From Atractiella rhizophila (taxonomy: Eukaryota), in contig MU271210.1 of NCBI GenBank assembly GCA_021432655.1, positions 77,641-141,640 of the forward strand: DNA of 64,000 bases. The letters are read 5' to 3'. The notes below the pieces were generated by a model that was given only the letters and a program-made list of their open reading frames with translations, searched no databases and was not told where the DNA came from. The position numbers were made by a program, and so were the translations under genes. This document shows, piece by piece, positions 1-64,000 of the stretch. Every line of letters starts with the position of its first letter. The stretch's first letter is position 1.

Positions 1-1
1 T

Positions 2-3000
2 ATGGTTCCGTAGCAAGTTCTTGATCGTTGTTATTGCTATCCCTTCACTCCACAAAATACTCTCCTGACGTTTTAACATACAGTGCAGAAAGACACCATG
101 CGCATTCCCGAAACTCCTCACGCTCGCCTTCCCCCACGCCCTCCATAACGATCAGCAAACCAGCCTCGTCCCAGCCTCCCGATTCTCTTCTACAGTCCGC
201 CCTCGACTCCAACCTCCAAACCCCACTTCCTCCACGTCCAGACGAGATAGATGAGAGCGCCACACCGACCCCTCTCGACGCACCTCTAGGTCGACGTCCA
301 CGGTCAGGATCGCGATCCTCTTCGGATACAAACCCTTCTTCCTCCTCTGCTTCCCCTCCACCCGAACTCACGGGTCATGGTCGTCCTCTACTCCCTCCTC
401 CTGTCGTGTCCATGGACCTTCGCGAAGGCAAGTACCCGAAGACGTCGCGCGCCAAACGGAAACAGCTCATTCAGGGTTTGAGTAAGAGGGATCAGGCTCT
501 TTATCGTTGGGCAAATGTTTCAGATTTGGACAGTTTCTTGGGAGAGGTCTATGCGTATTACATCGGGAAAGGGTGGCAATGTATCCTCTTGAAGAAGGTT
601 CTGGACCTACTGTACGTCATTTATGAAATGTTGACGAAGGAGAACTGACGATGAAGTCCTTGCTAGCACTGTGGGATTCGTTATTGCCTTCACGACGTTT
701 CTGCTCGGTTGTATAGATTACACCGTGATAAAGAAGAGCCACCATCTAGAGGAAGTGGTGATGAAGAAATGTGTCAATCGGTGCGTCAGTCATTTCGCTC
801 CCTCGTCATGGATATCGATTTTTCTTGTAGGCTGTCTGGCTTCACATTGCTGCTAGTACTGGCGTTTGCTCTGTTCTACATTCAACGCGTGGTTAGCTTT
901 GGTTTTGGAGTGCGCAAACTGTGGGAAATGCACGATTTTTTCCAAGAGTTGCTCGAAATACCAGAGGTAAGCTCGTTTTACTTTTAGTTCTAATGAAGAG
1001 AAGAGTTCTGAGGCCAGAGTAGGGCGACCTGCAAACCATTCCATGGTACGCTGTCGTATCTCGCCTGGCCACTTTAAAGGAGCACGAAGGTTATTCGTTG
1101 TCATCAATGCGGTCTATGGGAGGAAAGGGGCATCTAGATGCTCACGAAGTCGCCAATCGAATCATGCGATCGGAGAACTATCTGATTGCTTTGTTCAACA
1201 AGGATGTCCTCGACTTGTCGTTACAAGTGCCTCTGCCGAACGCCCTCACTGATGTTGGCAGCATGTTCGGTGCTGAGGAAAGGCCACGGCTTCGTGTTGG
1301 AGAGAAGAAGATAGTCCTAGGCGGGGGACTGACGAGAGCGCTTGAGTGGAATCTCGGTGTATGCTTGCTTGGTGGATTCCTGTTTGGCAAGGATGGACAA
1401 GTTAGACATGCTTTTATGAAAGAGAAGAATAAATTGCAGTTAACAGAAGCGTCAGTGCTCCTTTAAGATCTTCGGAGGAAGCGCGTTCTGACGGAGCTCT
1501 AGATTGATACGACGCTTCAAGCTTATGGCTATCATCAATGGAATCTTCGCATTTTTCATCGTCATCTATCTCATCATATATTCCTTCTTCCGTTATTTCG
1601 AGGTAGGCATCTGTGGCGCTCTCTATCGAGGCAGCTGAAGAGTTGGTTTTAGGAATATCACAAGAATCCGTCTTCAATGGGCTCCCGAACTTACACACAA
1701 CTCGCACGATGGAAGTTTCGCGAATTCAACGAGCTTCCTCACCTTTTCCAACAACGACTTAGCAGAAGCTATGAGCCGGCCGATACTTACATTCAACAAT
1801 TTCCCAAGGAGAAGACAGCTATAGTCTCTCGGTAGGTTTCAGCTACTTTCTAACAGAGGAGGCTGATGTAGAATGCCAGCTTCGTCGCTTTCATCTCTGG
1901 TTCCTTCGCAGCCGTTCTGGTTCTCTTCTCCCTGCTTGATCCCGATGCATTTCTACACTTTGAAATTACGCCAGGAGGAACCGTTCTGTTTTATATCGGC
2001 ATATTTGGCACCATCATGGCAGTTGCAAGGGGCATGGTTCCCGACGATCATCGCGTCGTCAATCCTGAAGAATTGATGCGCTCGATTGCGGATCATACTC
2101 ACTATCTACCGACCGAGTGGAAGGGTCGTTTACATTCTGCTGAAGTATGTCCTTTTTATCTGGAGTTCAAAGCTAAGTGTCGAATAGGTTCATCAAGAGT
2201 TTAGCCAACTCTTTCAGATGAAGATCACCATCTTCTTTCAAGAAATTGTCTCGGTCATCCTCACACCTTTCATTTTGTGGTTCTCACTCCCATCCTGTGC
2301 GCCGGCTATCATCGAATTCTTTCGTGTTTGCAGCGTGCACGTTGATGGACTGGGATACGTCACCAGCTTCGCGGAATTCAACTTCGAACGTCATGGAAAT
2401 CCACAGGTGTGTTTCGTTTTCTTTTGTTATAACATGACTAACCCCTAGTAGTTTGGAGCGCCAGTGCCTGTTAAAGATGGACGCTGGATGTCAAACAATG
2501 GAAAGATGGAGAAGAGCATTCTGAATTTCAAAGCTGTGAGGCATTCACCATGGTCGCACTTAGCTCCTCTGATTGTTTCTGCAGCATAATCCTAGCTGGA
2601 TGCCGAAGGTAGCCTTCCAGTGATTTATCGAGAAACAACTCATTTTGTTTTGCAGGACGAGGCACAGTCGTTGTACTTAAGCAAGATGACAGCAGATTTA
2701 AACCACTCCATGGCTCCAAGGTTCGGACGCTCCGTCATTAGAAAGTCCCGATTTGGTGGCATGTCGACTTCACCATTAGTTGAAGAGGAAGGTCCCGTCG
2801 CAGGTCCATCAGGGGAGCGGACCCTTGAAGAGAGTCGTCTGGCCGAGAAGAAGAACGAATACGAGCGAGCTTATCAGAGGTCCGTGGCGCCGTCCTTTAT
2901 GGCGAGCCAAGTGTCACCCCGGAAGAAACGACCAAAGAAGGCACCTTACATTGTGGACGAGGCGAGCTCTATTGATGAAGAAGACTATCAGGCCAATATG

Positions 3001-3111
3001 TTCGCCTCCTCGGATGAGCCGATGCGAGAAATTGACGACGACGCTGACGGAAACGACAATCACTATCTTAACCTGCTCGCCAATGTACCTCTCGGGACGT
3101 CCAAATGGTGA
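2..3111 (+). CDS. ATG9: Autophagy-related protein 9 (multi-exon; 5' end may extend beyond the window)
   Basis: Exon peptides [108 protein letters not shown] and [10 protein letters not shown] match the Atg9 family. ATG at 2 plus an intron at 10-83 joins in frame to ORF 28..648; stop at 3109-3111. Confidence 0.93.
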
Positions 3112-3750
3112 TGGACATGAAAGTCCTACAAACATCTGCATTAACATTCATCTTGGTGGCTTATTGCGGGATTTATCTCAATTCAAGCTCTGTTATTCCA
3201 TCGGGTTTCATAAAGTCGTTATTTCCGTGTCCTTGCTGTTCAGTGCTATTTTGAAGTTACCTCATCGTACTCACGTCGTCCTGCATTGAACGCTTGCTCT
3301 GTTTTCAATCTTCCCCTGGAGAGTCATGATCCTCCAGATCTCCAGAATCCGAACATGACAAATGTTACATGCCAATTGAGACGCAACATTTGTTTTTTCT
3401 TTGGCAATAGCCCCGAACCACTTTCCCTTTGAGGAATGCTTCGCGCCGATTCCGGCACTTCATTCTTCTTCTCAAAGCAATTTATCGTGCAGCAAATTGG
3501 CGCCATGTTTGAGTCTCCAAGCGGAGTCTTTGTTGCCAGGGTGTCAAGGCAGCCATGAACAATTGTGTGTTCCTCCGCCTGCCAAGTGCTTTACTTGTGT
3601 CGGAGTGGAAGCTCAGTTCTATGCAACCATGTTCAATTCTGAATGGCTTCAACTGAATCTCGCAATGAGCCTGAAAGGAGACCAAAAGCGGACAACTGAA
3701 GTGCAGTTTTCACCAGCGGTAACCCCACGGATTGTTCCCGGCTAGGCTCC

Positions 3751-5221
3751 ATGTCGTTCTTCACGAGGGACTTCGGGTTGGTCAAATTGATGATTGACAT
3801 CTGTTTGACTGCTTATATTGTTCCCCAGTTGGCCAAAGCATACAAAAGTCCCCCTTTAGGCGATCGTGGTGTCCAATTCAGGATCTTCGCGCTCGGTCGC
3901 ATCGATATTATGCCAGTGTTATCAGGGATAACATCTGAGCAGCTTTTGTTATGTATGGGCGTTCTCCACAATTATACATTGTACTGAATTTTTTCTTGGA
4001 TAGCTTCTTTATTTTCAACACTCCTCTTCGGATTGTCTATCGCACTCTTTCCAACCTCGATCCTCCTCTCATGGAACAAAGTTGGCGAGAAACTCCATGG
4101 CTTGATTGCCATGACCTTGCTCCTCATTTTGAGTTTTTGGGGAACACTGACTTTGGTACGCGCCTCTTGCCATTCACTGCACCAAGTCACTTTTTAATGC
4201 TCGCGTAGATTGCTGTCCAAACTCTTCAGTCCGCAAGTAAATCTGTCAGGTCCGATGTGGCCCAGCAGGTGTTGTTGTGTATGTCTTTCTCAAAGTTGAA
4301 CACGACAAACTCACCATGCCGATTCGCGAACCGGAAGTAATCCAACTATTCATCGCTGCGACCTGCCAATCCTTTCAAGCTAGACGTGCCGTTTCCAACA
4401 TGAAGTTTACTCCCATCCTCATTTTAGGAATCTGCGCCACTTTCGCGGCTGGTCTTTCTGTGTTCGCGTTTGGATTCTCCACCAATGGGGGATCTCATCC
4501 GTCGATGAAGGAACGAATTGCTAGCATTCTGTGGCTGTGGTTTGTTTTCTCGACGAATACGATCATCCTGGGCATGACCATCCGTCAACACCTCAAGAAG
4601 GGCATGGGGCACCTAAAGTTTGTCATGCGTTCTGAACTGTGGCGGGAAGCTGATGACAGAGCACTAGCTTGCGGGAAAAAGTCGTTGCCTTTGCAGCAGC
4701 TGTTCGTCCATTCAACTTCTCATTCCTCATTTTGTGAAGTTTTGTTTAGGGCTCTTTCAACGCCATCATTGGATTGGCTGCTGCGATTGCAGTCACTGCC
4801 AATCAAGAGACTCACGTTTGTTCTTCCCTTTCTCCTCTGAGTGCAACAACTGATCTGCCTGATTTTCAGGCGCATCAGCTCCTCTTCTGTAGCTTACTCT
4901 CGTGCTCTCCTTTGTTTCTTCTGACAGGACGAGCTAGTGCAAACCGCCCCTCTCTACATCCTATCCCTCTCCCTCTCTATTCGTTATCCCATCCAAACAA
5001 CACAACCCATCGTTCCGCTGGCTGTCCAAGTGACGTTGCCGCAAGCGGCCATTCTTTCTGCTCCTCTCGCCCGTACTGAAACGAGGGGAACATTGGTGGA
5101 GAGCAAGACGCCAGTGCCTTTGGAGATCCAAGTGCACACCGTGACGCAAGTGAATGGGTTTACTCCCCATTATTCCAGGAGGTCTTTTGACAGTGTCGAG
5201 ATCGCAATGCCTGCTCAATGA
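3751..5221 (+). CDS. Uncharacterised multi-pass membrane protein (multi-exon, start uncertain)
   Basis: Successive + strand ORFs carry hydrophobic helices (PILILGICATFAAGLSVFAFGF, IASILWLWFVFSTNTIILGMTI, APLYILSLSLSI) separated by GT-AG introns, ending in a low-complexity tail. No family firmly recognised. Confidence 0.5.
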
Positions 5222-5511
5222 TTAACATCGAGCTCCATCTTTCATTGACAATCGTGACGTTGCAAACTAAACTCAGTTATTGCTCCCCATGTACTTGTAG
5301 ACAGTTCTCTCATTGAGAGGGAAGAAATGATATGACTGCAACATGACGGTATATTGTGAACATCTGTAAAATCAAGAAGGAGGAGGGAAACTACGAAATG
5401 CAAAAGATGCGACGGTCACCGATACACTACTCAGTATTAACCACCCAAGAACGACTAAATGAATCCTCACGAAACCGAAAAACAAACTGGGCAACATCTT
5501 CCTCCGAAAGC

Positions 5512-8051
5512 TTAAACCTCCCCCAGCATCTTCCCCAACCCCAGATCCACCACTGCCAACCACTCATTCAGCGCGCTCATCGTCTTCTCCAGCTCCTGAA
5601 GCACCACTTCATTCGCCTTCCCCACTCCTCCCGGCGCCCCACCACTTCCGCCACCGAGAAGGACATAGTCGAGTGGCTTGATCGTCGGACCCTGTGGCAT
5701 CCCATCCTTTAGTTGATGCGGAAACGGGAAAGCGTTCCCTGCATTCGCGTTCTCAACAGGAGCGGAGAGAGGGCCGGCGTTTGGAGGCTGGGAGGAGTTG
5801 AGGCGAGAAAGGAGCATCTGTCCAGTCGCAAGCTAGCGAACTCTCAATCAGAACCACCGTCCCCATCACACAAAAGTATGGACCTACCTTCAATCCAGGT
5901 CGCGCCGCAGCAGCAGCGGCAGCCGCGATGTCCGCGCTACTCTTCCCTCTGCTAGGTGCAGGCTTGGCTCCCATTCCCCCAAAGCTGAGCGAGGCAGAAT
6001 GTCCCATCCCGCTTGCTCCACTGACCGCATTCAAATTTCTCGCACCACTGCGCTCGCCCTCTCCTCCAGTATTACCCAGAGTCGCAGCACGCGTCCGCGT
6101 TGGCGGGGCGGCTAGCTTGTTTGACTGGGAAGTGGGGGAAGAGGGCCCGGATTCGAGCGTGGAAGTGAGGGCAGTTGGCGGGGTATTGTTGCGTCGGTGA
6201 CCGGGAGGAGAAAAGGCGCTGGGAGCTGGTGGAGCGGGCGGACGGGTGAGGGTGAAGTCGAGGTCGATGGAAATGGTGGATTCCTCGATGGGGTTGGCGT
6301 AGAAGGATGTGGCCGAGGTAGAGATGGACATGTTCGAACTCCCACCGGTGGCGGGACGGATGGTCGAGGAACTATCGTCCCGATTGTTCGTCGACGAGAA
6401 CGAGCGTGGTCCTTGTATTCCCCCGAAACTTATACCTGGTAACGAGCCCATGGAGCCAAAGAAGTTCGAGTTGTCGGGTTGGGAATTTTCGTCCTCAAAA
6501 AGTTGGAGTAGCGGATGTCGAATGTTTGGTTGGCCTACATTAATGCCATTCAGTTTCCATATTCCCCCGTCCAAAGAAAGGAGGATGTACCAGATTCCTC
6601 ACCGCGCTCATCGTCGATCGATTCCCTTCTGCTTTCTTCATCCGGGAATAGTTCACCCTAACCGACACATAAACTCAGCACTCTTTCTCTGTTTCCAGAT
6701 AAAAAATGAATGACAGACCGCTTCGAAGTCCCATTCCGCCTCACTTAGGATTGTCAATCGCTTCTCTTCGTCACTCATCTCTGGAGCCATCGCCAGCGAG
6801 TTCCTCACTCCGCCTTTCCTCTCCCAATCATAATACTTCGTAATGTACGGTTGCAGGGCCGAGAGCTTGTCCTTTTTCACACCCTTGATCCATTTTGTCT
6901 CTGAAAGCTCGACAGCTGTCATTCGCTGTCATGCAGTCAATTCAGTACAGCAATCAGCAGACAAACATGAGCGAGATAGACGAACCTCGGACCCTTTCTC
7001 ACTCAAGCATCCCTGCAAGAAGTCCCTCGCGAACTGAGAGTAAGTTCCGTCGACTCCATTCTCAGGTAACTGAGGAGGTTTCATCCTAGCGGACTTGTAA
7101 TAATCCACTACTTCGTAAGGCCCATATTCGTTCTGTCGAGGCACCTCGCCTGTCAAGAGCTCGATCACGGTCACGCCCAGAGACCAGATGTCGGCTTTGG
7201 TATCGTATGCGTTCTCGCGTACCACTTCTGGTGCCATCCAGTACGGCGTACCGATGAAGGTTGTCCGTTTGGATGAGGTGTGGATTAGACCGGCGGCAAC
7301 TCCGAAATCGCACAGTAGGATACGACATGAGTTTGTTAGAAGGATGTTGGCCGCTACTCATCCTTCTCAGTTGATGGGGTAACGAGGGAGGAGGAACAGA
7401 CTGACCCTTCAGGTCTCGGTGGATTACGTTCTCCTTGTGGATGAAGGCAAGGGCTAGAAGCACTTCGCGAACGATTAGAGCGACATGTCGTTCTTCGAAC
7501 CTGGAAGCTTTCAACTGTTTGTCTTCACATCAACGATCATACCCACTAGGACATACACCAGCAGAGCAGAAAGAATATACATACCAATGTCTTAATGCTC
7601 CCTCCTTCCGCCAAGTCCATCGCTATCCACAGCTCCATCCTCTCTAACCAACAACCGTGGTATCCAGTCACATTATTCTCTTCTGCACGACTTCCAAACT
7701 GCGAGAGCAGAGCAACTTCGTTCCTAACGTCGGAAACATCCTCGTTTTCGAGGTCGATCACCTTCAAAGCAACGAGGGTGGTGGTAGGTATATGTGTGCT
7801 TCATAATACAATACCAAACACCGATTCAAGTTTCGTTTCAGAAGTATGTCAGCCTGATTGCGAAGCAGTGGGAAGGAAGATGTACGCTTTGTAAACGCTC
7901 CCGAAAGCGCCTCGACCAATCAGCTTAATCCTTCACCGCAAACCAGTCACTAATGTAGGTACAGAGGAGAGAAAGGTGCAGACTTTTTGAATATGGCTCC
8001 AGCCTTTGCGTTAGGATGTGCGCTCGTCCATTGCACTATGGGCGACTGCAT
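5512..8051 (-). CDS. STE20/GCK-family Ser/Thr protein kinase (Kic1/Nak1-like)
   Basis: Spliced motifs LIGRGAFGSVYK, VALKVIDLE, LWIAMDLAEGGS, IHRDLK, LCDFGVAA, GTPYWMAPEV and YDTKADIWSLG, then a long Ser/Pro-rich region and a short C-terminal helical segment. ATG at 8051. Confidence 0.9.
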
Positions 8052-8335
8052 CTTTTGCTCTACAATACTTTGGCTCCTCCTACGCTGTATTTGATGAATA
8101 CCCTCTTATCTTGATGTATCTACCCAAGATACTAATGCTGGGCACTTCTGAACTCTGGATAAATGAAGGGTAGGTTGGAATGTTGAAATGAAACCTGAAA
8201 TCTTGTTGGTATTAATGAGTCATTTCCCTTGACTCTACCACGTGATCACCCCAGCAATCAATCGAATTCGACGATGTATTGCAGAAGCTGTCTGTGCTGA
8301 TGTTGATGGGATAGTTAGTGTAATAGTTGGTGGCT

Positions 8336-11000
8336 ATGAAGTACAGCGTAGGGAAAGACGGAAAGATATTGTGCTACTGTGGAGAGGAAGCGAGAGAGCG
8401 TAGGGTGGTCAAGGAGAGCACCAACAAAGGGAGGTGTGTATCCCCTCTCCATTTCATCTTTCGTTCTTCTTCCAATTTCTCATTGGAATTCTCATATCCA
8501 TCTCAATGGTTCATTACTGAATTAACCTGAGCAATGCCCTTTATGCTAATTGTATTCCGACATCCGTTCAAGCTACCTCATTCAATATTTCAATGTCCAA
8601 TTCTCAGCAAAGTCAAGTTATAATGGCCAGTCAAAGCTACATGTACTCACTTATTTTTATCGGTAGGAAATTTTACAGCTGTGATAAAGACGACGGATTA
8701 AAGAAATGCACAATGTTCGGTATGTCTTGTCTTTCATTTGCTGTAAGCGCGAGGCTGACAAAGGGACGACAGTGTGGGAAGACGATCTCACTTCTCCTTT
8801 CAGGTCCAAACAATCAAACCGCGCTTCAACGAGCACAATGGCCAATTCAGCCAGTTCTCCAACAAAGCCCTTCACTGGAAGATCAATGGACACAAAGTCA
8901 CCTTCACCTACAAAACCACAGCTCGAGTTCACAACGGTCTCTCCATCCAAACAGCAACCCCGACCTCATTCCACGACCATCAGCCCCGCAGGAAAAGAAT
9001 CAAAGCCCAAACCGACGCCTGTACCTCCTCCGCCTCCATCCAGACCCCAACTACTTTCTAAACTCCAAACGCCACCAAAAGCCATCTCTACCTCTAAAGA
9101 GTCTCCCCCAAAAGCCGACTCTAACGCGAACACCACAATGGCAGTGTCTCCCTCAAGATCGAAGCTTAAGCCAGTCTCCGCTTTCACTCCACAATCAAAC
9201 CGCGCTTCGACGAGCACAATGGCCAATTCAGCCAGTTCTCCAACAAAGCCCTTCACTGGAAGATCGGTGGACACAAAGGCACCTTCGCCTACAAAACCAC
9301 AGCTCGAGTTCACAACGGTCTCTCCATCCAAACAGCAACCCCGACCTCATCCCACGACCATCACCTCCGCAGGAAAAGAATCAAAGCCCAAATCGACGCT
9401 TGTACCTCCTCCGCCTCCATCCAGACCTCAGCTACTTTCTAAACTCCAAACACCACCAAAAGCCATCTCTACCCCCAAAGAGCCCCCCCCAAAAGCCGAC
9501 CCTAACGCGAACACCACAATGGCAGTGTCTCCCTCAAGATCGAAGCTTAAGCCAGTCTCCGCTTTCACTCCATCCCTGCATGCACCAATCCCCAAACCTG
9601 ACCGGACACCTCTCAAAGGCAAAGAGGGATCCTCACACATCACCCCCAAACGATCTCCCAATACTTTCCGCGCTCAGACGCTTTTGGACCATCGCAAACG
9701 CTCGCGTACTGAGATGGAGGAGGAGGAGGATGGGGAAAAGACTGAGGATGAAGAGGCAGGAAATGGGGTCATGAGCGGAGGGAGGAAGAAGGGGAGCAGT
9801 GTTAGAACCGACGTTGGGTTTGGTGAGGGGAAGGATCTGATCCCAGTGGACGATGAAGCCCTGGATCTGATAAGTGATGAGGCGGAGGTTTTGGAGGCTT
9901 TCGAAGGTGCTATGAGATCGCAAACTCGGAAGGAAGACGAGGTCGAGGAAGGTAGGGAGTCAAAAAGGCAGAAGTTGGAGATCGAGAAATCTCCATCTTT
10001 ACGGAAGGAACCAACGCTGTTGTCTCCCCAAGAAGGTACGACTCTGCCTCCCTCTACACCATTTGTCAAAGAACCATCCCAATCAGAATCGAAGCTCCAA
10101 TCACAGGCAAAAGAGGAGTCCTCCCTTCCGTTAGTTGAAGCTGATTCCTTGCGTCGGGTGTCTACGTCTTCGAAATCACTTCACTCGCTTTCTTTCGCCT
10201 CCGCTTCCTCCATTTCTACACCCTCCTTCATCGGCGGAGGCGGATATGGGCAGAACAGACACATCGGGAGGGAGATTCTGGAGCAGTGGGAGGAAGAGGA
10301 GCGGGAGAGGGAAGAGAAGGAGAGGGCGGAAAGGGAAGAAGAGGAGAGGGAGAGGGAGGAGAGGAGACGGAAAGCTTTGGAGGAGGAAGAGGCGTGGGAG
10401 AGCGCGAATCGAGAGCTCGATTGCTCTGTGTCGGCTCTCCTTCGCGGTAGAACAGGGGAGGAGCAAGGTGTCAGAGTCGAACCGTCCAGCTCTCCACTGC
10501 CTGTTGCTTTGGAAGTCGGCTCGGGGTTGGAAAAGAAGCATCGCTCCTCCCTCCCTCCCGTCTCTGAATCATACCGACGATCGCGCTCACATACCCCTGC
10601 CCATCTACATTCTATTGCTCCCCATCACCTTGTCAACACTCCTCACCATCTTCCTGCCATCGCTTCCAGGTCCCATCCTGCCTCACCCAATAAGCTGGAT
10701 ATTACTGAAAAACTTGATACCACGATCATGGAAGCAGAAAGGATTGGAGAGGCGATGGACAGGATGAGAGAGATGCTTGTCCAGGCGAAAAGGGTTGCGC
10801 AGGAACGGGACGAGGAAATGCAGCGGCTGAAGAGAGAGAATGGGTGTGTAGTTTTCTCCCTACCTGCCTTACCTCACACCACCGATATTACTTTTCATAA
10901 CTTGTGAAAGGAGATGCTGATGTTGATTGGGCGTAGGGAATTGAAAGCTCAGATTGAACATCTGAAGCAATTGGCTGCAGATGCAGGGTTGACTCAATGA
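8336..11000 (+). CDS. GRF-type zinc-finger protein with a long low-complexity region and C-terminal coiled coil
   Basis: Exons 1-3 splice to LCYCGEEARERRVVKESTNKGRKFYSC...KCTMF.VWEDD (zf-GRF pattern with GRKF), followed by the bulk of ORF 8706..10907 and a short last exon ending TGA at 10998-11000. Confidence 0.75.
8811..9572 (+). repeat. In-frame tandem duplication, 2 x 381 bp (127 codons)
   Basis: CAATCAAACCGCGCTTC starts at 8811 and again at 9192; both copies end ...CCAGTCTCCGCTTTCACTCCA; scattered substitutions between copies. Confidence 0.95.
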
Positions 11001-11380
11001 GTCCCGCCTCAAAGTTGCGAGAGAGTCGACTTATGACGGTTATACTGGAGTCAAGGATTCTGAACGATCTCAATTTGCTGTCTGCTTGGATTAGGATATA
11101 CCCAACTTGTAGTGGCATGTTGTTGTTTCTTGCTTGCTATCTTTCTTTCTTGTCATGGGCAAATGATGTGTCTGTCTAACCAATGTAAGAATGCTATATG
11201 TTTCACCCTATCTCTTGCCTAAATTCTTGCCAACCTTAACACTGGAATCGATAAAAGGCGAATGGTAATAATATGGATAATAGTCCCAAATTGCTGGATG
11301 CGATCAACATGATCGACTTTGTCTCAACCTCCATCAGCTCCTCCATCTCCTCTCATTCAAATCGAGTGAAACAGAAAAAG

Positions 11381-13423
11381 ATGGAGACACAGTCTCCAGC
11401 ATCCTTAACAATTACGCCTCCCACTCCTAATGTTCTCCAGACGCGTTTCCCGGGATCGCAAGCAACATCAACCTCGACGACTGCATCTGTCGTTCCCATC
11501 CCAGAAGATGAGAATGAGACTGCTCATGAACGGATAGTAAGAGTTACTGGAGAAGGTAGCGGGAATATAGATGCGAAAAAATGGAAGTTTGCCTACTACT
11601 GCAGCAGCCATGGCTTTGGTACGTTCTCTCAAGAACCTGAGTGGTCAATGAATGAGGTGATGAACGTGAAGGACACGCAACCCGCGTCGCCGCTCTCACG
11701 TCCTCACTCCTCTTGTGCGGTCACAGTGTCACCATCGTGACCTCCGCCCCGAGGTTCATCTTTGCCAGCGTGATTGAACGTGGAGCACAATACAGGCTCG
11801 CCCAGGTAGATCCGATGGTTTATCAGCCTACAGCGTACACTATGGATAGGAGGAGGACGGTAGATGCTTTAAAAGAGTTCTTAGAAGGTCGGGAAGAGAC
11901 GCTGGAGAGGGAGAAAACTTGGTTATTGAAGGAGGGAGTGGATTGCGTGCTCAGTGATGCGGTCTTCGCTGGTTGGTGAGTTGATCTCCTTGGGCTGTGG
12001 ATCGAGACATTGTTTCCTCGCACGAGTCTCCTCCTCGCGTTTGCGAGTCCTCGTCGCTCGCTAGAAGCAAACACGATTTTGAACTGACCCTTGCATAGTG
12101 CCGCCGCGAATCTGGCGTCCATTCCTTCCTCCATAGTTTCCAATTTCACCTTCGACCCCGTCTATTCCTATCTATCTTCTCCTTCCTCCTCAAAACTGCC
12201 AGAAGATCAAACAATTCCATCGTCCGAACTCTTTCCCCTTGTTTCCCTTGTCACGTCTGACTACGCGTGTGCCTCTCTGCTCCTACGTCTACCCGGCGTC
12301 ATCCCTCTTCCCTCCTTTGACAAGAGTGACGCAGGAGTCGATTTGTTGGATGCGACGACATGGGTTGATTTGGAGAAGGGTTCGTTCACCAAAGAGGTGG
12401 AGCGGTTACTTGTAGACCCGGAGCCAGGAGAAAAGAGCATGGCCAAAGGGAAAAGGAAGAGCCAGAAGATCGTCGACGTGCCACTCATCTTTCGTCCCAT
12501 CTCTTCCTTCGTCAAAAATTCCCCCGAAACATTCAAAATCACCTTTCTCACATCGCTAGGCGTACCAAACTCACTGCATAATCATAACATCCTCCTCGTT
12601 TCTTTCGGCGGACAGTCCATCCCTAAACCACGCTCTCAAACTTCTACCCCACGCGTCTCTCCCCGCAGTTCGCCTCGACACTCAATGCTCGTTACTCCAG
12701 CAAAGAACAACACGTTGCCACTCCCTCCCTCTCCCAACAGTGGAGCTCTCCCTCTTCCCAGTCCGGCACTTCCATTCCCAACCAAGATATTGAACGAGGA
12801 GCCGGAGGCCATGACTTTAGAGCACGGAGAGGACGGTAAGTCGAGCTCGACCTTGTTGCCTGATGGATGGATAGCTCTCATTTGTGGACTTGGACCAAAG
12901 GCGGTCAAGGAGGTGAAGATGGAACTCCCGGAGAGGTTCTTTGTCATTGAGGATAAAGATGTCTATGTACCAGACCTGACAAAGATTTCAGACGTGGTGT
13001 TGGGTAAACTGGTTCGTTCCCGTCTCCTCCCTCCTCGTCCACGAAACTGAGGCTGACACGAAGGGATACGGCACTTGTTCTGAGACCCTCTCCACAAGAA
13101 CACCCTTCATCTTTGGTTTGTTGCAACTTGCTCTCTTAAAGCACGCCAAGTTCACGAAGTGAATATCTACAGTGCCCCGTCCACTTTTTGTAGAAGAATA
13201 CGGCCTCAAACGGCTCATGAAATCCCAAGGGGTCTGCGTAGAGATGAAGCGGGAAGATTTTGAAGAAGGGACCTGGGCAGGGTACGTCCTTGAGGCTTTC
13301 CGGTTGGGAGAGGAGCGGCGAAAGAAAGGAGAGGAGGAGGAGGAGAAGGAAGACGCGGGATTGGTCATTGTTAGAGAGTTGGAGCGGTTTTTGGAAGAAA
13401 GGGTGAAGGAAGATACGCCATGA
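11381..13423 (+). CDS. Glycosyltransferase-fold protein resembling the N-terminal domain of plant L-arabinokinase
   Basis: FAYYCSSHGFGHATRV, VDCVLSDAVF, IPSSIVSNFTFD, LLVSFGG, YVPDLTKISDVVLGKLGYGTCSE and VPRPLFVEEYGL; no GHMP kinase domain follows. Confidence 0.75.
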
Positions 13424-13659
13424 GCGACTAGGAAGGGGTTGCAAGGATGATATTCACGGGCAAAATCATGAGATAGCGGTTAATGTTGCGTTTGGTTTAT
13501 ATGGATTTTTCGCATTTCGTATTCATTTCCTGATACAAGCATATGTTGCAACTTCTACTTGTCCATGTCAGAACATCGAGGCATTGAATCCATTAAAATG
13601 TTGAAACGAATACAATCAAGAATTGAATACAGTTGATTCCACAGGTTTACAAATATACA

Positions 13660-16327
13660 TCACCCTCTCCCTCCAAACCATCCTCCTAATCTCCCGAGCA
13701 TTCCCATAAATCCTGCTCCTTGATCCTGTCCTGCTGCATCGCCTCCCTCATCATTACTTTCATCGCTGACCTCAAAGCCCCCAGGAACCTCTCCTCTCCC
13801 CCTCGCACGCTCAGCAACAGCCGCGCCATGTTCTCTTCCCTCCACACCCATCCTCTCCAACTCCTCTCTAATTCTGGCCAGAGTCTCTTCATCTACTCCA
13901 TCTAACCCTTCCTGCTCTTGCAAAAACTCTTCCAACCTCCTCCTCACCACATTTTGGATTCTCTCAATGGTCCTCGACCCTCCCCTCCTCGCACCCGAAG
14001 CGAAAACCGAAGAGAAGTAATCGTCATCGTAGGTACGCGCATCTGGAGGCGGGAGAGGATCAAAGGAGAAAGAGGAGGAGGAGAGTACTGAAGAGGGGAG
14101 GAAGGAGCGGATGGTAGGTATGTCAGATACGAAAGCGTTTCGAATTATTCCTCCAGGCACGCTGTCTTTGGGGAATCCTTCCTCACCATCCACTAGCTTT
14201 TGGCCAAAGATGACATCTGGATGTGTCTTGTCGTCAATGTGGTGGGCGGCTGCGGACGCCATATCTTGCAGGAATTGAAGAGAGTCGGCCTCTTTCCATA
14301 ACGGTTCTGAGCGCTGGACGTAAAGATAGGCCATAAGGTGCATCGGGTATATAGGTATTGGGCTTTGAACGAAGCGCCGAGTCAGAGAAGACGGTCATAT
14401 TAGAGGAGATATAAGGAGAAGCATACGTATAACGGCTTTCGACATGAGAGCGAGCGTTTTGTGTGACTAGTGGAGGGAGGGAAAATCCGAGTTTGCTGGA
14501 TAACAGCTTGAGGACGAATGGGAACTTTAGAATCGCTGATATAAGGAGCTTCTTGCTCTCCTCTGGCTCCTACGTCAAGCATCAGATATGTAATCGACGT
14601 CGTCGGTAGTCAAACCTTCTTGGCTTCCCTCTCAAGGTGAAACGTAGCCAGCGCAACGCCGAAAGCCATCCCTCTAGATTGATCAACACGTTTACAGTGA
14701 GAAGCACAAGGTATAGACGACATACGGAAAGAACTGAAGGCCCAGCACATGGCCGTACCCGACTCGTTCTTGGTGTGCAATTTGAGCTTTCGGCAGCTCT
14801 TCTGCAAGATTGATCAGGTATTGATACTGCCGTGCCTTCACTGCCACTGCACGCAGTCATCTTCAGTTTTATGCCAGAAAAGCCGAATGTGCTCACAAAA
14901 ATCAATATGTAGTAATGCGCCATAGGGGTCATTATATGGATCCATCGAAAGGAGGAGTTTGCACCACTCTATATCCCCTTCATCAGCCAAAACAAGGAAG
15001 GGAAGCAGTAACTGACCAAAAGCTGTTCTCCACGTTCCTCTCTTAGCGCAGATCTCGATCTTCTTCTGGGCAGCCTTGAAGAATCCTCTGTTCTCGATGT
15101 CCTCAAATACTAGTCTGCTTGTGCCCGTCGAGAAATTGAAACTCGGGAGACTTGCAGACTCGAATGCATGCAATGCTTTTGCGAGGAAGGACGCTTGGAG
15201 GCCGGGGTCACCTTGTTGAGCTCCTACTTCGGAGAGTTGCAGAAGAGTGTCTGTGTGGTAGGGGTAGATGGAAAGAATTCCCATCAGGCGATTCGGGTCC
15301 ATCGAGGAGACTGCCTCAAGGAATAAATACGTCGTCCTGCGCAATACAACCGGAGAAGAGTTTTAAGAATTATTTAAAGGAAATGTAAAATGACGGACTC
15401 TCGATACGCCTTCGAATGCACAAATGAGAACCATGTCTCTCCGCCATCAGCCGCGACGACCTCCATATCGAGTCCAGTTTTGACCCTGTGGAATGGAGGC
15501 CATCCTGCTTCTGGTTTTGCAAGATTGAGGCGTGAAGAGTGAACTGCGCGATGATGCACATTGTTCGCTATCCGAGGATGGTTCCCAAGCGCGGTTGAGG
15601 GCTGAACAGTCGCCACAACACCTTTCCCAAAAATTCGACGGAGCTCGGCATCGGAATCGAGGAATTGTGCTTGGACAGAAAGCAAAGAACGGAAGGCCGT
15701 GGAAAGGACGACGGGTGGAAGGGATGGCTTGGAAGTCGATGTGGTTGAGGGTTTCGTACTATTCCTCGTTCTCAGCCTAAAACATTCTGCGACAGGAAAT
15801 GAGGCCATACTCAGTGGCTGCAAGCTCCTTGAGTGCTCGGTCAATCTCATCCAATCCTTCATCTTCGTCCACCTTGCTTGCTGTGTCTTTCTTCACTTTT
15901 CCTTTCTTCTTCTTCGGCTTTGTAGCACCGCCAACTGGAGGTGTATCCACAGTCGCAGGTGTAGAAGGATCTTCTCCCGCCCCTCCTGAAGACGAAACGG
16001 CAGGTTTCTTCTTCTTCTTCTTCTTTTTCTGTGTGAACATTTTCAGCACCATGATTCGAGTTTCGAGCCGAAACGGAGCGCACTCTGGATGTCGATTTTG
16101 CTGCTGGTTCAGGATCCTCCTCCTCCTCCTCTTCGCTCGTACCTTCGTTCAACTATGCAAAGACGCCATGTAAGCACGATAGATGTGTTAAGAAAGAGAT
16201 GGACCATGGCGAATTTCGAACTCGAAGCCACTTGCACCTCCTTTTCGGAAGACTCGGAACCCAGCTCTCCTCCCAACAGCTCCAAGTCATTCTTTTCCCT
16301 CAACTGGCGTTTGGACAGTCGAACCAT
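13660..16327 (-). CDS. RQC1: Ribosome quality control protein Rqc1 / TCF25 homolog
   Basis: Acidic then poly-Lys N-terminus; FLDSDAELRRIFG, LSIYPYHTDTLLQLSEV, ENRGFF, KRGTWRTAFEWCKLLLSMDPYNDPYGALLHIDF and LYVQRSEPLWK are TCF25-family motifs. Confidence 0.88.
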
Positions 16328-16559
16328 CTTTGTGTCTACGTCTCAGTTACCTCCTGCACTAATGGATCGTTGTTTATGCGTTCATGATCATGATCGAACC
16401 TGACTTTCACGAGTCACGAAAATCTCTCTTTCTTATTTCTAACCACCACCAAAGAAGCTTGCTGCCACATTTATTTTGTTATTATCCTAGCTAGACACTT
16501 GCCACACCTCCTAGCACCATCCCAAGGATCTCACCAGCATCTTATTGCCTTTTTTCACG

Positions 16560-16745
16560 ATGTCAGGCCGCGCACTCCCTGGAGCCCCTTCTGCCACTCC
16601 TTCCATCGCCGACAACCTTCGACGAGAATGGGCAGACCCAGAGTCAAGAGCAACTTGGAAACAAGCATTCACCGCGTTCGGAGTGTTTGCAGGCTCAATA
16701 TTTCTTATAAGGACCGTGGGAGAGCTGTTCGTGCCGGAGATGTAG
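16560..16745 (+). CDS. 61-aa tail-anchored microprotein, probable mitochondrial import receptor subunit Tom6
   Basis: Single-exon ORF from ATG 16560 with one C-terminal hydrophobic segment (AFTAFGVFAGSIFLIRTVGELFVP) resembling fungal Tom6 in size and layout; divergent from RQC1. Confidence 0.55.
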   Translation: MSGRALPGAPSATPSIADNLRREWADPESRATWKQAFTAFGVFAGSIFLIRTVGELFVPEM

Positions 16746-17976
16746 AGTAGGTGATGTTGGGGAGGTGAGCGTCCCTTTCTTCGTTTTGAATTGAAAGTTG
16801 AGTGGACTGTGGTTTTGTAGAGGCGGCTGTGTGGTCTTGGTGTGAGGGTGTGTGACCTTCAAGAGTTGAGCGGAGTAGCAGTTTATAGCACAGTAGTAGC
16901 GACATAATGGTCTAAAATGTACATGCCTCCTTGCCCTCTCCATCTGCTTTGGTGCTGCACTGCATGCATCTCTGTGTGCCGAAGAGTGGTCTATGCATTT
17001 AGCTCTTTGCAAGATTATTCGACGATGTCCACGTGTACATGTGCATCATCTCCTCCTCCTCTGGTTTGTAGAATCAAAATCTTCCTGCTGGATCAAGTTG
17101 TCTCCTCGTCATGCTCGATCGCCTTGCATATCAAATGAGCTCTGCTAGACTGTTTGTCCGGCGCGTCTGAACCACACTCCTGCGGAATTGCGGCGCGATT
17201 ATTCCCTCGTCAAAGGAATAGTCATGCATCCCTCTTCTATGTATCATGGAGATTGTGCATGTTCTGCCGTCAAGGCTGGCGGTCCGATCTGGGCCTTGTA
17301 TCGGAATGTCTTAAGTGTACACTAGTCGTTCTTTTTGACGTTCGAGGCTGCAGGACAGGACCGCGTTTGGTCGTTGAGCAAACTATTTGCACGTGGTATC
17401 ATCCAGGTTCACAAACGACGATCTGCCTCCCGTTAGTCTGTCATGACATCTAATAAGTTCGTCGTACGCGTGACTCTGTGACCTGTAAGGGCTGCAGCTG
17501 CTGACCTCAGTCCAGCTTGCGTCTTGTCCGCCCCACCGCCTTCATTCCTGGACCGTAGAACCCGCCATCTCATGTGCTCGACTCAAGGCGCGACGGCGTC
17601 TACGGGTAGGACCGTCATGGGATTGGTGAGGGGCTGCAGTATAAACGGACCGCTACAGCTGGCAATACATCTACCGACAAGCCAGCTAGTCTCCCCGCCT
17701 GTCGCTTCCCTTCCGCTTAACGAGCACGCAACGGAAAGGTGTCACGGATACTAACGTTTCAGCGGGTATCGTCCTCTCACGCCCACGGCTAGAAATGCTC
17801 CTTCACACTTCGTTCTTTGTCGCCATGGTGTGGGACTCAACGCTAGTCGGTCCGTTTCGAGCGTATCTGTTGATGTGTACCTGCTCAGATGGCAAATCAC
17901 CAGCGTATAAAAGATCGTGATCCTACCTCGTTGCAAGTTCAGGTCAATCCAAGGAAACACTCAAAACGTTATCAAG

Positions 17977-19366
17977 ATGATGTTCAACTCTCAAACCGCT
18001 GCTGCGACCCTTGCATACTTTGCCCTGACGGTCAGCGCCACGCCGTGAGCTTTCCTTCACGACAATAATTCGCCATAGGTAGAGATATTCATTGACTTAA
18101 CCCAAAGGCTGGAGAAGCGCACTGCTTCGAGCACCTTCCCGACCCCGCCGACGACCTCCCATCTGAGTGCTCCTATTACTGTCGCAGCCGGGACGACATT
18201 CACCCCTCCTACCGCTTACACTAGATATGATCGAGGATCCGGAGCTTGTAATGGTCAAGCTGAAGGAGGAGATTCCGACGCTGTCTTCTTGATCGAACAG
18301 GGAGGAACGCTCAGCCGCGTTGTCATTGGCGCCGACCAATCTGAGGGAGTTCATTGTTTGGGTATGCTTTGATTTCTGCCACTCTGTGCTCGAGTTGTAC
18401 TGAGTGGACATTCAGGCGACTGCACTCTCGACCATGTTTACTTCGAGGCATGTTTCCTCTTTGCCGCAAGACAAACTAGTTAAAGTTTCGTGCCAAGGAT
18501 GTCTGCGAAGATGCCATCACCATCAAAGGCTCAGGCACCTCCCGCATTAACTACGGTGGAGTAAGTTCTCCATCATCATCCTAGACGCAAACACTGATGT
18601 TCTCCCAAAGGCCAAGCATGCAGACGACAAAAGTACGCCAGGACACCCTGCGACTGACTCTGACATTTCGGCTAGTTGTGCAACACAACGGGGCGGGCAC
18701 TGTCATTATTAATTCATTTTATGCGGAGGACTTTGGAAAGGTTTACAGAAGCGTACGTGTTCTCCCTTATCGGCGGTGTTCTTTCTGAAGTAGAGCTTTA
18801 GTGCGGTAATTGTGGAACGCAACATACTCGTCACGTCGAGATCAACGATGGATGGTGTAAGGATCCCTCCCCCTCACTTAATATCCTCCCTCCACCCATC
18901 AGGATAAAGAGCTAATGATTCGTCCTTTCGTACCGATCAATTAGTCGTTGATGGTTTGTGCCCAACTTCGCCTCCGGATGTACTTCTGCTCATCTCCCTT
19001 CTAGGTTCTGTTGTCGCCGGAATAAACACCAATTATGGAGACACTGCCAAAATCAGGACGACTTCAGTGGACGATGTGACCACAATTTGCCAAAAGTGTG
19101 AGTCTTCTTCATTTATGTTCTTTTTTTTTCTTGCTCACAAATAACTAGATATTGGAAACGACGTGAGACTGCTCTTTAGCGCTGACATACCATATGCTCG
19201 CACTGACACTGGATGAAGGACGGAGACGAGCCCACCAAGAACGGATCAGGACCAGACAGCACTGTACGCTTTTCCTCTTCCCTCAGTCTCCTTGTCCCTT
19301 GTCTGATTCATGGATGGATTATTGCAGTACTGCCTCTACTCCACCTCCGATATCACGAATCTCTGA
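17977..19366 (+). CDS. Secreted pectate lyase, polysaccharide lyase family 3 (about 12 short exons)
   Basis: Signal peptide [21 protein letters not shown]; spliced [63 protein letters not shown] and [10 protein letters not shown]. Largely invisible in the ORF track. Confidence 0.93.
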
Positions 19367-19845
19367 AAAACGAGCTGTAAAAACGGACGTTGGAGGGCTG
19401 GGGAGAAATTGTATTCAAACAATGTGAACGTGAAATAGCGATGTCGTTTGACTGTGTCAATCTTGTATCGTGCCACTTAGATTCCCTCGATCTGCTCTGG
19501 AGCGTTTCGCTCAAGCTGCAGATGCTCCGACGCTTCTTAAGTCATTTCAAATAAATTTTCACCTCCACAATACAATGGTTACTAGGAAAGCGTTGAGAAA
19601 CCTAATAGCATTCGCGACACTCCTTTGTCACTTCAGCATCTGGAGAATGTAATTTTACCGCGTACAGCACAGGCCTCCAGCGGCGCGTTTGCCCCAGATT
19701 TCCATTCCAACAAACCAACAAGAAGAGAGTGAAAACGTATGTCCTCCTGGAAACTCAGGTAGTCATGGAGCCATAAAAGGGTTCTCGTCTTTCAAGTTGA
19801 TGGCCTATGACCCAGAGGTCAAATACATTTTCTAAGTGCGCCAAA

Positions 19846-22182
19846 ATGCTTCCGCGTCGCTCAGCTCGCCAAAAAGCAGCATTAGCAGCAGAACCTGCGC
19901 AAGAGGTACCAGCTACTCCACCTCCGAAGATGGCGCGAGGAAAGAAGCGAGCGCGGTCCCCTTCAGACGACGAAGGCGGAGCTGGAGCGGACCAGCCAGC
20001 GAAGAAAGCACAAGCTGTGGGCGATGGAACGCCCCGGAGAAAGGATGGGACTGCGTTCATCGTGCCTGTGGATCCTTCTTTCGGGAATGCACTTGGAATG
20101 CAGGTATATGTAGATGGGAAGGGAGAAGTATACGACGGTCCGTAGATTCTTTGCTATCTGCAAGAGAAGGAATGCTAATTGCTTCTGAACCAGCGGTGCT
20201 GAATCAGACTAATGCCGGGACGGGGAGCAATAATAATAAGTTTTACGTCCTCCAACTACTCCATCCGAAAGGCGACACAAGTAAAGTTACCCTCTTCAAG
20301 AAATGGGGGCGAGTGGGAGAGGACGGTGCCAACCAAGTGCGCAGTTCCTTTCTTTTGAACAGCTTACTCTTCGTTGACAAGAGCAACATAAAGATGAAGG
20401 GACCATGGGATAGTGATCAAGCAGTCAAAGAATTCCACAAGCAGTTCAGGCGTAAGACTGCTACAGACTTTGCTGATCGAAAGAGGATGGTCCCGAAGAC
20501 TGGTTTGCTTCCATTCGTAAACTATTCCTCCACATTCACGCGATAGGCAGGAAAGTATACGTGGCTTGAAAGGGAGTATGAGAATGAAGGTGCTACGAAC
20601 GCAGTCTCCCCCAGCAAGAAAAGAGTAAATCTTGAAGACATTATCATTCCTGACAGCACTCTTCCGGTCGATGTCCAGGATCTCATGCGCTTCATTTTTG
20701 ATAACTCACACGTAATTGCCACCCTCCAAGCATTAAATTACGACGCCAACAAACTTCCCCTCGGTAAATTGGGAGAATCGACCATCACCGATGGTTTTCA
20801 AGCACTAAAAGATTTGGCAGAAGTAATTGAAAGCCCAAATGGGGAGAGGAGCAAGAGCCTGGGAGGTTTTGAGAATGCAACGAGGCATCTGACGAGTAGA
20901 TTTTACACTGTTATTCCACACGCCTTTGGAAGAAGAATGCCCCGTATCATCAACAGTCGCCTCAAGGTCATTTACGTGAGCATCCTCCTTTGCTGTTTTT
21001 CGACGGTGACAATATGCAGGAAATTGACCTTCTTGACTCGCTGAGCGATATGGAAATCGCCACGAAGATCAGGCTCTCCCCTATCCCAAAAGATAGAGCT
21101 GGAAATCTCATCAATCTGGTTGATGCTCAATTCACATCTCTTGGATTAGACGAGTTGAATCTTGTCGATCCCAGAAGCAACGAATTCAAGACGATTGACA
21201 AGTATGCTCACGATACGAACGAAGGATTGGGATACCAAACTGTTAAACAGGGAATGAACTTAGGTCGTGTTTTCAGAGTTGAAAGGTAATATTTCCGCTA
21301 GACGCTCCTATTTAATGCTGATTTGTCGGATTAGGAAAGGAGAACTAGATCGTTTTGAGAGTGGTGGGTGGAATGACTTCGAGGGCGAACGAATGGTATG
21401 TTAGATATTCCTACGTGAAAATATTCCTACGTGAAATGTCTCCTGAGGCTAACATTCGTTTCAGCTCCTGTGGCATGGGTCAAAGTAAGTATCCCTCTTT
21501 CCTGTCGTTCTGCTGTACTGAACCACAAAAGAACTGTGAATTATGTGGGTATCTTGAGCAGTGGTCTTCGAATTGCTCCACCCGAAGCTCCACACTCAGG
21601 TTACGAGTTCGGAAAGGTGCAGCATTTTCTGTTTCTCTCAGCACCGGAAATCTGCCCAGCTGAAAGTCAGGGTGTTTATTTCGGCGACATGTTTGCGATC
21701 GCAGCAAACTATACTGATTTCCATCTCTCAAACAATATCGGTATCCTTCTTCTGTGCGAGGTCGTGGCAAGCCCGTTCCACGAGGCTTATGAGATGGATT
21801 TTCAGGCCGACGAAACAAGCAAGCGGAACCAAAAGATGTATGTCTGGCTTATGTTTGGGCTCTCGCTTCTAACCTGTCGTTGCAATAGTGCGACGAAAGG
21901 AATGGGAAAGTTACAGCATGAGCATTGGATGGATGCAGGTGTTGCTTTGGGAAGAGAGGACATGAAAGGTTGCATGATGCCTAGTGGAAAGGCAAAAGAC
22001 ATGTCTCCCAGCTTTCCGGGTACTTTAACAAAGAAGGAGGACTGTTGGAATGAGGTACGTTTCCCGTCTCGCGGATTCAGACCAATGAATTTGCCTTTCA
22101 GTACATCATCTACAATGTTTCGCAAGTCAAAATTCGGTATTTGCTCCAAGTCCACTTTGAGTCGCCCGATGTGATTGTGTAA
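19846..22182 (+). CDS. Poly(ADP-ribose) polymerase family protein, copy A (WGR + regulatory helical + catalytic domain)
   Basis: LNQTN...NNNKFYVLQLL...KWGRVGE (WGR); [11 protein letters not shown] and [11 protein letters not shown] (regulatory); [26 protein letters not shown] and [17 protein letters not shown] (catalytic). The splice junctions I traced keep frame. Confidence 0.95.
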
Positions 22183-22245
22183 GAAGAAGCTTGAATTGAA
22201 TTTGGTAAATGGACAAGGAATATGCGACAAATATCGTCTATTTTC

Positions 22246-23843
22246 TTAAAGTCTATTTCGTTGGCATCGCACGCATGCCAGCATTTGACAGCTGAGGCAT
22301 CGCTAAGAAAGAAAGACATAATCAGCCGAGATTCTTGGAAGAGCTGTTTTCCTCACGAGAAGATAACGATCCAGGTACTTTGAGCAGCTCTGACAGTTTC
22401 CTCCCCCGTGCCGAAGACACCACGAAACATGTGCACACTCATGGTTCGTTCGGAGTCTCGCAGCCGCTTCTCGCACCCTTGCACCATACCGAACATTAAA
22501 TGCATCGTGGATAGCATTCTGCTGCTGAAGTTGACGTTGAGGGACGACTGGACGAAAGGGATCCATGCCAAGTTCAACTCGAACCTGTTCTTCTGCCCTT
22601 TCCAGGAGGCGGGTTTCATCCCATTGCGGACATTGACAAGTCTTCCATTGCTCTCCACAGACGTAACAAAATTCATGTTTGCAAAAGCAAGTCCTGCAGC
22701 CTATTCAACAACCTGCACGTAGCAGACATAGACGTAACGCACATGTGGTAACAACCTGTGTGAAGCTCCACCATTCTTTTGCACCTATGGCAGCGTTGCC
22801 ATTTCTCGTCTGAAGCAACCTTCAGAAACTCTTCTTCGCTTTCATCTGTAGAACAGCGGCTAAAAGGATGCCACTTGGACTTGCAGTGGGCACAGACATT
22901 TTGCCCACAGATCGCACAAGCTCGTCGTTCTTTGTGCTCACTTGCACTTCCAAGGAATCGAGAACATCGAGGATCTGGACAGTACAGTCGGTTCTGCGTT
23001 TGGTGCTCCTCCAGCTTCCGTTCGTATGCTGAAAACTGATTGGCCGATAGGTGCTTTTTGAGGGACGACGTCGGCATTTCTCGATTGCAACATCGCACGG
23101 GGAGAAGGCTTTCGTCTTTCATCGCTTCGTTCACCAGCTTAAAAAAACAAGTACGGTCGTAGTGGCTTTATGACGCATTACTCACGACGATATTGCGCAG
23201 GAATCTGGAGAAACGTACTGCGCACAAGGAAACTGGACTGCTAGACTCTCCCGCACAGGATCTGTGCAGATGACACAGTCCACCGTCCTGTATAGTACGG
23301 TCAGTGAGCAGAAAAGTCTCGTCAAAAGTTGACACACGGTTCAGGAGCGAGCACAGTGCGATTTGGAGAGACAAAGGTGTGGCCAATATCGACGGGTGTT
23401 GACGATCCAGATGAAGCGGGAGAGGGTCGAAGGTGTGCGCTAGAGACACTTGTCGCAATAGACGTAGCAGAAGCACGCGAAGATCGGCTTCCTCTACTGG
23501 ATGGCCTCGATGCACGAGCATTTTCATGGAGACTCAACGCGAAGAGGCGATCTGCAGCAGCCTGACTTTCTTCCTTTTCCAGTTGCTCGAGGAGCTGGGC
23601 ATCTGTCACTGATGCTTGATGGAGGCTCAATGCAAAGTTATGATCATGGAAATCGGAAAGACGGCAGCGAAGGGACGCCTCGTAGAGCTCGAGAGCTAGT
23701 TCCTCATCGGTTGGAGGTACCCGTCTAGTTCGCTTTCTTTCGGGCTTTTCTCTAAGCTCCACTATGTCTTGAAGATGAGAAGTGATAAGCGCAAGTTCGA
23801 GTTCCGACAAGGCAGGCTTGTCATTGCCATACGGAGTATCCAT
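22246..23843 (-). CDS. RBR (RING-IBR-RING) E3 ubiquitin ligase, copy A
   Basis: RING1 CVIC...FPC.HYDRTC...DESLLPVRCC; IBR RLYCPDPRCSRFLG...CAICGQNVCAHCKSKWH; RING2 WQRCHRCKRMVELHTGCYHMTC.CKHEFCYVCG; C-terminal Cys cluster ending CVRCQRNRL. Confidence 0.92.
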
Positions 23844-24457
23844 GGGCTCTATCCCTCGATTTAATCACAGGTTGTTTTGGTAGCATTCGCTCACTTCTCT
23901 TATGGGCACAGAACACGTCTGTCGCGTCTGTGGCTCATGGTGCGCCAGCTATGCGCTGCCTTCTTTCTGTAACTATTCAATCATTCAAGGATAATCAACA
24001 CTCACAATAACTCTGAAGCGTGTCCTCAATGGTAACGTAAGCTCCAGAACAACTTCAAGTTGAAATTGAAACGCTTTCACATGCGAGAAGATTGTTGACG
24101 TGAAGGCCTCTCAGATAGAAGTTAAGCACGAGTGGTTTCCAGTCACACCAATAGTAGATCGTCAGCTTGACATCCCTCAACGTACTGATAACAAAGGGTG
24201 CAGTCACCAAATAAATGGATACCAGAATCAAGGCTAGTACATGAGTCATGGTTCCTATTTCCTTCAGCAGAGTTGCTTGCCTGACCTCCTACAACAAACA
24301 ACAACGATTCAAACCAGATTCGGGTTCATTAATTTACAGCTCCAAGGTATTTAGTTTGAATATATTCACGAAAGCTCTGCGAAATAATGCTGAAATAGTG
24401 CGGATAACAGTCCAGAACACTTTCAAACAATATCCTTCAGTCGTCCCTGTTCTTGAG

Positions 24458-26037
24458 ATGAGCTTGAGATTAGACTTCTCCAATCGGCGGGAGGACGAGC
24501 GCTTGACTGAGATTGAGTTGGAGACTATTGATTGTCACCTCAAAGATATAGAAGAAATTAGGAAGATGGGATCCACTAAGAAAAGACGTCGTCACAACTG
24601 TGGAGACGAGGACGAGGACGAGAACTTCGCACTCAATCTTTACGAGGCGACGTTACAGTCTCGTTTGACTTATCATCGTGACCACGCAATGGCTTCTAGT
24701 TTGAAGATGGCATCTACCCTTGATGAAAAGCTTTTGGATCGAATGGAGAAGGAAGAGCATCAAGCTCTGATGGACCGACAATATGCGCTGACCATTTCCA
24801 AATATCTGAATTCGGTACCTCCTGGAAAGAGCTGTTTCGACGCTACCTTCTTAAACTCAAAATCTGGACTAGGCAAGCATCTCGACAGTGGGACGGCGCG
24901 TCAATACGTAAACGCAACCTCAACCCAACAGTCTCGACCTGAACAGTGCGCGCTTTACCAATCTTTAGTAGTAGGCAGGGTTGATGGCAAAATTAGGGAT
25001 GTAAAATGCGTAGCTTGCATCGAGACTATTCGCAAAAGCCAGGCAGTTCAGTTTCCTTGCAGCCAGTAACGCCCCCGTCAGTAAATGAAAACGATCTGAT
25101 CCTGTCCTTCTAGCTACTATGATCGACAATGTTTTAACGACCTTTTCGCTGCTTGTCTCAAAGACGAAAGTCTCCTCCCTCTTCGCTGCTGCAATCAAGC
25201 TATGCTGCGAGACGAAATCCAGCAACACGTCATGCCCGAGCAATTTCGCCAGTATGAAAGCAAACTCTTGGAGCACGATACGACAAATCGACTGTACTGT
25301 GCTAATCCGAAATGTTCTACCTTCTTAGGCACCGCGAGCGGCCAGAAGGAAAGACGCGGTTGCGTAACATGTGGACAGCAGGTTTGTGCACGTTGTAAGG
25401 CTGCCTGGACCATGTTCCACTTTTGCGTCCAGGACGAGCAGGAAGCGGTTCTGTTGAAAATTGCCAATGAAGAAAAGTGGAAGCGATGTCAGAAATGTTA
25501 TCGCATGGTGGAGCTCCAGACTGGTTGCTACCACATGTTCGTTTTTCCCGGCAGTCCAGCGATGGCAGTACACTGACTTATAAAGGGGGGTAGGACTTGT
25601 CTGTGTAAGAATGAGTTTTGCTACCACTGTGGGAGTCGATGGGGAACTTGTCACTGTCCCCTTTGGAGCGAAGACAGACTTGTAGAAAGGGCAGAAGAGC
25701 AAGTGCGAGTGCAAAGAGCGAGGGATCGGGATCCAACTCCTCAACCTCAGCCACATGCCGAATTCGAACAACATCAAAGGCAGGCGTCCGTCGAGACGGC
25801 GGGATGGGATGAGGAAGTGCAGCAAGCGGCGGATAGGTTGAGGGCCAATGAAGATTGTCAGCACCAACAATGGAGGATGATCTATGGCGAAAGGAGGTGC
25901 CAGAGCTGTGAACGCCACATGCCTAATTATCTGTTGGTAAGTTTTGCGGTTTCACAAAGACGATTTTGACTGCCGCGCAGATTTGTTCAGGCTGCCAGTT
26001 TCTGGCGTGTGTTAGGTGTCAGCGAAATCGCCTTTAA
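24458..26037 (+). CDS. RBR E3 ubiquitin ligase, copy B (paralog, divergently transcribed from copy A)
   Basis: CVAC...FPCSH.YDRQC...DESLLPLRCC; RLYCANPKCSTFLG; WKRCQKCYRMVELQTGCYHMTCLCKNEFCYHCG; same C-terminal CVRCQRNRL and matching intron positions as copy A. Confidence 0.92.
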
Positions 26038-27016
26038 ATGTTTGCTATATTTCAAAGCAAAATTATTTGCAGCGAATGACATGAGAATATGAGCCTATAC
26101 TATATGCGAATCTTGCCCGCCAGATCTTCCTTTCAAGGATCATATCGTCGCATCAACCAGAAACCTGAGGATAACGGATGACTGCTACGTCGTGCCGCCT
26201 CACATCCTTGTGGTTTCAGTTGGCACATTACCTAGCTTGTCGTTGTCCTGAGCCGCTAGACGTGGGCGAGCAGGGTCCGCAATTCGGATGGAGGCGCTAT
26301 TGCCTTAGTCAAAGCCAGCAACCTTCTACTTGAGCGAGCACACTCATTCCTGATGAAGCAGAAAATGCGGGACATGTTTCAAAAAGTGACAAAGTCAGAG
26401 TCACTATTGCCTGCAAACCGGCTACAAAGTGAAAATCTTTGACCAATTTTTGATGGAGTCTTGAACGTAGTGCAAGGCAGTTATCACCTTGGCAGGATTT
26501 GGCATCCGTATCTGGTTGTGAGAAAGTAACAACTCGAAGTTTGGAGCGAAGCCAAAACCTGCATATGATTTCTAGATAGCATAGAGATTTGACTGGAGAG
26601 AAGGCAATCCTACGGAAGAAGTTTTGAGCAGGACTAAAATAATAGATTGGCTCGACCACTCAACGAATCTCTTAACTAGTTTTCTCTAGCACACCTGAAC
26701 ACAGGAGCTCGAATCCTAAGAGAAGAGTCTACACCTCTTGTGAGAAAAAGGAGCGCACCAGTCAACCCATTGACATAGGCAGTGCCAAGTGCCTCTTATC
26801 CTCCCCTTTCTGAGATCAAATCGATCAAACTCCAAAACAAATCCCTCTTGGTAGCACCATTCTCCAGGACATCAGCAGTGATTGATGTTACCTCAATGAG
26901 TCAGGAACGCGGTTCCTGTTGCATCCCAGCGCGCATCATCAACAACCATCTTCCCTCTCTAGACAAAGTATTATTCTCAGTAGTCTCCTTTCGGGACACC
27001 TCACCTCCCTCTCGTT

Positions 27017-30000
27017 ATGACACAAGCAAAAGGACATAAGCGCGGAGGCGCCAAACCCAAAAACGTGAAGCTTCGACCTGCGACAGAGGATTACAAGGGG
27101 AAAGGGAAGGAGAGGCTGCAAGAATCAACTTCATCAGAAGATGAAGTGCTACGAGGAGAGGACATGACCTTTGAAACTAGTCTGCTTAGGCATGAGAAGC
27201 CGCTTGAAGGGTGCAAGGTGGTCTTTTCTGGGCTCAAAGCAGATGGCCGTCAAGTAAGTTCTGTCTCTTGATTGCTCTCGCGTTAGGGGGGTGATGAGTA
27301 GCGCAGAATAAACTGGAACCGCTAGTTAAACAGCTAGGTGGCACGGTACAAAAGTCTCTGTTCCTTGAAACTACGCATTTAGTCTGTGAGGCAACAGGAA
27401 GCGAGAAATACAAAGTGCGACCTCCACACTGTTCTACAAATAGGAGCTGATAGAGGTGCAGTCTGCTGTACAGAATGGAATACCAACCGTCTCCCCCACC
27501 TGGATCACAGAGATTTATGATCGCTGGATTGATGGAGAAACAATAGCAGAATCAGAAGTCGTGCGTCTTTCTACCAACGAAGTAGCACAAACCGACAGTT
27601 CAAAAGATGGAGCTCGCATCCAAGAAACGGATACCTTTCTTTTTAGGTCTTTCCATCTGCACAACCGGTTTCTCAGACCCTGAATGCTCTTATCTCAAAT
27701 CTCAAATCAGCCAGCAGAGAGGTTCCTACCGCGCTTCCTTCGACGCAGGCACAACGCACCTTATAATCAAAGACAGTTCCTTCCCTGAAGGTGAATCGGG
27801 CGATTTCACGTATCGCACATCGGAGAAGGTCAAACGAGCCGTACAAATCAATGTGCGGGCTCAGTCGCAGGAGAATCAACGATTGAAGTCTCAGAAAGCG
27901 GTGACGACTGTCCAGCATTCAACGGAGAGACCATTTGATGGCGGGATATGGATACTGCGTGAAGCATGGGTCCACGAGTGTTTGAAAAAGCATGGTAGAG
28001 TGGGTGAGGAAGATTATGTTGCGGTGGACTGGACGGGAGAACTAAGTGAGTTCGAGAAGGAGCGAAGGAGAATGAGGAAGGAGAAGGAGAAGAAAAGGAA
28101 GATGGAGGACTCGTCCGAACTCCCTCCACCACCTTTGCCACCCACCTTCAACGACAATACCCAATCCACTTTCGTACCCCACTTTCAGCCTCAACCGTCA
28201 ACATCGAAACTCAATCCTTCTTCCGTTGCGGAGGACGAACCGTTACGTCCTGCTCCAGCAAAAAAAGCGAGGACGGGAAGTTTCGATATCCTGTCGCAAT
28301 TTCGCGCATTATCTCAACAACCTTCAACTGCTGCCACAAGCCCACCAGCTGAAGACGACTCCATATCCTTCCAAATTCCACAGGTCTCCGCCCGTCCGTC
28401 CATGCTAGCCACACTCGCACGTTCACGCTCTGAAAAGATTATTTTCCCTGTCACCAGCACAGCAATCCTCTCGTCCGACCGCTTGCCCGCCCCTCCTCAA
28501 ACTCAGGATGTTTCTATTATCCCGAAATTGGAAGAGGAAGAAGAATTGGGCGACGAGACCCATCTCTTTGATCCCGTATTTGATGGCATCAAACTCATGT
28601 ACAAGGACCTTAGGGAGGAACATGTACCTGTCATTCTGCGAGCGATCAGAAAGTTGGGTGCGGAATTGGTGACCTCTGAGGAGGAAGCGGACTATATTGT
28701 AGCCCCTTCTTGGTTGTAGGTCAGCAATTGTCTTCCATTCCTTTATTTATGCTAGAAAAGATCACCGCCCTACCCACCTTGGATGGACGAAGAAAATCCC
28801 AAAATCGTTTCTACCTTTTGGATCGAGAGCTGCTTCGATAACGGAAGAATACGGAGCAAGGATGAAGACGAGCGTCTTCGTCCTAAGAAAGTTGGATTTC
28901 CCTTTGAAGGTGGGTTATTTACTTTGTTTGTCCACTCAATCCTTACCTTATACTTGCTCAGCATTCAAGGATTCTGGTATGGCCACCTCCGTGGCAGGAT
29001 ATGACGAGGCGATGGCAAACTATATTTCTCGTCTATGTAACCATGCCGGTGTGTATTGCTGCAATACTGGAGAACTTGTTAAGTTTTTTATAGGGATTCC
29101 TTGTTACGATAAGCCGACTCGCAACAAATTTACGCACCTGATTGCGCCAGACGACTTTCCAAGCTCTAGAGTTGATAAGGCAAGGCAGTGGGGAAAGGAG
29201 GTGTTGAGTTACGAAGCCTTTTTGTTGTTACTTAACCTCCTCAAACTCAGGATGTTTCTATTATCCCGAAATTGGAAGAGGAAGAAGAATTGGGCGACGA
29301 GACCCATCTCTTTGATCCCGTATTTGATGGTATCAAGCTCATGTACAAGGACCTTAGGGAGGAACATGTACCTGTCATTCTGCGAGCGATCAGAAAGTTG
29401 GGTGCGGAATTGGTGAACTCTGAGGAGGAAGCGGACTATATTGTAGTCCCTTCTTGGTTGTAGGTCAGCAATTGTCTTCCATTCCTTTATTTATGCTAGA
29501 AAAGATCACCGCCCTACCCATCTTGGATGGACGAAGAAAATCCCAAAATCGTTTCTACCTTTTGGATAGAGAGCTGCTTCGATAACGGAAGAATACGGAG
29601 CAAGGATGAAGACGAGCGTCTTCGTCCTATGAAAGTTGGATTTCCCTTTGAAGGTGGGTTATTTACTTTGTTTGTCCATTCAATCCTTGCCTTATGCTTG
29701 CTCAGCATTCAAGGATTCTGGTATGGCCACCTCAGTGGCAGGATATGACGAGGCGATGGCAAACTATATTTCTCGTCTTTGTAACCATGCCGGTATGTAT
29801 GTGCTGCAATACTGGAGAACCTGTTGAGTTTTTTTTGATAGGGATTCCTTGTTACGATAAACCGACTCGCAACAAATTTACGCACCTCATTGCGCCAGAC
29901 GACTTTCCAAGCTCTAGAGTTGATAAGGCAAGGCACTGGGGCAAGGAGGTGTTGAGTTACGAAGCCTTTTTGTTGTTACTCAATGACGAGTGGACGAGGC

Positions 30001-31236
30001 TAGGTGTGTGTCTACGATGACTTTGGAGAGACGTACTCATGAGTAGACAGAATCGAAGCGCTCACTAGCTATGAAGCCGTTAACAGGATGTGTGATATTG
30101 GTTAGCAAGAAGAACTCGGTCAGTCCTCCCCCTCTAATGGCAACTAATGTTTACTCACTTTACAACAGTCCCAACGCTCAACATTGCAAGCCGTCGTTGA
30201 ATCCCTCGGCGGCTCCGTCCAGCTCACCTTCTCCGCTGAAATCACCCACTTTGTTCATTCCTCCAACAAGCCTAATGAGAACTTTGCCGATTTCAAGGCT
30301 GCGAGATCCGGACAAAAGTTCATTGTGCATCCGAAGTGGGTGGACGAATGCGGAGAACAGAAGAAACGAGTTGATGAAAGGCTTTTCCCTCATACCTGGC
30401 AACCAGGGCGATCGCTCAGCTTCACTTCCCAGGCACCAACTCCTCAAAATCGAAACCAGAGCCTGACGGCAACTTCTGCGTCGACAGGAACGGGAATTTC
30501 TAGGTCGACATCTGTCCCAACGATATACGCGAGGTCAACGAGCTCAGTTCCACCACCCCTCAAGAAAGAAAAGTCACTTCCTGTTACGATGGATCTCTCT
30601 CCCGTCGAGCCTTCAGGCCGCACATCCTCGCCTGCCGTCATTACTTTGAAAGAGACGCTTCAAATTATCTCGGAGGAACGCTCATCCAGTCCTTCTTGCC
30701 CTGTTGATGCATACGTTGTCACCAGCCCTCCCTCGCGTATGCTAGACAGACCTGTCATCAAAGAACCAGGGGGAAAGTCGACTCCGCCTGCGGTTTTGGC
30801 CGGAAAATTCGTAAATCTTCTGAAGGAATCACTGGAGCAAGGTGAGGAGGATGTAAGACTTGTAAGTATTTGACAACATTTCTGCTTGTTAACACCTGAC
30901 ACCATGTTCCAGCAACCCTTTCGTCCAGTCAAACCTCGCGGCCGTTCAAATCGAGATTCGGAGGCATCTAGAAACGACTCACCTTTTGAAGCAGAGCACG
31001 CGAGAGATGGACCTTACGATATATCTCAAACGTTCGCTGAAACTCAGGATGCGAGCTTGAGGATGGTGTTTGAAGATAAAATTGGACAAGCGGAAAAGCA
31101 AAAAATCCTCCAGAAGGTCACTAATAGCAAGAAAAGGGCTCTTCACGCCAGTGACGTCGAAGAAGGGGAGAAAAGGCAGCAGAATGGTGCTGAGCATCCG
31201 AAGCGTCGCAAATCGGGACGAGCAGTGAACTCATGA
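27017..31236 (+). CDS. Multi-BRCT scaffold protein (Dpb11/Rad4-Cut5/TopBP1-like), carrying an internal duplication
   Basis: Repeated BRCT signatures: KPLEGCKVVFSGL...LGGTVQKSL..ETTHLV...VSPTWITE; FFLGLSICTTG...TTHLII...EAWVHEC; VFDGIKL...VSTFWIESC; FTHLIA; PLTGCVILVS...LGGSVQLTFSAEITHFVH...FIVHPKWVDEC. Confidence 0.85.
28492..29983 (+). repeat. Tandem duplication of about 744 bp including introns, inside the BRCT gene
   Basis: CCTCCTCAAACTCAGGATG begins at 28492 and 29236; both copies end ...TTTTTGTTGTTACT(T/C)AA; they differ by scattered SNPs and small intronic indels. Confidence 0.95.
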
Positions 31237-31678
31237 TCGATTGTCGGGAGCACTACATTTGTGTATAGCAAATCTTCGCATTTATTATCCTTATGAAGCA
31301 TAGGAGACTGCATATTACGAAAGTTTTGTCCGTGACCGTGTAAAGCTATGTGCAACAACTAAAAAGGTTCTCCTTGACCTAGCAGTAAGTGAACACTGTT
31401 CGTTGAACTCGGATAGCTTAATCTAGCAGCAGATACTGTCATGCTCAATCCAATGTTGGTGTGACAACTTGGGAAGTGCAATCACGGCAGCCAGGTTTCC
31501 CCAACCTGAGACGCGGATAGATAACAACCTTATTATTTCGGTTTATGAAGTGAATATCCTCCCCGTCACCAGGTTCTGCTCATCCCATCCTCATATCCTC
31601 AGCGATTTGTCGAGAAAACAGTAATACATATGATCCGCCCAGTATTCTTGTCCTATTTGTTCAAACAGAGACGGGGCT

Positions 31679-33993
31679 CTACTTAAACTGGACTTGCAAC
31701 AAGTACCGAATTTTGACTTGCGATACATCATATATGATGTACTAAAATGTGACATCAGCATTTTTAAGTAATCAGAAGGTAAACATACCTCATTCCAACA
31801 ATCCTCTACCTTCACTGAGGGTCTTGGAAACGTGGAGGACAAGTCCTTCGCTTTTCCACCTGGCATGATGCAGCCCTTCAGATCATCTCTTCCTAAAGTA
31901 TCACCAGCATCAATCCAATCCTCGTGCTGCAGCTTTCCCAATGCTTTCGTTGCACTGTGGAAGAGGGCAGTTAGCGTCGTCAAAGCCAAACAAACCGAGT
32001 CCGTACATCTTTTGGTTCCCCTTGCTTGTTTTGTCAGCGTGAAAATCAAACTCATACGCCTCGTGAAAAGGTTTTGCCACAACCTCGCAGAGTAGGAGGA
32101 TGCCCATATTATTCGAGAGATAGAAATGCGTATAGTTTGCTGAGATACCAAACATGTCGCCGAAGTAGACCCCCTAACTCTCAAATGAGCAAAAGCACTG
32201 AGAGAAAGAGGTACACACCTTTCCAAATTCGTAGCCAGTGACTGGAGCCTCAGGCGGGGCGATTCGTAGACCAGTGCTCAAGATGCCTACGAAATTCGTG
32301 GTTCTTTTGCAAGTTTGCGACTCAGAACGTGCTGACAGAGGGAAGAGAAACCAACCTCGACCCATGCCACAAAAGCTGAGACAAAGATTAAACCCACGGA
32401 ACTCTTACGCATGAGGAAAATATCCAACTTACCATGCGTTCGCCTTCAAAGTCATTCCATCCACCACTCTCAAACCTAGCTAGTTCTCCTTTCCTGTTTC
32501 CGAAACGTCAGCATCAACTAAGCAATGTCTAGCGTGAAGGTTACCTTTCAACTCTGAAAACACGATGAACTTTCATTCCCTCATTAACTGTCTGATATCC
32601 CAAACCTTCGTTGGTATTGTGAGAATATTTGTCGACCGCTTTGAATTCGTCGCTCTTAGGATCGACGAGGCTCAACTCTTCCAATCCCAAAGAGGCGAAT
32701 TGAACATCGAGCGGATTGATGGGTTTTCCATCTTCATCTTTGGGCGTGGAAGAGAGCGTGATCTTCGTGGCGATTTCCATGTCACTCAACGAGTCAAGAA
32801 GGTCGATTTCCTATGGTTTGATTATTACGATGTGAAGAAGTAGAAGATAAGGTACTGACATTCTTTACCATTGGTAGACTGTCGATGATAGGCGGTCTCT
32901 TTCTTCCAAAAGCGTGTGGAATAACAGTGTAAAATCGATTCGTCAACTGCTCCGTAGCATTCTTGAAACCTCCCAACCCCTTGCTCCTTTCCCCATTTGG
33001 GGTCTCAATCACCTCTGCCAAATCCTTCAGCGCTTGAAAACCAGCCGTGATTGTCGATTCGCCCAATTTCCCGAGGGGGAGTTTGTTGGCATCGTAGTTT
33101 AGCGCCTGAAGGGTGGCATTCATGTGCGATTTATCGAAGATGAAGCGGACGAGGTCCTGGACTTCGGCTGGGAGAGTGCTGTCGGGAATGACAAGGTCTT
33201 CTTCAACTACAAGATTCCCATTTTTCTTCTTTGGAGAGACTGTCTTTGGGGCGGCGCCTTCATCTTCATACTCCCGTTCGAGCCAGGTATACTTTCCTGT
33301 CCCAAATGTGAGTGTGGCCAACCAATGATCAGTGAAAAAGCGAACCAGCCTTCGGGATCATTGTCCTTCGCTTGCTAAAGTCTGCAGCCGCTTTGCTCTT
33401 GAACTGTTTGCAGAACTCTTTGACTGCTTGATCGGCGTCCCAAGGGCCTTTCATCTTTAAGTTTTATTGTCAGAAACTAGCCTTTTGAAAAGAAGAGAGA
33501 CGAACCTGAGTAGCGCCGTTCTCTCCCACTCGCCCCCATTTTGTGAAGAGAATGACATTACTAGTATCCCCCTTCGGATGGAGGAGTTGAAGGATGTAGA
33601 ACTTGTTGTTGTTGCTCCCAGCATTGGTTTGATTCAGCATCGCTGGTTCAGCAGCCAATTAGCATTCCTTCTGTTGCAGCAATAGCAAAGAATCGACGAA
33701 CCGTCATACACTTCTCCCTTCCCATCCACATATACCTGTACTCCAAGCGCATTCCCAAAAGAAGGATCCACAGGCACGATGAACGCAGTCCCATCCTTTC
33801 TCCGGGGCATTCCATCACCCACAGCTTGTGCTTTCTTCGCTGGCTGGTCCGCTCCAGCTCCCCCTTCGTCGTCTGAAGGAGACCGGGCTCTCTTCTTTCC
33901 TCGCGCCTTCTTGGGAGGCGGAGTAGCTGGTACCTCAGCCGCAGATTCTGCTGCTACTGTTGCTTTTGGGCGAGCTGATCGACGGGGAGGCAT
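31679..33993 (-). CDS. Poly(ADP-ribose) polymerase family protein, copy B (inverted paralog of copy A)
   Basis: Same domain order and intron positions as copy [61 protein letters not shown] and [19 protein letters not shown]; stop TAG at 31679-31681. Confidence 0.95.
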
Positions 33994-34425
33994 TTTAGTG
34001 CGCTTGGAAAACGGAGAGCGACTGTTTTATGCAGTCTTCGAAATGATTCTTCTGACTTCACTTGCAAGTGGAAGTCAAAGGCCTTTTATGCTCGGAGATT
34101 GTTGTGGTTGTGAATGAATGAAGATTTCCGTTCCCAATAAATAGTTGCCAGAGTGAAACTGGAGCACATCTGAGTCCTGTTCAGGCGCAGCGAACATCAT
34201 TTTTCCATCGTGAAACGCGAAGCTCGAGGCAAGGCCCATCATTTGTGCAATTCTGAGCAGCAAGCAAAATGTGACTAAACTAAGTGCTTTACAATACTGT
34301 GTATCTAACCTGCATATTGTTCGATCGAAGCTATCAGGGTCTGAGGAAGCTGACGCTAAATCATCAAACCTGGCAGGCCAGGAGGGCGAAGGAGACGAAG
34401 AAATTTTGTGAGAAATCAAGTGCGA

Positions 34426-36870
<2,445 letters not shown>

Positions 36871-37146
36871 TGTTTCACTTTCCAAAACTAGAAAAAAAAT
36901 CTAATAAGGTCGAAATGACTGATACGCTCTGTTGCTGAACAGGCTTAGAATGGAAAGAGTCTAGGAAAAGAGGAAAGGTAGAATCGACGGGGTCGACTTG
37001 GTTGTTGAGGAAAAAAGAGGTCACAGCGTGAGTAGGGTTAGGGCAGGTTCAGGTGGCAAAACAGACGTTTGTTTCACGTTCAACATTTGTTACAGCTGGG
37101 GTATAACTGTGTGTGAGGATCCTTATTGGTAAAGTAAGGGAACAGT

Positions 37147-38882
37147 ATGGTATGTGTCCTTTTTGGCATGTAAAGACGAAGAACTGACGACAGACTAGAC
37201 TCACCTTCTCCCTCCCAACCTTCTCAAACTTTTTGCGCCGCGTCCGCCTCTCCCTTATTTCAAACCTCTGGGAAGGGACCCAGATGTTCCGCTGAACAAG
37301 TCTATCGACGGAGTGGCTGCAGTGTTGGAACGGATTCGATTGGACGCTGCGGGAAAGGGGAACGAGGAAAAGGAGAATGAGGAGAACGAAACGTTTACCC
37401 TATGTGAGGAGGAGAAAATCAAAGAGAGGCGTGCAGCGAAGCTGAAGAAACGAGAGGAGGACATGAAAAAGGGTCTGGAGACTTGTGAGTTGTTTACGAC
37501 GCGCATATGCTGTGGGGTGACAGGTGAGGCTGACAATGCCCGTGTGCAGACGATCCAAAGGCAGACCCTCACGCTGGCGGAGACCCCTATCGTACTCTGT
37601 TCATCTCCCGTCTTTCATATCAAGCCACAGAGGCGGACCTACGCCGAGAATTCGAGATGTACGGTCCGATTGAGAAGCTAACCATTGTAAAAGACAAGAA
37701 CAACAAGTCAAGAGGATACGCTTTCATTCTCTACGAAAGAGAGAAGGATATGAAAGGTCGGTTTCCTAATTTCTTTTCTACCCCATTTCTCCCACCCAGC
37801 CGCTCTCTTCTTTCTCCTCTCTCAGTAAGTATTAACCTGTGCCTTCTTGAAACTCGACATTATCCGCTATAGCCGCATACAAAGACGCAGACGGCATCAA
37901 GATTCTGGGCCGTCGTATTCTCGTCGATGTCGAGCGTGGACGCACAGTCAAAGGTTGGAAGCCACGCCGATTGGGTGGTGGATTAGGAGGGCGTCCGAAA
38001 CCCGTGGCACCTGTCGTCGAACAACCCGCCAATACTTTGGGTCGTCCAGGAGGATGGGGTCAACGTGGAATGCTTCCGGGAGGCTTCTCAGCTCCTCGGG
38101 GTCGCGGCGGATTTGGAGGCGGAGATAGAGGTGGATTTGGAGGTGGTGACAGAGGCGGATTTGGGGGTGGTGACAGAGGTGGATTCGGGGGAAGAGGCGG
38201 TGGCTTTGGAGGAAGGGGTGGTGGATTCGGAGGTCGTGGTGGTTTTGGAAGAGGTGGCGGCTTTGGTGGAGGCGATAGAGGCTTCGGAGACAGAGGAGGT
38301 GATCGTGGATTTGGCGGCGGCGGAGGAGGAGGAGGAGATCGTAGCTTTGGTGGAGGAGGCGGTGATAGAGGAGGCGATAGAGGATTCGGGGGCGGTGGTG
38401 GTGGAGGAGGAGGAGGATTCGGTGACCGCGGCGGCGGAGGAGGCGGCTTCCAACAGGACCGTGGTGGTTTCGCCGATCGAGGCTGGGGAAGTCGTGGTCG
38501 CGGTGGTGGCCACGGTGATCGTGGACGCGGCATTGGATTCCAAGGTGGCTTTGGAGGAGGCGGAGGTCGCGATGGTCCTCGTGATGGCGGAGCCGGAGGT
38601 GGTTCGCGTGAAGGTGGTTTCGGCGGTGGTCCTCGTGACGGCGGTTTTGGTGGTCCTCGCGAGGGTGGGTTTGGTGGTGGACGAGATGGTGGACGAAGTA
38701 ATGGATATGGTGGAGATCGCGGCGGCGGTAGCGGGTATGGTGGACCTCGTGATGGTGGGTATTCAGGAGGTGGTGGCCGCGATGGTGGGTATGGAGCGGG
38801 AGGTAAACATTCCCGTGACGAGAGCTCCGTTGGTGGGTATGGAAGAGACGACGGTAGAGATTCGAAGCGTCCCAGGTACTAA
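37147..38882 (+). CDS. SNP1: U1 snRNP 70 kDa protein
   Basis: [50 protein letters not shown] and [26 protein letters not shown], then a Gly/Arg-rich tail. Confidence 0.95.
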
Positions 38883-40715
38883 AAGGTATGTTATTTCTGT
38901 AGATTTCATACTGTCCTCATTCCATTTACAGGCAACTTCTGCCAACGCTCTCGGTATTATCTCAATTTTTCGATTTTTCTCCTCGCGCCTCGGCGTAGGA
39001 TACGACTTGGTACCTCTACTAATTCTCCCCTTTTCCCATCCTATATGTTATACGGCAGCCATGGTAAAGTATTAGTATGCTCGATGTAACGGTTTGTATC
39101 CTTCCCGTCGTGTTGGAAAGTTTTTTTTCGGTTTGTATCCCATCCCCTCCATATTCGTTTCCACCCTCTGGGAAGTATCAATGTCTTCGGATCGCTGATA
39201 CCCCAGGTCGATTCGAATTCGTTGGATTTCTGCCTTTGCGACGGATGTTCGATTCAAACTTTGGGATTTGTAAGTTGCTGAGTATGTCTGCTTCCATCCG
39301 GCATCCTACCTCACTTCCTGCCATTTATTGAATGCACGACATTCTTCACTTGACCAAAGCCAGCTCCCGTCTACTGGAACTGCCCCGACCATCACCTCAT
39401 TTGATCGACATTTTGAATATGCGTATGAGAACGCACTACAAGCACAAATGCTTCACTGGTCTTTGTGTTCTGTTGTTGCGTTGCCACTAGACCTGTGGCA
39501 AACAGCTCGAGTCCAAGAGCAGTCCTGTTTCTTGCTGACTGTCGGAGCAACCGTCTCGAGTATATTAAGTTTCAAATTTCCTTCCATTGGCGCTTCTACT
39601 ATGCTTAATTACCTTCGTACGACGAAGCTGGAATCAATCGTCGAATGCCGCTGATAGCGAACGGCCGTTCATATTTTCTTGATTATCCTCATGCTGCAAC
39701 CCCTGAGATGCCTGACGAACCCAACCCATGGGCTCCTCCCTGTACGCAATCACGGAAAAGTGATTTGGTTTGATCTGTCCCTGAAATTTTATGGTCTCGC
39801 TTTTCTCCGTTTAGGAATGCCTTCTCTCGAGTTGCTCTCCATCGTGATGAGCGCCAGCCCGCGACTGTGGACAACTGCCCGTTTCTCAACACTTTTTAGT
39901 CCTGATTTGATAGTAGCTACTAGGATGGTCCACCTCAGCTAGCTCGTATCCAACACAGGATTCCTGCCACCTTCAATAAAGTCCTCCAGAAAGAGTCTGG
40001 ACCAGCTGGTAGCAAAAAGACCACATTAAAACTTCTTGTTGACACTCCATTTTAATTATCTAGAAACCTGAAAACAAAGTAGACAACTTTGCCACTGTAG
40101 CTTGGGATGCTTAGCCTTGGTCTTCGCCAGCGGTAGTTGCCTTGCATTCGTGCAAGAACTATCTTTCCTCTGCGTACATTGAGCCTAGATTGCAAAGCAT
40201 GCATCAGATGTGAGTGGATGATTGCGTCACCAAGCACTTTTCATGATGTCGATCAAGGCAGCATGAACAGCTGTATGGTGCAGTCAGCGGTGGCGGCGAG
40301 GAGGAAGAGGACTATGGAACAGAATGGGCGAGCTAAGCTTGCAAGAGCGCGAGCTTTACTCTGTACTGAAGCAGGTGTAGGAGTAGCTCAGTCCAGCCAT
40401 TTGCACAAAAAGGCCCACAGATTGGCGACAGGCAAAGAAAACTTGCTGAGAGACTGGGAGCGAATAGCAACAATGCGAATGTCACGGTACGTCGCTGCCC
40501 AAATGGCTCTCATGGGAGTGGGAAGCCTTACTCAAAAGTGAGCCTCTTGATGAGCAAGGTCGCTGCGCAAACCGCGCCAGCACCAAGTTGGTGCATTAGT
40601 AGTGTTTGGAAACTCTCGAACGGCAACGAAGCAGTGCGCAACAAGCAAATAGGACAAAATGTTCATGCAATCCAAAAAAGACATATTACGCACACACCGT
40701 CATCCGCTCACTCAC

Positions 40716-42259
40716 TCAAAACATCATCCTCGCCGCGTTCTCCGCTACCGTCCCATCTCCGTCTGCTTCCATCGCTTTTTCCCAGCTCCTCTCCACTGCC
40801 CACCTCCAATATTCGTCCAACGTGTTCCTCGGCACGTTATAGCCCAGGAGGGAGATGACGTAGAGGATGAAAGCGAGTGCGATGGGGGCGAGGAAGTATT
40901 GGGAGTGTCGGATGAAGGGGAGGGCGTTGTAACCTAGATCTGAAATGCACGACCAGGTCATGTTCATGCTTCATAACGAAGGATAGGGAGAGGGAGGTGA
41001 GTGGAAAGGAAGGAGGACAAACAGGTAACGTAGATGTACTGCGACACTGCGACCAGGTACAAGCTGTTACCAAGGAGCAAGCACACCCAATTGTCCCTCC
41101 TTAGAACGGGGGCGAGGATGAGTTGGATGTAATAGAGGAAGACGAGGATGGGGACGAAGGAGTTGAGGTGAACGTCGAGAGCGTACGACCATTCGACTCG
41201 GTTTCCTTGCGTTGCTAGGAAGCGGTTACATGTCCACCTGTCAGGTAATCAAGTATCCATCACTGGTCAGTATTTACATATATAACGGGAAGGAAAGAAG
41301 AGAGACGAACCAAAGCAATGTTGCGAGTACTAAGCCGGGGAGAAGGAAGTCGAACCCGATCATCCGGAGGGAGGAGAGGATGATGACGCGAAAGTAAGCG
41401 GAGGAAGGACGAAGGTAAAAAAGGGTCCAGAAGACGGAAGCTCCTTTATACATCATTTCACGCTCAGTTGAAAGGACCTATGAGAGGGAGGTAGAAAGTG
41501 CGAACCAATCAGAGAGGCGGAAAGGAGGACGAGCATCGCCGGATCGTCTCTTGCCCAGGTGTTCTTGGTTTCTGTACTCATGTGGTTGCGTTAAGGATTT
41601 GTTGGACGAAGGCGAAGGGAAACGTACGCTTCTGGTAATACACATTTCGATACCTGTTCCAGAAGGCGTGAAATGTCAGTTCCTGTTAAGAGACAGAGCA
41701 GAGGGAGAAGTTCATTGGAAACACTTTCAGCCTTTTACCATGAAATAAACAATTGTGTGTGCCTTCGAGATCCTGTCATAACACAAGGGAAAGAACATAT
41801 GTTCACAGCGAAATGTACTATCTCCTGAAAGCGCTTGAGAAGGCAACTTCAAGGCTTCAGTCTGCCATTATGGTCAAAAGCACTGTGCAACCCGCAATCA
41901 TTCGATCCTTTCATATTTCAGGATCACTGCCTTCCCTCCAAACGAAAAAACAAGGCTGCCATTGACTTTTGTCAAGACAGAATGAGAACAGAGCTGCACT
42001 CTCTGAACTGGCTCCAATTCGCAGCAAGTGCACTCTCACGACCACCCAGAAGCGAAGGAGAAAGGAAACCAACATACACCCTCCTCGGAGCAATGACCAA
42101 GTGAACGATTTGCCAACTCGCGAGCTCAAAATCCAACTGCGTCCAGCGTGAAGGCACGAGTCGCTTGAGCCAGCTCCGATTGGTAGTCAGCCGTGGATGC
42201 CTTGAGAGCGACGGAGTAGGTGGGAGAGGCGGCACGGCGGAGAGTGGGAGGACTGCCAT
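40716..42259 (-). CDS. UNC-50 / Gmh1 family Golgi membrane protein
   Basis: QLDFELASWQIVHLVIAPRRVY, KNTWARDDP, VEWSYALDVHLNSFVP and GYNALPFI are UNC-50 family motifs, with several transmembrane segments. Confidence 0.9.
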
Positions 42260-42483
42260 TTAGGCGTAGAATAAGGAGAAAAGAAAAGAACTCTTCTGTG
42301 ACTGTGAAGGATATGTGAGATTGTCAAGTATCACGTGATGAAGTACCCAGAAAAAACTGTCAACCAGCGCAGAGTTCGATTTCCACTCCAGCCACAGCGT
42401 GAATCTGGGACTCTACCATCACCTACATTCATCGTTTAATACTTTATTCCTCTTAACTTGCGAAAACGCCGCGAAAAACGAAG

Positions 42484-45400
42484 ATGGAAGACGAGGTCGA
42501 CTACGAAAACGAAGATGTCATCTCACTCCCATCCCCCACCCGCCACTCTCCCTCTCCCCAGCCCGAACCAGGCTCTCAAGGTCGCACCAGCCATATTTCA
42601 CTCGTGGACCGACTCGAAAAAGGGCGCCCTTCGCTCCCCACCCCGATCACTACCACTAACACCCAATCTTCCTCCTCCTACTCTAATCCTCCGGGAAACG
42701 ACGCATTCGCTAATTCGAGCTCGTTGAATGCTATTGCTCAAACTTTACCGAGGGGCTGGGACGTTATGGCGAGCAGGAATGACCCAAATCAATATTATTA
42801 TTATGACACTGTCAGCGGAGACACGACCTGGGAAAGACCTACGGAGCCCAGTAAAGCTTGGTTGATGAAGTTTGGAAGTAAGTGTTCTCTTCTGCAGAGT
42901 CGTAGGATTTGTGCGGATATCTCAGCGCATTCATTCTTTTACGCCCTACATTAAACCGGTGTAACTTGTCTATGTGTCGGAGTTGATGTTTTGGATTGAG
43001 ACTGACGTTATATCACGGTTCGTTTGTACAGATCAAAGTCCACCTCCACCGCCCGTCATTCCACCGCCGAGGGAGCCTGTCTATGGTGAGTTAATCTAAG
43101 CGATCCAATTGGTGGCGTAGCAGAGGATAAGGGATGGTTTAATTTGGTTTTGTCCTCGGCGTGACCTTGTCGAGCTTTACAGTGGATGGAAGGTGGATTC
43201 ACTCTTCCCTCGGTGGGAGAGGCAGTTTGGAGCTTGTCTAGGACTTTTCTGGCGTGTTTGTGGCTGTCGCACCATCTCGTGGTGCAAGCTCATACGGCAC
43301 AACGATGGTCTTTGGGGACCGAGAGGATGAAGCGTCGACGAAGACGTGCGGGAGTTTCAATTCGTCCTATCCTCGTAACGTAACGTAACGTCAAAGTCTT
43401 CGTCCTCTCCTCTCCTCTCCTCTCCTCTCCTCCTCTCGTGCCTTCCTCGTCGAAACCGCCTCCGCGTCCGTCCATCGCTCATCCCTCCCCTCTTCTTCTA
43501 GTCCGCGAACAGATGCACCGTCTCACCACCACCATCGCCACCCCGGCCGCCAGTACTAATCCGACAAACACTGGACCGCCCACCCAACCGGCGCTCATGC
43601 GAGACGCGCCTAAAGGACCCGCCGCAATGACTGGCGGTCGTGACTCTAGGGACCATAGAGATCACCATCACCCATCTCAATCGAACGGAGGTGGAGGAGC
43701 CTGTAAGCCTTCACCCTGGTCTTCTCCTTTCTCTCCGCCCTGGAATGTCGAGGTTTACATCATTCGGTTTTTTTTGGCGTCCAGCGAGACCGTATTCTCA
43801 ACAGAGCTCGCACCAAGGTCATGGACGTAGCGCGCCACCGTTGCCGACTGGACCGTCGTCCAGATTAGGACCCGTATCTGTGACAACCCCAACTCCTGCA
43901 AGTGCAGGAAGAGACGCACCAACTAACGCTCCGACGGGCCCTAAACGACTTAGACCTTCATCGCCTCCCCCGGCGGATGCTCCAACTGGTCCTTCCCGTC
44001 TCAGAAGGGAGCTGAGGGATAGCGATCCGCCTCCGGTTCGAAAAAGCGGGACGCCTTCTGAGCGTCGTGAGCTTCGAGACTCGGATCCTCCTCCCGTGAG
44101 AGAAAGGAGGAGCATCAGAGATCCGGAACCTGTCTTGAGTAGAGAGAATAGTCTTAGGGATAGGGATAGAAGAGAGTTGAGAGATTCCGATCCTCCGCCT
44201 ACGAGAGAAAGTAGGGAGAGGAGGGATATCAGAGACTCTGATGCCCCACCGACGAGAGATGTGAGGGAGAGGAGAGAGTTGAGAGACTCTGATCCACCTC
44301 CGACGCGGGATAGGAGAGAAGCGGAGGATAGAGATAGACCGGTGAGACGGGAGAGGGAGCCTCCAAAGGACGCTCCTACTGGACCAAGGGAGGTGCGAGA
44401 AACGAGGGAACGACGTCTGTGAACTTCTTACACCCGTCTTGCATGAGTATTAAGCTTCGCATGTAGCACCTCCACCGCCTCCCAAGATGTCAGGGACAAA
44501 CAACGTTGGACCACGTGTGGATGTAGGATGGGGAGCGAGGAAGGAGAAGCTTGATGCTGAGAAGAAGAAGGATGAGGATAGAGAGCGCGAAAAGGAGAGG
44601 GAGAGGGAACAGGATAGAGAACGGGAACGGGAAAAGGAGAGGGAAAGGGAAAGGGAAAGGGAAGAACGAAGAAGGACGTAAGCATCTTTTTATTTTGCGT
44701 GGAACGATGAATTGACTAGGTTGGATGGGACAGCGAGGAACGCCCGAGAGAGCGAGAGAGAGAGAGGGAAGTGGAAAAGGAAGGCTCAAGCTTCAAGCGG
44801 GGGTAAATTTCTCACTTCTCTTCTTGAATACAGTCCTAAATTTTCATTAGCAATGATCGAGACCGCGAACGTGATGCGGATCAGAGATTGAAGGTGAACC
44901 CTGCGCGCCTTGGACTTATCAGCAGTGGCGGTACGTCCTGTCACTAATAGCCAAATCGCTGTCATGTCCTGATTGCGAATATGAGAATAGGAGAACCCGC
45001 AGCTCGCAAGCGGGAACGGTCTCCTTCACCTACGATCGCCTCCAAGAGACAGAGGGAGTTTTCTCCGCCAGCTACGAAAACGACGCAAAAGGAAGAGACG
45101 AGGAACAAGTGGCCGGAACGTCCTGTTCGGAAGGAGAGGTCGCCGTCTCCAAAGCGTCCTGTCGGCAGAAGGAGGTCACTGTCCCCTCTCCCTAGGGATC
45201 GAGAACGAGAACGGGATAGGACGGAGAGGGAGATTCCTCCCCATATGCGCGGTCGTCGCCACAGTCCTCCACCAGCTGTCCTCCCTCCGATCTCGCTTGG
45301 CTTTTCTTCCAACCGACGACGCAGCCCTTCCCCCCCTCCAATCGGAATGGGACGCCGTCCTTCCCGCTCGCCACCTCCCATCGGTTACTTGCGTGATCGT

Positions 45401-46373
45401 GAGAGAGAACGGGAGAGGGAGAGGAGGAAGGATGATTTTGACCCTGACGCGAGAAGGGAGAGGATGGAGGAGCGCGAGAGATTGAGAAGGCCCGAGAGGG
45501 ATGATCCCGCCGCAGCTAGGAGGGAGGTGGCGAGAACGACGGGGAGGGACCTTGGGATCGATAGATATGTACCTTCTGAAGAGAGGGAAAGGGGGAGGAG
45601 GAGGGAACGATCGCGATCGAGATCGCCAGCTAGAGTGCGTTATAATCTTGCTTTGCTGAAGGCTGATTTGACTCATGGATATGACATTTCAGACTTCGCG
45701 CTTGGGTGATTTATGGCCGCCTCCAGGCCATGCCCCAGCTACCCGACGAGACGAACCACATTCAGGAAGGAAAGAACGACAGGCTCCCCCCTCCCAACTT
45801 CCACCACCGCCCTCCTCCCTCCCCGCTCGTCCCAACGGTTCGGGACCAACCGCTGTGCTTGTCGCGTCCTCCTCTCCTCCGAAGCCTATGCCTCTGCCAC
45901 CGACTGTGCACTCAAGCTCGCTCCCCAGCTTACCTCCTGCCGCTCCTGTACAGGTGGAAGTGGAAGGCCAGACGCCTGTGGTGGTCCCGTCGAAAGGGGA
46001 GGCGGTTGTTGTTCCGACTGTCGCAGTGGAAGGACAGGAACCTGTGCCGATGCCGGGGAACGTCGTCATCAGAGAAGAATCGGCTGTGGTGGGGCTCCCC
46101 GAGATCGTGGAGAAGAAGGAACTGCAGGAAATAGCTCGGGAGGCAGTTGCCGAGGGGAAAGAGGAGGTGCCAATACCCGCCCGGAGTGAGAAGATTGTTG
46201 AGACCCAGATGGGAGCTGGAGATAAGGGGAAAGCAGAAATACACATTAAGGGGACCGGTGGTGGTGGTGCAGCTGGAGGACAGGAAAAGAAGAGTTTGAT
46301 GGAAAGGATATCTGGGGTTGAGGAAGATGATTCGAAGAAAACGAGGAGGAGCAAGAGGACCAGGAAGAAGTGA
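42484..46373 (+). CDS. WW-domain protein with Arg/Asp/Glu/Ser-rich low-complexity body (probable RNA-processing factor)
   Basis: LPRGWDVMASRNDPNQYYYYDTVSGDTTWERP (WW domain); repeated PTGP/PKGP and RRELRDSDPPP motifs, RE/RD dipeptide runs and RSRSRSP. Confidence 0.75.
43375..43437. repeat. Intronic microsatellites (GTAAC)3 and (CTCCT)n
   Basis: GTAACGTAACGTAACG followed by about six CTCTC/CTCCT units. Confidence 0.7.
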
Positions 46374-46861
46374 CGTCCTTGGGTTCCTGTCTTGTCCTGT
46401 CCAATATTTTGATAATGCAACAATGATTTCTAAGCCAATCCCGTTTGAAGGTCTCAGGAAAGATTGTGACTTGTACTGGATGTTAGTCGATGGTTGCAGG
46501 ATAGGGTGTAGAGGGAAGAACTCCCCCGTAGCCGTTGCCGACCGAATCAGACACTCCCCATCCCTCTATTTTCGCTTGCAGTCCAGCTGCTGAGTCAAAG
46601 CAGACGCGTGCCTACGCGTCTCCAGGCTCCTGTTACGTCGATGGAAGGCAGCTAAGATGACCTTGTTTCCTTGTTACGACTGAGTACTGACGGGGCAAAA
46701 CGTTTATAGAAGGTGGGATAAATACGTAATAGAAATTCGAGGCCTTCATATAAACCACCACTCTCTCTCCCACAACGACGATCACCCACTATCGAAATCT
46801 CAACATTTCAACGGGAAAATAACGAATCAGCTATCGATATTCAGCAGAATACTCAGCAATC

Positions 46862-49800
46862 ATGAAACCAGAAATTGTCGACTTGAGGACAGGCAGCATG
46901 GAGGCTGGCTCTTTGGGGAGCCAGCTGTTTGACTCTCTCTCTTCTAAAGAAGTCAGAGGGGAAGGCGATTGGAGATTCTCCAAAACTATAGATCCCAGTT
47001 TGTCTTCTCCCTCCTTTCGCCTCCAGAAGAGGTTAGAGGCTGATGGGAGGGCTTCTGCTCAAGTGGTGCTCTACGACAATGTCGGCCTCGAAATGTACCC
47101 CGAAGTAGCAAACCTCGAAGCATATTACTTGTTCAAAGACGAACTCGATATCTTGAAGAGGCATGGAGACGATATTGTGCGTCCACTAACCCCTGCTTTC
47201 TGTTCCATTTCCGATCACTGACGGGTTGCCTTTTGATTGTGGCGGGAAGGCGGCGAGAATGATGGGCCTTTTCACGGGCTCAGGCGGGCACGCCGAGAAG
47301 GAAGAGAAGTTGAAACAGAATGGCATGAACGGAACGAATGGACATGGAGCGAATGGGAAGTTGAACGAGAACGGGAAGGAGAAATGGGGAGACGACAGAG
47401 TGGGAGCGAACAATTACGGGTCTGCTTTCGAATCCTCTTCGCCTCACTTCTGCCCCGTTGCTGACTGTTATGCGCTTGCCGTGCAGTGTCAATGGATCGT
47501 TGGGCAAGATGAATGGCTGCGATTCTCATTTAGGAGGTCCCGCTGGTGGAGGCACTGTTACGCCGGTGGTAGTGGAGCTGGGTGCTGGGTCCGTCATTTT
47601 TCTTCTCTCCATTACTGCTAATGACCCTAGGACGGATGGTACAGGCCGTTGGAGAAGACCAGCCATCTTCTCGCCAGCTTGCACAAGCTCCACATTCCAG
47701 GGCTCAAGTACTATGCCGTACGTATCTCCCGTGCCTTCTCTCCTCCTACATATTTGAACGACGAATCTGCTTCTTAGCTGGACCTAGAAAAGCGTCAATT
47801 GGTGCAGACGCTTTCCGAACTCACCACCTCCTTCCCCAAAGTCGCCACAGCTCATCCGAGCGACGCTTCAAAGATCTCAGTCGGAGGGATATGTGCCGAC
47901 TATTTCCAAGGCCTAAAATGGCTTTCATCTGGCGGTCTGAACAATTCTTCAACGACCGACCCTCCCAAATGCCTATTGCACCTCGGTTCTTCCTTGGGAA
48001 ACTTCCGCCCTACCTCTGCTATTTCGTTCCTCTCCCGCATCTCGGAGCTCTTCCGTCCCGGAGTGGACAAGCTGCTCATCTGTTTGGATGGATGTCAGGA
48101 TGCGACGAAGATTGAGAGAGCGTATAATGACGAGTTCGGGAAGACGGCTGCTTGGTTTCAGAACGGATGGAGGAATGCGGGTGCCATCTTGCAGGCGAAG
48201 GGTGGAATGCCACCCGCTGAGTACGTCAATAGGTTCAACGCGCAGGAGGGAAGACACGAGGCGTATATGAGGTTAAGGGAGGGTGGAAAGGTGATTGTCA
48301 CGGTGGAAGGGGAAGAGAAGGAGCTTGAGTTCAAAGAAGGAGAACTCGTCAATGTGGAAGTCAGCTACAAGTTGACGGAGAAGCAGGCGAGAGAGATGTT
48401 CAGGAAGAGCGGATTGAGAGTCGTCCAATGTTGGAAGGGAGGGAGGGACGGTGGTGATTATTATGGCGTTTATTTGGTGGAAAGGGGAGACGAGTATGCG
48501 GAGATGGGACGCAATCTACCTAGTATGGAGGAGTGGAGGGGACTGTGGAAGCTCTGGGATGAGGTGACGCTGAACGTGAGTGGTTCCTTTCGCCCCAAGG
48601 TGGCAAGCTGTTGACCGGGGCAATCAGATCATACCGAAGGAGATGTTGCATGAAAAGCCTATTGACCTTAGGCACATTAATTTATTCTATCTTGTCAGTC
48701 CTTCCACTTATTTTGTTGGGTTATCATCCTGACAAGAGAAATAGGGACATGTACGTTGTAACCCTTTGCTTTGGATGACACGATGGTGATCCAAAACAGA
48801 TTCCAACTTTCTTGGATATTCATCTCACCAGAGCGCTGGATGGAAATCCCACCGAACCAGCCTATTTCAGGGATATCTTTGAGCGCGGAATCGATCCGGA
48901 CATGGAAGACCCTACGAAAGTCTGTTTTCCATTTGGAAAGCTTCTCTGCTGTGACTTAGCATTCAACGCCTCTATGCAGATTCACCGTCACTCCAAGGTC
49001 CCGAAGGTGAAAGAAGACTGGCCAACTTTGGAGGAGATCCTCGCCTTCCGCGATGCAGTGAGGAAAAGGGTGGAGACGATTTACGACGAGAAGAAATATG
49101 AGAGAGAAGGAGGAGGTGTCGATAGAGCATTTGGGAGGAGCCTGTGGTTAGGATACGAACATGAAGGTGCGTTCCGTACATTCACTGGCTGCTTTGTTCT
49201 TTGACTGAAGTCGAATGTAGCCATGCACCTGGAGACGATTCTATACATGATCGTGCAAATGGCACCAGAAAAAATTAACCCTCCAAGTTCAGCGAGTATC
49301 CCAGACTTCCGCTCCCTCTCAAATCATTGGAATGCTCTCTATCGTTCTCAAGATTTAGAAACCACTGAGACGTTTCAGCCGTCCTCGTTAAACTTCGGAA
49401 TTGACGATGTCGACACTCGTGACAATGCAGGCCTGTCTCCTTCCCATGTCTATGGCTGGGATAACGAATCCCCGACAAGGATCGTGGAGGTGAAGAAACC
49501 TTTCAAGATCAGCTTGTTGATGATTACGAATGGCGATTACTACGACTTTTGGAAGCAGGAACCAGGCAGGAAGACCCCAGAGAGCTGGAAGGTGGATGAA
49601 ACGGGCAACGTGAGCGTCAAAACGGCTTATGGGCTCGTTCCGCTTGCATATGCGAAGCATTGGCCCGTCACTGGGTGCGGCAACATGCTAACCGACTACG
49701 CGAGAGTGAGTTGGCACCTAAGTTGCGTTGATTTTATCACTAACATGTTGCAATAGTCGAAGGGGGGCAGACTTCCCACTGAATTCGAGTTGCAGATGCT

Positions 49801-50239
49801 CTACGACAAGTATCCGATTAATCCCTTCACCTCGAATGTGGACTTCCAGACCTGGCATCCCGTACCGTAGGCAGACTTTGACATCTAACGCTTGCCTCGG
49901 CTGAGCTGCACCTTTTAGTACCACCGTCAATGCTCCTACTTCTGGCGGAGTATGGGAATGGACTTGCACTTCCTTCGACTTGTACGACGGTTTTGTGAAG
50001 TCTCGACTTTACCCCGAGTACTCTGAAGACTTCTTCGTGAAAGAAGGGCAAGTCGATCATTGGGTTGTCAAAGGTGGAAGTTGGGGAACTGTGAAGAGAA
50101 TCGCTACCAGAAGGAGCTTTAGGAATTGGTATCAGATGAAATATGGGATGTGTTTTGGTAAGTATAATTCATCTCTCTGAGCATGATACTGAAGTCGACG
50201 CACGTAGCTGGCGGACGCATTGTGTGGGACTTGGAATGA
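46862..50239 (+). CDS. EGT1: Ergothioneine biosynthesis protein Egt1 (histidine methyltransferase fused to sulfoxide synthase)
   Basis: LYDNVGLEMY...YYLFKDELDIL, VVELGAG, LGSSLGNF, AYND and EVSYK (EgtD-like); KPIDLRHINLFYLGHIP, FERGIDP, HEAMHLETILYM, GWDNESP, GGVWEWT, LYPEYSEDFF and RRSFRNWYQ (DinB-like + FGE-sulfatase). Confidence 0.93.
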
Positions 50240-51090
50240 ACGCAACATGGCGTATGTGAGTGTAATAGTGCACATATGCTAAGATTACCAACGTGTATCG
50301 GCACTACATGATTAGCCAACTGATGATGCAAATGTATTATTGAACTTTAGGCAAGGTACCAAGTGCCACCTATGCAGCTGCATGAAGCTCGATCTAGACT
50401 TGAAACTTCAACTTAAAGGGGGTGATGGTGCATAGGTAGGCACCTTCCACCAATTCGCCCCCGTCGTTCCTTCAGCCTCTCCTACATTCCATTCCTGTTT
50501 TGCCCCCTCCCACTCGGCCGCTAAGGCTCGGCAACTGCTACAATTGAGCCGTATTGTCCCTCTGCTGGGATCCTACACCGATGTAAGAATACCGGCACTT
50601 GCGCTCGCTCTTAGCCGAGTTGGTGTTCGTTTGAGCCCAGGAGAAGCTAGATGTGAATTCCATATAGCGTTAAAGTCCACCGTGAAACGAAGAGAAAGGC
50701 ACCTTCAAATCCACACAGCTTATGTTGATAGGGGAGGGTGTGAGATTGGGATCGATGGGCGTGAATTCGTAGAGATTGGCCTTTGATCCATGATACGCGA
50801 AAACCGAACTTTACTAATGTTTCTGCTAGTGATCTTGAAGCTAATTTGAGTCACTGTATTCTGTGTTCGTATCCTTGCTGCTTTGTCAGGTCTCAGGAAT
50901 ATTTGTCAGCCTCACGCTCCTCGTTTTCTGCCACTGCAAGAATTCACCAAGCGACATAACACTCCATATTACTCGTCCACACCGTGTAGAATATTAGGGA
51001 CAGTATAAAATATAATGAATGTCATCCACTTGCCACTCAATTTCATACAGGAAACCGAGAGAGATAGGACACTCAAGGAGGAAAGAAACA

Positions 51091-52240
51091 ATGACACCTA
51101 GTCTACAAATAACAGTTGTTATCACTGGTTGCACCAAAGGGGGTCTAGGCTACGAGCTAGCAAAGGCATTTGTAGAGGTTAGATTCCTCTGTTTGATCGG
51201 ATGGGCAAAGCTGAGTGGTCTTAGAGAGGATGCACAGTCTTCGCTACCTCACGAAAGATACAAGGCATGGAAGGACTTCAAGGTACAGTCAGTTTGTCTT
51301 TAACATCACTTTGCTCACAGCCTACTTCATGGAAGAACTGGGCTGCATCCTTGAATGTCTGGACATCACGTCCCCCGACTCCGTGAAGAAGGCAATTGCA
51401 AACATTCTGTCCCACCCAGGCTCAAATGGACGGATAGACGTTCTTATCAATAATTCTGGAGCACTGAAAATCGGGGCCTTCGTCGAGTTTGATTTTGAGA
51501 AAGAGCTAAGAAACATTTTAGAAGTAAACGTAAGCGTTTCCTCGTACTTCGAACGCTGAGATAATTCTAGATTCCAGTTGACAGGAACCATGCGTGTTAC
51601 GCATGAGGTTTTGAATAAATCGATGCTCCAGAACAAGGATGGATTGATCATTACCATTGGATCGCTTGTAGCAAAGCTGTGTGTTTTCCATTCCACTTAC
51701 AACCGCAATCTAAATAGAATGACGCAGACCTCAGATTTGGAGCTCGCCATACTCTGCTGCTAAAGCGGGAGTTCATGGATGGAGCATGGCCTTGCGAGAG
51801 GAACTGAGGCCATTTAACATAGATGTCCTCTATGTTAACTCAGGAGGTATAAAGTCAAACATGACCAAGAAAATGCTTGATGAAGCGATTATCAAGGAAG
51901 GCAGGTCTTCCTCTCCTTCACACAGGAACAATTCTAACTCCAAAACAACGCTCCAGGGTCGCCATTCGCCAGTGCTATCATTGAACAGCTCACCGCCAAT
52001 AGGGAACGAGGGCAAAGGAAATCAATGCCTCCGGAGGTTTATGCTAATAAGGTTATACACGCAACTTTTGGATCATCTGGAGCATTGAATAACGGATCGA
52101 CTGTCAACAAGAGCGTGAACATTGGTTATGGATCTTCAATCATCACCTTTGCCACTAACTGGTTCAATTTGCCATTCTTGATGGGCATGCTGGCAAAGCA
52201 AGCACGGGTGTCATTAGTAGATGTTAGCAAAACAAAGTAG
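51091..52240 (+). CDS. Short-chain dehydrogenase/reductase (Ayr1-like)
   Basis: VVITGCTKGGLGYELA, LDIT, GRIDVLINNSG, catalytic YSAAK and LREELRPFNIDV...GGIKSN. Confidence 0.88.
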
Positions 52241-53755
52241 AGTCTTGGGATATGATAATACTTTATTCTAACAAGCGTGTCATCGTCCCTCGGACTTATA
52301 AGTATGGCTTGATGTGTTTCCCTTCTTCTTCTTTTCCCCAATCACATAACTATTTGTATTGCTTGCACTCACTGATGAGTGATTGGGGACTATTAGTGCT
52401 GAGTGATAGGAAATCAACTTCTCACTCCTAGCAGTACCAGTAATAACAAAGACTCGAGGCGTTTTGTTCAGTTTGTTCGTCTACTTCGAGCTCAAGAAAG
52501 ATTGCTGATGTCATGCAAGGGAAGAGATCAGGCAGCCTTTATAACCTGCCTCCTCCCCTCTTCTCGCTCGATCTCGTCAATCTAATCGTCTACAGCCGTG
52601 CCCCCTTTCTCCCTCACCATGATCACAAATGATCCTAACGTCCATCCAGTCGATGGTGGTACCGCGGTACGAGGAGGTGAGGAGGAATGTGTCGGCCCAT
52701 ATCGGTGACAGACTTATTATGGTATCATATGAGAGGAGTGGTGCAAATTGTCAGTCGCTGCTGACATGGCAAAGCAATGAGCCAGAAAATTGGGGAATGT
52801 AGAAGAGGTAGACGGACTACCGCGAAAGTCAGTGTCAAAGTGGATAATAGATGGTAGTTCGACTGATGGATCTAAGGCACCCTTTTTGTATGGGGGTAAG
52901 AACAGGGTAACGGGAAAAAGTCGACCGCTCCTTTCATCGTGTAGCACTGAGAGACTCTGGACCCAGGACCAACCTGCCCCAGGGATTTAAGAAGTTGGGC
53001 CTTCACGATTTCCTCAACGAGAAAAAAGAACAAATTTATAATTTATGAGGGAGTGTCAGAATGCGGCCATCATGATTGTCAGGCAGAAACATCCATGTCG
53101 GTTCGCATTAGGTTCCATAAACTAGGGACGTTGACTACAATATATCATGAAGCAAATAAACTCCATTTTAGAGCCCTATATTGAGTTTCAAATTCGAACG
53201 ACTGCAAAAGTGGTCCTGAGAAAATAGCGGCTCTAAGCTTGCAAGTTCGAATTTTAGAGATTCCTCGCTTTCATGCGACTCAAGTTTCAAGTTTTTATGG
53301 CCGCCCTATGAAGCAGGGCAAATTGAGCTCCGGCGCTCAAGCGAATACTGTCAACAGGCTGCAGTTAAAATGTAACAACTTTAGGTTGTCAATTTTGAAT
53401 GTTTGAACATTGGTGCAATTATCTTCCGAAGAAAGCAAGTAGCCCGAGTGCCGACAGATTGGAGAGCACAACAATGGTGAACGCTTTACTCTGAGCGATA
53501 CGTCTCACTGGATTTCAGTGTCTATATCTACATGTTGATGTCTTCATTGTAGCATATAGATATCGCTAAACAAAAGATGGGCATGAGCAAAAGGATTGTG
53601 CTGACATGAGCTTGTGCTCCTCTCCCCTGGCTCCCAATCGATCTCAACAACCAAGCAAATGGAAACTCCATCTTCGAGCTATTCCTATACTCCCTCCCAC
53701 CAACGTCTGCCAGTGCACCAGCACCACCATCAAGCCCAACGCCGTTGCGAAGCCC

Positions 53756-55391
53756 ATGACTCAAGAATATGGTTATGACAGGGAGCCTTCAATCGCATTC
53801 TCCGACTCGAACTCGCAAAGGAGCCTCGCTAGCGCTGGCACCTACGATGTCAACATGGACGATGAAGGGAGCAGCTTGAGCTCCAGCGCTTCCTGGTTCT
53901 CCTACGCAGAAGGGAGGAGGTTGGTCCCTCTCGTTTGCAGATATGTATTGACAGGAGTTCATTGTGACTTCTTTTGGTTGTATCGATGCCATAGGTTCCA
54001 CAATTCCGAACACGACATCGGTGTGCCCCTCCTTTCTTCACGAACAACAGTTGAGACTAATTCCTCCCAGCTTATTACTACCCAAATGATGCCGAGGAGC
54101 TCGACAGGCTGGACTGTCAACACGAGGGGTACAAACTCCTGCTTGGAGGACGGAACTACCCCATCGAAGTCCTCTCACTGCACCTCGACCCGAAGGATCC
54201 CGTTCCAGGCCCACGAACCATTCTTGGTCCGTCTTCCACCCATCATCTCAAACTTCAAAATCTCGGAGGCATGCACTGAGCGTTTTGAATGGGATGGAAC
54301 AGACCTCGGCACCGGCTCTGGAGTTTGGGCCATCCAGATGGGCGACGAGTTTCCCAACTCCACTGTGATTGGTGTGGATCTGGCGCCAGTGCAACCGGAA
54401 AGAGTACCTCCGAATGTGACCTTTGTTTGCGAGGACTTCACCAAGGTGGACGACTTGGATTACTCATATATCCTCCGGAAGAGGGAGGACAGGATAGGGG
54501 AGGGGGAGAAGAGGAAGTTTGAGCTGATATTCATGCGATGTCTCATATGGGGAGTGAGTCGCTGACTCCTTTATCCGATTGTGGATAGATGGCTGATCAT
54601 GAGTGACGTACAGATAAGAGATTGGGAAGCCATAATTGAGCAAATCGCACAGGGACTCGAGGAAGGTGGGATGATGGTCCTCATCGAGCCAGGGGAGATG
54701 CCTTTCAGCGTATTCGAGGGAGAGGGAAGTGTTGGAGAAGCGACCTTGTGTGCCAATTTCTTTATCTGCTTCTCTCATGCAAAATATTAACAAATACTGA
54801 TCATATGCGTGGGATAGACTGTGGTGGCGTACTCTGCGCGAATGCATGGCTGCAAGAGTTTGTCCTTCTTTTCCATGCCGTCATGGACTGTCGAACACTC
54901 CGCTCAAAAAACATTAGGGAGCCCATCCCGATGCTCCAGCCCACCTAGCAGAAATGGTGGAACGGAACCCAAAATTACACTTAATCCTCGCGAAGAGGTT
55001 GGATTGTCCCATCGGTGATTGGGCCAGCGATGAAGACCTGAAGGTGGCAGGTCGGTACTTGTTGCGCGGTTTGTCACCTCTCCCGTCCTCCGTCAGACTT
55101 TACTTCCCGTTATGGATGTGACAGATTGCAGTCCGATGGTCTGATATGTTCGATCGATTTGTGTAGATTGTCTCCTTGCCCTGGAGACGACCAAACCGCT
55201 CTTTCTGCTGTTCGGATACTCAGAGGGATGGATTCAGGCGCTCCATAAGAATTGTCGAATTGAATGGGCTGGCATGTTTCCCTGCTTCTTTCCTGCTGTC
55301 TCTGAATGATCTCATATGTTCTGTAGATTCGAGAAGGAGAGCTTGGATTCCCAGTCGAATGGTTGTTGCCAGACGGAAGAAGGCATCGTGA
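53756..55391 (+). CDS. Class I SAM-dependent methyltransferase (LaeA/TAM-like fungal family)
   Basis: EGRRFHN, YYYPNDAEELDRLDCQH, DLGTGSGVWAIQMGDEFPNSTVIGVDLAPVQP and IRDWEAIIEQIAQGLEEGG; start could be as far up as 53606. Confidence 0.85.
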
Positions 55392-55807
55392 AAACTTAGT
55401 TGACGGCGGTCCGCATATACCTCTCGATATGACGGCAGTGAATGAGGGACGTTATGATCCTGGAAAGGACGACGTTCGAATTGCGAAATACAAAATTGGG
55501 TACAACTTCTGGATAACAACACAACACAAGAAGACACCAGGCAACGGCAGCAACAAACAAGAACAATTTGACATACCCTCATTTCGTACCCCCACATTAC
55601 ATCCAGTGTATTCGTTTTGGATCTTTTTCTCTTTTTCTCTTTTTCTCTTTATCCTTGGCCTTATTTGCCGACGGGGAAGATCGGCGTTTTTGGGTACCAG
55701 TTGTCACTTTGGAGTTCCGCTCTGTCCCTTTGTCGAAACACCATTCTCAATGGACTTGTCATCGGAATCTTTGGTTAAATCCAATATAAGTGCACCTGCA
55801 ATATTCG

Positions 55808-57350
55808 TTAACTCGTCCATACTAATTCGTAAGAGAGTGAATACGAACGATTAAGGCGCTGGTCGGCGTGCGAACTAACGATGGAATAAGCAAACTTTGC
55901 TTCGTCAAAGGGAAAGGAGAGGAGGGGAAGGACAGACTTGAACTCTCCTAGACCCATCTGGAAGAGCTTGAGGCAAACAGGGCACTCGTACTCTTCCGTC
56001 GTCTCCTCTTTCCCCTTTCGTACTGAATGTCTGCTCATTCCCGATACTCTTCCTCCCCTCTCGCTTGTGAGGCTCAACCTTTGTCGAACCAAGCCCAAGA
56101 TATCCTCTTAGAAGAAATCCGAGACCGATTTCATTTCGAACCAAGTAAAGACGTCCCCGTGAGTCGAAAACATCCCCCAAGGACTTGATTTCCAGTGCCT
56201 GAAGCCAGCGTTCCGAGACGCGTCCAATCTACAAACGTCGAATGAGATCGCCTCCAACCATCGAACGTAGGTGACAAACCCCTGGAACTTTGCGAACTGG
56301 CATGTTCTTCATGAACTCCTTTATCGCGTCTCTGTCTGGAGGCACGACGTATTGGCCATCTCTCATCACATCAGAGTTAGGGATGTAACTTAGGAAGCGG
56401 CAAGAGATCCTCACTTGGCTTGTTGAGGTCTGCAGCAATTTTCGAGAGCATACAATTCGGCGTGACCCCACAAGAGACGGTCAGTCCAGATATCTCTTTT
56501 ACTTTCTCTCGTATTCGGACACCGACTTCTTCGGGGGTAAGGCCATTCTGTTTCTGATCCCTCTTGTTAGAATTTGAATAACCGCTAAGATAGAGAGATA
56601 CGATATAAGAGCTCTAAAGCGTTACTCAGATAGCTATCAAGGCAGGATAATACGACACATACAACATTCAAATACGCTTCGTCTAGCGAAGCAGGGGCAT
56701 AATTCGGATCAAAAGTGGCCAGCACATCCATGACTTTCTTCGATGCTTCCGAATACTATCGTTTCACAATGGTCAACAGCAAACATGAAGTCTGAAGAAC
56801 AATGCGCACCCGTTTGAAGTCTGGCTTGACCATCAAGATCCCTGGACAAAGCTTCCCAGCAATGTAGCCTGTCAACCAGTTTCAGCGAGCTAAGGACAAA
56901 GCAGAAGGTGATGCTTACCTGCCATCCCACTTCTGACACCAAATTTCGAGCCTCGTATGATGCGGTCAATATAACCCCTCCCGAAACTGCGAAGATCTAT
57001 GAAAAGCTGATTTGTCGCTGTTTTATCGTTGAAAGGTTAGGCGTCTGACACGGACCTTCCCTTTCAGTTCAGGATTGTACAGCTCCTCCACGCTTGCATA
57101 GAACGCATCCGCGTCAACCACGACTGTGCCAGTCAGGAACATCGTCAGTGTCGGCAACCACAACAGGCGGTGGACACGCACCAATTGTCTGCGAGAGGTC
57201 CCTCGTCTTTTCCAAGTCCAGCAACATCCTATCTACAGTCTTCTCCTCAGGCGTTAGGTCCTTCTTAGTCTTCAACATCTCCTCTAGCCGAACCATCATC
57301 TGTTCGATCCGCTTTTCCACCTTGTCCGGCAGCTCTTCTTGGTTCTGTAA
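55808..57350 (-). pseudogene. POLK: DNA polymerase kappa (Y-family) pseudogene
   Basis: RDLSQTIVVVDADAFYASVE, TASYEAR, ASLDEAYLN, KIAADLNKP, PVRKVPGIGRV and RKSIGNEQTF. No 5' start found, 1-nt deletion at about 56944, little-finger domain absent, and the UBZ-like CPVC segment is out of frame. Confidence 0.85.
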
Positions 57351-57532
57351 AGTGCTTCAGGACGCAGTGGAATATACAGAAGACATTTAATTTGTTTATG
57401 TTGAACGGGTATATTCACACAATTTCGAGCATAACAGAATTCGGAATATGCTCGCATTATTACTCAAAGGACACTTGTCGGATCGAGACGATTCATTAGC
57501 TTCTGCGGTAGGAGTAGAAGAAAGAGCACACC

Positions 57533-59215
57533 TCACTCGATATCCACCCAGTCAATCTCTCCAGCGTGAGATCTGAGCCTCTTCATCCCCAGACTAGCGA
57601 AGTAGCCATTCTCCAAGCCAGCGAACACTTCGCTCCTCGTGAGACAAAGAGTGATGATGCCCACCGTTTCGATCTCGATGACGAAGAACTCGGCACATTC
57701 GCCTGGCGTGAGAGGATAGTACCTTCTGACCTCTGGCGTGTAGAGTGGGGGCTCAGACAGCAACTTGAGCTCGAAATCGATTCCCGCTCGAAGTCCAGGG
57801 GTGTGGTGAGCGAGGTAGACCGTGTCCGAATGGGCACTGGCGCTGGACGTGTGCGAATCCGAGCGAGAGACGGGATCGGCCAAAGACGCCGCCATGCGTT
57901 CGGGACTCATGAAGGCACCGTCGACAGATGCCATAAAAGCGTCGACACGGGCCATTCCCGCGGATAGGGTCTTCTCCATATGTTCTCTATCATCACGATT
58001 ACTATAATCAGCGTCCAGCAATAAGGCGAGAGGGAGAGACCATACGGTTCAGTCACTTTGGGCTCACAGAGGTCCACGCTGCCCATGGAAGAGCCGGAGA
58101 CAGAATCCTCCGCAAGAGGAGGAGCAATGACTTTGGAGAAGAAAGTCCTCTCCGTCATTGGCGCGCTAACCAAATGAAACTTGGCCTCGACACAAAATTC
58201 CTTGGAACGAGCGACTCACGCTTTCGTTGCTTGCAAAGCTTCGTACTCTAATTGACCCAAGGTAGTATGGGAAGACTTCTCCGAATGCAATTCGAAGACG
58301 CTGGAAACACTGCTGGAGCTGCTTCCAGTAGATTCCATCGTCTTAGCGCTAGGACATCGTGGTCAGTTAAGGTGACAGGTAAATGGATAAAGCCATGCGT
58401 ACCATTGCATTTCGCTGGTTTTAAAGTCGCCATATCCTTGGAACGGAACTTTGCCACTATCCCCCCAAACGTCAGAAATCAAGTGGTAGCAGGAATATGG
58501 GAAAAGGAGGATAGGAGAAAGGACGAACGAGGCGTTGGCCTGAGCGTTCAGAGTGGCAAACACTGCAGCGAACTTGCTTTCAACTCTCGGGGAAGAGAGG
58601 GGATCGAGCTGGTGGGAAGAAAGGAGGTAATACTTCCAAGTAAAAGTCTCGCAAATGAGCAAAGGCGCCATGTCTGTGTCGATGATTGTGATGTCTGAAG
58701 AATATGAAGGCACTCAAACTGCGTCGTCGTTTATGTAGGCCGGAATGCCCACAGTCGGGACCTAGGAGCGGGACAACAGATTCCTGAACCAAGTGAAGGC
58801 GGGAACATGGCGTGAGAAAATGGACCATCCCGCCGCACGTGAGCCCTAGACAAGACCAAGACGCGTACCATCCCACGTAGTCGTACTAAGACACGTCAAA
58901 ATGTAACCTCCAGGTAAAATATGCGCTGTCATGATCCAGGTGAGGTCGTTGAAAAAGTGGCAGTGGTCGTGGACGCGTCGCAGTTGTTCTGTCGCACGAC
59001 GGCGTGGGATCGCGCAGAGGCACTCGTTATCTCCGAACATCGGACTTCATGAGCAGCTTCTTCACGTGCAGACATGCAGACGTTAACTCGCAGGAGCACG
59101 AGAGCATGTTGACGTTGACCGGGATGGCAGAGCTGAATGATTTCTGGTGATGGACATAACCATCTTTGCGGGTGTCGTGATTGTTACAGCAGTTTACAGG
59201 GTGCCGGCTGGACAA
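57533..59215 (-). mobile_element. Possible degenerate Cys-cluster (SWIM/CxC, KDZ-like) transposon relic
   Basis: Broken minus-strand ORFs with LSCSCELTSACLHV (CxC-x5-CxH, SWIM-like) and LLGPDCGHSGL; no coherent spliced gene could be built, and no terminal repeats were found. Confidence 0.3.
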
Positions 59216-59499
59216 ACGAAACGGTTGTCAAGCAAGAGATTTTGGCTTGGGCTGGGTGGAGAAGCGATGAACATGCGTCGATCGATCCACGCGACGAAAT
59301 GCAAACCGATTGAAAGGCGGAGGGAGCAGGAACGAGTTAAATATCGTGCTCTGTGTTCTAGCCAGTTTGCTTTCTTTTCAGACGACGCCAGCTTGTAGCT
59401 GATTTGAGCTTGAAGCTCTTTCTCCTTTCATACCATATATCCTCTCCAACGGGTGCTGTCGACCTTTCCTTCGTTCTTTCTAGAAAACGTGCATCGACC

Positions 59500-61714
59500 A
59501 TGCATTCCCTTCTTTTCTCAGTCATTGCCACAACCTTGTCGCTCGCTTCTGCGGTAAATGATTGGTCCCTACCCTGCTTGGATGGAGAGTGTTCGTACGA
59601 CCTTCCACCTTCCGTCAGCTCTCGCACAAAAACGACCGTTTCGGGAAGCATGCGAATTGTCTGTGTTTATCTGTCCCCTACCTTTTCTAGCCGTTGAAAC
59701 TTGCAAGGGAAACAGTGGGGAAATACCTCTGCCTTATCGGACATCACGACTGCTGCAGGATGGACGATCCTTGAATGTAATTCTACCTCTCTTGCACAGG
59801 AGATTCGGCTCGTGTGTACCAACGAAGACGGAGATGGTTGCAACAATCTTTTTGCAGGAGCGACAGGTGGTGTGAACAAGCTTGTCCGGCTACCAGAGAG
59901 CGTGAGCCCCCACTCCTTCGTTGGTACACTTGTGACGACGCAAGTTGTGGAACAGTGCGGAAAGATGGCATTTGCGAGAGTGGCGAAGATTTGGACACAT
60001 GAGAACCAGCAAGTACCGCAGGATGTCGCCCGTTCAAGAAGCAGTCCTACTGTCCATGGTCTGGCAATTGACACCAATTTTGCGGCTATTGATCCACAGA
60101 CGTTCGTCCTGCTTATTGTAAGCGTTATCAGACTGTTGACTGCGTTGCACAGTGTTGGGACTCTCAACATCGCAATACAAGGCAGTAACGTCCCCACCGT
60201 TCCTTCAAATACCACCACGACGACGTCTTCCACCTCGGCAGAGGATCGTAGCCTCTTGGATGTAGTTGATGACGCACTGGGAAAGTTCAACCAGATCAAC
60301 ATTAATGAAACAAAGACGCTGGACCACATTTCCTTCCAGAAAAACCTGCCGGTGATAGACGAAAAGATCAGCTGTCCCCTACCAGGCGGAGGGAACTTTG
60401 ATGCTGGTTTCGATATCTCAGTTAATGGCTGCTTTTGGGGAGATGTCACCCTTGGCATTGTCGCGACGGGCACCGTTGTACCGCCTCAGCTAGACAACTT
60501 CAACGTTTTTGCTGGTTCGTTGTACACCTCCATTACTGACCTGTACTCATGAGCTAGGGTGAAGGTCTGAGCGCATTTTTTGGTGGAACTCTGGATCTGA
60601 AAGCCAATGCTGGAGCAAGTATCTCTTCCCCCGAAATCACGTTATTCCAACTTGGGCTTCCGGGCCTCAGTTTCCCAGGGTGTGTTTTTCAATATAACAC
60701 TTGGGTTCATGAATGAACCTTCGCCCATAGAATCCTCAATGTTGGTCCTTCTTTCAGCGTTAAAGCGCAGGCAAAAGCGGCCATCGAAGCCGATGTTGAC
60801 TTGAAGTTTGACCTTTCCTATAAAACCAAGGATACGACCCTCACTTTCCCTCCCAATGAAAAGTATAAGAGTAAAGGAACTTTCAACCCAACCGACGCCA
60901 GTATGTTCATCTCTCTCCCTTCGCACTCGTCCTTATGAATCAACTATAGATCTCACTCTCAGCGTTTCCCCTGATGCTGGAGCTAGCGGCACTCTCGAAT
61001 TTCACCTCATACCCACGGTACGTGGCTTCTCCGGCGTTTCGGGCGAGGTTGGTGCTGACCTGCTTGATGCATAAGATCTCGATCGGCCTGGACGCGCTGT
61101 CAGTCGCTAAAGCAGAGGTTTTTCTCGACCTCGACTCATCTGCTACCGTCACTGCAACTCTGGACGCTAAAGGCCCGACGATCAGCAAGAACCTCGGGAA
61201 CTCTTCAGAGCCCGCTCAAATCACTGATGCCGACTTTTCTGGATGTTTAGAGTTGGGAGCTGGCATCGACGTCAATGCGGGTGCTTCAGCTGACTTCTTC
61301 GGACTCTTCGATCAGAATAAGACGGTCAATCTCTTCTCCAAGGACTTCCAGATTTTGAAGGTACTTCTCTCTGACACCCTACCCCTGTGCTGGTTTATGA
61401 GATAGTGATGGTATCACAATAGAAATGCTTTGGCGACGACGCTGCAGAGACTGTGCAGCGTTTGAAGAGGCGAAGAGCGATAGATCTGCATCGGAAGCGT
61501 CATTCAAGGAGAAATGGAAGCTCGAGGAACTTGAAAAGGCAGGACGACAATGGGCTCAGTTGTCTGCCCAATGTGATCGATACCTCAAAGTTATTCAACA
61601 TCGAAGATACCATTGTGAAGGCTGCCGAGTGCGTTCCACTTCCTTTTTTGTCCCAAGGATGCAGTGATTGAAATGCCGTATTGTAGCTTCATCCTCCCCA
61701 AAAGGCTGTTGTAA
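59500..61714 (+). CDS. Secreted Cys-containing, beta-rich uncharacterised protein (basidiomycete family)
   Basis: Signal peptide MHSLLFSVIATTLSLASA then VNDWSLPCLDGECSYDLP, ALSDITTAAGWTILEC, KLVRLPESCGKMAFARVA and GLSFPGILNVGPSF; stop at 61712-61714. Confidence 0.8.
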
Positions 61715-62013
61715 ATTCGGCAATTCTACCGTGTCAGACAGGACATCCTGTACCTCATTCTTTCTAACCGTTACCCAAGTGCCTGCAAAATACCCATTAA
61801 AACAATTTTTTCTTCAAGCCATGATTAGGTTCCGCGTACCGCAATGAGTCATCCCATCCTCGACCACCGCCTTTATCAATATCAGATTATTGCAGAGATT
61901 ACTGAGCTCTTGAACTTGTTCTTGATTGCCCGGGACAATAGCATATTTCTCCCCCAAGAGTCCAGAATTCTATTGTCTTTGGTCAGGCTTACGAGGCAAT
62001 CAGTGGCGTTGAT

Positions 62014-63420
62014 ATGGCTTCCTGTGGACGGCTAGGCGATGAACTTGAACCAGAGGACACCCCTTCAGTTAATTTACCTGTCTCAAAGAATCAACCCCAG
62101 GTCTGCCTTCGCTGTAAAGACCCGTCCGTTTCCATATATGCTAGTCTAGGCACCAACATCGTTTACTGTCGGTTTGTTTTTCTGCTTCATCGAACATGGA
62201 CGACTGCTAAGTTATCCTTGATAGCCCTTGTTTTCTCATCAACACAGGCTCCAAGATTCGTCGCAGTTTGGAGCTCGCTTTGGAACGGGAGAGGCATCTG
62301 AATTCTCGACGGAAAAATGGACCACTACCACGAGTAGTGATCGCTGCAAAGGACAATGACGGATCAAGGCATGAGGCTCATGCTATCGTTTCGGGTGTAC
62401 TGATCCAACAGCAGAGCCATGATCAACTTTATCGCCTCACTCTTTTCAACGTCAGATGCTCCGGAGCAATTGTACAATGTCAACGATGGCCTCAAACGGA
62501 AACTAAAACCAAAGATTTTCGGTTACACAACTGTCGTGCATTTTTCGGATGGCGATACTAGTGAGGCGTCGAATCTTCAGGCTTTCTGCGATCGACTCTC
62601 CGTCCCATTCAAGCAGAATCCCATACCAAAATCGTCGTCCTCGACTGTGATTACTCTACAAGATCTTTACCCCTCTGTTTCAATCTTCATCTTCTGCAGC
62701 AATGCGACTTCTTTAGCCGGAAAAGCCATCGAGTGCATATCGAATGGAAGGGGGTGGGCTTTAGCCGAGGAGGTGGGCAACTTGTGGAATTCTAGAAAGA
62801 CCAAAGAGGGGCTACACACAGTCGGCGTGAGGCCGCTTGCTGGTGTCGCGCGGAAAGAGTTACAGCTTTTCTGCGATGCTAACGACATTGACAGAGCTCC
62901 TAGACAAGCAGACAAGGCAGGGCCGAAGAGCATCAAAACCATTTGTCGAGGTGAGTACGTTTTTGGTGGTAAATCTGGCTCATGTTCGTACAGAATTTGT
63001 TGATGGTCTCGACGACGCCATGCCTAACACCGTACCAACCATCATGAAGACTGTCGCGAAAGTCGGAATCCGTTCCGAGCAGCCAGGAAACAACAGCTGC
63101 CTCCTCTGTGGAATGTAAGCCCTGTTTTACCAGGGGAAGTGTGTCTGACCTTTATCAGGCCGTCTGAACGCGGGTCGAAGATTTGGCGAGAGAAAATCTC
63201 CATCACCACACTACACGGTCGGAAGGAGAAGGATATGGATTTAGATGCAGACGCGACGGATTATTTGTGCTACGGTTGCCTTATCGAGAACCCGACACTG
63301 AAGGAGGAGGACCTTGCAGATTTTCTGATTGTTGACTTCCACCGTCGGAGAGGAGAGACGGCAGTGAAAAGGGAACAGCGCGACAATGAGAAAATTGTTA
63401 AGGAGTTCCTCATAGAGTAG
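62014..63420 (+). CDS. NCS2: Cytoplasmic tRNA 2-thiolation protein 2 (Ctu2/Ncs2), divergent and compact
   Basis: N-terminal CLRC...YCRPCF, ISNGRGWAL, VRPLAGVARKEL, SIKTICREFVDGLD...TVPTIMKTVAKV, CLLCGMP and LCYGCL. Confidence 0.75.
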
Positions 63421-63920
63421 ATAGCGCTTGTAGTTATCTCTGTGTAGCTAATCGTGTTTTAAAAAACTCTGCCATTGATGGCTCAGGACCGTACTCTAAG
63501 CGACGGACGCCTTCTAGTCGCCTTAGAACTACAGCTTCAAGAGCTGATGGTGAAAGGAGATCCTGCCATCCACACTAGTAGTGATTCACACCGTCATATT
63601 ATTCGCAGACATTAAGAAACATAATCCTGAGAGCCAAACAATGGACTCCTACGTTTAAGCGTCAGACCTTGGGGAAGCAACTTATAACACGGCTGATGGA
63701 GCTAGAATTCATCCGTGGAGGTAATCATCCACCGGTCATGTTTCTGTTCTAAACTCTTCCGCGCTCTTAGATTGTGATACAGGGGCCGCGTGTTCAACGT
63801 GTGTCAAGAAGGCCCGAGTAAAGTTCCGTACGGATTATCGTGGCTCGTTGTTTTTGTTTTTGCTTTCGCGGTTTGACTCTCTCCTCCCTTCTGTATCCGT
63901 TCTCTTACTAACTCTCCAAA

Positions 63921-64000
63921 ATGGTGAGGTTTCTGCTCGCTCATATTGCGTGTCTCTGATACAGACCATTTTTATTGCCTTTTTCCCGCCATTTCTGATG
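63921..64000 (+). other. Possible first codon and first intron of a gene continuing beyond the window
   Basis: Pyrimidine-rich leader then AAAATG|GTGAGG, the same ATG-then-intron layout as the U1-70K gene here. Confidence 0.3.

Follow-up and report, generated by a model that had tools for sequence, protein, structure and literature searches.

Are the two PARP genes, the two RBR-type E3 ligase genes and the multi-BRCT gene that lie side by side in the genome of Atractiella rhizophila, a root-associated fungus, kept together as a signalling module, or are they ordinary genes multiplied by local duplication? A first, sequence-only reading of this DNA had proposed the former, with a PARP as writer, an RBR as ligase and the BRCT protein as possible reader. 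We analysed a window of 64,000 nucleotides of contig MU271210.1, in which the block occupies positions 19846-33993. We conclude that the block probably consists of ordinary genes that were duplicated locally, in mirror image and within this lineage, with no demonstrated signalling module.

Organisation of the block

We built the gene models with a protein-guided spliced aligner; domains were matched on raw ORF pieces and, with Pfam, on the corresponding database proteins. The gene order is PARP_A (+), RBR1 (-), RBR2 (+), the multi-BRCT gene (+) and PARP_B (-), and all five genes are where the sequence-only reading had placed them, in the same orientations. None of the five models has an internal stop and all frames are intact. 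As a check of the aligner, the translation of the PARP_B model is identical, letter for letter, to the database protein P0003.

PARP_A (19846-22182, forward strand) has 11 exons and encodes 604 aa, with a basic N-terminal tail followed by the WGR, regulatory and catalytic domains, the latter with the H-Y-E triad. PARP_B (31679-33993, reverse strand) also has 11 exons and encodes 600 aa. The two were described as inverted paralogs with common introns, which is borne out by the match of 10 out of 10 intron positions and by 11 inverted-repeat pairs of 47-330 nt (74-90% complementary) that link them. RBR1 (22246-23843, reverse strand; 5 exons, 463 aa) encodes an N-terminal helical motif region, RING1, IBR, RING2, and C-terminal helices with a Cys-rich finger. 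RBR2 (24458-26037, forward strand; 4 exons, 476 aa) has the same architecture. The earlier description of all four PARP and RBR genes as intact, with the H-Y-E and GCYHM motifs, holds in the gene models. The start codons of the RBRs are 614 bp apart (23844-24457), close to the first estimate of about 610 bp, and this divergent intergenic region is presumed to be the shared promoter region of both genes. PARP_A and RBR1 are convergent (tail-to-tail) and their stops are separated by 63 bp; the stop-to-stop gap between PARP_B and the BRCT gene is 442 bp.

Transcription

RNA-derived contigs cover all five genes, and those of run X3 fill all 30 bins of positions 19500-34300. The X3 contigs are spliced at exactly the modelled GT..AG introns, hence they derive from RNA. 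Splicing can be seen in the contigs of four of the five genes. For PARP_A, the joints 20137/20194, 20336/20394, 20502/20551 and 20975/21020 were found in X3, and 21837/21889 in X1 and X2. RBR1 is spliced at 23165/23219 (X3, X1 and X2) and at 23287/23337 (X2), the BRCT gene at 30003/30051 and 30861/30913 (X3), and PARP_B at seven joints (X3). RBR2 is covered by X3 contigs at a depth of 7-13, with no joints among the contig matches listed. Between the X3 contigs and the window there are many differences (at least 40 among those listed), and a single X3 contig connects 24134 to 26758, omitting RBR2.

The PARP pair

On the ORF pieces, the PARP_reg profile matched 20547-21044 (E = 1.9e-29) and 32794-33357 (E = 1.1e-34), and the PARP catalytic profile matched 21419-22174 (E = 3.7e-14). 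The complete PARP_B protein (P0003) is matched by WGR (PF05406, 5.4e-20), PARP_reg (PF02877, 1.1e-44) and PARP (PF00644, 1.4e-43). Pfam detects no N-terminal BRCT domain in P0003, and this domain is also missing from the named basidiomycete relatives among the matches listed (precomputed Pfam). The PARP_A protein has no matching entry among the 120 matches listed, and its WGR motif region is conserved in the alignment. Both proteins carry the H-Y-E triad (LLWHGS, GVYFGD and WNEYIIY) when aligned with 13 other fungal PARPs. PARP_A has an Ala in the S.NY motif (AIAANY versus [KI]S.NY/GY), where all 13 remaining PARPs whose motif aligned without gaps have the conserved Ser. PARP_A and PARP_B are clade-1 PARPs, the DNA-break-sensing type, and DNA-break-stimulated poly(ADP-ribosyl)ation is their predicted activity.

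The two PARPs are 79.7% identical (dN 0.113, dS 0.72, dN/dS 0.16), and purifying selection acts on them. They are sisters in a tree of 24 rows (SH-aLRT 100, stem 0.29), in which the end branch of PARP_B measures 0.037 versus 0.23 for PARP_A. The relative-rate test counted 57 unique changes in PARP_A versus 14 in PARP_B (p = 3e-7). PARP_A is the fast-evolving copy and PARP_B the conserved one. Together with a Schizophyllum protein and one further protein, the pair forms a separate clade (SH-aLRT 100) with its own motifs, i.e., GYEFGKG, GIS.NY and CWNEY where other PARPs have GYMFGKG, SKS and LQYNEY.

The RBR pair

IBR matches were obtained on the ORF pieces 22673-23167 (E = 5.8e-10) and 25100-25576 (E = 1.1e-8). 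The database protein P0001 is 100% identical to RBR1 over the RBR core and is matched by RING plus IBR in two stretches (Pfam), and residues 105-476 of RBR2 correspond to P0124 at 100% identity. At 47% identity the RBRs are, as previously noted, more diverged than the PARPs (79.7%). They have three intron positions in common, and RBR1 has one additional 5' intron. The RING2 catalytic-Cys motif is GCYHMTC in both proteins and aligns with GCNHMQC of ARIH2. The Cys/His columns of RING1-IBR-RING2 are invariant across 44 family members, as are the RING2 columns G236, C237 and H239 in the family alignment. Both RBRs are predicted to accept ubiquitin from an E2 on the RING2 Cys of GCYHMTC.

The family is large: at E<=1e-30 it counts 501 cluster representatives. 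In a tree of 46 rows, which took in 43 of the 149 listed relatives, RBR1 and RBR2 group as sisters (SH-aLRT 100, stem 0.55). The pair has a dN of 0.51, with saturated synonymous sites (pS 0.87), and RBR2 is the faster-evolving copy (56 unique changes versus 21 in RBR1, p = 7e-5).

The AlphaFold model of RBR2 (mean pLDDT 81.3) matches the folds of ARIH2, HHARI, RNF216, HOIL-1, HOIP and Parkin at a probability of 1.00. The sequence match to ARIH2 (E = 3.7e-7) ends at query residue 192, inside the RBR core, and there is no Ariadne-domain match in Pfam; membership of the Ariadne subfamily was rejected on these grounds. The N-terminal helical motifs occur throughout the family, and the C-terminus, also family-specific, consists of two helices and a Cys-rich finger ending in RCxRNRL. 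We found no UBA, Ubl or other accessory domains in the RBRs (Pfam; 23 long relatives). Pfam matches to WWE, macro or PBZ were absent from P0001, P0124, P0002, P0127 and the 23 long relatives, and none of the latter is fused to a PARP, WWE, macro or BRCT domain.

The multi-BRCT gene

The gene between the RBRs and PARP_B (27017-31236, forward strand) was first recognised by BRCT matches on the ORF pieces 27586-28719 (E = 7.6e-9) and 30148-30873 (E = 3.2e-8). The database model of this gene has 1009 aa (P0123, 100% identical) and is matched by BRCT in three stretches (2.6e-39) and PTCB-BRCT in four (7.5e-35). Residues 60-206 match BRCT1-2 of S. pombe Rad4 (4bmc, E = 7.5e-10) and the N-terminal BRCTs of TopBP1 (about 1e-8); residues 650-752, the fifth BRCT, match TopBP1 BRCT6 (3jve, E = 5.8e-15). 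The BRCTs of ECT2 score similarly (E = 3.4e-13), and Pfam detects no RhoGEF domain in P0123. A homology search with P0123 returned only P0123 itself. From these matches, the product looks like TopBP1/Dpb11/Rad4, an ordinary scaffold protein for replication and checkpoint control.

The gene contains a tandem duplication (28492-29983, forward strand), with copies at 28492-29235 and 29236-29983 that are 96-98% identical (repeat families D1 and D2, spacing 744 and 748 bp). A BRCT pair lies within the four exon segments that it spans. Reading through the junction of the copies leads into a different frame (ORF 28703-29416), unless it is spliced over. P0123 matches a model leaving out one of the copies.

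Age of the pairs and history of the duplication

The order PARP (+) RBR (-) / RBR (+) BRCT (+) PARP (-) is the layout expected after an inverted duplication. The PARPs differ at 85 of 211 four-fold sites (JC 0.58) and the RBRs at 50 of 75 (JC 1.65, near saturation). Introns are 64% identical between the PARPs and 52% between the RBRs, for about 49% in shuffles: those of the PARPs are still alignable, whereas those of the RBRs are at shuffle level and are not. The neutral sites therefore disagree with an equal duplication age of both pairs, and a strong difference in age was what the sequence-only reading had named as evidence against its own proposal. Of its suggestion that a PARP+RBR unit was duplicated in inverted orientation, the layout and the sister relationship within both pairs stand, but the ages do not agree.

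Such a difference implies either two separate duplications, or one old inverted duplication after which gene conversion acted between the PARP copies, as a single duplication of PARP+RBR would require. In the PARPs, four-fold differences are fewer in the first 120 codons (15/65) than in the remainder (70/146; Fisher p = 0.0008). Intron 1 is 88% identical, and the 600 bp upstream are at shuffle level (49-53%). This younger tract at the 5' end fits gene conversion. The block may have arisen when RBR-(BRCT)-PARP was duplicated in an old fold-back event, in which case the second BRCT copy would have been lost and repeated gene conversion would have kept the PARP copies similar. Alternatively, the RBR duplication would be the older event and the inverted PARP duplication the younger. 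Both histories suit the data about equally well. The fast copies sit in opposite arms, PARP_A with RBR1 and RBR2 with PARP_B.

Surroundings and linkage in other genomes

The flanking genes are ordinary (ATG9, a kinase, TCF25, a pectate lyase, a DEAD-box helicase, U1-70K, UNC-50, an Egt1-like gene, an SDR and CTU2), and the 181 flanking ORFs scanned gave no transposon, macro, PARG or E2 matches. The flanks of 80 metagenomic PARP loci, 27 of which span at least 8 kb, contained no RBR; these loci say little on close relatives because they are only 32-46% identical to the Atractiella PARPs and of unknown taxa. The RBR intergenic region has no words of 7 to 9 letters in common with the PARP and BRCT upstream regions (four upstream regions compared). 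The sequence-only reading knew of no described fungal cluster of this type, and our literature search likewise found no published account of one. In a PARP survey over 534 fungal genomes, a term search of the main text did not return the words RBR or IBR. Coupling of ADP-ribosylation and ubiquitin is, as reported for the PARP-Ubc fusion, already known in fungi (bioRxiv 10.64898/2026.07.25.740670, PMC13720257), and TopBP1 BRCT6 is described as interacting with PARP-1 (PMC3195086).

Duplication, module or artefact

A local duplication of ordinary genes, the reading we consider probable, builds on the observed gene structures, paralogy, transcription and purifying selection, and on the rate asymmetry within both pairs, where one copy evolves fast and the other slowly. 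Each protein would then keep the usual role of its family: the PARPs would perform PARylation at DNA breaks, the RBRs would act as ubiquitin ligases, and the BRCT protein would serve as a scaffold in replication and checkpoint control. PARP_A and RBR2, which evolve faster than their partners, would be undergoing sub- or neo-functionalisation. Three observations sit less easily with ordinary duplication: mirror symmetry with intact, transcribed copies kept side by side is also expected of a co-selected unit, the fifth BRCT resembles TopBP1 BRCT6, and the reported PARP-Ubc fusion already ties PARPs to ubiquitin in fungi.

In a module of ADP-ribose and ubiquitin signalling, the PARP would write PAR at damaged DNA or upon non-self contact, PAR or the PARP would recruit or activate the RBR, the TopBP1-like protein would read or scaffold, and the linkage would have been selected and the unit duplicated whole. 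The mirror layout of both pairs, the intact and transcribed genes, the purifying selection on the PARPs, the BRCT6-PARP-1 interaction described in PMC3195086 and the coupling reported for PARP-Ubc are in keeping with it. Yet the neutral-site ages are unequal, the fast copies lie in different arms, and a PARP and an RBR that are convergent neighbours, with 63 bp between their stops, have no common promoter. The four upstream regions share no words of 7-9 letters, the RBRs lack WWE, macro, PBZ and BRCT domains and have N-terminal motifs found family-wide, and neither the metagenomic loci (0/80) nor the long relatives (0/23 with ADP-ribose-domain fusions) link RBRs to PARPs. We regard this module as unlikely: metagenomic loci, RBR fusions, promoter words, orientation and literature give it no backing. 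It is unproven rather than refuted. Slightly less probable is a version in which the convergent PARP-RBR pair is a functional unit of those basidiomycete PARPs that have no BRCT domain, a subclade of Atractiella, Schizophyllum and relatives. Here the RBR would ubiquitylate PARylated or PARP-bound targets, the TopBP1-like protein would give the BRCT surface in trans, and duplication of the whole unit would have been followed by divergence into a conserved and a specialised pair. The mirror layout, or one of the copies, might also result from mis-joined haplotypes or repeats, since the tandem copies in the BRCT gene resemble two alleles in tandem, the X3 contigs deviate from the window, and one of them skips RBR2. 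We find this highly improbable: the PARP copies (about 80% identical) and the RBR copies (47%) are far beyond allelic divergence, PARP_A, PARP_B and RBR1 have spliced RNA contigs of their own and RBR2 is also covered, the database has P0001, P0124, P0003 and P0123 as different proteins, and P0001, P0003 and P0123 are listed with one contig of 154,238 bp.

Comparison with known systems

The Atractiella PARPs resemble the clade-1 fPARP1s (A. fumigatus PARP1, A. nidulans PrpA and N. crassa NPO) and human PARP2/3 in having WGR, helical regulatory and ART domains with the H-Y-E triad. PARP2/3 have a short basic N-terminal tail and no zinc fingers, and the Atractiella PARPs are alike in this respect. 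Most fPARP1s are reported to carry an N-terminal BRCT domain (PMC13720257); the Atractiella PARPs differ from these, including the ascomycete PARPs, in lacking it. The RBRs have RING1-IBR-RING2 and the catalytic-Cys motif in common with ARIH2, HHARI, RNF216, HOIL-1, HOIP and Parkin, but, unlike these, have family-specific N-terminal helical motifs and end in a Cys-rich finger. The BRCT gene is similar, by sequence matches only, to TopBP1/Rad4(Cut5)/Dpb11 in its N-terminal BRCT pair and later single BRCT6-like unit, and differs from them in its internal tandem duplication.

ADP-ribose-coupled ubiquitylation is exemplified by the head-to-head PARP and E3 pair PARP9/DTX3L and by RNF146 (Iduna) with tankyrase. 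As in PARP9/DTX3L, a PARP gene adjoins an E3 ligase gene in the block. The arrangement is not of the PARP9/DTX3L type: PARP_A and RBR1 are tail-to-tail, PARP_B adjoins the BRCT gene, and only the RBRs are head-to-head. The Atractiella E3 is an RBR, neither a Deltex nor a RING-WWE ligase, and we rejected a PAR-dependent E3 of the RNF146 type as the RBRs are devoid of WWE, macro and PBZ by Pfam. PARP-Ubc, a PARP6-like catalytic domain with a UBCc E2, is presented as the only structural connection of PARPs to the ubiquitin system that is documented in fungi (bioRxiv 10.64898/2026.07.25.740670, PMC13720257). It is a single fusion of a clade-6 PARP and an E2, whereas in Atractiella a clade-1 PARP and an E3 are encoded by separate genes.

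Gene content and structure of the block

The five-gene block at 19846-33993 is real and tidy. Pfam searches of the raw ORF pieces matched PARP_reg and PARP catalytic domains at both ends, IBR domains in the two central genes, and BRCT domains in between. Gene models were built with a protein-guided spliced aligner, giving PARP_A (19846-22182, plus strand, 604 aa), RBR1 (22246-23843, minus strand, 463 aa), RBR2 (24458-26037, plus strand, 476 aa), a multi-BRCT gene (27017-31236, plus strand) and PARP_B (31679-33993, minus strand, 600 aa). The domain matches and the spliced models bear out the order and orientations proposed by a sequence-only reading of this DNA. That reading also took the PARPs for paralogs with common introns, and indeed all of their intron positions are shared (10/10). 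The RBRs form the divergent pair it had described, with start codons 614 bp apart; they have three intron positions in common, and an additional RBR1 intron lies upstream of RING1. It was equally right that the PARPs and RBRs are intact: there are no internal stops in any of the five models, and the PARP H-Y-E triad and the GCYHM motif of the RBRs are found in both copies.

For three block genes, exon pieces matched NCBI proteins of Atractiella rhizophila (Basidiomycota, Pucciniomycotina, Atractiellomycetes) at 100% identity, all three proteins being assigned to one 154,238-bp contig: P0001 (RBR1, a partial “hypothetical protein” of 291 aa), P0003 (PARP_B, a “PARP-domain-containing protein” of 600 aa) and P0123 (the BRCT gene, a partial “hypothetical protein” of 1009 aa). 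On the minus strand the spliced aligner returned P0003 letter for letter, in 11 exons separated by 10 introns of 45-59 nt. Two database models are 5'-truncated: RBR1 (291 aa) falls short of the spliced model by 172 N-terminal residues, and RBR2 (372 aa) by 104. For PARP_A, a spliced and transcribed gene, none of the 120 matches listed in the homology search was a corresponding protein.

The BRCT gene contains a tandem duplication (28492-29983, 744/748 bp, 96-98% identical). Reading through its junction shifts the frame, and P0123 is compatible only with a model in which one copy is spliced to the other. The duplication may be real and recent, or it may represent two alleles assembled in tandem.

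The flanks of the block are ordinary. They encode ATG9, a protein kinase, TCF25 and a pectate lyase on one side, and a DEAD-box helicase, U1-70K, UNC-50, a WW protein, an Egt1-like gene, an SDR and CTU2 on the other. A scan of 181 ORFs from the flanks gave no transposon, macro, PARG or E2 matches; a mating-type or transposon context was rejected, as no such domains occurred in this set. The gene at 46823-50177 encodes a histidine-specific methyltransferase domain followed by an FGE-sulfatase domain, a layout that we take to be that of the ergothioneine synthase Egt1. A 739-aa open frame at 8688-10904 (plus strand) had no Pfam match at E<=0.01.

Evidence of transcription

Contigs from the public sequencing run X3 omit exactly the predicted GT..AG introns, and are therefore RNA-derived. 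They span all 30 of the 30 bins of 19500-34300. Among the contig matches listed, splice joints were seen in PARP_A (4), RBR1 (1), the BRCT gene (2) and PARP_B (7). RBR2 was covered by X3 contigs at depth 7-13, with no joints among the matches listed; contig depths are unfit for ranking genes by expression. Two low-share runs (X1 and X2) also showed the PARP_A joint 21837/21889 and the RBR1 joint 23165/23219, and X2 showed in addition the RBR1 joint 23287/23337.

Two X3 contigs were unusual. One RNA-derived contig, with the same depth as the RBR1 contig (41.8), connects 24134 with 26758 through three additional letters, leaving out the whole of RBR2; the 7-letter word CCAGTCA is present at both sides. 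Other X3 contigs do include RBR2. This joint could reflect an allele without RBR2 or a chimeric contig. In the other, exon 1 of PARP_A is connected to exon 2 of PARP_B, which lies on the opposite strand (20137 / 33640). This contig is most simply an assembly chimera, caused by the 90% identity between the 5' ends of the two genes.

Classification of the encoded proteins

Both PARPs have the catalytic triad, with the His in LLWHGS, the Tyr in GVYFGD and the Glu in WNEYIIY, presumably equivalent to H862, Y896 and E988 of human PARP1. One frame had suggested that the catalytic His was lost; the correct frame reads LLWHGS and rules this out. Pfam identified WGR, PARP_reg and PARP catalytic domains in P0003, and no BRCT domain. 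By this predicted domain content, P0003 is a clade-1, DNA-break-sensor type PARP without an N-terminal BRCT, whereas most fungal PARP1s have one, according to passages of a recent review (PMC13720257).

In a tree of 24 PARPs, PARP_A and PARP_B were sisters (SH-aLRT 100). One Schizophyllum commune “PARP-1-like protein” and one unnamed protein joined them in a clade with strong support, separate from 11 other Agaricomycete PARPs. The active-site neighbourhood of this clade reads GYEFGKG, GIS.NY and CWNEY, where the others have GYMFGKG, SKS.NY and LQYNEY. The clade might represent an ancient line of basidiomycete PARP paralogs or the product of gene transfer. In exon 9 (21671-21837) PARP_A has AIAANY, where PARP_B has GISANY. 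PARP_A has Ala at the position of a Ser kept in all 13 other aligned PARPs whose motif is free of gaps ([KI]S, then xNY or xGY). In PARP1 this Ser touches the nicotinamide amide. Its replacement by Ala might weaken NAD+ binding in PARP_A.

Each RBR contains a RING, two IBR-type stretches and a catalytic-Cys motif (GCYHMTC in both, aligned to GCNHMQC of ARIH2). ARIH2 is also the closest solved relative by sequence, at an E-value of only 3.7e-7. The AlphaFold model of RBR2 residues 105-476 (mean pLDDT 81.3) matched the folds of ARIH2, HHARI, RNF216, HOIL-1, HOIP and Parkin with probability 1.00. The family is large (6641 cluster representatives at E<=1e-3, 501 at E<=1e-30), and its representatives are mostly 430-470 aa long with the layout of RBR1 and RBR2. 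Its holders appear to be fungi, judging from fungal-type fusions (2EXR) and protein-atlas entries, the sole basis for this assignment. RBR1 and RBR2 share their N-terminal helical motifs with the whole family, and likewise their C-terminus (two helices and a Cys-rich finger, with a terminal RCxRNRL). The N-terminal exon of RBR2 gave a best score of 0.82 against the protein atlas, below the meaningful level, and its nearest clusters were fungal IBR/RING proteins. At the level of sequence, neither RBR has a recognisable ADP-ribose-specific feature.

The BRCT protein matched by sequence the solved structures of TopBP1 BRCT6 (5.8e-15), the ECT2 BRCTs (3.4e-13) and S. pombe Rad4 BRCT1-2 (7.5e-10), as well as the N-terminal BRCTs of TopBP1. 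Pfam found no RhoGEF domain. We read the gene as a putative TopBP1/Dpb11/Rad4-like replication and checkpoint scaffold. An Rtt107/Brc1/PTIP identity was rejected: the match to RTT107_BRCT_5 was weak (26.8 bits for a cut-off of 27) and the PDB matches favour a TopBP1/Rad4-like protein.

History of the duplications

RBR1 and RBR2 were also sisters (SH-aLRT 100, stem 0.55), in a tree of the protein P0002 and 43 of the 149 listed relatives, namely those with one match across the whole core; the rest were left out. The sister status of both pairs indicates that each arose within the Atractiella lineage. The sequence-only reading had suggested that the pairs duplicated together. Lineage-specific paralogy holds for both, but equal age at neutral sites does not, since four-fold sites and introns diverge more in the RBRs. 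The PARPs differ at 85/211 four-fold sites and the RBRs at 50/75, and intron identity is 64% and 52%, respectively (about 49% in shuffles). Amino-acid identity is 79.7% for the PARPs and 47% for the RBRs, dN is 0.113 and 0.51, and dS is 0.72 for the PARPs and saturated for the RBRs (pS 0.87).

The four-fold differences between the PARPs are unevenly distributed, with 15/65 in the first 120 codons versus 70/146 in the rest (Fisher p 0.0008). The first introns are 88% identical, and resemblance across the 600 bp preceding the start codons does not exceed that of shuffles. Such gene-bounded homology with a younger 5' tract is the pattern that gene conversion between inverted copies would leave, and conversion between the PARPs is probable on these sequence comparisons. 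Two histories account about equally well for this pattern. An old fold-back duplication of RBR-(BRCT)-PARP might have been followed by loss of one BRCT copy and, later, by PARP conversion. Alternatively, the RBRs might have duplicated first and the PARPs later, in inverted orientation. Divergence was asymmetric in both pairs, with 57 unique changes in PARP_A versus 14 in PARP_B (p 3e-7) and 56 in RBR2 versus 21 in RBR1 (p 7e-5). The fast copies, PARP_A and RBR2, sit in different arms of the block.

Possible association between PARP and RBR

The block had been proposed to be a module of writer (PARP), ligase (RBR) and possible reader (BRCT). A functional coupling of PARP and RBR is possible but unsupported, and we consider it improbable. 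The BRCT6-like domain of the BRCT protein favours it, the interaction of TopBP1 BRCT6 with PARP-1 having been published (PMC3195086), but metagenomic loci, fusions, layout, promoter words and literature gave the module no support. An alignment of 15 basidiomycete PARPs, scanned against metagenome contigs, retrieved 80 PARP loci (27 of at least 8 kb, 10 of at least 15 kb). None of the 80 had an RBR in tblastn searches with RBR1, RBR2 and P0002; with only 32-46% identity to the query, and from unknown taxa, these loci are uninformative about close relatives. Seven of the 80 had BRCT matches directly upstream of the PARP match, which we read as BRCT-PARP fusions of the ascomycete type. PARP, WWE, macro and BRCT domains were absent from all 23 long RBR-family proteins. 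A predicted complex of P0003 with RBR2 residues 105-476 (P0124), computed without alignments, scored 0.00 against a mark of 0.34, a value that speaks neither for nor against a complex. No word of 7-9 letters was common to the four upstream regions (shuffle means 0.005-0.56); single ACGCG-type sites occur in all four and are uninformative.

Full-text searches returned no description of a PARP-RBR cluster in the texts they covered, in agreement with the earlier statement that no fungal cluster of this type was known. By term search, the words RBR and IBR are absent from the searched text of a PARP survey of 534 fungal genomes, where the PARP-ubiquitin link named is the PARP-Ubc fusion (bioRxiv 10.64898/2026.07.25.740670); passages of a 2026 review give the same picture (PMC13720257).

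The best reading of the block is a local, lineage-specific duplication whose members are ordinary within known families. On present evidence, its main value is as a clean local inverted duplication with probable gene conversion and asymmetric divergence, from a little-studied Pucciniomycotina lineage. It also leads to corrections of the annotation: PARP_A is transcribed, RBR1 and RBR2 have revised 5' ends, and the BRCT model relies on a skip within the tandem duplication. The likeness to the head-to-head PARP9/DTX3L pair does not extend to the arrangement: two pairs of neighbours are tail-to-tail, PARP_A with RBR1 (stop codons 63 bp apart) and PARP_B with the BRCT gene (442 bp), and only the two RBRs are head-to-head. 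If PARP and RBR do act together, the large, uncharacterised fungal RBR family would gain a testable function, and the block would provide the first fungal link between ADP-ribosylation and ubiquitin encoded in separate genes, beside the known PARP-Ubc fusion.
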